Of a DNA stretch of 64,000 bases, positions 1-64,000 are shown one piece after another. The translations under genes were made by a program, and so were the position numbers. The notes under the pieces are model-generated. The model saw nothing but the letters and a program-made list of their open reading frames with translations. It was not told the DNA's origin and did not search any database. Source of the DNA: Gnetum montanum (lineage: Eukaryota; Plantae; Gnetophyta). Each line of letters opens with the position of its first letter. Position 1 is the first letter of the stretch. The stretch covers positions 31,256 to 95,255 of the forward strand of contig MNCI01001683.1 of assembly GCA_015680685.1 (NCBI GenBank), written 5' to 3'.

Positions 1-2152
1 AGCTATCAATTTCTATAACATATTTTCATAAATTACATAAATTTCTATTAACATAAAGGATGAAATCAACAATAGGTTGTGCCATTAGGAAAAATATTGC
101 TACATTTTCATAGAAAACTAATACTAAGCATATAAGCCAATAAAGTTTATGAGATTTTTACACCAGGAATCCCTTCCCCACCACCATTTTCACAGAGCTC
201 TATCTGCTTCTGCGCTGTTAAGTTGGGATAGCAAGAGATTCAAAGGCGGGTCTTTGGAGTTTTCGAATTTGTTGTTGTGGGTTGAGTTCATGGCTCTTGC
301 ATGTTTGACTGCAAATGTTGACTAGGGCTTCCTAAAAAGATTTGGGAAGGATATGGTGCAGAAATTTTGTTTGAACTTTGAACAAATGTATGCTTCGTCT
401 ATTCTGTATGCACTTGCAGAGGGAGAGAGGCCTGAAAGCACAGGTTGTGCATTAATGACTTGCTGGAATGACGGCCACAGATTGTGCATTTATGACTGGC
501 CAGAATCACGGCCGTTAGCTGAAACCAGAGAGCAACATGAGATGGCCATGGCCCATGAATAAAAATACAAAACCAATCCACTAAATAAAAATCTTTTCTC
601 TAAAATCATGTTCTGAATAAACTAAAACGAAAAGTAAAGATAAGGTAAATCTAAGCAAAATAGGCAACTCAATTGATACGAAAATCCACTAAAATCCATT
701 ACTAAAGATCAGACAGGAACGTGTTCTCACGCAAACTGGAAGAGCAAAATGGAAAGGGAAGAAAAGCGGATTTCGTGCTCACGAATCACGATAGAGATGC
801 AGAGAAATCGTTACAGCAACGAGGGAAAGAAGCGGAAAATAACAAGTGAGATCCAAGAGCGAACGTTCACTGGAAAAATTGTGCACTAAGATTACAAAGT
901 AAAGATGTAGCGCTGGCATTTAAAAAACCGAAGAAATATCATCCAAATTTTTTAAAAACAAAAACTAGAATTAAGGATCGAAGAGAATCGCTCGCAATGC
1001 ATGCTTACATAGCTCGGCAAGCCCGTCCAGATTCAGCTAGAAGGAAACGATCGATTTTCTGAAAAATATAGAATGATAAAAAATATAGAAACTGAAAAAT
1101 ATAGAATAATAAAGTATAGAATGATAGATGTGCAGCGCAGTCTGTAAAGGTAACAATTCATTCTCTAAGCATCAACAAATAAATCCGATAAGGCAAGTCT
1201 CCTACCCAATCACCCAAATCAGACTGGGCAGACAAGACCTCTGCATCAAAAAAAATGTTCATCGTTTCTTCGTCATTGCCTGCAAATGAAAAACTGAAAA
1301 TGAAGTTTGTAATAGGAAATGCATTGTTCCACATACGTGGTTGTGCTCGTCCTAACTTTTCCCTGAGAAACAAAGGGTTTGGAGAGTCTGTGGAAGCATC
1401 AAATCCCTATCAATGGCGGAATAGGACGAGCCTCTGTAAATAAAAGGTATTGGACGCGGATGCAATTTGCAGGAAACAGGTAAGATTTGACGCGATTTGC
1501 AGTAAAAATCGGTAAGATTTTAATCGACAATGAATATTGTCGTTGAGAGTTGAAAAATCAAACGAAAAATTATAATTTACGTACCCAATGCGGATTTTAC
1601 ACGCTTCTGTACGCGTGCCCGAATCCACCGCGAAACGCGAACGGTTCGTGAGATTTTCTTGGGAATCGCGAATCTCCGGCGCATAGGTTTTAACGAACGT
1701 GTATATATCGCAGTATAACGTTTATACAGAGGGTGACCAAAGAGTTGCAACGATACTTCGTAACAGACTGTAATTGAAGGAGTTCTCGATCAAAGGACTT
1801 CCCCAGGGCAAGGCTGCAGGGATCCTCCTCTTTACACGGTATTGATTGATTCATCTCCATTTCTATTTATTTCGTCGTTAGTAAGTTTACTAGCAGTTCA
1901 AGCATTGTTCGCACTACTTTCAAGCACTCACTCACTTCATATAATTGCTTGTAAGCTGAATCTATATTTTTGGCAGAGGCCTTCTTTTGCCTTGTTGAAT
2001 CCAGAAACATGGCAAGTTTAAACTTGCAGTTAACAGAGAGGCAGAGGAGGAGACTTGACAAAGCTCGAAATGAGCTCCAACAGCCCAAGCTGCCTCGTCC
2101 CGATTGCGTCAGTGTCAGGTTTTATCCAAGGCCAGGCCAGGAAGGCGACCAG

Positions 2153-2476
2153 AGGTACTGGTATTTATCTTCTGTTGTTCGATCAAAGGTATTTATATTC
2201 TCCATTATTTTCATTNCTGATGGTGAGAAGAGACCAAATAACTATTAGGAAACATACTCTGACAACTAGTTTGAAGATGAAATCCTTGGATTTTAACTTC
2301 TTGCATACAAACAACATCTAGAGAGTGCTTTCGAATATAATCTCGAACAATATATCGTCGTCGGGGATCCGAGAGGCCCTAACATTCCATGAGCAACACT
2401 TCATTGTGAACAAAGGTACTGGTATTTATATTCTGTTGTTCGATCAAAGGTATTTATATTCTCCATTATTTTCATT
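2153..2476 (+). repeat. 63-bp direct repeat (2153-2215 and 2414-2476) flanking the LINE fragment
   Basis: aggtactggtatttat(c/a)ttctgttgttcgatcaaaggtatttatattctccattattttcatt occurs twice with one mismatch. Confidence 0.85.
2217..2404 (-). mobile_element. LINE ORF2 N-terminal (APE endonuclease) fragment in RRP4 intron 1
   Basis: Minus strand reads MKCCSWNVR(fs)LSDPRRRYIVRDYIRKHSLDVVCMQEVK, i.e. the SWNVRG and LQETK-like motifs of L1 endonucleases. It abuts an n at 2216. Confidence 0.75.
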
Positions 2477-4033
2477 TTTTCCCCTGCTCGTGAATGCTTT
2501 CATGAGGCCCGCGATAATTTGTGTATTCAGGAGTCATGGAATCGTACAGGTGGAAGGCCACAGTTTCCGGTGTTGTTGGGCGTGTTAACAATCTCGTTTT
2601 AGTTGGTTCCCATAGAGCCAGCTTATTTTTTGTCTATCGATAACCATTATGCTGCTGCTGCTGCTGTTATTATGTTTACACCTAGCCTGATATCTTTTGT
2701 TTTCAAATCATGCTATGCTTGAACTCTCTCCATTTATCTCCCTTTCTTTGAACAATGTGTAATTTTTTAATTTTGTCATTGGTTCGCCCGGCAATGCTTG
2801 TACAGCTGTTCAATCTTATCTTTCCTTTGCTATTCCCAGATACAGGCCGGAGATCGGGGATATCGTTGTTGGTCGGGTACCATTTGTTAAACTATCAAAG
2901 CAAAAACATTTCATGAAAGGTACATGTAGAATATGGGATTCTAAAAATGAGTACCTTCAAAATCACTAAGATCTCAAATGTTGAAGGTTGCATCATGCTT
3001 TTGGTTATTACAAAGAAATGAGATATAAAGGGCATTGAAAATCGGATAATAGAAAGAGAAGAATCTATTTCAAACAGAGGTTTATAAGATTTTGAGCATT
3101 GCTTCATATTAAAATTTGAATGAAAAGATAAAATATTAGAGATCATTCAAAATCAATGAAATAAGATTAACAAGATGAGGTATTAGTAAATCATTTTAAA
3201 AAGGGTCATCAACAAGAGGTTCAATGTTGGTCCTACCAAGCAAGGTCCAGGGAGAATTAGTAGATGAGTGAAAGGATAACCTCTTTATTATAATGAAATC
3301 GGAGTATACTAAAAATTAAATTTTATTATATTTATGTGGACCAAAAAGTATCCATTACAACAATCAATTTTACAAAATTCAACAGGATTAATATTTTAGA
3401 GTATTTCAAATCTTTCCAATAATAATTTATTTCCAAAGAATATAATACTTTTATGATAAGTAAGGTTGATTTAGATGACTCAATCACCCAAAAAATTCAA
3501 AGGAAGATCTTCTAATCCTTTAATGAAATTACATTAAAAGGCATGACTTAGACAAGGATCTATTAGGTCTTAATGGTTAAGGTGAACTAGTAATGGTTCT
3601 TGTGAGATTGGCATTTACTTTTTTAAAATTGTAATTATGTAGTATGCTAAAGACCCCCATGACTTACGGATAACTCAACCTAGGCGAACTCTCCATTTGC
3701 CGCTACATATATACTTGTAGTTATCAGTCATTCAAATTTTCTATGACCATATTACTTCAAGGATATTCTATCATGCTAGTACTTTTAAAGTTCATCACAA
3801 CCTTACTACTTACATAGCCTCGATTATCAATTATGTGAGTCAAACATACTACATGAACTTGTTTATAGCTATCTATCCTACAACAATATGATTTTCCAAA
3901 ACACTAGTTTTGAAGTCATTACATGGTTCATATTGCTCATGGGCCATGTATTAATTATAGAGTTGTAGGATAGAGAGCTATGTTATTATGAATTTGATGT
4001 CACCAATGATTGAAACTCAATTTAGTATACTTG

Positions 4034-4822
4034 TGATGAACCGTGATATCACATACATGATATCGCATCCACGATATCACAGCCACCATGTGATATCGCG
4101 TCCTGCCTCATCTTCTATAAATAAGAGGCGACACCCTTGGTTCAAGACACTTAGATTTAGACCCTTAGCCAAACTCTTGTAGTTTTGTCATTCCAGAGTT
4201 AGAATTATTTCTGTGTGCCCNGAAGAGTTTGGCTAAGGGTCTAAATCTAAGTGTCTTGAACCAAGGGTGTCGCCTCTTATTTATAGAAGATGAGGCAGGA
4301 TGCGATATCGNTAGTATACAGATTAAACTAATTAGTAATTAATGATTTTTTAATGCTTTCCTAGTTAATTAATATCTCTCTCAACCTTCAACCCCCCTTA
4401 GTTAAATACACTTAGTATGATTGCTTCAAGCATGCGTGTAGCACTTGGTAACCCAGTAACGATTAGCATTTGGTAATCCCAGCAGCATTACACTGGTTCA
4501 AGATGTGTACGGCAAGTGGGGATGGATACTGGTGTTAGGAAAATTTAGAAACTAGTTAATGTAAGTTAGCCACTTAGTTTTCTCTCCCTCTCCTTTATTA
4601 GCAGAAGACATAAAAAAATACAAAAGCTATAAAAATCATATACCTCAAGCTTACTTAACCATACAATCGTGACAATACAAGTAAGTTTGGGAAGACAACG
4701 ATTGATTAACCTTGAGTTTTCCATTAAGGTGCATAAGCACTTGGTCCTTGGAGTTCGACTGGATCTCATGTGAAATGCTCGTATTCTTAAGGTTGAGTGT
4801 AGGGGTACCTTGCCACTCATCA
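4034..4822 (+). repeat. 5' LTR of element 1
   Basis: TG...CA ends; TATAAAT near 4116; four GATATC-centred palindromes at 4043-4100; 3' part repeated at 12850-13038. Confidence 0.85.
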
Positions 4823-4842
4823 TTGGTGCTATTGCTGAGGAC
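4823..4842 (+). promoter_or_regulatory. Primer-binding site (tRNA-Asp type) of element 1
   Basis: ttggtgctattgctgaggac is a C>T/G>A-decayed version of TGGCGCCGTTGCCGGGGA, directly after the LTR end. Confidence 0.75.
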
Positions 4843-4966
4843 TTAGTTATTTGTGTGTTGCGTCGAACATAGGAAATCATTCATATCATTGGAGCATTAG
4901 AACGAACCCTTAGGGTCAATAAAGGAAAGACGAGACAACGGTACATTGCAAACCGAATGAAACAAA

Positions 4967-7900
4967 ATGTCTTCGTCTTCACATAAGAGCACTTCACCGC
5001 CTAGGACTAATGCAAGAGGTAGTCGGCGGCATAATACACACAACCAAGATCCAACAATTCCTCAATAGTTTCATGTGGTATATACTCATCCCAATGAGTG
5101 TGTACCCGGTTTCACCTTTATTCTCCACCAAGATGAACAACTACGTTGGAGAGACTTGGAGGGTAACATAGTGTTGCCTCAAGATCGATCAGTTCCCAAC
5201 ATGCTCCTTCGTGCTCTCTCACGAATAGGCATGCCGCTTTTATACGTAGAATACATTGCACATGATCATGACTCAAGAGACTATCATCCCACGGAAGTGC
5301 AACGTCAAAGGAACTTGCGACAAGAGAGATACCATACATCCTTGAAGGGTAAATGGCCCCATGACAGTCCACACGTTTTGAGTGAAATTAAGGATGGTGA
5401 ACCTACCTCAACAGGTTCCCCACGAAATGATGTTCCTCCTCCTGACATTGGTTAGGAGGCGGTGTATCAGAACCTCCACTCCACTATTCACAACCTTAGT
5501 TCTAATACCCATGGACATGAAGTGTTCAACGAAGGAACACAAACACAAGATAAAGGCAGATGTTCTAATTGTGATCATGATCAAGGCCGAGACCACTGAA
5601 GAGAAGGTAAAAAACACTGCCATGGCGATGGTTCTCCTTCTTCTTCACCTTCATCGTCACCTTCTCCCTCTCCTTCAGTGTCTAGACGTAGTCATAGGGA
5701 AACGAAATGTGAGGATAAGGGAAAATGAAGTGAAAGTCATTGACAAGATAGTCGAGAACAAGGACAAGGACACTCTAAAGAATCAAGGCATAGACAAAGG
5801 GATATTAGGGTACCATGTAGACAACATAGACGCTATGAACGAGATGATCACGAAGAACTCCTACTCGCAACTAGAAGCATGCTAGATATAATGGAGGCCA
5901 TAAGAGTTCTAACAAGGCACCCAAAGGATAGTAGGATCAAGAGGTTAAACATGAACAACATCCCACGATTTGAAGGGGGATACAATGCTGATCCTCAAGA
6001 TCATTTACAAGCATTCCATGATGCATGTGCCTTGCAAAACATAGAAAACGAATGGCAAAAACTAAAGTTGTTCCCATGGACACTAGTGAAAGAAGTTGAA
6101 AGCTGGTACCGGTCCCTAGAATTAGAATTCATTTGAAGGTGGAGTACAATGTTAGAACTGTTCAATGATAAGTACCAACCGTACTCCCGAGTGTCTAACC
6201 TGTGGAAGCAAATCCAAGGATGGAAGCAAGGAAATCATGAACCCTTGGATGCTACCATGGGCTACTATTATGCACTGTTACATCATTTCCTTGGCCATGG
6301 TTATTCGCAGAGGGATTAACTACGCCATCTCGTGGATGGACTTAGGCATGAAACAAGAAGAACCCTTGGGACGTATGCCCAAGGAAGGTTATCGGGACTT
6401 AGGTCTCATCAAATCCATAGACTGCTAGAGCAAGTTGCCAAAGAAGAAGGTGAACTATGAAAAAGAGAAAGTGTGGAAGAATACAATCAAGATCCTTCTC
6501 TCTGAAAGAAGGGAGTGAGATTTTGTGAGGAGGAAGAAGAGTCACCATTTGAAGAGATGGTGAATAGGAAAACTTTGCCTCTCCAAAAGTTAACATCATA
6601 AGCATCGGCAAAGGTAGACCAAATGTGGGACTCCCTAGATAGTAGGTTCAAAACTGTTCTTAAAATTGTAGAGGAGTCTAGGGAGCGAGGTAGTGACCGC
6701 GACAAAAAGAAAAAGAGAGAAGTGGAAAATGCACGTAACAAAGGTAAGGGCAAAATGACCATCACAGAAGAGGTTGTGGATTTAGACACAGACAATGATA
6801 ATGGATGTGAGATATGCCAATACGACCATCCTAAGGGATGTTGCCCAGTGATCTCACATCTACAAGAGTCTGGGATGTATGCACTCAACCCACGACTAAA
6901 TAAATGGCAAACACCCCGACGGTTACCTTATCCTCAAGGTAATCCAAGGTAGTTCCACCAACCTTCAACATATTATCCAAGTGGAACTCCACCACAACCC
7001 GTTGAACAACATCAATAGTGGCAATACCCACAGTCATGGGGGATGCCACCACCAAGGCAACAATACCCATACTGGAAACTTGATCCATATGGCTACTACG
7101 TGCAACATCCAGTCTCTCCATGTGACTCTGTTAGCCACGTCACACCACAACATCACTACCAAGCCTGTGAGTATTATAGAACTCCTTCTTCTAAGGAAGA
7201 TAACCCATAAATATACCATCCTTCAAACCCATTCGTAGCTCTCACACCAATAGCTCCATTACCACCTGCTCCAGTAATGCAAGGGAAACTCCCTACTCAA
7301 CTGTAGCAACGCAATGCCACAAGGGCTATAAATCCTCAACCTACTGTTAGTTCTGACAACTGTATGAAGAAAAGACCTTTCTTCAGAACCAACAGTCCAA
7401 CCAAGCCCTTACAACCACAAACAGTTGAACCTCTAAACACCTCCCCATCAAATAAAGCTTCAGAGCTACCTTTGAACCAATTACTGGGCTCAACGCATAC
7501 GGTTATGTTAACACATGTTGTTACTGATTGGATCAAGGTTGGCCACCTTCCCAGAAAATTCTCTGACCCTAGAAGCCCTCTAATCTATCTCCAAGTCACT
7601 AGGAATGAGCCATGCAAAGCTCTTCTAGATTCAGGTTCTGGAGTCAACTTAATATCGCAAGAAATGTACAAGGCCTAGAACCTGCCTCCATTGAAGAAGA
7701 GAAATATTCGCCTAGAGTTAGCCGACCAGTCCATCATTGTTCCCTTGGGACTGGTGGAGGACATAGTCACCACTATGTGTGGGTGGTCGTACCTAGCTGA
7801 TTTCCTAGTGATATAAGTGAATAATGGTAAAGGGGACTTCCCAATCATAATGGGAAGGGCATGGCTAAGTACTATAGATGCACGCCTAGGAATTTGTGAT

Positions 7901-10900
7901 CTTTCCCTGGAAATATCTAGGGAAAACACTTTTGGAAAGATCGAGAAGAAGAAGATTCCATGCATTGCATACAGTGACACAAGGTGCAATTGCGTGCAGA
8001 GATCATGGGTTATGCAAAGTTTAGCATTGCCTACATGCAACCGGTGTGCACAAGACATTAACATACAAAAGTGCATGTATGCAGCAACCACATGACAAGA
8101 AGACACCCAGTGGTTGATAGCTTATCAAGAGAGAAGCTCACTAATGTGCATGGGAATAACTGAGGGAATAACTTGTGCTTACATCGAAAGCATAGATGCA
8201 CTAGAGCAAGTTTGCTGCCAACTTCCAAGCCTTAACCTTGAAAACATCAATTGGGGGAAGTTGGAAATTCTTGAAAAATTCAAACAAGAGCCCCTAGAAT
8301 TAAAAACATTGCCCACCAGTTTGGAATATACGATTCTTAAAAATGGAAAATTGGTAATCATCAAAGCAAGACTTGCTTCCAAACAAAAAGGAAGACTGCT
8401 GAAAGTAATAAATAAGTGGTCAAAAGGCTTCGCCTGGTCATATCCTGAATTAATTGGAATAAATCCTAGGATATGCTAGCATAGGATTTACACTGACCCC
8501 TCTATGAAACCTTGGAAACAATCGCAGAGGCGATTGAACCCAAAATTGAAGCAAGTAGTGAAAGAAGAAATAGAACAGCTTCTTAAGGCTGGGTTCATAT
8601 ATCCCATTGCTGATAGTGAATGGGTTAGCCCTCTAGTAATCGTGCCTAAAAAGGGAGGTAAATGGAGGGTGTGCATAGATTTTAGGCTGCTGAACATGGC
8701 AACATTTAAGGATCACTTTCCATTGTCATTCATTGACCAAATCTTAAACAACATAGTAGGGCATCGCTATTACAGTTTTCTGGATGGCTATAGTGGATAC
8801 AACCAAATACAAATAGTCCTAGAAGACCAAGCCAAGACAACGTTCACCAGTCCTTGGGGAACATTTATGTATAAACAAATGCTGCTTAGCTTGTGTAATG
8901 CTCCTACCACATTTCAACACCTAGTGCTAAGCATATTCCAACAGCAGATAGGGAATGAAGTGGAAGTCTTTATGGATGACTTCTCCACCTATGGAACAAG
9001 TTTTGATCAAGCCTTNNNNNNNNNNNNNNNNNNNNNNNNNNNNNNNNNNNNNNNNNNNNNNNNNNNNNNNNNNNNNNNNNNNNNNNNNNNNNNNNNNNNN
9101 NNNNNNNNNNNNNNNNNNNNNNNNNNNNNNNNNNNNNNNNNNNNNNNNNNNNNNNNNNNNNNNNNNNNNNNNNNNNNNNNNNNNNNNNNNNNNNNNNNNN
9201 NNNNNNNNNNNNNNNNNNNNNNNNNNNNNNNNNNNNNNNNNNNNNNNNNNNNNNNNNNNNNNNNNNNNNNNNNNNNNNNNNNNNNNNNNNNNNNNNNNNN
9301 NNNNNNNNNNNNNNNNNNNNNNNNNNNNNNNNNNNNNNNNNNNNNNNNNNNNNNNNNNNNNNNNNNNNNNNNNNNNNNNNNNNNNNNNNNNNNNNNNNNN
9401 NNNNNNNNNNAAAGAATTAATGGCCGTAGTGTTTGCACTGGATAAGTTTAGGCACTATGTGTTAGGTTATAAAGTGTTCATCCACACGGATCATAGTGCA
9501 ATTCAGTTCCTCATGAACAAGTCAATGGTTAGCCCTCGTATTATATGATGGCTGGTAATCCTACAGGAGTTCGATCTAACAATGATTGATCAGAAAGGCA
9601 CTGAGAACGTAGTTGTAGATCATTTATCTAGGTTGCACTGGGATAGTAAAGAGGATAAATATGTAATATCTGATCATTTTCCTGATGAAGCCCTCCTTGT
9701 CGGTGCAGTGAATAACCAACTACCCACGAAGACAAACTGGTATAGTAGCATTCTCACCTATCTTCTTACTCAACAAACACCATAGGAGTTGGACTCTAGG
9801 AAGAAATAATAGTTTCCTCACAGAGCCAAGTACTTCATGGAGATTAATGGACAACTTTACAAAGTGTGTCCTGATGGCTTGGTTTGATGGTGTGTGCCCG
9901 AGGTAGACCAACTAAGAGTTCTCCAAGATGCTCATGAGGGCCCTTGTGGGGGTCACTATACGAGGAGACGAATGGCTTTTAAGATCTTTCTTGTAGGATA
10001 TTATTGGCCAACATTATTTTAGGATGCCCATCAATTTGTCCAATCTTGTGAGCACTATCAACGTGATGGGGAATGACTACTAAAATGGAGGTTCCTCAAC
10101 AATGGATTCAACTGTTAGAACCCTTCGACATTTGGGGAATAGACTTTATGGGGCCCATTACATAGATGTCTAATGGAAAATCTTACATTGTAGTTGCCGT
10201 AGACTATCTAACAAAATGGGCTGAAGCAGCTGCTGTTAAAGACTGCACATCATCCACAACTGCACGATTTGTGAAACAAAAAATCATAAATAGGTTTGGT
10301 GTGCCATGTGCAATTATTTTGGATAATGGAACACACTTCACAAGTGCAAATTTTCGAAAGTTAATGCAACACTTAGGGGTTAAACATAAATTGACTACAC
10401 CTTATCACCCCCAAGTTAACAGAAAAGCTGAGGTCACCAACAAGGAGATCACTAAAATATTGACTAGAATAATTAACAAGTATAGGCGAGATTGGGGCAC
10501 TAAACTAAATGATGCTCTTTGGGCATACCACTCCACCTAGAAACTCCCTATAGGCTACTCTCCCTATGAGTTAGTGTACGGAAAGCTTCCAACGCTTTTG
10601 ATTCAAACCAAGCTCCATACACTATCAATGGCTTGTGACCTCCACCTCGATCTTGATCTAGCACAAAAACAAAGGTTGGCAACTTTAAACATGCTAGACA
10701 AAAATTGATTAGCTACCCTGTCATCAAATAAGTTGCACAAGGCATATAATAAGCAATGTCATGACTTAAAGATTCGAAAGGTTAAGTATCAACCAGGAGA
10801 TAAGGTTCTTTACTGGAACCCCACACATGTGCCATAATGCACAAAATTTCAAACATTGTGGGAAGGACCTTACCTTATTTATGCAACCTTTCCTTTAGGG

Positions 10901-11090
10901 GCCATGACCATATACAAACCTAAGAGCCCTGATAAACTATTATTAGTCAATGTGCAATAGACCAAACCCTTCCATGAATATAAAATAGTTAGTGCACATA
11001 ATACCTTTGAAAAAGAATGACCTCGCTCGCTATTTCGGATCTCCTCCTTCCAACTCAGTTATGGGGAAGACAACCACCTCTACTAACGAT
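4967..11090 (+). pseudogene. gag-pol of element 1 (gag, aspartic protease, RT, RNase H, integrase), many stops and frameshifts
   Basis: gag: IPRFEGGYNADPQDHL...LKLFPWTL, CEICQYDHPKGCC. PR: ALLDSGSGVNLI (~7620). RT: SEWVSPLVIVPKKGGKWRVCIDFR, FLDGYSGYNQI, VFMDDF. RH: KELMAVVFALDKFRHY...VFIHTDH. INT: VAVDYLTKWAEA, DNGTHF, TPYHPQ. Confidence 0.93.
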
Positions 11091-13106
11091 TTGAGGCCCT
11101 TAGTTCATTTTTAAGTTTTTCTTTTACACATTTTTTTTTACACATTTCTTTAATTTTTCTTGTTTTTGTTTGGCACCATCGTTTATACTTTCTCATTTCT
11201 TTGTGTGATTGTTTGTTTTTGTTTTTGTTTGCTATTTTTGTTTTGTTAGATTCATCACCTAATAAGTGCTCCTGATGGTGGTATGAATTATATTCTATTA
11301 ATTGCTAATGTTTGGTTTTTGCCTTTGAGTTATAATGCTGATACTAAGGTATGGTTCTTTTGATATAATAGGCAGTGAGTCCACGTCGCCCATGCATCCA
11401 TAAGTTTCTATGGTCTCTCTTGGCTTGGAACTGTATAGTCCCCTTTTTTAATAATAAAACTATTAACAAATTGGTGATTGGGCATTTCTGAAACTAAGGA
11501 AGGACTCAAGGATTGAAAAGGGTATGACTTCAAAGGGATTTGATGCATTTGTGCTGGCTATTCTCTTAGGTGCTTGGATGTTTTTCTTCTTGAGTTTCTC
11601 TTATCATTCTGACATTGCTCCATTATCAAGAAGCTGAGCCAATAAAAATAAAAAAGAAATAAGTCTTTACATGGTATGGTTCTCACATAAAAAAAAGAAA
11701 AAAAAACAACAATGAGAATTCAAAGCACATCCCTTAGAAAAAATAGCCATCTGGGCTACAAGCATTGGTTATGGAACTAAACAGACATGTTCCCTCTAAC
11801 TAAGGCCCTTTCTCAATTCCTACTTCTGCTTCAGAATGGTGGTGACTCTTTGGTGGAAGCATTCTTGTTACTTCAAGTGGATGGATTGGCCAAGTTTATG
11901 AATGCGAAGTCACTGGATGTGGATTGTTTTGAGTCTAGATTTGGAATGAGATCTACTCAATCACATTAACCATAAATACACAAGGGGCTGTACACCACCT
12001 TGTTCTTGGGAATCCATTTCATTCTCCTCTCCCCATCATTCTTTCTACATTTTCCACCTCATTGTCAATTGTATCAGTAGTCGATATTTTGGTTAATGCA
12101 TTGTTTTCTCTTTGGTAGATTCTTGTGGTTAAGTCTTTAACTCTTACTTCCAAATCACATTTCCTGAGCCTAAGGACTCTTTGAATGTGGGTTTGTCAGA
12201 GCATAAAGGGCATGAGCCTGCTTTGGGGAGGACCCACTGGCATTCCTATTTGGTGCATCAGTTAACTTCTTTCCCTTAAACATTCTTGCAATCAACATTT
12301 TTTTCATTCATTCCCATCTCTGACATTCATTTTATTGGCATTGCCATTGTTTCTTTTTTTCCATATTTCTTATTCCTTATCTTTTTTCATTCTATCGCTA
12401 CCAGAGGATCGCTCTTAGTCATGGGGGCCCTGGTCAAATTTTTTCAATTTTCCCTAACCCCTACACCTTGGGTAGTCACTAGTGTTATATCTCTAGAATC
12501 TATGTGGGCCATATCACAACCCAGCCAATGGACCTTACACTGAGGTAAGGTATCAACTGTATTGTGATTTACTTATCCTTACTCATATGTGACTGTGTTA
12601 TGTGTGCAGATGGCAATCATACAACAATGAACTGGACCTGGAGGAAACACTCAGGATGGACTGGTGCTAAAACAGTTGTGCAAGGAACACGATTGATGGC
12701 ACGACTATGGATGGACAACAGAAGGCGCAATCCTAGTGTCGGCAACAACATGTCTTCTTCTTTTCTCTCTCTCTTTTTCTTCTCTCTCAACTGCCAAATA
12801 AGGCTAGATGTCAATTGTGTATAGTGTTCACTCTTGTAATTATGAATAGAAGACATAAAAAATTACAAACTTAACCATACAACCATGACAATACAAGTAA
12901 GTTTGGGAAGACAATGATTGATTAACCCTGAGTATTCCATTAAGGCGCATAAGCACTTGGTCCTTGGAGTTCGACCAGATTGCACGTGAAACACTCGTAT
13001 TCATATGGTTGAGTGTAGGGGTACCTCGCCACTCATCAACTTGTATCTTAAACCTAGGTTCTAACCAATGGAATGATTCTTTTCTTTAACATAAAACTTT
13101 GGTATA

Positions 13107-14062
13107 TGATGAGTTGCATTTTTGGCTACATCTATGAGGCCTCATCAATGCAGCGTCATTGATTGGATCTTATCGACGAGGCCCCATCGATGCATCATTT
13201 CATGTGTCGATGAGGCCCTATTGATGCATTGTTTTATGTGTCAATGAGGCCCCATCGATGTAGTGTCTGCTTTTTGGCTATAAATACACATCCACTACTC
13301 ACATTTATGGCAATGAGATTTCAATAGTAGCAAAGCTCTTGTAGTTTGTTTATTGGAAAGTTAGAATATTTCTCCTGAGTGCCTATAGCAAGAGTCATTG
13401 AGTGTACGGATATTTATTCAAGCATTATTGTACTTGAGCATAGCAATGTGTGTAGCAATAAAGATGAACTTCGTGATAAACCTTGTAGCATTCTAAATAG
13501 ATTAAATATTTCATTTATGCATTTAATGTTTTCAATTAGTTATTCAATATTTTCCAATAATTAAGCTAATTAAGGTAATTAAGAAAGATAAATTAGATAG
13601 ATTAAATACATAAGTATGACCACTTCAAGCATAACATGTGTTCGCTTGGTAATCCTACTAGTGTTATTGCTTGGTACGCCCAGTAGCATAGTGCTTGGTA
13701 ACCCAATAGTGGGTATGTGGGTTCAGGATGTGTACGGAAAGTGGGACCTTATGCTTATGTTAAGACTACTTACGTATTAGTTTACTAGTTAAATTAAATT
13801 AGTTAATCCAATTACTTTATCTCTCTTTAAACACCAAAATAATAAAACATAAAACTATAAAAATCATGTGCCTCAATTACACTTAACCATACCATGTGCT
13901 TTCACAAGTCTAATTGGGAAGAAAACGAATGACCTTAGGGCAAGGTTCACTACCTAGAAGAATAATGCATTGGAAACTATAAAGTCTATGGAATTCGAGT
14001 GGATCACGCATGAATGCTTGTGATTCGTATGGTTGGACATAGGGGTACCTCACTGATCATCA
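13107..14062 (+). repeat. 5' LTR of element 2
   Basis: Aligns with 25383-26275; TATAAAT at ~13279; repeated GAGGCC-centred palindromes at 13131-13262. Confidence 0.92.
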
Positions 14063-14082
14063 TTGGTGCCATTGCCAGGGAC
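14063..14082 (+). promoter_or_regulatory. Primer-binding site (tRNA-Asp type) of element 2
   Basis: ttggtgccattgccagggac directly after the LTR end; resembles the Athila PBS TGGCGCCGTTGCCGGGGA. Confidence 0.8.
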
Positions 14083-14199
14083 TTTGTTTGTTGAAACATG
14101 TGCTATCTAAGATTAGTGAATATTATTGATATCATTGGACATCACTCTCAATGACATATAAACTACTAAGCATACTAATAATTTTATTTGTTTTGCAAA

Positions 14200-17100
14200 A
14201 TTTCTTCTTCTTCCCATAGACGTGAAGATGTCAAACTATCAATTCCACAAAAGTGCAAAGTGGGATATACTCATCTAGATGAGTATGTATTGAACTTCAC
14301 CTTCATCCTACATCAGGATGAATAGCTGCGATGGCGTGATATTGAGGGAAACATTATCTTGCCCCCTAATCAATCTATACTCAGGATGCTATTTCAAACT
14401 CTTAAGAAGTTAGGCATCTTGAATCTTCACAAGGAATAGATTGTGAGTGGTTATGACACTTAAGACTATCATCCCACTGAAACACAATGCAGGCGAGATC
14501 GACACCAAGAGCAATACGATGAATTTACAAAGGGGAAACACTTTAGTAATCCATTGTTCCTGCTAAACCAAGATGATGATGTGGATCCTTTTCTTGAGGA
14601 TCCTTAATATGAAAATTCTCCACCCTCTATTATTGGTGATGAGGGTGTGACCCTCACCCTGCAATCTGTTATTCATAAACTAGGTTTAGCAAAAAGTGAC
14701 AATCAAGGTAGGGACTTGGGTAAACATCATAATGGCAAGGGATCTAAGGATGGTGGTCGTAATGAATGAAGAGGTGGAGGTAGACATTACGGTGGCAGTG
14801 GCAGTGGCGGTCCATCTTCCTTTTCATCTTCTTCATCTAATTCTGAACATTCCTCTTCATCTTTTGGTTCTCATAGAAGTCGCTATCGAAATAATCATGA
14901 TGAAGGTAATCAACAAGACAATAATGATTGGGAAGGTCACCAAGATCGAAGGGGTAACTAAAACCATCATTAGTGTCATTGACACAGAGATGATGTTGAA
15001 CCTCTGTTGGTGACTCGAAGCATGCTCAACATTCTAGAGGTAGTAAAGATTCCAACTAGGCATGTGAGAGATAGCTAGATCAAGTGCTTAGACATGAATA
15101 ATATCCTAAGATTTGAGGGGGGATACAACTCTGATCCATAGACACATCTACAAGATTTCCATGATGCCTATGCCTTACAGAATATAGAAAATGAGTGGCA
15201 AAAACTTAAGCTTTTTTCCAAGACACTCATCAAGGAAGCTGAAAGTTGGTACTGGTCCTTGGAACCAGAATCCATTTGTCAATGGAGTACCATGTTAGAG
15301 CTATTTAATGACAAATACTAGATGTACTCTAGAGTGTCTAATCTGAGAAGGCAAATTCAAGGCTAGAAACAGGGAAAAACTTCACCACATCATAGATTGG
15401 CTTAGAGCATAAACTAGAAGAACTCTTGGGATGTATGCCTAAGAGAGATTGTCTAAATTGAGAGCTCATTAGATACAAAGTCTAATAGATCAGGTAGCAA
15501 AAGAAGAAGGTGAGTTGTGAATAAGGGAAAGTGCAAAAGAATATAATAGGAACCCTTCCATTAGGAAATGAGAAGTCCAATTTTGTGATGAGGAGGAGTC
15601 ACCACTCGATAAAGTGGTGAACAAAAAAACCTTGCCCATCCAAAAATCTATTTTCGATATTTTGGTAAAGGTTGATAAATTATGGGACTCTTTGGATGAA
15701 ACACTCCAAGCTACTATGAAGATTGCTGAAGGATCCAAAGAGCAAAATAGTGATCGCAATTGCAGGAGGCGAAAAGAAGTTGAGCGGGCTTATCAAAGAG
15801 GTAAGGGCAAAGCTGCTACCGTAGAGAAAGTTGTGGAAGCCAACTTTGATGATGAAACTAATTGTGAAATTTGTTAATATGAACATCCAAAGGGTTGTTT
15901 CCTTATGGTTTCACACTTACAAGAGTCTAGGGTATATGCATTGAATCCTCGACTAGCACATAAGCAAGCACCTAGATAATTTCCTTATCCTCAAGGCAAT
16001 CCAAGGCAATTCCATCAACAACAACAAGCTTACTACCATAGTAGAACTCCACCACAACCATATGAACAATACCAATAGTGGCACCAATCACAATCATGGG
16101 GAATGCCACCGCCAAGGTAGCAGTACCCTTATAATCAACTAGATCCATACAGGTACTATGATTAGCAACCTGTCTCTCCAAGAATTTCTATAAGTCATAC
16201 CTTATTTAAGCATCACTATTATCCTCTAGAGTACCACTGAACACATTCACCATCTATGTAAGGAGAAAACCCATATCCATACCATCCTTTGCATCTATCT
16301 ACACATACACCTTTGACTTCAACCTAGTTATCTCCTACTCCATCTATGTAGGGTGAGATTCCTCCATAACTGTAACAACAAAATGCTACAAGGGCTGTAC
16401 ATTTACAATCAACTTTCTAGCTGAGTGGTTCAGACAATTGATCCAGAAAAGATCCTTCTTTTGACCCAGCAGTCATCTCCAACCCTCATAACCTAGTACA
16501 GCTAATTACCCTGCATCTCTGGTACCCTCATCCTCTACATCAAATACCTTCGAGTGCCCTTCAAACCAAGAACCACCTTAGATCTACACTATGATGCTAA
16601 CTCATGTTGTTTCCGATTGGATCAATGCTGGATATCTTCCCATGAAAAGATCTGACCTAGGAAGTCCACTCATTTACCTACAGATTGCTAGACATGAACC
16701 ATGTAAGGCTCTTCTTGACTCTGGTTTTAGTGTCAATCTCATCTCCCATGACATGTATAATGCATGGAACCTACCACCTCTTAAGAAGAGCAACATCCAT
16801 CTAGAATTGGCATATTAGTCAATTATTGTCCCTCTGGGATCAGTAGAGGACATTGTGATCACAGTTTGTGGGTGGTCCTATTCTACTAATTTTTTGGTGA
16901 TCAAGGTTGAAAATTGCAAAAGTGACTTCCCCATCATTATTGGAAGAGCTTGGTTAAGCACGATTGATGCACATATGGGCATAAGGAACCTCTCTTTGGA
17001 AATCTCCAAGGAAAATGAATTTAGTAAGATAGAGAAGAAGCATATTCCATGCATCATGTATAGTGATAATGGCTGTAATTGCGTGCAAGAGATTTGGACC

Positions 17101-20100
17101 ATAAAAAGTACATTCATTAAAATATGAAATCAATGTGCATAAGAAATCAATATTCAAAGGTGTCTATACGCAGTAGCCACAAAATAGGAGGGCACCTAGT
17201 GGCTAATAGCTGACTTAGATGGTAGCACATTATGCATGGAACCAACTGAGAGCCTAACATGTGCTTATGTTGAAGGCATGGATGAACTTGAACAAGTTCA
17301 TCCCTAACTCTCTAATGAAGATGATGATACCTATTGGGGACAGTTGGAAATCCTTAATAACTTTGAGTAGAAGCCCTTAGAGTTGAAAAATCTACTAACT
17401 GGCATGGAATATGCATTTTTAAACAATGATAAACTAGTCATAATTAATTCCAAACTTGCTCATGAACAAAAAGAAAAGTTGTTAAAGGTGGTTAACAAAT
17501 GGTCAACAGCCTTTGTTTGGTCATATCCCAAGCTAACTAAAATTGGTCCAGGGATATGCCAGCATCACATTTACACCAACCTAGCCATGAAGCCAAGAAG
17601 GTAGCCACAAAGATGGCTAAATCCCAAATTAAAGCAGATCATCAAGGAGTAAATTGAACAACTCCTCAAGGTGGGGTTCATCTATCCCATTGTGGACAGT
17701 GAGAGAATTAGCCCACTCATAATTGTGCCAAAGAAAAGTGGTAAGTGGAAAGTCTACATCAACTTCAAGCTCTTGAACATGGCAACATTTAAAGATCATT
17801 TTCCATTGCCATTTGTTGACCAAGTGTTGAACACCATCTCTAGGCATTGCTATTATAGCTTCTTGAATGGTTATAGTGGTTATAAGCAAATCAAAATTGC
17901 ACTAGAAGATCAGGCAAAGACAACATTCACAAGTCCTTAGGGGACTTTTGCATATTGTAAGATGCCATTTGGTCTATGCAATGCCTCTACAACATTTCAA
18001 TGCTTGGTCCTTAGTATTTTCCAATCACAGATCGGTGATGGTGTGGAAGTCTTCATGGATGACTTTTCCACCTATGGAGCTATGTTTGAGCAAGCCTTGG
18101 ATTGCCTTGAGCAAGTACTAAAGAGATGTGTTGAAACAAACCTACGGTTCAAGTAGCAAAAGAGCCATCTTATGATCCAAGAAGGCATTGTACTAAGGCA
18201 TAGAATTACTCAAATAGGGATTGAGGTAGACCTAAAAAAGATAAGGGTCATCCAAGGAATAACATGCTAGCCAGAGAGTTAAATATGTTTGATTATTCCA
18301 TGGACACACTAGATACTATTAGCAATTCATAGAGAATTTTTCTAAGATCACAAAATCATTGGTAGAGCTTACAAAGAAAGATGCACCTTTCATCTGGACT
18401 AAGGAATGTAAACATGCATTCCAATAGTTAAAGGAGAAACTCATAGAAATACCAATCTTATAGGCACTAGACTAGTCTAGATCCTCCCACATCATGATAG
18501 AAGCATCTAACTATGCCTTGGGAGCAGTGCTCATGTAGTTAGATGATAAGAAATGTCCATACTACATCCACTGTGTAAGCCAAAGCATTGTGGAAGCACA
18601 ATTAAATTACACCACCATGAAAAAAAGAACTACTGGCCATGGCGTATTCTCTTGAGAAGTTCAAGCACTATGTGCTTGGCTACAAAGTATTTGTGCACAC
18701 AAATCATAGTGCAATTTGCTTCCTCATGAACAAGCCAGCGGTGAGCCCTCGTATCATACGGTGGCTCATCATCTTATAGACATTCGATCTCACAATGGTA
18801 GATCGAAAAGGGACTAAGAATGTGGTCTCTCACCACCTCTCTTGCTTAAGATGGGATAAGAAAGAGGAGGAGAGCCTGCTCTCTGATTAGTTTCTAGATG
18901 AACTTCTCTTTACAGAAGCACTAAATGACCAAATACCCATAAAAATAACCTAGCATAATGGCATCCTCACCTATCTTCTCACTCAAAAGATGCCATAAGA
19001 TCTTGACTTTAAAAAGAGGCAATAATTTCTTCATCAGGCTAAATACATCATGGAAATCAATAGACATCTTTACAAGGTGTGCATTGATGGCCTAATTCGT
19101 TGGTGTGTCCCTGAGGAAGATCAACTGCATATTCTCCAGGATGCTAATGAAGGACCTTGTAGAGGCCACTATGTAGGGAGATACATGGCCATAAAAATCC
19201 TAATGGCAGGATACTATTGGCCTACAATCTTCAGGGATGCCCACCAATTTGTTCAATCTTGTGAATGTTGTCAATCAGATGGGGGGATGATCGCTCGAAT
19301 GGAAGGTCCTAAACAATGGATTCAACCATTGGAACCTTTTGACATATGGGGCATTAACTTCATGGATTCCATCACACCCATGTCTAATGGAAAGGCATAT
19401 ATCATTGTAGCAGTCAACTACTACAAAAAATGAGCAAAAGTGGTAGTTGTTACTGATTCTACATCATCCACTGTTGCTAGATTTATACAACAAAATATTG
19501 TAAATAGGTTTTGGGGGGTGCCATGTGCACTAATTTTTTACAATGGAACCCATTTCATAGGTGCCACTTTTAGAAAGTTAATGCAATGCTTGGGGGTTGA
19601 ACATAAATTAACAACACCCTATCATCCCCAACCCAATGCTCAAGCAGAGATAACCAACTGGGATATCACAAAAATACTTACACAGACCATTAGCAAATAT
19701 AGGAAAGATTGGAGTATAAAACTCAATAATATCCTCTAGGCCTACCATTCAACATGGAAACTTCCTATTGGCTACACTCCCTATGAGTTGGTGTACGGAA
19801 AGCTTTCAATGCTCCTGATTCAATCTAAGCTTTGTACACTCTCAACAACTTATGATCTAGATTTTGACCTAAGTATAACACAGAAAGAAAGATTGATCAA
19901 CCTGAATATGCTAGATAAAAATGGATTAGTGGCCCTATCTTTGACCAAGGTGCACAAGGCATTCAACAAGCAATGTCATGACCTAAGAATAGGAAAGGTA
20001 AAACTTCAACCAAAAGATAAGGTTCTCTATTGGAATCCCACACATGTATCCCAAAAGAAAAAATTCCAAACATTGTGGAAGGGACCTTATATAATTGATA

Positions 20101-20280
20101 AAAAATTTCCCTTAAGGGCCAAATAAAAAGTAGTTGGTCAACATCCAATAAGTAAAACCTTTCCTCAAACCAAGATAGACCAGTGTGACTACCACCTCAA
20201 CGGATGGACAACCATGTTCCATTTTTTGGATCTTCTCTTTCCAACTCAGTCATGGGGGAGATGGCCATCTATGCTAATGA
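14200..20280 (+). pseudogene. gag-pol of element 2, heavily disrupted
   Basis: PR: ALLDSGFSVNLI. RT: ISPLIIVPKKSGKWKV, MPFGLCNA, VFMDDF. INT: GHYVGRYMAIKILMAGYYWPTIFRDAHQFVQSCECCQ, EPFDIWGINF, TTPYHPQ. Confidence 0.92.
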
Positions 20281-22285
20281 TCCATATTGCTTCCAATTTT
20301 TCTACTTTTTAGTTTTCATGTTTTTGATTTTACAAGTTGTTTATTTTACAAATTTTTGATTTTCAAATTTTTCTAATTTTACACCATCGTTAGTACCTCT
20401 AAACCTTTCTTGGTTATTTTACACTTTCTTATATATTTTACTTTGTTTTGTTTTGTTCAAGTGTGAATTTTCATTATTTTTGCTAATAAAAGTGCTTTAT
20501 TGCCACAAGACGCAGTGCCACTATTGTTGTTTACTAATGATGGTTTGTGCTTAATGTTGTGATGGTTGATGTTTGGTTTTATTTTTGAATTTTGATGTTT
20601 GATGATAATGACATGATTTATTTTTCATGGAATAGGCACCAAGTCCACATCATCTACTCATCCAATAAACTCTATGGTTTTCCTTGTTCTAGGAATTTGA
20701 GGTCCCTTCCATTAAAGAAATTTTTAATCAATCAATGACCTTGGTAGTTCTGGAATTATGAAGGATTCAAAGGTTTGTAAAGGGTATGAATTCAAGGGGA
20801 CTCAATCCTCTTTGTACTCTTCTACTTACTTGAGTGATTGAGTATTTTTCATGGACTTCTTACCATTCCATTTCAACCACTAATAGGAAGTCAAATAAAG
20901 TATTTGCATAGTGTGGTTCCCATCCAAAAATTCAAAAAGAAAACATGATGGGAATTTAAAGCATACCCCTTAGACAAATAAATGGGCTACAAGCACTAGC
21001 TATGGAACTAGAAAGACATGCACTCACTTCCTACTTCTCTCTTTTCTTCCCTTTATGGAATGATGATTATTTTGTGGAAGCACTCTTGTGTCTTGAGTGG
21101 GTGGATAGGTCTAAGAGTGGTGATGCGAAGTCATTGAAAGCAACTAGTTTTAGTTTGGACTAAGGATGAATCTTCTTAGGTCATTTTAAACACAAATACC
21201 ACAAGGGACTTCTTATGACCTCAATTCAGAATTCCATTCTACCTTCTCCATCATCCATCCATGCTACCATAACTCATCTCACTACCGAGTTCTATGTTAT
21301 GCTCTATGTATTTGTCTAATGTGTTTGAATTCTTAGATAGATTCTTTTTGGTTGGGCCTTAACTTTTCATGACCATTAATCAACTATGGGGGTCCACAAA
21401 CTCCTTAGTTGAGGTTATGCAAGGGCAACAAGGGCATGAGCCTACTATGGGGAGGATCCACTTGCATATCTCTTGGTTTGGTTAGTTAGGTTCCTTACCT
21501 TAGACATTGCTATAATCCTATCTTTTGCATATTCCATTCTGTATTCTGCTCAATGCTCCTTAACCTTTTATTCCATTCATCCCTTGAATCATTTTTTTCA
21601 ATTTTCCAAATTTATGAGCTCCAACACCCTCTTCTCATATTTCCATACTGTTCATGGCCTTTTGAGATTTCATTTGATCCCAATTTCATTCAAAAATTCC
21701 TTGTGTTTTACAAGTTTGACCAAACTCAATGGTCATCTATGGTGGTCAATAGCTACATTGACAAGGCCCCGTCAATGTAGCCAATCGTGTTGACGAGGCC
21801 TTGTCAACATAACCCAAAAACTCTATATATACCATCACAAACTTTGAAATTTTTAGCATTTGCCTCATAACACATGAGCAGTTTTTGCCATTTTTCAAAG
21901 CCCAAAACTTTCTAGAGCCCTTAACTTTCCAACCGTTTGTCCAAATAACTCCGTTCTTCTATCCTATAGTTACCATAGGTAAGCTCTTTATTATGGGGGC
22001 TACAAACCTTAACGTTTTTGATGAAATTTTCAAAATTTTTGGAACTCTCCCAAATGGTTAATAAATTTAGCAATATGCAAACATCAATTTTTTCGAGAGT
22101 TAACCCTTTCAACAACCTTTCAGATGATTTATTAATAATAACACATAAATAAAATAATGATTAAAGTAATTAAATTAGCCATAATCATAACTTAGCCAAG
22201 TGTAACTATCCTAAAGAGATAAAGGTATCCAAATTGCTTCATGTTACACAAAAATTGTTGATCCATGGTCTTATTGTGATTACAA

Positions 22286-25140
22286 ATGGCACTAAGACCA
22301 AAACGCCCACATGAAGGAGAACCCTCTCAACCAAGGGAGAAATGGCCCAAAGATGGAAGGGGCCAACATGAACAAGCTCAAGAACCACCAAAGGAAACTC
22401 ATGCAATGGGACCTCTTCATGAGGAGCCCAAAGTGGAATCTATTTGACAGATTCCAAAAGAAGAAGTGTCAATAGAGCAATCACAGCAATGGGAAGCACT
22501 GGGACCCATGCCAAGACTTGAAGTCACTTTAACTCAAACTTTCCTTGACAGTCTTGAGAGATTCAATGTTTAGTTCTCCAAGAACTAAACTTTAGGACAT
22601 TTCTAGAGAAAGCTCCAGCAAAAGCCAAAACACAATTGCAAACCTCTCCCATGTGGCCAATCATCACATCTAGTGAAGAATGGTACATGGGAGAGACACA
22701 TCTCTTTTGGAACAATAGAAGGCTATGGTCCACAATAAAAATCAAGGATATTCAAGTGTCCTACTCACCTGAGGCTATCGTGTAGGCACTAGGGTTGCCT
22801 GATATTGGAACACAGTTGGCAAAGTTATCAACACAAGGTGATCCTAAGGCCAAAAAGGAGTGGACTCAATGGTGTTTCAAGGTTGATCATAAGGAGTTCG
22901 ACATGCTCACACCAGCAGAGTGCATCTACTTCAAGATCGACACTTATCACATCAATCCAATGGTGAGGCCTAGCAAGGCAACTATCTTTTCCACATGAGC
23001 ATGTGCCACTCTAAGCAGGAGATTTCCTATAAACCTTCCATAACTGATCTATTTAAAGATTGAAAAGCATTTCAAGGAAAATGAATGTGGTAGGAAAACC
23101 CTACCCTTTCCATGCTTCATTTGGAAACTCTACAAAAAGTGTAGGAATCATTTGCTATGCCAACAACACAATTAGACATGCTCCTTTGGCTTCATGGTCT
23201 GAAATCATGAAAGAAAAGACACCTACCATAACTAAAGAAGAGGAGCAGTTGCCACCTCCATCGCCTACTCAAGAAACAACATCAGAGGCTTGCGCAGCCA
23301 TTAAGCATTTTCACAAAATCCGAAAGTATCTTTTGCATGAGTAGGAGTAGTGTGGAAGGACGAGTAGTGTGGACCCATCTATGTATCAACTAGCAATGAG
23401 TCACCTTAATGAGGTAGCTCAAGCAATTAGTCAAATGAAAGGGGATGGACCAATATTCCCTACCCAATGAATGCAGTTGCCTGTGAGGTCTAATCCCAAT
23501 GCTTGAGAGGTGACGATGTCATTATCACACTACCATTTATTCCCAGAAATCTCTAGGAATTCCATCTCTTTCTGGATGCATTTGGAGGAAGGTAAAGGGG
23601 CCATTGGACTGGTGATGCAACACCAAGGCCAAGAGATTGTGTCTGAAGTAGTTGATGACCACATCATTGAAGCACTTAATGCACCTATGACATCTATACC
23701 AAATGTATCTGCACTTCGAGATGTGTAGATGTTTGTAGGCATGGTTAGCAAAAAATTGAATGAGGCCCAACATGAAGACTTGCTAGATTAACTAGTAGGG
23801 ACTGGGCAACTAATTCTAGATATCTTTGATTTTTCATATAACATCACCACAACCTAGTGGGAGTTACTGGAAGTAAAGGGCAAATGCATCATCTTGAAGG
23901 GGCAACTTGAAATGGCTCAAGTACAAAATCAACGCTTGGCCACGAAGGTTGCCAAATTACTTGCTCGTCTTGCTGATCTTGCATTCCTTATCCTGACAAT
24001 AACTAGAGATGAAGCTTTCCAATAACTTTAAGAATGATTCAAGAAGGTTGAGGAGAAAGTCGTGGTGGCCATCTTTAACCACTCTATATCATAGGTGAAG
24101 ACATATTCAATTCAGAAGGACTTGGTTTAGATGCACCAAGAGAATGAAGAACTGACCATAGAAAATCATCGCCTACACAATGTTGATGTCAAAAAAGAAC
24201 AAATGCAAGAATTCATTCATCAACAGTAGGAGCAGCTAGCTAGGATGAATATTGAATTAAGGAAATTGGCCACATAAAATTGAAATCTGTCTATGGAAGA
24301 AGGTCATGGCTTACACCAAAAATTTACTATTAAGATTGTCGACTATAAAAATGAAGCTTTGAAGTTTTAAAAAGTTAAAAATTACTATAGAGACCAGGTT
24401 GGCTTGTAGAAGGAAGTAAATAAGAAGCACATCTAGATGGGAAAGGCAAAAATAAATGAAGCTCTCCAGCAACTTCAACAAGGAAAAGAAGTATGGTAGT
24501 CCATCATTCATGGGATTGATGTCTACAATAAAGCAGAGATCTATTTAAAGGAGTTGCAGATAGAAGAGATAATAGAATACATGGAGTGGACCAATCTATG
24601 CTATGTGAACTTGGCAATGTTGACTACTGGACAACCATAGTCAGAGTTACAAAAACAAGTGGCTAGCTCATATTTGCTATGCGAGGCAAAGTTTAAACAC
24701 CATAAAGACACTAAGCAGAAGCTTGAGACTACAAATGTTAAACTCAAAGTTCTCAAAGCATGATTCACAGATCAACGATCAACTGTTGAGAACTTAGCCA
24801 AAAGAATGAATGATTATCAGGAGCTGAAGGATGTAGTTAGAGTGTTCGACATTAAATGCAAACAATTTTCCACCTAGTTTATCAATGTAAAGGAGTTGTT
24901 TCCAACAATCCCATGTCCTTGGGATGTGCTCGTTCCAAGCCACATTGGTGAAGCTGTGTGGACGATGCATGATCCTCGAAGTAAGGAGAAGAAAATGAAA
25001 GCATTGCTAGATGCTTTTTGCCTCCCACTAGAAGTTGCAACAACAAGAAGATTGCCATAGTCACCTCGATTACCGCACATGCTTGAAGCTAATGAAGGTT
25101 CCTCAGAACCTCAAGAGCCACCACCACCTAGGCCTGTCTG
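22286..25140 (+). pseudogene. Extra 'env-like' ORF of element 2 (plant transposon accessory domain plus long coiled-coil region), degenerate
   Basis: ATG at 22286 (MALRPKRPHEGEPSQ). Motifs IKDIQVSYSPEAIV*ALGLPDIG, RRFPINLP*LIYLKI and TLPFPCFIWKLYKKC resemble Athila accessory ORFs. E/K/Q/L-rich heptad-like stretch at ~23850-24850. The end coordinate is approximate. Confidence 0.7.
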
Positions 25141-25382
25141 ATCTTCTCCATCAAACTTCATGCCATCAAGGAACATGCTATCCAATTTTGAAGAATCATG
25201 TCATGGTGTTCAATTTTGTGTCATGAACACCATCATTTTTGTAATGTGTTGATCCGTACACTTAGGCATTCTATTTTTGTCAAGTTAGTTTATTTTGTTT
25301 GTGAAGGGTCAATCAATAATCTCATACCTTCCCAATTTTGTAAAAGAACTCAAGGATGGGTTTTTATTCAGTCATAGGGGTA

Positions 25383-26275
25383 TGATGAGTCACATTTTTG
25401 GCCGCGTCAACGAGGCCTTTTCAACTGGGTCTTGTCGATGAGGCCCCATCAATGCATAATTTCATGTATTGATGTATCATTTGCTTTTTAGCTATAAATA
25501 CATGTCCACTAGCCACATTTATGGCAACGAGATTTCAGTAGTACTAGAGCTCTTCCAACTTATTTATTGAAAAGTTAGAATATTTCTCCTAAGTGCCCGC
25601 AACAAGAGTCATTGAGTGTATGGATCTTTATTCAAGCATTGTTGTACTTGAGCATGACAGTGTGTACGACAATAAAGATGAACTTTGTGATAAACCTTGT
25701 AGCAATCTAGATAGATTAAATATTTTATTTATGCATTTAATGTTTTCAATTAATTATTCAATATTTTCTAGTAATTAAGCTAATTAATGTAATTAAGAAA
25801 GATAATTTAGATAGATTAAATACATAAGTATGACCACTTCGAGCATAACATGTATTCGCTTGGTAATCCTAGCAACATTCTTGCTTGGTACACCCAGTAG
25901 CGTAGTGCTTGGTAACCCAACAATAGATACATGGGTTCAGGACATGTACAGAAAGTGGAACCAAATGCTTATGTTAGGACTGCTTAGGTATTAGTTAATT
26001 AGTTAAATTAAATTAGCTAATCCAATTACTTTATCTCTCTTTAAACACCAAAACCATAAAACATAAAACTATAAAAATCATATGCCTCAATTACACTTAA
26101 CCATACCATGTGCTTCATAAGTGTAATTGGGAAGACAATGAATGACCTTAGGGTAAGGTTCACTACCTAGAAGACTAGTGCACCGAAAACTATAAAGTCT
26201 GTGAAATTCAATCGAATCTCACATGAACGCCTGTGATTCATATGACTGGGCGTAGGGGTACCTCGTTGCTCATCA
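25383..26275 (+). repeat. 3' LTR of element 2
   Basis: Direct repeat of 13107-14062 (the ORF-track peptides 13379 and 25593 are near-identical), preceded by cataggggta. Confidence 0.92.
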
Positions 26276-26280
26276 ATATA

Positions 26281-28600
26281 GTCCTACTTATTAATTATGT
26301 AACTCAAAGACATCATGAATATGGGAAATTCAACAAAGTACACATGTACTTTAGACATGTCATTTTGACCTTAGAAATCTTTTTCTTCTCCAACATAAAA
26401 CTTTAATTATAGGCAAAATTTTAAAAAGTAGATAGATTTAAGAACTAATTTTTAAAAAGAAAAAAATAACATAAAATAATTGAATTTTTATTTAAAATAT
26501 TTGTATCATGTATTACAAAGTAAGCTCCAAAAATGCAAATGCAAGTAAGAAACCACAAGAAGAGCTTTAGATGAGTGAACATGGTTTTTGGCCAAGCAAT
26601 GTTTTCAAGAATTAAAAAAATCTTTCCAATGCTTTTTCAATTTCCATGGTGGTACCTTTGTATAGTGTGTAAGTATAAACACACCAAGAATAGGACAACC
26701 AAGAAAGGAGCGAAAACAATTGAGAGTGAGAGTGAGAGTGATGTTAATCTTGCAAAGCCAAATAAATAGCAGTAAGGGCATCCCATCAACAATGGCATCA
26801 ATAGTAACAAGCCTTCATGAAGAAGAAGAAAAAAATATTGCATCCCATGGCATCAATATTAGCCTCAATTATTAATTATGTGAGTCAAAAATATTACATG
26901 AACTTGTTCATAGCTATCTATCCTACAACATTATGATTTTGCAAGACACTAGTTTTGAACTCATTACATGATTCATATTGCTCATGGGCCATGTATTGAT
27001 TATAGGGTTGTAGGATAGATAACAATGTTATGAATTTGATGTCATCAATGATTAAAACTCAACAAAGTATACTTGTATCTTAAACCTAGGTTCTAACCAA
27101 TGGAATCTTTCTTTTCTTTAACATAAAACTTTGGTATAGTCCTACTTATTAATTATGTAACTCAAAGACATCATGAATATTGGAAATTCAACAAAGTACA
27201 CATGTACTTTAGGCATGTGATTTTGACTTCAGAAATCTTTTTCTTCTTTAACATAAAACTTTAATTATAAGAAAAATTTTAAAGAGTAAATTGATTTAAG
27301 AACTACTTTTTTAAAAAAAGGATAACATAAAATAATTGAACTTTTATTTAAAATATTTGTATGATGTACCACAAAGTGTAAGTTCCAAAAAATGCAAATG
27401 CAAGTACGAAATTGCAAGAAGAGCTTTAGATGAGTGAACTTGCTTTTTGGCCAAGTAATATTTTCAAGAATTTAAAAAATATTTCGGGTGCTTTTTGTTG
27501 TTTCTGTAGTGGTACCTCCAATACAATGTGTAAGTATAAAGTATAAACACACCAAGAAGAGGACAACTAAGAAAGGAGCAAAAGCAATTGAGCGTGAGAG
27601 TAACAAGGGCATCCCATCAACGATGGCATCAGTAGTAACAAGCCTTCATGAAGAAGAAGTAGAAGAAAAATATTGCATCCCATGGCATCAGTAGTAGCCC
27701 CAATTATTAACTATGTGAGTCAAAGATACTACATGAACTTGTTTATAGCTATCTATCATACAACAATATGATTTTGCAAAACACTAGTTTTGAACTCATT
27801 ACATGCTTCATATTACTCATGGGTCATCATGTATTAATTATAGGGCTATAGGATAGATAGCAGTGTTGTTCTCAATTTGATATCACCAATGATTGAAACT
27901 AACAAAGTATACTTGTATCTTAAACCTAGGTCTTGACCAATGGAATCTTTCTTTTCTTTAACATAAAACTATGGCATAGTCCCACTTATTAATTATGTAA
28001 CTTAAAGACATAATGAATATTGGAAATTCAACAAAGTACACATGTACTTTAGGCATATAATTTTGACTTTAGAAATCTTTTTCTTCTCTAACGTAAAACT
28101 TTAATTATAGGCAAAATTGAAAAACGTAAAACTTTAATTATAGGCAAAATTGAAAAAAGCAAATAGATTTAAGAACTTTTTTTAAAAAAAGAATATTATA
28201 AAATAATTGAACTTTTATTTAAAATATGCGTTAAGTATCACAATGTCTACGCAAGCAGGAAACTGCAGGAAACTGCAAGAAGAGCTTTAGATAAGTGAAC
28301 TTGCTTTTTGACCAAGTAATGTTTTTAGGAATTAAAAAAATCTTTCGGGTGCTTTTTCGGTTTCGTGGTAGTAGTGTTAAGTATAAACACAGAAAAAGAG
28401 GAAAGAAAGGAGCGAAAGCGATTGAAAGTGGAGTGGAGAGTGAGAGTGAGTGAGAGTGAGAGTGAGGTTAATCTTCCAAAGCCAAACAAACTGCAGCAAG
28501 GGCATCCCATCAACAATGGCATCAGTAGCAGTAACAAGCCTTCAACAATGACATTAGTAGTAGTAACAAGCCTTTTCGAAGAAGAAGAAGAAAATAGCAG
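26281..28600 (+). repeat. Tandem ~835-bp units containing the B3 promoter and first codons. Unit A = 3815-4033 + 13044-13106 + 26281-26859; unit B = 26860-27694; unit C = 27695 into the gene
   Basis: Each unit begins tagcc(t/c)caatta...tatgtgagtcaaa and ends with gtataaacac...gagagtgagagt...caagggcatcccatcaac(a/g)atggcatca...aacaagcctt...gaagaagaag, which is the 5' end of the B3 gene. Confidence 0.9.
28382..28387 (+). promoter_or_regulatory. Candidate TATA box of the B3 gene (copies at ~26674 and ~27534-27547)
   Basis: TATAAA ~130 bp upstream of the first ATG, followed by a GA-rich leader; conserved in all three repeat units. Confidence 0.5.
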
Positions 28601-29435
28601 CAAGGGCAACGCAAGGATAAGCAATGTTGCAGCAGCAACAGCACCAGAATTGATTTCATATATACATGTAGATGCTACTGCTGCTGATGCAACAACAACA
28701 ACACAGACCATGACGACGAGACTGACGCTGCTTTTTGAGAAGGATCTCAAACACAGCGATGTTAACAGAAGACAGAGCAGGTTAGTCATACCTGCGAATC
28801 AGGCACCAACGATCATTGCTACATTGCAGGATTCTGTCCGATCAGCTCTGCAAAATCATCCTGAACGTGGAGTCACCATTGAATTCCATGAACAATTGCC
28901 TGCTGGTCAGCAGCAGCAGCAGGAGCAAGAGTCGAGAAGAGTATGGCCGTGGTTGTTCAAACAGTGGAAGAGCTCTGGATCGTACGTGCTCATTCATGGG
29001 TGGATGGACTTCGTGCTTGCGCGAAACTTGCGCTGTGGATCCAAAGTTCGCTTCTTCTGCGATGAGTCTTCTCACACGTTCTACGTCTCCGCAGTCCCTG
29101 CTCAAGCACAAGCACAAACCCCATCATCATCCAACCAGAACAGCAATGGCAAAGGCGACGGCAGGGGCAGCAGTAGCGGCAGCAATACATCGATGGAAGA
29201 GGAAAAAATGGCGGAATCTGAACCTCAAGATGAAGATGAAGATGAAGCTGAACCTGTAACTGCTGCAGCGCAAGTACTGCAAGTGCAAGTGGAAGAATGC
29301 AGCACAAGAGTGAATAATAATAATAATAATAATAATAATACGATGATGCTAATATTATGCTTATGCCTTCGACTGCGGACTGGCCGCAGCTATGGTGACC
29401 CTGTCCTGTGCCCCACTTGTGAAGGTCGTCTATGA
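28548..29435 (+). CDS. Intronless B3 DNA-binding domain transcription factor (RAV/LAV-like B3), ~295 aa
   Basis: LLFEKDLKHSDVNRRQSRLVIP...WPWLFKQWKSSGSYVLIHGWMDFVLARNLRCGSKVRFF is a B3 domain. The frame is open and retains CpG. The ORF-track start at 28365 is GTG; the first in-frame ATG is at 28548. Confidence 0.9.
   Translation: MTLVVVTSLFEEEEENSSKGNARISNVAAATAPELISYIHVDATAADATTTTQTMTTRLTLLFEKDLKHSDVNRRQSRLVIPANQAPTIIATLQDSVRSALQNHPERGVTIEFHEQLPAGQQQQQEQESRRVWPWLFKQWKSSGSYVLIHGWMDFVLARNLRCGSKVRFFCDESSHTFYVSAVPAQAQAQTPSSSNQNSNGKGDGRGSSSGSNTSMEEEKMAESEPQDEDEDEAEPVTAAAQVLQVQVEECSTRVNNNNNNNNNTMMLILCLCLRLRTGRSYGDPVLCPTCEGRL
29313..29339 (+). repeat. (AAT)9 microsatellite encoding poly-Asn in the B3 gene
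   Basis: Direct reading of the sequence. Confidence 0.9.
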
Positions 29436-32400
29436 ACCATGTTTAACGAATTTGCCTTCCCTTTTGTTTTTTTTTTGTTTTTTGCGTCTGTAATTGCTTA
29501 ATTGTGTGAATTTTTCGAGTACCAACTGTATATGTGATTAAGCTTAAACAAGCTTTCTTATCTCTGGTTAAACTTTAAAGATGGCTGGAAGCTAATGCAG
29601 AATCTANNNNNNNNNNNNNNNNNNNNNNNNNNNNNNNNNNNNNNNNNNNNNNNNNNNNNNNNNNNNNNNNNNNNNNNNNNNNNNNNNNNNNNNNNNNNNN
29701 NNNNNNNNNNNNNNNNNNNNNNNNNNNNNNNNNNNNNNNNNNNNNNNNNNNNNNNNNNNNNNNNNNNNNNNNNNNNNNNNNNNNNNNNNNNNNNNNNNNN
29801 NNNNNNNNNNNNNNNNNNNNNNNNNNNNNNNNNNNNNNNNNNNNNNNNNNNNNNNNNNNNNNNNNNNNNNNNNNNNNNNNNNNNNNNNNNNNNNNNNNNN
29901 NNNNNNNNNNNNNNNNNNNNNNNNNNNNNNNNNNNNNNNNNNNNNNNNNNNNNNNNNNNNNNNNNNNNNNNNNNNNNNNNNNNNNNNNNNNNNNNNNNNN
30001 NNNNNNNNNNNNNNNNNNNNNNNNNNNNNNNNNNNNNNNNNNNNNNNNNNNNNNNNNNNNNNNNNNNNNNNNNNNNNNNNNNNNNNNNNNNNNNNNNNNN
30101 NNNNNNNNNNNNNNNNNNNNNNNNNNNNNNNNNNNNNNNNNNNNNNNNNNNNNNNNNNNNNNNNNNNNNNNNNNNNNNNNNNNNNNNNNNNNNNNNNNNN
30201 NNNNNNNNNNNNNNNNNNNNNNNNNNNNNNNNNNNNNNNNNNNNNNNNNNNNNNNNNNNNNNNNNNNNNNNNNNNNNNNNNNNNNNNNNNNNNNNNNNNN
30301 NNNNNNNNNNNNNNNNNNNNNNNNNNNNNNNNNNNNNNNNNNNNNNNNNNNNNNNNNNNNNNNNNNNNNNNNNNNNNNNNNNNNNNNNNNNNNNNNNNNN
30401 NNNNNNNNNNNNNNNNNNNNNNNNNNNNNNNNNNNNNNNNNNNNNNNNNNNNNNNNNNNNNNNNNNNNNNNNNNNNNNNNNNNNNNNNNNNNNNNNNNNN
30501 NNNNNNNNNNNNNNNNNNNNNNNNNNNNNNNNNNNNNNNNNNNNNNNAAAAGTCTTAAAACATTCATGCATCTACAAAATTTCACATAAGAGCACATATG
30601 AACAATCATGAATCCATTGTGTATATGAAAAAAATTCTAAAATGAAGAAAAACTAGAACAATTTTTAAATTCATTAATACTATTATGAAAAAGGGCACTC
30701 TTACATACACAATTTTGACCTCACTAAAATGAAGTTCCATAAAGAGATGTTCAAATAAGAGAATTGCAAATCTACACATAAATAATACAATGCATTAAAG
30801 AATGCTCACCAAAGCCTTATGGACAAGAGGAGAAAAATTCTCAATTTAACTGACATAAGCAATCTAAGTTACATGAGCGAGGAACTTTACTAGATTCAAA
30901 GCTCATCTAAGAAAAGATTCTTAGTATAACATAATAGAAATATTTAGTCTAGGCTATCCAAAACTCCAAAATTTCAAAGTAATCAATGAGGTCCTCAACC
31001 ACATATAGAACCTTCATAAGAGGAGTAATCAAGGATGTAATAGCCCAAGTAGGTTTAGCCTAAATTCAGTATGTTCAAAAACTATGAACTCATGAACCTA
31101 ACTCGTTGAAGAGAAGAATGGTTAAGGTCAAGGCCAAATAATTATATAAGCATTTTTAACAAATCAACACAAGCTAAGAGAATCACTAGAATGGAAACTC
31201 ATGTACAACCTAAAAATTAAACGGAAAGGAGAAAATAAGACACAAAGTTTGAACATAGGCAAATAAAAAAAAACCCAAGACAAGAATATCTTAAATCAAG
31301 CCTCTTATGAACCCTAAAATAATTGTAATATAAGTACACCCCAAGATATATAGTCCAATTAGAACTTTATAATTCAACATTACCCACCAAAATCGAATCC
31401 ATAACTTAGAGTTTTTAAATCAAGAGTCTTACTACTAGGCTCATCTCATTGTTAATCGAGACTCTTATATACTAATGCAATAATAACCCATATAAAAACT
31501 AAATTCATTGAAGAGAAGAATGATTAAGATCATCTCAAAAGCTAAAATTCCCAAAGATGTTGATTCTTGTATGCACTTTGAAAGCTCACATTCCATTCAC
31601 CTGTCCAAGATGTGGTTTTCAAGATAGATAGGGAAGTGAATTTAATAAGCCTAAAGTCAAAGTGATAGAAGGACATATTTACATATGGAAATACAACAAA
31701 AACAAGTGAAAGTAAGAAGATAAAGTTCAATTTCAAGAAAAGAAAAAGATTAAGTCAAGCAAAATGAACTCTTTTGTAACATAGGAACCAAAGCCATGTA
31801 ATGTCTATTTGGAATTTTTTGCCACAAAAGATAAGATATGAATTTTCCTTATTTTTCCTTTTAGAAAAAGGTTGGTGAACAAATGTAATTAAAGTATGAC
31901 TCTAATCTCTTGTGTCCCTTGAATTTTCTACCTAAATTTTCATCAAATAGGCTTGTCCCATCATATTCTATTATGACCTCATCTTTTGGCTATATATATG
32001 AGGTTAAAATATCATTGTATAGATGTAGAATCAATATAAAAGATTGAGCTACAAATTTCTCTCAAATTATTTCATATTTCATGTTCCACATTTCATCATA
32101 TCTCCATTAAAAATTAGTTTTCAATTTTGAATATCCATCTAATCTACTTTTTTTATCACCCAACATTCAACATCAATTCCCAACAATCCATCAACAATTT
32201 TGAATTTCACGTATTCTCAATTCATCATCCCTAACATCTCTATCAAAGTTTTCACATTAATTTCTCTCAGGTGTGGTCCAGTAGCAAATCTAATAAGGTA
32301 AATTCACTACAACTCATGGTTTACTTGTGGTCTACCACTAAGACTTGTAGTGCACTTGTGATTAACCACCATGAATCATGGTTTTCAATAATTCAAATTT

Positions 32401-33329
32401 CCAATTGTTGATCATCAACACAACATGTGGAGCCCTCATGGTCCACTCGTGAAATCATTAGTATTCATAATTCTTTGTTTCTCATCAAGCCATGGTCATG
32501 GTCCATCACCATAACTCATGATAGACTAGTTGTCTCATGGTCACAGATCATGACTTGTGGTATTTTCAAAAGATTTTAACAAAATTTAGAGGATGAATCA
32601 AGAGTCCATCCAATCAAATTCCCATTAAGGTCAATTAATCATATAAGTGTCTTGAGCAAGTCAACAATACAATGAGAGATGCTCACTAGGATTAAAAATC
32701 ATCAATAATCTAAAAACCAAGTGGAAAAGAGGAAACACATCATAAATATCAACAGATAGGCAAATAATAAAACCCACAATAAGAATAGAGACTCCCATAT
32801 GCTAACGCAATAACAATTCATATGAGTACATGATGAGCCTTATTAAAGCCTTTGAAGACACCATGAGAATGATTAAAGATTGAAAATGAATGTAATGCAA
32901 GAAAGACTTGTGACATAACCAAAACAAAAGAAACACATGCAATCAAACTCAACACATAAATGTAAGTGCAAAGGTTAGTCTTTTAGCAATGACCTTTCTC
33001 CACCCATAGAGGGAGCTTTAAACAAAAGCATACACTATTGTACTTTCATCTAATAAAGAATTTTAGAATACTCACGTAGAATTGAGATCAAACTTAAGTA
33101 TCCATTATTAAGCACTAAAAGTATTGTGATGATAAGTAAAAACTTTTAGATCTAAAGCTTTCTCAATCATTTTAGAATTTGCAAGCTTAACAAAGTAGAA
33201 AAAATATAAAAATATGAGCATACAAAACCTTAATTCTGTAGCATTCAAGAATAGCTTGAATCACTCATACTAAACACTTACTCTAAGCAACAAAATTGAC
33301 AATTGATAGAAAGATATATCAAAAAGTGA

Positions 33330-33965
33330 TTTTTTAATAGAAATTCAAATAAATAATTAGGCAAAACACAATTAGAAGTGTCTTTATAAATTTTTTTGGA
33401 AGATTTTTCAAAAGAATATTTGTGACACTTTATTTAAATTTTGGAGAACTGGGAGGATTAAATTAGAATGGAATGTTGCTTGGATAGTTTTGCTACCAAA
33501 GAAAAAGGATGCAATTAATATTAAAGATTATTGACCTATCGACTTATGTACTTTCTAGAAAATTTGTTCAAAACTTCTAATGCTTTGATTACAAAAGGAG
33601 ATCCGTTATTTAGTTGCTAAAGAACAAGCAAGTCTTGTAAAAGAGAGACACATCTTAGATCATGTGCTTCTAGTGCATGAGATTCTTCATTCAACTCATT
33701 TTAAAAAGAAGCCCAACGTTATCTTAAAGCTCAATATTTTAAAAGCTTATGATACAATCTATTGGAGCTAGATGAAAGTTGTGGTACATAAAATGACTTT
33801 TCCTAATCATTGGATACAAATGCTTGAGGGTTGCTAATAGTGATCTAGATTTTCCATTCCTATTAATGGACATCACTTTGGGAATTTTTCATTGTCAAAT
33901 AGATTATGGTAAGATGATCTTATTTCTCCTTTATTTTAGCCACGGAGGGTTTGGAAGCATACTTG
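33330..33965 (+). mobile_element. Degenerate L1 LINE reverse-transcriptase fragment
   Basis: LLPKKKDAINIKDY*PIDLC...KEQASLVKERHILDHVLLVHEILHS...VILKLNILKAYDTIYW. Confidence 0.8.
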
Positions 33966-35673
33966 AAAAAATTAAAAATAATAATATTATTTTATTATCT
34001 TAGAATAATAATTTCTACGATAAAGATTAAAAAAAAAGAACTTTTATGTGGTCAACCATTTTAAGAAAATATTTCATATTTTAAATTGAAATGCAATATG
34101 TAAATTGTGATCTCATGACAGATGGAAACTTAGGCTATATAAGATATTAATTAAACTTTATTAGGAAAGATTGCTTAGTAGCTTTGTGTCTCAAATAGAC
34201 CATGGGTTTAGGTGATGAAAGTCAAGTACCTGTATGATCACTCACTTTGTTCATGCTCCCAATATTACTAATCCCTCCTCAATTTGGCAAAGACTTCAAT
34301 CTATAAGACATTGGTTTTTTTAGCATGTTTCTTGCATAATTAATGGAAGTGGTGTAACTTAAAGAAGGCTTATACCACTTTATGTCGTGTGAAAAGCATG
34401 CAATATCTAATATGCAACATCCCCATTCCCAAATGGTATTGTGTTGTGTTGTAATGAGGTGTTCTAATTATTGTAATAAGATCCTTAATGAAAAGGCACA
34501 TTGTAATAAATAGGCATATCTCTTTAGGTGACCTTTGAGGATTTGCCTAATGCATTTGTACCAATGGATTAAAGATCATCAACATGAAGTTGCATAGCTA
34601 ATAAAGGTCAATAACAGGTACTGAGTAAGGTGAGATAGGAAGGAACTAGCCATCCCTATTTTAGGCCTAATTGTGATGACAATGCTAGTTTGCCTATAAG
34701 AGATAGATGTCAAAGCAAGATAAGCCCAATGAACTTTTAGAGCATGACCTAGATACACATTATTTGGGGGTGAGATGAAGATCATGTTGGAACCTGAAAT
34801 AATTGAAATATAGGTACACCCCAAGATTTATAGAAGTTTATAACTCAATGTTACTTAGTAGAATCAAACATGTGACCTATAGATACACATTATTTCCTTA
34901 TTTTCCTTATTAATAAAGTTCCTTTTTTATTTCCTTTTGCATTTTCTCTATTGTGTTCAATACACAATGTTGAATGTACCATATATTTGGCGTTTGCCAT
35001 GACATCCAGACACAAGATGTCACATAGCACACATCAAGCATCCCATTTTCATTACTCACATTCATCTCTTTGCTAGTAAAATACTTCATGAAAAATTACT
35101 TGCTAATCAATATTTTGCACAAAAGAATATTACGAAGGATCCATGTTGTCTTATGTTCTTCAACAAGATAAACTAATGATCATCTTTTTATAAATCACCA
35201 AGATATTTGGAATGAGTACAAGTACCCAAAGGTCACCACCTATAGCTAATTTATAAATAATTTTATATTGGCTTGGTGATAACATCTTTATACAGGTCAA
35301 CAAGGTAAAGTGTGGACAACACTTCCAAAATCATGACAATGAAGTGAAGTGTTAGCCTAGTGGTAAGACTCAATTTAAAAGCTCCAAACCATGGATTTGA
35401 TTCAGGTGAGCAATGCTGAGTTACAAAGTTCTAATTAAACCATATTACAATTCTTTTGTGTTCCAACACACATTATCCAATGATACCGTATCATGAAGTA
35501 TAATATTTACCGCATCCATTGAAGGCAAAGTGAGAAAATTTAGAACGGCGAAAAAACAAAACAAATGTTCTTTGGCAGTCTATGGCACCATATATTGCAG
35601 CCCATGTATTTGTTTAACATATTTATTTCAATGACCATAGTGAAACAGGTAAAATCTGATGGACTAGAATTGT

Positions 35674-38600
35674 TTATGGTATGGTGAGTTTCCGAGCAAA
35701 TGGCCTGAGCATGTTCAGCCGCAAAGGAGCTTGGTTCTTCCATTTCAATAATGAAGGTGGAGGAACGCCTTCATGCTCTGCCACTACAATTCAAATGAAA
35801 AAAATAATTGGATTCTGTTGTCGCAAAAAAGTTCTTTAAAATGTTGAAACAACTTTACTTTAAATGTAAATAATTTTCTACAGAAAACAAGAAGCTATTT
35901 TATTGACATGTACATAGGTTTCACAGTACTGAAATATAATACCTAAATGGTCTAGTGCCAGGAAAACCCTTGTGAGTTTCTGACATCTGCATACCTTTCT
36001 GAAACTTCAAGAAAGAGTATGCATAACCATACAAATACCAACTACATAATTACAACGTGATAAAACGCACACTTCCGTTCATAAAATATTTACTGTGATC
36101 TTACAGCATCGAGATAGAGGAGGACTTGCATTATTTAAAAGCAACTTACTGAAACTTGCAGCCACACTAGCCCATAAACCTGCCTCTAGCAAATTTTGAG
36201 TCTTCCACCAACCTAGCAAGAAGCCACCACAGAAGGTATTACCACATCCAGTTGGATCTACCACACTTTCAATATTATTCTCCTCTTGCAATTTGGTTGA
36301 AATGGAATGCAAAGCTGGGATTTCCCATGTTTCTTTTGTATCAGATCTGGCATTCAAAAACGTTAAATATCAGATATCGTATAATCCTCCCCTTCATAAG
36401 ATCATAGAACATTTTGCCGTATAATTATGAATTATCTTACCTATGAACAATGCTTCCAGAAGGACCTCTTCTAAGTGTGATAACCTATAATCAATAGAAG
36501 ATTTAGCACAACATTATGAAACTGAAATTTTATGGCATCCATAAATCCTTTGGATCTATTGGACAGCAGAAATGTATATGCTGAGAGTTTTCAAAATGTC
36601 ATTAAAAAAGTTAATTAAGTGTCCTTGATAACATTTAAAACAAATCAACCAAATCTGAACTGTAATATCCCACTTATGTTTAATATACTCAAATGCAGGG
36701 CATTTCAGAAAAATGTTGGACATTATGTAAAGTATTATGGATTAAAAACAATGAATATATAATAAAAAGCCTAATTTATGAAAAGCAAACCTCAGCTCCT
36801 AGTTCATCAAGTCGTTCAATCATTTCCAACGGTGGACCAGGTCCAACAAGGGAAGCAACTTCTTTTTCATTAGCAGAAAATATGTTTCCAGCAGAAACGA
36901 GAGCCCTGCAAGACACAGATTTCAAAAGGCCTAATTGATTTATTGTGTGGTTAAATATAACCACTATTTTCAAATTCCCGTGATGTAAATATCTTTCATG
37001 CATTCTGACAAAGGTACCTTCACCATTTATGCTATCCAAGATTTGCAGTGCCAATTAAAAATGCAAACAAAGACCACAACAAAATAAAAACAGTTTTGTG
37101 AATATCACTCGGTTAAAATCAAGACGGATAACAAACGATACCTTCAAACAAGCAAAGAAGAAGATAATGGAGGTATTTATTAACATGCAGCCTTTGCAAA
37201 GAGATGAAAATGATAAAATAAACAAAAATTTTAAACACAAACAAGAACTAGATGCATTGAGAATAAAGGAATTCATTTTCATTCTATTGTTGTATATAAC
37301 TAAGCATCGACAAGTACCCTGCTTATACTACTAGGATTATTATATGAATAAAATGACGCAAATATATTCTTTGCTTGCCTGCTAAAGCTGTTATACTTTC
37401 CTGTTCACATAGTGTACAAACACAGACATTTTGTTTCTGAGGGTAGAAAGCAAGGAATTTGAAAATAGTACTTGAATAATGAGAAGGATGTTGTAAACTG
37501 TAAGAAGAAGATTCTAAGATGTTGGATAGCACTTACATAAGTTCTGAGCGTGACACTATATCTAAAGCATGAGTGTAAACTTCTACACTTATAATTTCTG
37601 CTCCACTACCATGAAGTTCATGAAGGAATGGCACATCTCTTCCACTTGGATGAACTCCCACATGATAGACCTTTGCATTTCTGGACAACAGTGAAATGAA
37701 TACAAGTTACTTGTTTTCAGGAGCTCTAGTATCAATGATGAAAATGTCAATTCTAGCAAAATGATAGTTTCCACTCCACTTTTGCATTTTACTTTAAGAA
37801 AAATTTGAGCAAAGTTCATTTTTCAATCCATAAAATAAGAATAAGAATTCAAAGGGAAAGAAATCTAATATCAAACTGGTTGCTGAAAAAAGCTACTTTC
37901 TTCAAAATTAGGATTTTTACTTTCTACTGGTCATGAAGGCAAAATGATGAAACATTCAGAATCAAAATTTGTAAAAATCATAAAATCTTATAAACACAAT
38001 CGATCACCCATTTACAATGCATTGACATCTGCTGTAAGTATTGACCTCCACATTTTATTATATGAAAATGTTATCCAACAAAAGATTTTAGAGTGCTTTG
38101 CATAAAAACAGCAACTGCAAGACTACTGTGAGACTTTGAGAACAGCTTGCCAATTTCAAGCCATACTTCTCAAACTCCAAAGTCTTAAGCAAACAATTTG
38201 AGGATGCATATAGAAGTAAACATGTGTGACTAAGATGAAAATTAAAAGTCAGATTTTTTTTACAAGAACAGTGCAGGAACAGTAACAAATTTTGATTCAT
38301 TAACGTAACGTCTGAACTGATCAGACTTTTGTTTTGTTTTTTTAATAGTAATCATAGCTTTACATATCTCTTGATGAAACATATAAAAAAGAATTTTATC
38401 AATAATATAACACTGGTATACAGCCAGAAATAACTTGCAATCTAATAGACAACCCAAGAATCCGGATCAAAAGTTTATTACATTATTATCTGCTTTCAGA
38501 AAAATAAAAAAAAATCGAATAGAATGGCAGCCTAGGTTTTTTAGATGTGCACATATCTAAACGTAAGCTAAGTGAGGGAAACTGGACATTAGCAGATGGT

Positions 38601-41600
38601 GTCCACAGGAAGCAGGACACATACAGATAGATATCTTGATGCACTCGCAAATCATTTTGTCTAAAAAAGTTGTTCTCTCCACCCAGATTCCTTAACGGTT
38701 TACAAATCAAACACATTTCAAAACAATGCATTCCATCTCAGTGAACTCTTTTTACCTAACTAATTTTCAGAGAATGAAATCGATAAGGCATGAAAGGATA
38801 AAACCATCAGAAATTGATGCATCAAGGAAGGTATGATCAAAGAAGCCTATCTCAACAATAGGAGAAAGAAAAAAAGGAAAAGGCCAACAAAAAATGACAG
38901 TCCTACCCTTTGTCGTCAGAGCTTCAGAAATAATGGGTTATGTGCAGTAAAGAGAAGGGTTCTCCCTGATCTAGAAACCAGTGGTGCAGATAAAATCTTT
39001 CTTACCAACTCCCAAAGATGATAGAGAGAACCTTGAATACCTAGGTGTCTATCAAATCCAATGTACTCATGGGACACTCTACCTAGGTAAAAGTGGAAGA
39101 CCAATTGAACAGAAAATCAAAAAGCATCAAGCAAACATCAGATATGTCAAGAGACCAAGAGAAGCTGCAGGAAGCTAAAGTCCTAGTTAGAGAATATAAT
39201 GAAACCAATAGAAGAATTTGTAAGGCATTTGAAATCAAGATATACAAGCATAATGTAGACAAAATGGTGGCTATGTACCTAATCAATGCCGTTTGTCTAT
39301 GACCCCTTCTTTATTTTAGTCTCATTATATACATCCCCTCATTTTAGTCTCACTTCATTATACCTGAAGATGGTCTCAGTAGAGACCAAAACGTTGTACA
39401 TTATGTCCATTAACAATGAAGGCAATAAAAATTGAATTCACCCTTGTGATATCAGCCTATTCCTAACCTTGAATTACTGCTTTTCAATCTCACTAGTTTC
39501 AATGGCTCGGACATTTGAGTTCCATTCTATATTCTCCAACTTGCTCCAACCTCTTCCTGCTGTCACACTGTCTCTGAGTTGTAACCATGACAATCCTACA
39601 CATGCCAAGCCAAAAAAAGAAAAAAGAAATGGAAGTTGTGCCCAAACTTGAAGTCTGAATTTTTTAATTTTCCTTCCTAAATGAAGGGCCACATTTAATA
39701 GCAATGAAAGTCCAATGCACATTCACAGTTTCAAGACTTCATTCATAGCTTGAATGTGCGACTTGCTGGTTGACAAAGCAACCCAAATACTAGTTAAGCC
39801 ACCACCTCATTGGCAAAAGAAAACAACATAATAATCAATATTCCAAGTCATCCTATGGCACCGAAAGGCTACGTATGTTTTATTTGAGTCATCAGGCATT
39901 TGCTTTGTTTTAGACTTTAAGAAGTTCAAGATGTAATTTTCTCAATAGTACACTAAACAAAAAAAAAATGCTTTCATTGGTACAATAAAAAATATGTAGA
40001 TTTTTATCTATAAAAACATAAATTAGATTTTTTCGAATTTCACCTTTAGAACTAATTAATTACCCTTAATACTTATTATAAACACTTTTTTCCAGTTTTA
40101 TTTGAGCTGTGTTAACAGAAAAACAATCTCTAATAAGTTAATCATATTATTCTTACATAGTTATATTTGTTGCAGTATCTGCTCAAATGAATTACACTGG
40201 TTGTATCCTATTGGTCAAGCTATTTGAATAATATATAGGAGATATGAGTTAGAATTTTTCTAGTGCATTAAGTGGATGTGCTAGAATGGTTAGAGTAATG
40301 GTGATGTTAAATGATAGATTATGTGTTTGATCTACATTTGTAATTGGTTTGTCAATAAATTAGTAACAAATTCAATTTAAAACTAAGGCCCTGTTATACC
40401 TATGTTACTAATAAAGTTGGAGTGCTTTAGTTTCTTTTGTTTATTTATTTATTTTAAGTTAAAGAAGACTAAGGAAATCCAGGTTCCACAATGGCTAGGT
40501 CATAGAAAAATAAAATCATTCATCATCTAATATAATATTTACGAAATCTTCAACTGCACCATAGAATGTCAAATAACGAAAACTTTTATTCCCTGTCAAT
40601 GTCTAAGAGGCCTATTTCTATGCTCCTTTCATCTTCAAGGATTTGTGTGGTTCCCTCCAAAAATGTGTCAAGTCCCCCTAGAGGATTAACGCTACTAGCA
40701 CAAGTAATCTTTGAGCCTTGGAAGCAAAGAAACTGCAGAAATTTTAAAGAAATAGAAAGAAATCTAAATATAGGACAGTGGTTAGTAGTAAAAAAGTTGG
40801 AAAAAAATGTGAAATATAAAATTTTACTTGACTGTCTACATCTTTGAACATTTTGCTAAACTAGAATTAGAATTGACAAATTATGAATCAAAATGTCCTT
40901 AGTACTCCTAGTACATCATATTGTATTGAGAACGATAAGTTGTAAGCATTTGATTCATCACTAGTTTATAAGTAAATGAAACTAAAACTGAAAAGTCATT
41001 GCATCTATTAGACTCAAAAGAATCTATCAATCAAATCAATTTGTCCAAAGTACATCTGTATTTTTAATGTCGAATGTGTGTAATAATCATGTAGTTTGAA
41101 CACATCCTCAATGTATTGCCCTAACACCAACAGTGATATATTAAATAATTCATACAAAATTCTACTTGCAATATTCCATTTGCATCCTAAAGAGTCAACT
41201 ACATAACACAAAAAATTACCTCATTCATCTTTTATTACTTGCAAGAGACATAGCCTACGTAATGAATCTTCTTGCTAAACATTTTCCCATCTTGTAATTT
41301 TTTTAACTATAAGATGATGAGCGCCCATACTTAATTGTTAATCAGTGGTAGACCCTTTGCCCTTCCTCATCAGCTCAGTCGTGTTCCCCCACTCACTACC
41401 CAACCCCTTGCTCTCGGAGAACCTTTCTTCCTCCAAGGTCTAAGAGGCCTCTGTTTCAGCCACGACCTACGTTAGTGTAGTGCTCTTGCCCATTTCCAAC
41501 TGCTACATGTTTTCTGCCATTAGTTGCTTAGTCCAGCCTGATGTCCTTTTACCAAATCCTCCATCCATTGGAGATCCCTACGTCTCTAGGAGGCTACATC

Positions 41601-44600
41601 TTGTTGTGCCTCCTTCCACAAGTCCTACCACTGCAATTGCCACTCTACCCTTTCTTCCCGTTGCGCTTGCTCAACCACTAGGCGACACACCACTTCAACA
41701 TCTAGGGGATCCGCAAGCTATTCGGGTGCCATCTCCCTTGCGGACCCAAGTAGGTCGCCCTTGTTCAGCCTCGAAGAGGAGCCACCAACAACCCCCGCAC
41801 CATCCGGCAATGTCCATGAACCCTGATCTCTCCCATGTCATTGCTAGTAAACCAGCCATGGCTCTAGTGGCAATATTGCCATGCCCAACCTCCATAGCAT
41901 AAGGATCAACCCTAGGTATCGCCTTGGCCATCGTATTTGTAGGGAATCCCAAAAAAATTGAGGCAAATTGATGGGAGTGTCGTGCTTCATATGTCGTAAG
42001 AATGCGAAATGAACATCTACAAGCTTGTGAGGATACCCCAACTAGACGAAGTACCACTCCACCAAGACCGCTGCTTCCCGCCACATGCCCACAAGCGCCA
42101 ATTTGTGGATGTGTCCGCTAGCCATATGGGGAATCGCTCCTTTAAAGAACTCCACCACATCCATCTAGGCCTGGGCCACTGACGCTATGATCTCCCCCTC
42201 TACCGCAACTCCCAGCACCTCCACCAGCGCCTCCACAATAACCTTGATCCGTTTGCCCTGAAATTACATTTTGTTGCCCACCTGTGGAAAAAGTTCGCAA
42301 TGGAAAGCCCCAATTCTCCTTCAATGCATTTCAGCATGTTGGCTCAACGCATTTGCTCCACGACCGCCCACAAGTTGACATCTCCCACAAACTTCGTCCA
42401 AGTCAACTCAAAAAGGCACCTCTGTCCCATGGCTGCGATTGCTTCAACCCACAACTAGCATCCAACCTTGGCAACCCTTGATGGCAAAAGCAACGTCTAT
42501 CCACGGAAAATAGGGAGTTTCTGGTTTTCCAAATCGCCCACAATGTGGCAAGCGCGGCAAAGTCCCCGTTAATGATCATGATTGGCACGATGTTTGCTGC
42601 ATGCCAAATAGCCTACACAACCCAACACCCGTAGATAAAATGTAGTGTTTCAGGCTCCACACAACACAGAGGACAGCTGTTGTTCATGTGCATGCCCTGC
42701 TCCTGCAGTGCCACTCTAAGGGGCAACACCCTATGTTTAACTAACCGCCTAAATGCTTTGATTTTTCTGGGAGCCAACCCCTCCATACCTCGGTCCATCC
42801 ATCCTCAGGCGGATACAAGGACTTAATCACCTCTTTCGGGTGTTTCTCTAGCAAGTCCAACGTTTCCATTGCTTTGGCATGGCTGCACATCTTTCTCCAA
42901 AGCTAGGAGCTCCTTGCATCGGCCTCCCAGCGGCTATATTTCTGCCTTAATAGTTGTACCCACAACGCCGCCCCATTTGTTTGTTCGAGAAACCTGTTTA
43001 CCAACCTATGCAATCCCAGGGTGACCTCGTCGCAAAAAGGTAGAAGGCCAATTCCTCCCGCCAATCTTGGATGTGCCATCTGGGCCTAGGACACCAAATG
43101 GAGCTTCTTGTCTCCTTTTCCCGTAGACCACACAAAACCTCTGATGATTTGGTCAATTTTCTGAAGCATGCCACCCAGTGGAGCCACTATCAATGCCATG
43201 AACCTTAGTCGTCGCCATCAGCATTGTCAAAGCAAGCATCATCTTTCCTTTGCAAGACAAAAAACGACCAGTCCAAAGCATAGTCTTTGCTTGCAATCAC
43301 TCAACAAGGCCCATCCATGTCCTCTTCCATTGCCAGTCAAAGATTGGCATTCCCAGATAATTGTCTTGCAACCGACCTGGCAAAATCCCCAACATTTGAA
43401 CAATTTTTCCTTCCACAGTCCCCTTTGTGTTGATGAAGTTGATGGTCGACTTTCCTTTATTTATCTCTATTTATCTTGAGTCCCACCTCACGTTGCATTC
43501 TGTCAAGTGCCCTCATCAGTGTTGCTACCTACGACACAACCACTCTAGCAAATATGATCATGTCATCAGCATAATGCACCCCTAGACAATGTACCCCAGC
43601 AATGTTTAGCCCCTGCAACCCTTCAACCAAGCAATAGTTTTGAAGCAAATCCATCACCACTATAAACAATTGCGATGATAGGGGGTTCCCTTGTCGTAGC
43701 CCTCTCTCCGGTCCCTAGAACCCTCAGAGCCTCCCGTCAATATCAAAAGAGTATCGACTGTCTCTTTGCATTTGCATACACAGGTTAACAAACCTGCGGT
43801 CGAAACCCTTCAATAGCATGACTTCTCTGAGAGTCGTCCAACTCATTGTGTCATACGCCTTGGTGATATCCATCTTAATGCACATTCCCAAGAATTTGGC
43901 CGATTTGAGAGAGTGTAGAATCTCCTACAACAGTAGTACTTGATCTTGTGAAAAATGGCCTTTAACAAACCCAACCTGATGCTCACCCACCAGTTTTGTC
44001 ATTAGTGGTGTCAAACGACCAACTAGCATTTTTGAGAAAAGTCACAGCATAGTGTTGCAAACACCAATGGGCCTGAAATGACCCAGCAAAGTCAGATGGG
44101 GCACTTTGGGCAATAGCATGATCCACTAGCAATTGATCTCTCTCCAAACCTGTTGCCAGCTAAGCCTGCGATTGAAAGCATCTAGCAGGTTTGCCTCCAT
44201 GATGTTTTTCGAATGCCCAAAAGAATTCAATGGGCCACCCGTCCGACCCTGGCACCTTGTTGGCCTACGTGGACCTCATTGCCGTTAGCAACTCCACCCT
44301 TGAGAATGGTCGTAGCAAGCATTGGTTATCAGCCCTTGAGAGGACCTGCAATATCGGAACCAAGATTCTCTCTGAATCTCACCGTCACTAGACCTCACCC
44401 CAAAATTTGCACAACTCCTCTAGCCCCCGTAGGCCATGATTCGACCCTTCTCCACCTACACCCTCAAGTAAATTCTGTATCTTTATCTTGGAAGCCCACT
44501 ATGCCTTGGCTGTGGCAAAGAAAAAGTGTGTGTGCTTGTCTCCTTCCCGCAACCAAGACACCCAAAACCATTGCCTCCAATAGCTTTCCCTCCTCCCTAT

Positions 44601-47600
44601 CAAGCTCCTAGAGCTCCCACTCCTCCCTCTCAAAGTCTACCCCCATTTCCTTAAGTCGTTGGATTTCTCGTAGTCTCTCCTACACCTACTTGTACCCTTA
44701 GAAGCTGTATTTTTCGATTGTATCCTTGGCCTTAATCTGTTGTTTGAGTAACTATAGGCCATTTTTTAGAAACTCTCTAGGTTCCTGCTCCCCTATATAG
44801 TTCTACCAAATATTTTACACCAACAGCCTCAACCATGATTTGTCCAACCAGGTACATTCAAAACAGAAGGGCCAGGGAACCTAGTCCCAATCATATTGAA
44901 ACCAACCAATGATCTAAAGCCTATCTCCCTTTCCCCACAACCTTAAATGCCAAATTCCAACATGAGTCCTGAACTAAACTAGACTCTGTCAATCATAGAT
45001 TGCATGCAATCTAGCCTTCTTCTCTAATTACTCCATGTATATCTACAACCAGCAATTTCTAGGTCCACAAGATCATAATCGCAGATGAAATCTGCACAGT
45101 CTCCAACCCTAGGGAAGTCTATACTATCCCCCCCCCCCCCCTTGATTTTTCCCAGTAATACAACTGTTGGTTAAAATCCCTAAAAAGCATCCACTTGGTG
45201 GTGTTCAAGATCATAGCAGCAACCTACCTCAACTCCTGTATGCATGCCTCCCAATTCTATCCCTTGTAGATGTTGGTAAGCTAGAAATCCTCCTGAAGCA
45301 TGTGGATAGTCTGACTCCAGTTGGAATCGCCCACTGGTCTAATCAGAACCTTAGCTAGGATTGCCAATCCTCCTGTGTGACCCCTACATGTCACCATTTG
45401 GAAATGTCATCCCTCCCATTGCAACAACTTCTACTCTGATGCCTGCAACTTTGTCTCCTGCAGACATACAATGTCGCATCCCTCTTTCCCAACCATCATT
45501 TTCAAGGTATTTTGTTTATACGAGGTACCCTATCCCTGACAATTCCAAGAGAGGACTTTCATGGGGAGACAGATGATCATCTATGATACACCTCCCTAAG
45601 TGTTCGTTGCACCCCCAAATCAATGTCTAGTTGTGTGGACTTCTTCCACACTGCCGACATGCCACAACAACAAACCTTGCCCCCTGGTGGGGTGACCACG
45701 GTACCCTCGTTACTCCCACACTTTGCGCAAATCCTTCATTTTTGGCCAAGATGACCCCTTACCCAAGGTAATCCAATCCCCCAGAGAGGGTAGCTCCAAC
45801 CCCTGCACCTCTAAAGTAGCTGACCATTTAGCCGATAGGGTACAAGAAGATCCCGAGGGCCCTCCACTTCCCTCTAGCCCACCATGAACAGCAACCCCAA
45901 CATCCCTACCCTCTGCTGGCAGGTTCACATCCTCTCCTACAACTTTGGGAGGCAGCAAATGACCAACCTGCGGAGCCAGCCCACCCTCATCAAACTTTGC
46001 AGCAAGCCACGGATTCTGGAGCTAGTCATCGTGGTTTGCTGGCTGTCCCATCTTCAAAACCTGGCCTTTTCAGCCGACCAAATTCCATCCTAGTTGTTGC
46101 ATTGGGCCCTACAGCCAAATTCAACAATCTGCTGTAGGATGCCCTTTCCCGCATGTCGCACATGCAAGCGGCATTTCCCCGCAAACCCTCGGCAGGTTTT
46201 CAAACTGGACTTTGATTTTCTCTTCCCCCATGACCATGTCCAGTACCACCTCACTCACTATGTCCTTTGACCCTAAAGACCTCATACCCCATATTGTCCA
46301 TTGACACAGTAAAGGCATCGAATTTGATGAATTTGTTGAATAGGCCAACCATGGATTTCAAAAATCCCAACGCCTAGTACTCCAAGGGTAAGTCAAAGAT
46401 CCAAATCCACACCGACACACAATTGAACAAACTCGCATCACGATGTGCACCCAACCTCCAAGGTGCCAAAGCTAGATCACAGGCCCGATAGAACCACGGT
46501 CCCCCCAATAGCACCCTTTCTCTATCTACCTCCATCTGGAAACTAAAAAGCAACCTATCATCGGCAAGACTCCTCACCTTGACATTCTCTAGACCCCAGG
46601 CCACCTTGACCCATCACCCAATAAGGTCCATCCATGGGCACATGCCTTTAGACACAAATTTGCCTAACAAGCTCCTCCCTAACATTTTTAGGACCTCCTC
46701 GAGTGGGTGCCCCACCTTAAGCCACATGGTAGGCCCTTCTCTTGAGTAGGCTTCAAATTCTTCCTCTTCCCCCTTCCTTCACTGAAACCCTAACCTGTGC
46801 TTCGTGCCCATCTTCCTCTCTGCCCGCCTCCACTCTGGCTCCTTTCCCCTCTCCAGCTGCCCAACCCTTCAAGATCCCCTTGCATGAGCCAAGGTCTACA
46901 CCAAATGTTGGGTTGTGCCTAGCCATGTCAATGCTCTTGTTGACCCTCGAGGACCCCCCATCCACTTGCCTAGCCCCCTTTGCTTGCCCGCTCATGTTGC
47001 CTCCTAAATCTTTGTTTCAATAGTCGAAGATATGTTCATAGAACTATGATTTTATGTGTGCTGGATTTGAATATTGTTGATGTGCTTGTATACAACTTCT
47101 ATGATTTGGTACTAATTTGGTTTTATATCTATGAATTGATAATGGTGATGGATTTGAGTAGTGTTGATGTATTCATGACTTGTATGATGAATAGCACTGC
47201 TTGTCTCTATTGGTTCTATGTTATGTTACGTACACATGCTAGATATTGTTTAAAGGGTTTACGAATTATCTGGATCATGAGTAATGCTAGCATAAAATCA
47301 CAATTCAATGCATGAGGCAATGGTTGGATTCCTACAAATTCATTGTTGACTTAGGATCTGACATGTGTTTTTGATTGGATGAATAGCCTATGATTCTTTT
47401 TTGTGATTATGAGTTGTAGTAATGTGTGTTGTGTCTTATTATGGATGTATGTACTATCTACTAATTTAGCATCTATTAATGGAATGAACAAAATGAATGC
47501 TAAGTAGAGATGAAGTTGAAATGTTGTATTATTTGTAAGGTTGCTATTATGTTTTGATTGTTCATGTGTTGCATGACCTATGTATTAGAATGATTTCTTA

Positions 47601-50600
47601 AACCACTTAGAACATTTCTTTCTAAATTGTAAATATTAGTGCTGGTCTCATGTACATGCTTTGTTGTGTGTTTATACAAGTTTTGGATCCATCATCCCTA
47701 GGTCCTACTTTGGGAATAAGCAATCAGATTTGGGAAGAAAAGAAAATGACTCTTTATGTTATGACATGGAGAGGGCACTTATAATTCTATAGTCATGGAG
47801 GAGGTACTTATTATTACATCATAATATGAGCCTTGAAAGATCATCATGCAACCTTTTCAAGCAACCAATGCTGGTTCTAGGTTATTATCTAGAATAAGTA
47901 TTTAAACTACATGAACATTGAATACATCTAGTATACCCTAGATTTATTGCTACTAATCTAGTGTACAAAACTAATTTGTCAAACAAATCCTTTGAGTCTA
48001 TACAAATGTAATTAAATTTCATTTTCAATAATCTAGCAAATACATAATGAATTATGAAACTAAAACTAAAATTTTATTACATTCGTAGACCCTCTAGATC
48101 TATTGGATAGTAGAAATATACATGCTATAAATTTTGAAAACATCATTTAGAAAATTACCAAGTGTTCTTAGAAAAATTTAGAACAACTCAACCAAATTTG
48201 CAACTATAATATCCCCATCTATGTCTAATGTGTTCTAATGCAACACATTGCAAGAAAATGTGATATTCATTTTCAATGCTATTTGTATTGCATAGTTGAC
48301 ATATTCGTTCTTCATGAAGAATTTTTAGTCATCTACATGTTTCAACTCTCAAATGAGGAGATTCTATTCGTGCTCTATTAATTGTGCATTATAAATGATG
48401 AGAAATAGTAACAAATAACTAGTTTGCCTTTGAATTAAGACCTCCCCTGATACTATTCAAATAAAAATGTTTTTTTTTCCTTTTTTACTTCTCCATTCCC
48501 AAAGTTTTTGAAATATTGCTTGTTTTACCAAATTGTGAACTTGGTTAAGATCAAAATAGATAATATACTCTTGAATATTCTATTTGTTAAGCCATAGAAA
48601 TCCCTCATGAAGCCATCATTTATCATGGGTTTCCATCATCATTTTTTTGGAATATTCATCTAATGAAGATACAGAAAGATTATGAGCATAGGCTATAAAA
48701 TGACAAATGGCTTCAACCTCTAACAACATCATCTATGCTTTAAGTAGCATAATATCATATTGTGTCTATCTCTTCACTTTAAATTCATCAAGTTGAAAAA
48801 GCTTTTAAATTTCTTGTACTTACTTCCAGCACTTATTTAATAGAGCAAGACCCCATATAACACACCCATAAAGACTAATAACTTGAACAAATGGCATGAT
48901 AAAGTTATCTTCAAATATCCCAAGCTAAAATAGATTTCTTCTTATATATTCTTTTTAAAGCAAATAAGGTTTTCATACTACTTGCAAATCTTTGAGTAAT
49001 GCACTGATCCCATTTGTAATTGCAGGAGCATTCTAGGCCAAGATATTTGAAAACAGAAATTATGTCCACATGTTCATGTCCTATAGTAAAATTGTATATC
49101 TTATTACACTTGCCACAAATCATGATTTTTGTTTTTTAGACATTACTTATGATCAACCTATAATTATTCAAATCTAATGTCTCATTTCTTAAATCACCTA
49201 TAATCATCTATTACTTATCTTTACCCTTTTTATTTCCATCATTAAGCTTTTTCTATGATTTTTCCTATATTAGTGAAACACCCCATTTTAATAATTCAGC
49301 GTACAACCTTTCTACATCTATTACTATTTCAAAAGCTAACCAAATAGTCTCACTTATTACTTCTAATGTGAGTTATGGCACCTCCAAGTTTGTATGGCCA
49401 ATTTCTTGCGTTACAATATGATGAAAAAGATTTTATATAAAGTTTGAATCTCTGAAAATGGTAGATTACTACTTGTAGAGATCTTATGCAATAATTTACA
49501 AAAATTTCTTGGGTCTTGTTTTATTATTTTCAAAATAGAAAAATGATGATTTGAATCACTTATTTGAACATATTGTTTACATCTCTATGTGTACTTGTGT
49601 AGTTATAAATTCTTTTAGTATACTTGGAAGTTTTGTAACTTTTATTCTAACATCTTAAAAAGATCCAGACTATGATTTTACTTCTAGGAGGTGAGATTCA
49701 CATAGCATGTCTTCAAAGCCTTCAAAGTCCTTTTACATGGTATTAGAACTCATAGTATTAAAACAGCTTTTGAATCTCTGAAAATGGAAGATTGCTACTT
49801 GTAGAGATGTCATGCAATAATTTCTGAAAACTTCTTGGGTCTTGTTTTATTATTGCACTACCTTTTTATATTATTGGGTCTTGTTTCTTGCCTTACGCTA
49901 TCACTTACACTTACAAAAAACTCTTGAATCAAATAATTTTAAAGGAGAAGAGTAACTTATTGGAAGAGCTTGATAAATGAGAGGTTTACATCGTGACACC
50001 ACGTCTTTGAAACACACTTACCACTATAATAAAAAGGTAGTGCTACAGGCCATCCAACCAACACAAAACTTTGATGGAAAGTAGGTATAACATAACAATG
50101 GGTCATCACCCAAAGGCTCAATGCCTACCTACTAAGGCAAGGTCCTACAAGGGTCGGTGGATGAGCGAAAGCCTAACCTCTTTTTGAATAATTGCCCCTA
50201 GGGTTGCACGTAGGTCTTACAATTAAAAAAACACAACAATGCTTTAAGCAACATTAAAACTCGCAACCGATTACACACAAAGCAACAAACTTACTGGTTG
50301 GGCTACACTCACATTGGTAAAGAGATAGTGTTAGAAATAGGTAGTGGTAGACAATATCTAATAGTATTGAAATTATTTTTAATTATGTTCAAACCCTATG
50401 GATCTATTGGACCAGTTTAGTTTCAGCAATTTTGCATAATACTTGTACACTTCAGCATATAACCTACTAGGATCGAACCTATGACTTAAGGATGGAAGTC
50501 ACACACCTTAACCAACAAGTTAAACAATCTCAAATGAAACAAATGTTGTTATGCCCAAGGAGTTTATTTGACATGTGCTTAAATAAATTACGTCTTAATA

Positions 50601-51387
50601 CACTAGAATAAAATTGATGGATTCTGTTAACAAAATATTAGGAAGGTTCATATGTCAAAATGTATTAAGAATAATCAGTCACAACTCTTCCATCCTTAAC
50701 ATTAATTCAATGTAAGTTTTCATATTTCTTTGACAACAAAATTCCAAAGTATGTCTTTACTGCTATGGGTAACTTGATGAAGCAAATCTCCTAAACATTC
50801 AAAACTCTTTTACAAGTTCTGTATATCGAATCTTAAATCTTCAACATAAACCTAGACTGAGCGTTCTAAAATGGATGAATTTATATTCCAATCTCAAAAT
50901 GTTGGCACCAGGACTGTAAGAATGATCTAGACATTAAGCAAAATTTTAGCAAAGCTTTTCAAAGTCAGCAATCTTTTGGCATGAATACATTCCAAAACAT
51001 AATTTCACATGACTCGGTGATGAAATCTGTTATAATTTTAAGCAAATTAGACATTGGTATAAGCTTTATGCACAATAGGGGATCATGCCACTCCCAACCT
51101 AATAGCGCTATATGAAAAACCAATGATAACGAAAATGAAAATTTTGCTCATAGAATAAATTCTGAAATTTATACTGGTAGTTATAAAAATCTTAGAAATG
51201 GCTTTCCTTTGGGTGTAAGTATTCATGTCCATCAAAAGAGAAACTGATGAAGAACCCCATAAAACAGCAACTATCCAAACAGGATCAAAATAACATAAAT
51301 AACAACCCACCTGTATGTAACGGGAAGGGAAGCTAAAGATGGTCGTATCATTTTTAATGCTTCTTCTTCCTCATTAGTCCTCCATAT
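35674..51387 (-). CDS. pfkB/ribokinase-family carbohydrate kinase-like gene, last six exons: 51387-51311, 37680-37537, 36905-36791, 36484-36441, 36346-36150, 35783-35674. 5' exons not found in the window
   Basis: All junctions are GT-AG with consistent phases. Spliced peptide: IWRTNEEEEALKMIRPSLASLPVTYR|NAKVYHVGVHP...SELM|ALVSAGNIFSANEKEVASLVGPGPPLEMIERLDELGAE|VITLRRGPSGSIVHR|SDTKETWEIPA...VVDPTGCGNTFCGGFLLGW...ASVAASFM|AEHEGVPPP...KLTIP*. Contains NxxE and PfkB signature-2-like motifs. Confidence 0.9.
38510..39430 (+). mobile_element. Penelope-like element (PLE) remnant: RT C-terminus plus GIY-YIG endonuclease plus 3' terminal region
   Basis: NGSLGFLDVHISKR...VHRKQ(fs)THTDRYLDALANH is the PLE RT thumb signature (FLDV...YRKPTHTDRYL). 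KDDRENLEYLGVYQIQCTHGTLYLGKSGRPIEQKIKKH is the GIY-YIG domain. A hammerhead-like motif lies downstream. Confidence 0.88.
39358..39400 (+). ncRNA. Minimal type-I hammerhead ribozyme motif (mutated) at the PLE 3' end
   Basis: tac-CTGAAGA-t-GGTCTC-agta-GAGACC-AAAAC-GTT-gta: CUGANGA box, 6-bp stem II, GAAA mutated to AAAA, palindromic AACGTT stem III and a short tac/gta stem I. Confidence 0.75.
41338..42430 (-). pseudogene. Putative LINE ORF3 (accessory domain similar to the LTR-element 'env-like' ORF), degenerate
   Basis: ATG at 42430: MGQRCLFELTWTKF...NFFHRW(fs)FQGKRIKVIVEALVEVLGVAVEGE...WREAAVLVEWYFV*LGYPHKLVDVHFAFLRHMKHDTPINLPQFFWDSLQ..., then a helical tail, stop at 41338 and poly(A) ~35 bp later. 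Confidence 0.55.
42403..45562 (-). pseudogene. LINE ORF2 (APE endonuclease, RT, zf-RVT), degenerate
   Basis: MKVLSWNCQG at 45562; DFN motif at ~45175; KMDITKAYDTMSW; GLRQGNPLS; HYADDMII; KIKAF...CPLCCVEPETLHFIYGC; WAIWKTRNSLF. Confidence 0.88.
45565..46995 (-). pseudogene. LINE ORF1 (DUF4283-like plus zinc knuckle), degenerate
   Basis: LLFSFQMEVDRERVLLGGPWFYRACDLALAPW...VSVWIWIFDLPLEY and IKVQFENLPRVC...CATCGKGHPTADC. Confidence 0.85.
48450..49160 (-). mobile_element. Old non-LTR retrotransposon RT C-terminal fragment
   Basis: FTIGHEHVDIISVFKYLGLECSCNYKWDQCITQR contains the FKYLG RT motif. Confidence 0.6.
49443..49853 (+). repeat. ~85-bp imperfect direct repeat (49443-49528 and 49769-49853)
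   Basis: tttgaatctctgaaaatgg(t/a)agatt(a/g)ctacttgtagagat...cttgggtcttgttttattatt occurs twice. Confidence 0.8.
50100..50315 (-). mobile_element. Au-like SINE (tRNA-like head plus RTE-related tail)
   Basis: Minus strand: tgtagcccaaccagtaag...gcgagttttaat head. Tail aggttaggctttcgctcatcca...gcattgagcctttgggtgatgacc also occurs at 54035-54120 on the plus strand. Confidence 0.55.
50462..50525 (-). other. tRNA-derived fragment (SINE head or tRNA pseudogene)
   Basis: Minus strand gtttaacttgttggttaagg...cataggttcgatcc has A-box and B-box spacing but no intact cloverleaf. Confidence 0.45.
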
Positions 51388-52505
51388 CTAAGAAAACATT
51401 TGTGAAACAATTCATAATTAGTCATCCAAGTGCCATTTTAATCCTATACAACATAACATCATTTAAATAAATGGTAAATGGAAATGCTTTATTACATCCT
51501 CAAGTGGTCTATAGGACAAAACATAATAAAAGTCATATTTCTAATCTGAATTAAAAGGGAAAAAAAGAATCTCCACAGAATTATTAATAACATGAACCCT
51601 ACTGAAATCCATTACGTTCTTGTTGTTCAATGTACAAATAGTATTGCTATAAAATCGAAAAACTAATGTCCTCCAATTTTGCTATTTAGTTTTATTACAG
51701 TTACGTGGCTTCTTATCCAACTGTTTTCTTTTGCAAAATATCATATCTTGTTTATTTTTCAATAACTATTGTTGAATTCTACATATATTATCAGCACAAC
51801 GGTCTTTTGCTTAAGCTTCCTGCTGGTTTTCTGAAGTAGTAACCCCCACTAACTTGTTGAATGGTCGGTGTCCAATTAATAACAGCTACATTTTTAGCTT
51901 CTACAATGTATTCACATTTCCCAAATATATTTGAGGTAATGAAAATTGATACGTGAGCATTTAATTTTTCCCTTTTATATGTAAAAGTTTAAAGGTTGGC
52001 TGCCTGGCCTACTTGGAAAAATGCAATTAATTCAAAGTAGTCTTTAATCTGTCCCACTATATTTAATGTCATTATGGACACCAAACGAGATTGTAAACTG
52101 ATTAGAGCAATTAGAGTGTGGGTTTTCTTTGGTAGTTAGTTGAAGTAAGGGAAAACCCCATCTATTCAATTAGGATACAATGTATTTCGTGCAGCAATGT
52201 CATGGACTTAGACTTAAAAACTACATTATTTGAATATGCATCTTTTTGGGAAGTTTACTTAGAGGATCATGGATAAGGATGTGTAGTGCCGCACATTAAT
52301 ACATGTGGCCTACTTAGACTTGAACTTGTTTTAAAGCTTCTATATATTTGTAGATGTACCTAATGATTCTATCTTAATACGAAGATTTTTGATTGGGTGA
52401 CATAAGCAAGTTTCCTATTATTTTTAATTTCTTTTTAATTATTTATTATTTTAAGTTAAATATGTATGCATGTATGTATTATTGATGAATGAGGATGGAA
52501 AACTC

Positions 52506-52585
52506 TAACATTATTTTAGAATCATCATCATCACCATCCTAGCCTTATCCCAACAAAATGGGCAGCTTAACATTATTTTAGAATA
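52506..52585 (-). mobile_element. Very short RTE-type 3'-end insertion with target-site duplication
   Basis: About 46 bp (minus strand ccattttgttgggataaggctaggatggtgatgatgatga) flanked by taacattatttt(t)agaa on both sides. The same terminus occurs at ~54270-54314 (+). Confidence 0.65.
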
Positions 52586-52849
52586 ATATTATAAATTAAT
52601 GTAATGTAGACCCATGGTATATTTTGGCATTTAGTTAGAATTTTTAATTTATTAAAATACATAAAAAATTCAAAGTTGTTGAAGTGTGCCCAAATTTAGT
52701 AAACTACCTCAATTTTACATATAGAGTATAGATTTATAATTAGTTTTTCAATTCAAGTCCTAGAATTTAAGATTTTAATGTTAAACAATTTGAAAAGTAC
52801 CTTGTGGGCCCGTATTTTCTTTAAATTGGTTAAAATATTAAAATCAGGC

Positions 52850-54900
52850 ATTGTAGCTATGGCATGTTTGTGCTTGTTTACATGTGTAAAATGTTGGATA
52901 TGCAAAAAGGGCCAAAAATAAATTACATACCCTCAAAGCTTATAAAGTAAGAGTGACTAAAAACAAGCTAAAAAGGTGGGCTCATAAGAAAAGACAATGT
53001 GGAATGGTCATGTATGCTTTATAACATGCTTATGATGACTTTTTTTTTAAATATGATAATTGTCCACTTCATATGAATTACTTGAAAAAGGGGAGAGGAC
53101 TCATTGACTCTCTTGAGTGTTGTCACTCTCACATGTCCATTCCCTCATGAGAGCTTACTTGTCCAAGTCAAGTAGTAATGAGGTCATGAATAAAGAAAGG
53201 ACTTTTGGAGAACAGGTTGTCTAGTCTTTGCCCATGGTGTAAACTTTTGTGCACAAGTCTTTGTCCACGCCTTGAGACCTTTTTTATCCTATAAATAAAG
53301 GGGTTTTGCTCTAATTTTCACCATTTTGCCAAGAGAGGGAAGCCTATGCTAGTTTGAGGAGCGAGGCTGCTCCTACCTTGTCTTTTTGGCTCAGTATGGG
53401 GGCTGTCTTAGTCATCTTTGTGAGCCTTTAATCAAGGCATAAGAGGCTGACTTTGTGGCTGATTTCAAAGACTATTGGGGCTGATTCTAAGCTCTGCCTT
53501 TCTCTGATTTTCCTTGTGGCTTTTGGCTGCACCTTGGATTGTTGTTATGACTCAATTCTCAAGGCCGTTGGTACCTGATCTTTAAAACTGTTGGTTGGAC
53601 AACAATCCAAGCTTGAAGTGTGCTCTTCTTCCTCAACTAATCAGCCATTCATAGAGGTGTGTACTTCAAAACTTGTTACATTCTAAGTATTTATATGTGT
53701 TTGTTATCTTGGCTTGAAAAAGCAAGGATTATTTTATGAGGGTATGTGGGATTTTCTTAGAGTTGTGAGTCATGAATGTGGTCTTTCATGAGTCATGGGT
53801 CTGATTTTTGGCATACATATATTAGGTTTAGCATTCCAAGCCAAGATATGAACGGAGGAGGGTTAGCATCAAGTTGGCAGTCGGCTGTAAAACCATGCCA
53901 AATCTCATAGATGAGTTCTTTTTCAGATTTTGCAAATGCTAGGGCATTCCCCAAAGGAATATCACTTGGAGTGATGGTAAGGTGTTTGTTTCTCAAATTG
54001 TCAAACCTGGGTTTGAGCCTAGGCGAAGCCACTCGAAAAAGGTTAGGCTTTCACTCATCCATTGCCCTCCCAAGACCCTACATCAGCGAGATAAGCATTG
54101 AGCCTTTGGGTGATGATCCTTTTATCCTTTAGAGCATTCTCTAGATATGATGCACAGTAGTCACAAGGCTTAGTTACTATGGAAAATGGGCAAGGGCTTA
54201 CTAGAGTATTCTCTAAAAATGACACAACATCATTGCCCAAATGTTGTGAAAAATAGACAAAGGTCAGCCAACCCCATTTTGTTAGGACAAGACTAGGATG
54301 ATGACGATGATGATATTGGGCTTATGCGCTAGCATTTTCTTTGGGTCATGTGCCCTTGGTGTTTCATGTTTTTGTCATCAATTTTAAGAAATGCCCCCCA
54401 TATTTCCATCCAAGACTGGTGATTTCTTATGTGGGCTACAAAAGCTTAGTCCTTGGAGGTGCTTAATGGTGTTAGACCTTACTATTTTATCCAACCCTAG
54501 TGTTGTTCTTGTGTGGACTATAAGATGCTGTAGGGTTTAGAGAAACTTGGTGTGTGACAATCAGATGGCGAAAGGGTCCATTGAGTACTCATTTAAAAAT
54601 GAAAAGAAACTATGCATATTGATAATTTTTTGTCTTTTTCAAAGTGAAAGGTAAAGGGCATATGTTCTGTTTGTTAAGCATTTTTTTTTTGTCAATTTTT
54701 GAGGAGTTGTCATGTCCCAATTCAATGTTAAATGGTTCTTTATTCAAGCCTGCATTTCTCTCAATGTGAAAACATGAGAGGCTGGAAAATTTAAGAATGT
54801 AGATTTCAAAGTTTGGCACCATGTTAATCCAACATGGCATTCAAGCTTGGTACATTTCAGTTTTTATTTATCTCTCCTTTTCATTTTGTAATTGATCTCA
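52850..54900. mobile_element. Probable degenerate LTR (solo LTR-like sequence)
   Basis: cctataaataaagggg at ~53288 followed by R/U5-like sequence and CpG-depleted composition. Termini and TSD not resolved. Confidence 0.35.
53860..54314 (+). mobile_element. Non-autonomous RTE/SINE-like element ending in (GAT)n
   Basis: Shares one segment with the 50100-50315 SINE and its 3' terminus with the 52520 insertion. The 5' boundary is approximate. Confidence 0.5.
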
Positions 54901-55750
54901 TGTAGTTTTCTTATTTTATCTATTTAAAAAAAAATTAGTTCTTTGATAATGATTGTCCTAGTTTAAAGACTGTTACCTTATCTTTCATGGTTGATACCCT
55001 ATGTTTACTGTTTTCTGATTCCATTAAGAAAAAAATTATTTAATAATGATAAACAGTCAAGCTTTAAAAGAGTATTCTATATCATTTGTACTTCTTTATA
55101 AAGATAAAAAGAGACTCAGACGATTCTCTGATTAAGAGAAAAATATATCAAAGACTGTCTATCCTCTGTTTTAGCCTGAGAAAAGAAAGACTTTTTTTGT
55201 ATGATGGGTATTTTATTCTCCATGATTTTGCCTTCCAATTAAAGATATTCAAGAAACCAAAATTTGCCTTAGGCTGAAAGAAAATCTTGCAAAATCTCCA
55301 CTTTCATGAACTGTTATGATAATAATTATAAGTTCAGATCTACTTTAGGCCCTCATTTTCCTCTATACTCAGATTTGACTGCCAAACATTCAGGCCCTAC
55401 CCTCAGACTTTGTGTGCTAAATTTAGAATGCTTTAAAACGGAGAAAGTATTTTTTGATTTTCATACGTGAACACTCATCTATGACCACAGGGGTAAGGCA
55501 GTCACACCCTTTTTCTTTGACATTAAAGATGAACAAACCTATGTGTTGTAACTCTCCATTGTTGATGCATGAGCTAGTTTATTATATGGCATTTAAGAAC
55601 TTATTTGTAATGTACAGTCATCTACTGTCTATTGTAAGTTGATGATAGTGGATCTTGGAAGCCTGAGAATCTCTTTGAAGTAAATCTTTTAATGCATAAT
55701 GAATTTTTTATACACTTTATCATAGTTAAATTTTCCCTTCATGCAAAATA

Positions 55751-55938
55751 ATTTTTTTTTTTTTTTTTTGAGAAAATATTCAGGATTATATTACTGAGAA
55801 AAAAAGACTATAGTACAGGAGATTACAAACCGTGGGTGGGCCATCAGCAATGGCCCTCAATGGAGGGGAAAAACCCCCTAAGTCACAAAAAATTCAACAC
55901 CCCATTAGATATCTTATAACCAAGAAACAAACCCAAAA
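55751..55938 (-). mobile_element. 5'-truncated LINE 3' end with poly(A)
   Basis: T19 tract at 55751-55769 with an adjacent stem-loop (gggccat...atggccc), typical of a LINE 3' UTR. Confidence 0.5.
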
Positions 55939-55944
55939 ATATGT

Positions 55945-58620
55945 GGGTAAAGCCTTCTTGTATGAAAAATGCATAAATATGTGGGTACCATGCACGTGGA
56001 GCTTACTTGAGTCCGTATAATACTTTATGGAGCTTGTAAACATGATTTTGTTTTCCTTCATCAATGAAGCCTGGTGGTTGTTCCACATAAACTTCTTCAT
56101 TAAAAAATCCATTGAGGAATGTAAAGGCCACATCTAGTTGATAAACCACATATCCAGCTTGTGCAACAATGGCAAGAAAGATTCTCACGAATTCCATCCA
56201 TGAAACAGGAGCAAAGTTATCATCAAAGTCCCTACCTTGCTATTGGAGATATCCTTTAGCGACTAGGTGTGCTTTGAATTTTTCTATTTCACCATACTAA
56301 TTTCTCTTAATTTTAAATATCCATTTTAAACCAATTATTGGCTTACCAGGTGGAGGAGGAACTAGGCTCCAAGTATTGTTTTTGTGAATTTGTTGCAGCT
56401 CTCTCTCCATGGCAACAATCCAATGGGTATCATGCGCAGCTTCGTCGACTATGGATGGTTCCAACAAATCATCATTGCTCCCCCCATCGGTGTAAGTAGC
56501 ACAAAAAATTCATCGTCTACAATGATGAAGAGAGCATTTTCAATGTCTGCCACATCCTGGGTTGAGTGCACATTGTTCTCCTTAAAGTGACTGCAGGTCC
56601 GCCTATTGAAATTCATATCTAGCATTTGTGAGACTAGATAATAGGTAGCTAGCGAAGATGTGGAAGGAATCTACCGTAGAGTGGACAGTGTTGATGTAGA
56701 ATATGTCCTAGAGGGAATGATTTGTGATGGCGTTGCTGCAAAGGTTTGGCTTGTAAGAGAGAATAATATCTGATGCCACTGCTACATAGTATTGGCATGA
56801 GAAACATTATGATTTTTATCTCATTGTGGAGCAAGGTTGAAAATAGTTTTAGATGGGATTGATTCCAAAAAATTAGGAACAAAATGGTCGGCCGTGGTAC
56901 AATCTATGTTCAAATTCAGGTATAGACACAAGGTGGAAAACATTGTGTTTGGGTAGCTAGGATCCCTGCATTATCAGTTGTAAAATAATGGATTACAAGT
57001 GGCCAATGAGCAAGTGTGTATATTTGGCCTTTGCTATGTGGGTGTGTAGCAGGAGATGATGACGCAGCAGAAAAATTAGGAAAAATAATACCTTTATGGC
57101 CATGCCAGTGTTGCAAATTAGGATCAGAGAATACCTGGCCAACAAGTTTGTGAAACAGAGGATGCATTTGCCAACAAACGGAAGGAAGAGTGGGGTGTAT
57201 TTGTGGCTTGTGTAATTTGCAATGATGATTGTGGCTGGGATGGTTGGAGAGATGAATTGAATTATTATATTGTTGCGGCAGACAAGTGACGGTTCCTGTG
57301 GATTGAGGCAATGGCAGAAAAGTTTTGGATGGCTAAGTAATGGAACCTTGTCTTCCCACGTTATCATCAATTATGCTTTTCCGTTGCTGTTGCAAAAAAT
57401 CAAAAATATTAGATCTATTGTGACTATCGCTGCTGTTGGTAATGGATTCACCATGGCCTACTAAATCACGTTGATGGTAGGCACAAGACATGTTGTATTG
57501 CCACCACGAGCTATTCAGATTTTCTTAATTGTATTGCCACTTTGATTTTCTACTTCTACCTTGAATTCTTTAAAAAATCCTAATGTTTGATCTTTTCATT
57601 TCATAAAATACCCCCAAGCAAATCTTGAAAAATCATCCACTATTATTAACATATATTAGTTTTTACCTAGGCTCAATGTTGCATGGAACCACATAAATCC
57701 ATACAAACTAAATCTAATTTTTCTTGAGATCTATACTTTCTAGGAAACGGCAACCTTGTAATTTTTCCTAGTTGACATATGCCACAATCATGATTATTTG
57801 GCAAAGAAAAATTTGGCATACCTCTTACAATTTCTCCTTTTTGCATGCGGTCCATTGAGCCAAAGTTGACATGTCCTAACCAAGCATGCCATTACCATGC
57901 TATGTCTTCAATGACAGTGAGACAATGAACATCCTTTTGCATCTACAACTTGTACATCTAATTCTTGCTTATAGGGATAATGGCAATACTTTTATCATCA
58001 TTAACCTTAGAAATTTTACAAACATATTTTTCAAATTCAACATGATACCCATTGCAACATAATTACCCCACAATAAATTCTTTGAAAGATTTGGAACAAA
58101 ATAGATCTGGGAAATAACATATTTGTTACCTTGAGTTGTTGTGAAGGCAAGTGATCCAATCCCGACAATGGTTAACTTCTTCCCATTACCTATAGTTACC
58201 TTTCAATCATATTTTTCCAAGTTTGAGAACAATTTCTTATTCCCTATCATGTGATTGCTACACCCACTATCAACATACCAAATAATATGCAAATTTCCTA
58301 TTTATGCACCATGCAAGCCTCAAAATTCCAGCCGAATTCTTCTCACTTTTTTGATCACGTCCAGCACTCTAATGCATTGGGAAGATTCATGCAAACAACA
58401 ACAAATTCAAGTCCAGCACTTCACCACCAACGAACATTCTCACCCATGGCACATGAACCAGCAGAAAACATGCCTACTACTACCAACTTTGGATATGAAT
58501 CCATGTTAGTAATAAGCCCAAACCAACGACCAACTTTTTCCACATATCATATACAACCCTAGCATGATCATAAAGTTATTACTTTTCATATCTTTTTTGC
58601 ATCATCTTCATCAACATCAT
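55945..58620 (-). mobile_element. Ty1/copia internal region, minus orientation (protease, partial integrase, linker, RT N-terminal half)
   Basis: WYVDSGCSNHM (~58270); WLGHVNF...CGICQLGK...LDLVCMDLCG; IIGLKWIFKIK...FKAHLVAKGY; YQLDVAFTFLNG...LYGLK*APRAW. Confidence 0.9.
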
Positions 58621-58639
58621 CATTCCATACTACATTTTA

Positions 58640-61217
58640 GCACAGCAGAGGCCAAATATTCATGCATGTTCATTGGCCACCCGTAATCCATTATTTTACA
58701 ACTCACAATGCGGGGATCCCAATTGCCCAGACACAACATTTTCCACATTTGCGTCAATGTCAAAATTTGGAGATAGATTGTACAGCTGCTAACCATTTGT
58801 TTCCTCATTTTATGGAATCAATCCCACCTAAAACTATTTCCAATGCAGCTCCACATTGGGATAAAAATCATAATGTTTCTCATGCCAATACTATGCAACA
58901 ATGTCCTTAGATATCATTCCCTCTTACAGGCCAAACCTCTGCAATAGCGCCATCATAAATTATTCCCTCTGGGACACATTCTACATCAACAATATCCACT
59001 CCACAGTAGATTCCATGGACACATTCTACATCAACAATATCCACTCCACAGTAGATTCCATCCACATCCCAGCTGGCTACCTATCATCCAGTATCACAAA
59101 TGCTGGATATGAATTTCAATAAGTGCATGACCCATAGTCACTTTAAGGAGAACAATGTGCACCCAACCCAGGATGTGGCAAACACTAAAAATGCTCTCTT
59201 CACCACCATAGACAATGAATTCTTTGCGCTACTTATGCCGATGGAGAGGAGCAATGATGGTTTGCTGGAACCATCCACAATCGACGAAGTTATGCATGAT
59301 ACTTGTTGGATTGCTGGCATGGAGAACGAGGTGCAACAAATTCACAAAAATAATACTTGAAGCCTAGTTCCTCCTCCACCTGGTAAGCCAATAATTGGTT
59401 TAAAATGGATATTTAAAATTAAAAGAAATCAGTATGGTAGAATAGAAAAATTCAAAGCTCACCTAGTCGCCAAAGGATATCTCCAACAGCAAGGTAGAGA
59501 CTTTGATGATAACTTTGCTCCTGTTTCACAAATGGAATCCGTGAGAATCTTTCTTGCCATTGTTGCACAAGCTAACTATGTGGTTTATCAACTAGATGTG
59601 GCCTCTACATTCCTCAATGGATTTCTTAACGAAGAAGTTTACATGAAACAACCACCAAGCTTCATTGATGAAGGAAAACAAAATCACGTTTACAAGCTCC
59701 ATAAAGCATTATATGGGCTCAAGCAAGCTCCACGTGCATGATACCCACATATTCATGCATTTTTCATGCAAGAAGGCTTCACCAATCTTCAATCCCAAAC
59801 AACTATATACAAAAAGGTATCTAGAGATGATTATATTTTTGTTTGTTTATATGTAGATGATTTAACCTATTTTTCATCTACAATTGCATTAGAAAAATAA
59901 TTTTCTTAATGTCATGAAAAAAGAATTTGAAATGTCTAATCTATAAAAAATGTCATACTTTTTGGGTTTTCAAGTTATCCAAAGAACAAAATCAATTTCC
60001 ATATGCCAAATGAAATTTGCCCAATCCTTAATTGAGAAATTTGGCATGATTAATTGTAATCCTTCAGATACACCACTCTCCTTTGGTACAAAACTTACCA
60101 AGGATGACAAATCCCCACCCGTCGATCCTTCACTATACAGATCCCTGGTTGGTAGTATAATGGATCTCTCCAATACTTGTCCAAATATCCAATATGCTAT
60201 AAATAACCTTTCTCGGTTCATGCAAGATCTGCATGAATCACAATGGAAAGCTGCAAAACAGGTTTTACGATACTTGAAAACTACTACAAATTATGGGATC
60301 ACATTTCATCGACATAAAAATTTCAAGATATTGGGATACACTAATGCAAATTGAGGAGGCTATCTTGAAGATCGAAAGTCAACTTCTCATTTTTGTTTTT
60401 TCTTTGGTCCATCACTTATTTCCTAAGGATCAAAGAAGCAATCTACAATTGCACTCTCAATAGCAAAAGCAGAATACATAGCTACATCAAATGTTGTTAT
60501 TCAGGCAATATGGATCCACTCCATTTTCACTGAAATGGGACATATACTTAAATCTCTCATTTGCTTATACTGTGATAAAACAAGTGCTATTACGATAGCT
60601 CACAATCTTGTTCATCATAGGCATTCTAAGCACATAGATATCAAGCATCATCATCTCAAAAGCTTAATCCAAGACAACATACTCAACATGGAACATTGTG
60701 TGATTGAAGCACAAATGGCAAATATTTTCCCCAAGATTCTAAGTCATAAGAAGTTTGAATCTTTAAGAGACTTCCTTGGAGTGAAACCTCTTACCATCAT
60801 GGGGGGGTGCGTTTGTGGAATATGATGACTAGATGTCCCACAATAGAATTAAATAGATCTCATTTATAAATCTATATTGAATAAGATAAGATCCTATTTA
60901 TGTAATTCTTATCCAATTCCATATTTAGTTCATCCTATATTAAGAAGATCCTTAAATAAGATGATAAGGATCATCCCCATGATTTCCAAGATTCACGCTT
61001 ATCTCTCCAAGTTTATTCTTGGGAGATCAAGGCCTATATAATTGTAGCAGTACATATTCATTTATGAGATAGAAATAATATAGAAGAGATATAGAAGTAA
61101 GAGAGTTTCACAAGAGTGTGTTTGTTCTAACAAAGTTCTTTATTTCCTTTAAGCTTAGATCTAGATCCAGGACCCTTTCGATCAGGACCTTTTAGATACT
61201 TCATTTGGTATCAGAGC
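58640..61217 (+). mobile_element. Ty1/copia segment, plus orientation: linker, RT, RNase H, PPT, LTR (60814-61203), PBS-Met (61206-61217)
   Basis: YQLDVASTFLNG...LYGLKQAPRA; LYVDD; YRSLVGS; SKKQSTIALS; HSKHIDIKHH; G7 PPT at 60801-60807; LTR TG...CA; TGGTATCAGAGC. Confidence 0.92.
58972..59061 (+). repeat. Perfect 45-bp tandem duplication
   Basis: ggacacattctacatcaacaatatccactccacagtagattccat occurs twice; the inverted copy near 56670-56710 has it once. Confidence 0.9.
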
Positions 61218-61556
61218 TTAAAGGAAATAAAGAACTTTGTTACAACAAGCACACTCTTGTGAAACTCTCTTACTTCTATATCTCTTCTATATTCCTTCTA
61301 TCTCATAAATGAATATGTGCTGCTACAATTATATAGGCCTTGATCTCCCAAGAATAGATTTGGAGAGATAAGCATGAATCTTGGAAATCATGGGAATGAT
61401 CCTTATCATTTTATTTAAGGATCTTTTTAACATAGGACGAAACAAACATGAAATTGGATAAGAATTACATAAATAGGATCTCATCTTATTTAATATAGAT
61501 TTATAGCTGAGATTTATCTAATTCTATTGTGGAACATCTAGTCATCATATTCCATA
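61215..61556 (-). repeat. Inverted, partial copy of the copia LTR (reverse complement of 60814-61155)
   Basis: agcttaaaggaaataaagaactttg...gtcatcatattccata is the reverse complement of the first ~342 bp of the LTR, with scattered substitutions. Confidence 0.92.
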
Positions 61557-64000
61557 ATCAAGTGGGATGATTATCAACAAAGGTTGCTTTTGTAAAATGG
61601 TTTCTAAGATGACTATCATATGTTTATACACTACCCTTTAATTGGTAATATATTGGAAACAAAGTTTTACACAGCTCCGTATCAATATTTACAATGTCAA
61701 AAATATTCATAAGATTTTGCGGCAACTTAAACTTGGATTTGTAGAATTTGGCACACTGATAAAATTTGGAATATGTTGCTAGTATATGTGATCTTTGAAC
61801 TTCGAAAAGAAAGAAATTGCTAAACTTTTGATGGGATAAAAAGTAATCTAGATACAACATGGTGGCTAGTAATAAAAGTTGAAAATAGCATGAAATATAA
61901 AGGAGATTTGGCTGCTTGGAGCTTTGAATCTTATGCAATTATAATTTCTATTTTTGAAATTAAGAATGAAGTGGTACTTCAAAATGATTATTCCTTTTTT
62001 GTGTTATTACTATCATTGGTCTTGATAGCTTTTGTAATGAAACATTGGTCATGTTTCTTGGTTGATTTTTAAGACCCCAAGATTTTCTTAGTTGTACTTC
62101 AAATATTGCTTCATTAATAAAATTTCTTTTACCTGTTCAGTGAAATATGTAAAGGTTTCTGTTGAATTTTCACATTTCATTTTCATACTTAATGAAATTA
62201 TTAGGCAAGTAGTCTCCTTAATTCCTATTTTAATCTAATGCATCAACTAACCAAACATGGTAAATTTGTTACATTTCCAAAACCTTCGGAAGTTCAGAAC
62301 AGCTACATATAAGTACAATTTAGCAACTAGTTCAGCAACTATATGTAGCTGTTTCATCTCGATATTATAAACCTTGTTCTTGAATTTCTTTCTTTTGCTT
62401 AATCTGATGATGCAGAAATAGCCAGTGGAAGAATCGACATTGACAAAGTTGGACCCTAGTATATCTGGGTGTACTATTATATGATTCATGTTCTTTTCAC
62501 CTCTCTGCATTTTAAACTTATTTTCCCCATCATTGGTCACATTTAGATGCATTTACTGCTTAAGGTTTGTACTTTTAAGTCTAACCTAAATTGCAGCATG
62601 AATTGACGTTTTCCTAGCAGGAAGTACATAACGGTTTTCATAACAGAGTTTGTTTGATACATAAATCCTTGTGGTTGTTTTCCTTAGTCATGCCATCTCA
62701 TCGGTTAGGAGTCCTTTAACAAACACTGGAAGGATCCAAACAAGAATAAAATTCAACAGTATTTCACAACAAACAAAGAACCTCCTTAGATTTTACTTAT
62801 TACCTCAAATTCTTGCATAATTCAAATATGCACTACTTGTTCTCTATAAAATCAACGTGCTCACTGATTACTTATCCTTTGATAATGAGGTGTTAGCTTT
62901 GTGATAAGACTCTTGACATGGCAGCCCTAGATTAGAGGTTTAATACAACTAGGTAATGCTGAGCTATGGACAAATTCTATAAAAAGAATTCTAAAATTGA
63001 TGTGGTCTGACAAATCCAAAGGGTCTTGGTAGAAATAATCAAATTAATTCAGTTTTCATTTCAGATAATGCTCCCCCTCTCTTTTTCATAGAGAGGTAAA
63101 AGTATATTTTATTAATACTAAAATTTAGACGGGAGTACAATCATGATAATGTCTCTTCTAAAGTTAGCTCCCATAACTTGGTACACTTCAATTATAATGA
63201 AGCACTCATTTTCTTTTTGTAATCACCTATCATTCTCAACGGCGGTTCTACTTTATGTATCTAGTTATAAAAACATGATCTTTAACAATGCAAAAGATTG
63301 CCCTTGTACCCGGTTGCCATATCGGCTCTAGGGGAGGGTGGCGCTGGTTCTAATTTCTGCTGAAAATGTATAGTCCAGCTCAGTTATGTGGGGTTGGGGA
63401 GAATGGGGGGTTTCTATTCCCCGGCGGGGGGTGGGTTCATCTCCCCTGTTTTTGGGGAAAAGAATTTTTGTACCTTTATGTAAATTTCTGACATAATTTA
63501 ACCCGAATTTTCTCCAAAAAAATTGTTTTGGATTTATTTTCTTAAGTTCAATTTATTAAGCCATATCCTAAGCAATATTGAAAGCATTTGAGGATAGTTC
63601 CATTTCTACCATTCCCAAAAACACAAGTCATCAAAAGTGTCTCTACTTATTGGGAATAAGAGTTTCCCATCAATATGGATTGGCCACAAAGCGAAGTTTG
63701 TAAATATGTAATGCATTAGCCTTATTAAAACAACTGAAAACATTAGCATCATTGAATCAACACTTGAAAAACCATTCAACCATTATTTCTAACTTCTCAA
63801 TTAGTTTTCAGCATTCATTTCAATTTGAAGAATCACAGTTAAAGGAAGGAATCAACCTCAATCCATTTCAATCAGCTTTGCACTTAAATTTTCCTATTTC
63901 TAAAATTTCCTATGTATATCACAAGCCATAGTCTACTCATGGTCAAGTCAGCAAACAACTACAACCTCATCATGGGTTGCATTTCCATTATTTTAATTAT

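Follow-up and report, generated by a model that had tools for sequence, protein, structure and literature searches.

Plant L1 LINEs have two ORFs, and RNase H is optional in them, according to the available text of PMC9033089 and PMC5203782. The window, by which we mean the whole 64,000-nucleotide stretch of Gnetum montanum DNA that was analyzed, holds on its minus strand an L1 in which the position open to RNase H is taken by about 360 codons of other former coding sequence, here called the module. What is this module, and where did it come from? The locus is probably a new L1 variant. Our fuller answer is tentative: an L1 in which the module replaces RNase H and has likely been resident for a long time in a multicopy family, as a separate ORF3 of the Transposase_32/ATHILA type captured from a long terminal repeat (LTR) element.

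The L1 element and the sequence behind zf-RVT

The minus-strand locus is a decayed plant L1 LINE with DUF4283, endonuclease, reverse transcriptase (RT), and zf-RVT domains (Table 1). Apurinic endonuclease, RT, and zf-RVT follow one another in that order in ORF2, which carries its WAIWKTRN motif at about 42541 to 42518, and ORF1 has the DUF4283/RRM-type domain (Pfam E value of 1.8e-15). GC content climbs from 0.30 to 0.64 at position 47000, at the start of ORF1. The RT frame (P0009) has 7 stops in 266 codons, its closest database proteins are only 30 to 37% identical (at most 38% for any protein found), and an RT tree gave the element no supported placement. Rfam returned nothing in 40500 to 47800. 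The locus is like the plant L1s (subclades Llb, LINE-CS, BNR, PUR, Cin4, Karma, and nubo; PMC9033089, available text) in its ORF1 DUF4283 domain, in the endonuclease, RT, and zf-RVT of ORF2, and, as far as the candidate tail goes, in the A-rich end, but it differs from them in having a 360-codon module other than RNase H after zf-RVT.

Table 1. Features of the L1 locus and of the LTR-element ORF used for comparison
Feature	Coordinates	Strand	Remarks
L1 ORF1 N-terminal part, decayed	46287..46995	-	ATG at 46995 (by eye); DUF4283 at 46631-46287
ORF2 start, apurinic endonuclease N-terminus	45434..45562	-	Exo_endo_phos E 3.7e-6 (Pfam); tblastn with plant ORF2s
ORF2 reverse transcriptase, decayed	43448..44086	-	RVT_1 E 4.4e-24 (Pfam)
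ORF2 zf-RVT	42604..42774	-	Pfam E 1.6e-5; custom HMM iE 1.9e-7
WAIWKTRN motif and linker	42431..42541	-	Between ORF2 zf-RVT and module ATG
Extra module, piece 1	42264..42430	-	55 codons from ATG; one TGA at 42346; codon model
Extra module, piece 2	41524..42263	-	246 codons, 7 stops; both motifs here; codon model
Extra module, piece 3	41338..41520	-	60 codons, 3 stops; codon model
AT-rich 3' stretch (33 nt) and A7 run	41298..41337	-	Candidate L1 tail; sequence
Extra ORF of Ty3/gypsy non-chromovirus element (comparison)	22286..25140	+	Broken by stops and frame changes

A sequence-only reading of this DNA had claimed that ORF2 ends without RNase H, and both Pfam and a custom HMM bore this out. 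Pfam found no RNase H (RVT_3) in P0001 or P0002 or in the three minus-strand frames across 42200 to 42600. The custom HMM, built from the C termini of seven RNase H-bearing plant ORF2s and run unfiltered on six frames, matched zf-RVT alone, with RNase H absent. The minus-strand DNA past zf-RVT runs on for 1.09 kb without an RNase H. In L1s that lack this domain, the RNA is removed after reverse transcription by host RNase H, and RNA removal would likewise be left to the host enzyme here.

The module begins with an ATG at 42430 in a strong start context (GCAGCCATGG) and ends with a TAA at 41340 to 41338. The sequence-only reading had seen a single frame of about 360 codons; the ATG, the stop position, and the length stand, but three frames are needed to connect them. 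The ATG frame alone contains 20 stops in 364 codons, versus 11 in 361 codons for the three-piece reading, and 9 of those 11 are TAG. Piece 2 consists of a helical core with two motifs discussed below, a Gly/Ser linker, and a heptad-like helical region, whose end lies in piece 3 and is followed there by an acidic stretch and a basic RKGKG tail. By a simple hydropathy scan, the module has no signal peptide or clear membrane helix; the best 19-residue value (1.85) falls on a stretch with three glutamates. The distance of about 35 bp first given from the stop to a poly(A) is close to the 33 nt found, but the run itself (41304 to 41298) is only 7 A. Because the A-run is this short and no target-site duplication was convincing (the best candidate, a 12-mer containing a single mismatch, did not sit where the ends were expected), the 3' boundary of the L1 is soft.

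We trained a codon model with 600 codons from the ORF1 and ORF2 frames of the same L1, and in 4/4 segments of the module it chose the proposed frame. The composite codon score was 55.4, compared with 5.7 ± 6.7 for best-of-three-frames shuffles, none of 500 reaching it. A free frameshift search, unaided, returned the same path, which begins at 42430 and changes frame near 42284 and near 41523; it scored 47.1, versus 6.2 ± 6.0 for shuffles (0/200). Stop counts fail to single out the frame (11 versus 10.9 expected; 612/1000). The shuffle null is lenient, because the antisense strand of the module also beat it (39.9 versus 20 ± 6.9; 1/200), as did the flanks, slightly (0 to 10 of 200). Given this caveat, the module is former protein-coding DNA, and it is old.

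In base composition and codon style the module is L1-like and unlike the LTR elements of the window. Third-position G is 0.40 in the module and 0.35 in the same L1, versus 0.20 in the LTR pol, 0.24 in the LTR extra ORF, and 0.18 in the window's second L1. The base-composition distance between module and L1 (0.066) is inside the L1's own range of 0.022 to 0.077, and all 532 windows outside it lie at a distance of at least 0.131 from the L1. The GC-rich block stops at the module's TAA, with AT-rich flanks on both sides. Thus, the composition comparison agrees with the original proposal that the module is GC-rich like the LINE and lies inside it.

A separate ORF3 or a tail of ORF2

Translation of the module from the same RNA would involve termination and then re-initiation at the strong ATG near the end of ORF2, a route that we favor slightly over in-frame fusion. 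In the fused arrangement, the module would be family-wide but joined to ORF2 as a C-terminal domain replacing RNase H; the L1 would then have two ORFs, and the module would ride on the RT protein, e.g., as a chromatin tether. We consider this rather unlikely, although the module occupies exactly the slot that a fused RNase H fills in 7 of 17 related ORF2s. The linker in the ATG frame (IFRG-stop-TLLLPSRVAKVGC-stop-LW) resembles, by eye, the helix after W..RN of other ORF2s, and both of its stops are TAG, as are most of those inside the module. However, that likeness is not significant (best local score of 23, with P0017; 77/300 shuffles), the three linker frames cannot be told apart by codon score, and fusion would require one frameshift and two stop mutations within 85 nt. 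The zf-RVT frame, in contrast, runs without a stop as far as the TGA at 42405, so that some 37 residues follow RN, a length similar to the 35-residue tail of the RNase H-less ORF2 P0023; the third frame stops at 42444. The start context of the ATG at 42430 also argues for a separate ORF3.

In either form, a 360-codon module in the RNase H slot would, if true, give plant LINEs an architecture new to them. In the literature searched, which consisted mainly of open-access papers, no family of plant L1s was described in which a conserved module of 360 codons follows zf-RVT, and the available part of PMC6338049 contained nothing relevant. Primate L1 ORF0 and the mammalian antisense L1 ORFs (PMC5203782, available text) are likewise additional ORFs in L1s, but they are antisense and mammalian, and ORF0 has 71 residues; the module is in the sense direction, 3' of ORF2, and much longer. 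Dictyostelium TRE elements were considered as a three-ORF precedent and set aside, as the accessible portions of PMC5633606 and PMC5006619 describe two ORFs only.

Possible relation to the extra ORFs of LTR elements

The Ty3/gypsy element that carries the comparison ORF has LTRs at about 13205 to 14062 and 25433 to 26275, matching at 85% over 858 nt. Its extra ORF has a Transposase_32-like core (22666 to 23175) and a long helical C-terminal part, and its match to Transposase_32 (PF20167) is weak and below the cutoff (E value of 5.2e-5; 23.6 bits, cutoff of 45). The label "env-like," once given to this kind of protein, does not hold: the LTR ORF is Transposase_32-like, and the L1 module is without a clear membrane helix. 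Two motifs had been paired by eye between the module and the LTR ORF. Both are present, 94 and 93 residues apart, but pairwise BLASTP was not significant (E value of 0.20), and 133 to 220 of 2,000 shuffles scored as high in local alignments. A two-motif test gave 43 versus 13.4 ± 6.3 (0/500) but is circular, its probes being the motifs already picked.

We also used a free-block chaining test, for a pair of ORFs that had itself been chosen by eye beforehand. Two blocks scored 57 (15/500 shuffles), three scored 79 (4/500 shuffles and 1/152 real decoys), and four scored 96 (1/500 shuffles and 0 to 1 of 152 real decoys), with nearly equal scores for the reversed module (58, 75, and 86, respectively). 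The four blocks are near-collinear, spread over no more than six diagonals along about 130 residues. On these alignments, a module shared by LTR elements and LINEs, as first proposed, is plausible; the chained blocks (1 to 4 of 500 shuffles) speak for it, and the BLASTP result and the high reversed control speak against it.

The extra ORFs of Athila, Tat, and Ogre elements (PF20167, PF03078, PMD PF10536, and Transposase_28 PF04195) are like the module in lying 3' of the RT gene and in having 350 to 600 residues with a helical domain and then a coiled coil (PMC6317226, PMC4408406, and PMC11728184, available parts); with the window's Transposase_32-like ORF, the likeness consists of the weak collinear blocks. 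Those same parts, however, place such ORFs in LTR elements (and PMD additionally in MULEs and host genes) but not in LINEs, and no profile match of the module to these families was significant. What is available of PMC11728184 links Transposase_32 with ATHILA ORF1 and predicts that an ORF of this kind localizes to the nucleus. In the accessible text of PMC13547354, the Athila domain is predicted to form coiled-coil pentamers and to make many contacts with the host.

Alternatively, the module may be a real, family-wide L1 gene unrelated to Transposase_32/ATHILA, either a captured host gene or an uncharacterized accessory protein, with the motif likeness due to chance. The module, queried as a single decayed copy, matched no Pfam family at E values up to 10, whereas the LTR ORF matches PF20167, and the BLASTP value and the nearly equal reversed control fit this alternative as well. 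No ATHILA profile matched the module either, but that test was powerless: 80 metagenome loci were gathered via the LTR RT, 13 candidate ORFs were scanned (8/13 ATHILA and 1/13 Transposase_32), and profiles built on four to six sequences of this kind failed to detect the module and failed equally with the LTR ORF of the window itself. Against an unrelated gene stand the four blocks on neighboring diagonals and the order of helical core, linker, and coiled coil, which is consistent with the extra ORFs, made up of a domain plus a coiled coil, in the available text of PMC4408406. We regard an unrelated gene as unlikely.

In wider searches, no PDB or protein-database relative of the module came up. 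Protein searches with the module's main frame, a query whose 56 N-terminal and 60 C-terminal residues were misframed, which lowered sensitivity, confirmed 0 of 3,481 candidates and found none among 1.84 billion representatives; the core of the LTR extra ORF gave 0 of 155 candidates. None of 97 pattern matches in metagenome contigs was confirmed, nor was any of 111 in viral contigs with the LTR RT, and the best PDB sequence match had an E value of 0.67. Single-sequence AlphaFold models (mean pLDDT of 39.8 and 49.7) were too poor for use, and fold searches returned generic helical bundles only. Helical inserts of Dicer and RIG-I (VIA matches, Z of 5.5 to 6.8) were at this generic-bundle level and are not taken as evidence. 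Gymnosperm genome annotations contain many uncharacterized proteins with a similar motif layout.

We put it at a little short of an even chance that a plant L1 lineage captured a Transposase_32/ATHILA-type accessory gene from an LTR element and kept it, as ORF3 or as a fused domain, in the RNase H slot. Because the codon style of the module now matches that of the L1, capture would be an ancient event, in which reverse transcription probably switched templates onto the RNA of an LTR element. A precedent for an accessory-ORF pool exchanged between LTR and non-LTR-type retroelements is found in the ORF3s of bdelloid rotifers (GDSL esterase and DEDDy exonuclease; PMC5408684, available text), which differ in coming from animals with Penelope-like partners and in being enzymatic; they represent neither a plant L1 nor the module's domain.

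In the predicted protein, a helical core of about 190 residues would be followed by a linker, an oligomerizing coiled coil, and a basic tail. As it would have no membrane helix, we propose nuclear action rather than an envelope role. It may bind host chromatin or silencing factors and thereby sustain the activity of the element or direct where it inserts, a prediction that we hold to be possible but somewhat doubtful. The functional model, by analogy, would be VANC of VANDAL/MuDR elements and the host protein MAIN (PMD), in which a transposon-borne helical/coiled-coil protein acts on silencing; structural homology of VANC and MAIN is reported in the available part of PMC13547354. The VANC-bearing elements, however, are eudicot DNA transposons, and the analogy with the module is one of predicted function.

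The function of the Athila/Ogre/Tat extra ORF is a long-standing question, with an envelope role debated (PMC6317226 and PMC11728184, available parts). If the module is indeed common to LTR and non-LTR elements, it would be neither an envelope protein nor a particle protein, and its target would have to be something that both face, most likely host chromatin silencing. LINEs form no virus-like particle. Should a LINE family keep the same module under selection, the module could have no particle or envelope function, and a simple L1 reporter would allow a role in chromatin or antisilencing to be tested.

Copies of the module in public sequencing runs

In public runs the module was matched by many diverged contigs, and we consider it likely that the module is family-wide. 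Summed contig depth, which is not copy number, was 49 to 192 over the module in run X1, similar to ORF1 (49 to 172), versus 8.8 over the unique flank. Immediately beyond the A7 run, depth remained high (192, 100, and 158 in bin 41027 to 41253). Of the three-ORF family first suggested, a repeated module inside an L1 was recovered, but among the 32 of 7,387 contig pieces listed, none from a different copy spans the ORF2-module junction.

The locus could therefore be a one-off chimera, in which a 3'-truncated L1 abuts a piece of another multicopy element's extra ORF, as the missing second bridging copy, the short A-run, the target-site duplication not found, and the high depth of the 3' flank would allow. 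We judge this improbable, because composition and synonymous codon use agree with those of the same L1 and differ from those of the LTR elements and of the window's other L1, and because the module lies on the same strand and begins at the natural end of ORF2, with no intervening tail or LTR. None of 24 loose contig ends listed (of 3,507) falls at the junction, which is weak evidence against a chimera. That the module is a long noncoding 3' untranslated region with an illusory frame, as a stop density no lower than in shuffles and the absence of database matches might suggest, is highly improbable given the frame-specific codon and amino acid signal (0/500 and 0/200 shuffles) and the GC-rich block that stops at the TAA between AT-rich flanks.

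The other copies also differ from this one at the first interruption of the module. In three DNA runs, position 42344 has an alternative letter at depths of 102.6/109.6, 125.3/125.3, and 184.7/184.7, and the first stop (TGA 42346) reads TGG in 8, 8, and 6 contigs of the three runs.

Coding status of the module within its host L1

The host element is a block of GC content 0.44 to 0.51 across 41340-47000, against a background of 0.28 to 0.36, with sharp steps at both ends (the ORF1 ATG near 46995 and a TAA at 41340). It carries Pfam matches to DUF4283, endonuclease, RVT_1, and zf-RVT in L1 order. Its reverse transcriptase (RT) is decayed (7 stops in 266 codons), is only 30 to 37% identical to the 17 related proteins that we found, and had no supported placement in an RT tree. 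RNase H is present in 7 of those 17 proteins. At the 3' part of the L1, none was detected by Pfam or by an HMM of seven RNase-H-bearing ORF2 C-termini run over six frames unfiltered, where zf-RVT was the sole match, and both searches bear out the sequence-only reading that the element lacks RNase H after zf-RVT. That reading also placed a poly(A) after the final stop; an A-run does lie 33 nt past the TAA, yet it is just A7. A search for a target-site duplication gave none that was convincing. Directly adjoining the L1 5' end is a repeat of very high abundance that contains short tandem units; its depth reaches 1675, and loose ends are numerous at 47126 and 47583. It may be the 5' UTR of the L1 or a separate element.

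Features of the window
Feature	Position	Strand	Basis
L1 element	about 41300-47000	minus	GC-rich block and Pfam domains
Module, piece 1	42430-42264	minus	three-piece reading
Module, piece 2	42263-41524	minus	three-piece reading
Module, piece 3	41520-41338	minus	three-piece reading
Abundant repeat	47126-47600
Ty3/gypsy element	13205-26275	plus
RT of Ty3/gypsy element	17611-18210
LTR extra ORF	22286-25140	plus
Second gypsy copy	about 4444-11989	plus
RT fragment, second L1 family	33382-33936	plus
Inverted pair	55946-57113 / 58554-59783
Copia RNase H-like stretch	60268-60783
Hairpin	60813-61557
Tandem units	26200-28550
Pieces related to tandem units	3815-4034, 13039-13106
Assembly gaps	4092-4309, 9016-9410, 29607-30547

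Behind zf-RVT, a single frame of about 360 codons had been proposed from the ATG at 42430. The coding signal and the final TAA held up, but three pieces are needed: read on its own, the ATG frame contains 20 stops over 364 codons and the frame of the motifs 14. Reading the three pieces together leaves 11 internal stops over 361 codons, about as dense as in the RT. The stop count itself was no better than in shuffles (612/1000). When a codon model was fitted to 600 codons from established frames of the same L1, it favored the proposed frame in 4/4 segments, with a composite of 55.4 versus 5.7 +/- 6.7 for best-of-three-frame shuffles (0/500); an amino acid model was concordant (30.2 versus -3.5 +/- 4.5; 0/500). 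An unconstrained frameshift search started in the ATG frame, shifted near 42284 and 41523, and scored 47.1 versus 6.2 +/- 6.0 (0/200). This null is lenient, because the antisense strand (1-2/200) and the flanks (0-10/200) also exceeded shuffles, albeit by much smaller margins. Additionally, at position 42344 almost all depth in three DNA runs (8, 8, and 6 contigs) carries the letter that turns the module's first stop into TGG. We take the module to be old coding DNA, and the decayed L1 with an extra coding module in its RNase H slot is real.

Probable linkage to the L1 family and to ORF2

The L1-like, GC-rich composition that had been noted was upheld: the base composition of the module falls within the range of the host L1 itself and apart from every one of the 532 other windows. 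Third-position G is 0.40 in the module and 0.35 in the host L1, versus 0.20 in the LTR pol, 0.24 in the LTR extra ORF, and 0.18 in the window's second L1. Synonymous log-odds for L1 over LTR were +0.078 +/- 0.028, and held-out LTR codons gave -0.054 +/- 0.022. When 2241 contigs of sequencing run X1 were aligned (1601 of them less than 90% alike), summed depth, which is not copy number, was 49-192 over the module, 49-172 over ORF1, 97-197 over the 3' part of ORF2, and 8.8 over unique flank; runs X2 and X6 agreed. Depth was also high immediately past the A-run, and no second copy spanning the ORF2-module junction was among the 32 of 7387 contig pieces listed. We infer that linkage of the module to ORF2 across copies is likely, and the module is probably family-wide.

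A serious rival, absent from the sequence-only account, is that the module is a C-terminal domain fused to ORF2. The linker in the ATG frame resembles, by eye, the helix usual after the W..RN motif; however, that frame is interrupted by two TAG codons before the ATG is reached. The zf-RVT frame, for its part, stays open after WAIWKTRN until a TGA at 42405, overlapping the module ATG by 28 nt and giving a tail similar in length to the one in P0023, a related ORF2 protein without RNase H. The rival keeps its standing because neither linker codon scores (-0.4, 0.9, and 1.5, not separating the three frames) nor protein likeness to other ORF2s (77/300 shuffles) decides.

Plant L1s in the accessible text of PMC9033089 and PMC5203782 have two ORFs and optional RNase H, in contrast to the extra module here, and the additional L1 ORFs described there are antisense and mammalian. 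Our searches of the accessible literature turned up no plant L1 carrying a 3' ORF of this kind.

Predicted protein and proposed working

The module protein had no Pfam family and no relative in protein databases or the PDB, and structure prediction with fold searches gave no usable model. In layout, a helical core and a Gly/Ser linker are followed by heptad-like sequence (approximately residues 240 to 320) and by a tail that turns from acidic to basic. The label "env-like" should be dropped, as the module has no clear membrane helix and the LTR extra ORF is a below-cutoff Transposase_32 match.

One RNA of the family would carry ORF1, ORF2, and the module, which would be translated either by re-initiation at its strong ATG or as the tail of ORF2. 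The protein would form oligomers via the predicted coiled coil, move into the nucleus, and target chromatin or silencing factors. This mode of action is proposed by analogy with the coiled-coil pentamers and many host contacts predicted for the Athila domain and VANC, with the VANC-MAIN homology (both in the available portion of PMC13547354), and with a Transposase_32 ORF for which a nuclear location is predicted (PMC11728184, in part).

Comparison with the LTR extra ORF and neighboring elements

The module had been aligned by eye with the LTR extra ORF. Collinear blocks, both original motifs among them, do appear, but BLASTP gave an E value of 0.20 and a reversed control scored similarly. Local alignments were equaled in 133-220/2000 shuffles. 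For collinear ungapped blocks, in a pair chosen by eye beforehand, shuffles gave 15/500 (two blocks), 4/500 (three), and 1/500 (four); against 152 real decoys in both directions, the counts were 1 and 6, 1 and 1, and 0 and 1. The module scored 57, 79, and 96, and the reversed module came close (58, 75, and 86). Profiles from angiosperm-type ATHILA ORFs at metagenome loci are uninformative both ways, since they matched neither the module nor the window's own LTR extra ORF. From these alignments, we lean slightly toward homology. Extra ORFs of the PMD, Transposase_28, and ATHILA types belong to LTR elements, often have a coiled coil, and have no known function in what PMC6317226 and PMC4408406 make available; accessory ORFs common to different retroelement classes have a precedent (PMC5408684, in part).

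The 13-kb Ty3/gypsy element is a non-chromovirus whose LTRs are 85% alike across 858 nt and whose gag-pol is decayed; in its long 3' extra ORF, a Transposase_32-like core is accompanied by an extended helical region on the C-terminal side. Its RT lacks the insertion of about 18 residues seen in most metagenome relatives. The second gypsy copy, related to this element and 67-75% alike to it, has a 162-codon RT stretch free of stops; no match to the LTR extra ORF was found in it. The RT fragment of the second, unrelated L1 family has third-position T of 0.46 and very different codon use, with no module match nearby.

Immediately 3' of the 3' LTR lies a tandem array of about three units, each roughly 850 nt long. 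At 4092-4309, an 87-nt, 99% inverted pair adjoins individual N bases and is a possible assembly artifact. The larger inverted pair has arms that are 82% alike across 1230 nt; by eye, both hold Ty1/copia RT pieces, and pieces of integrase and protease lie in the interval separating them. The near-perfect hairpin, whose 348-nt arms are 92% complementary and enclose a 49-nt loop, is MITE-like or fold-back.
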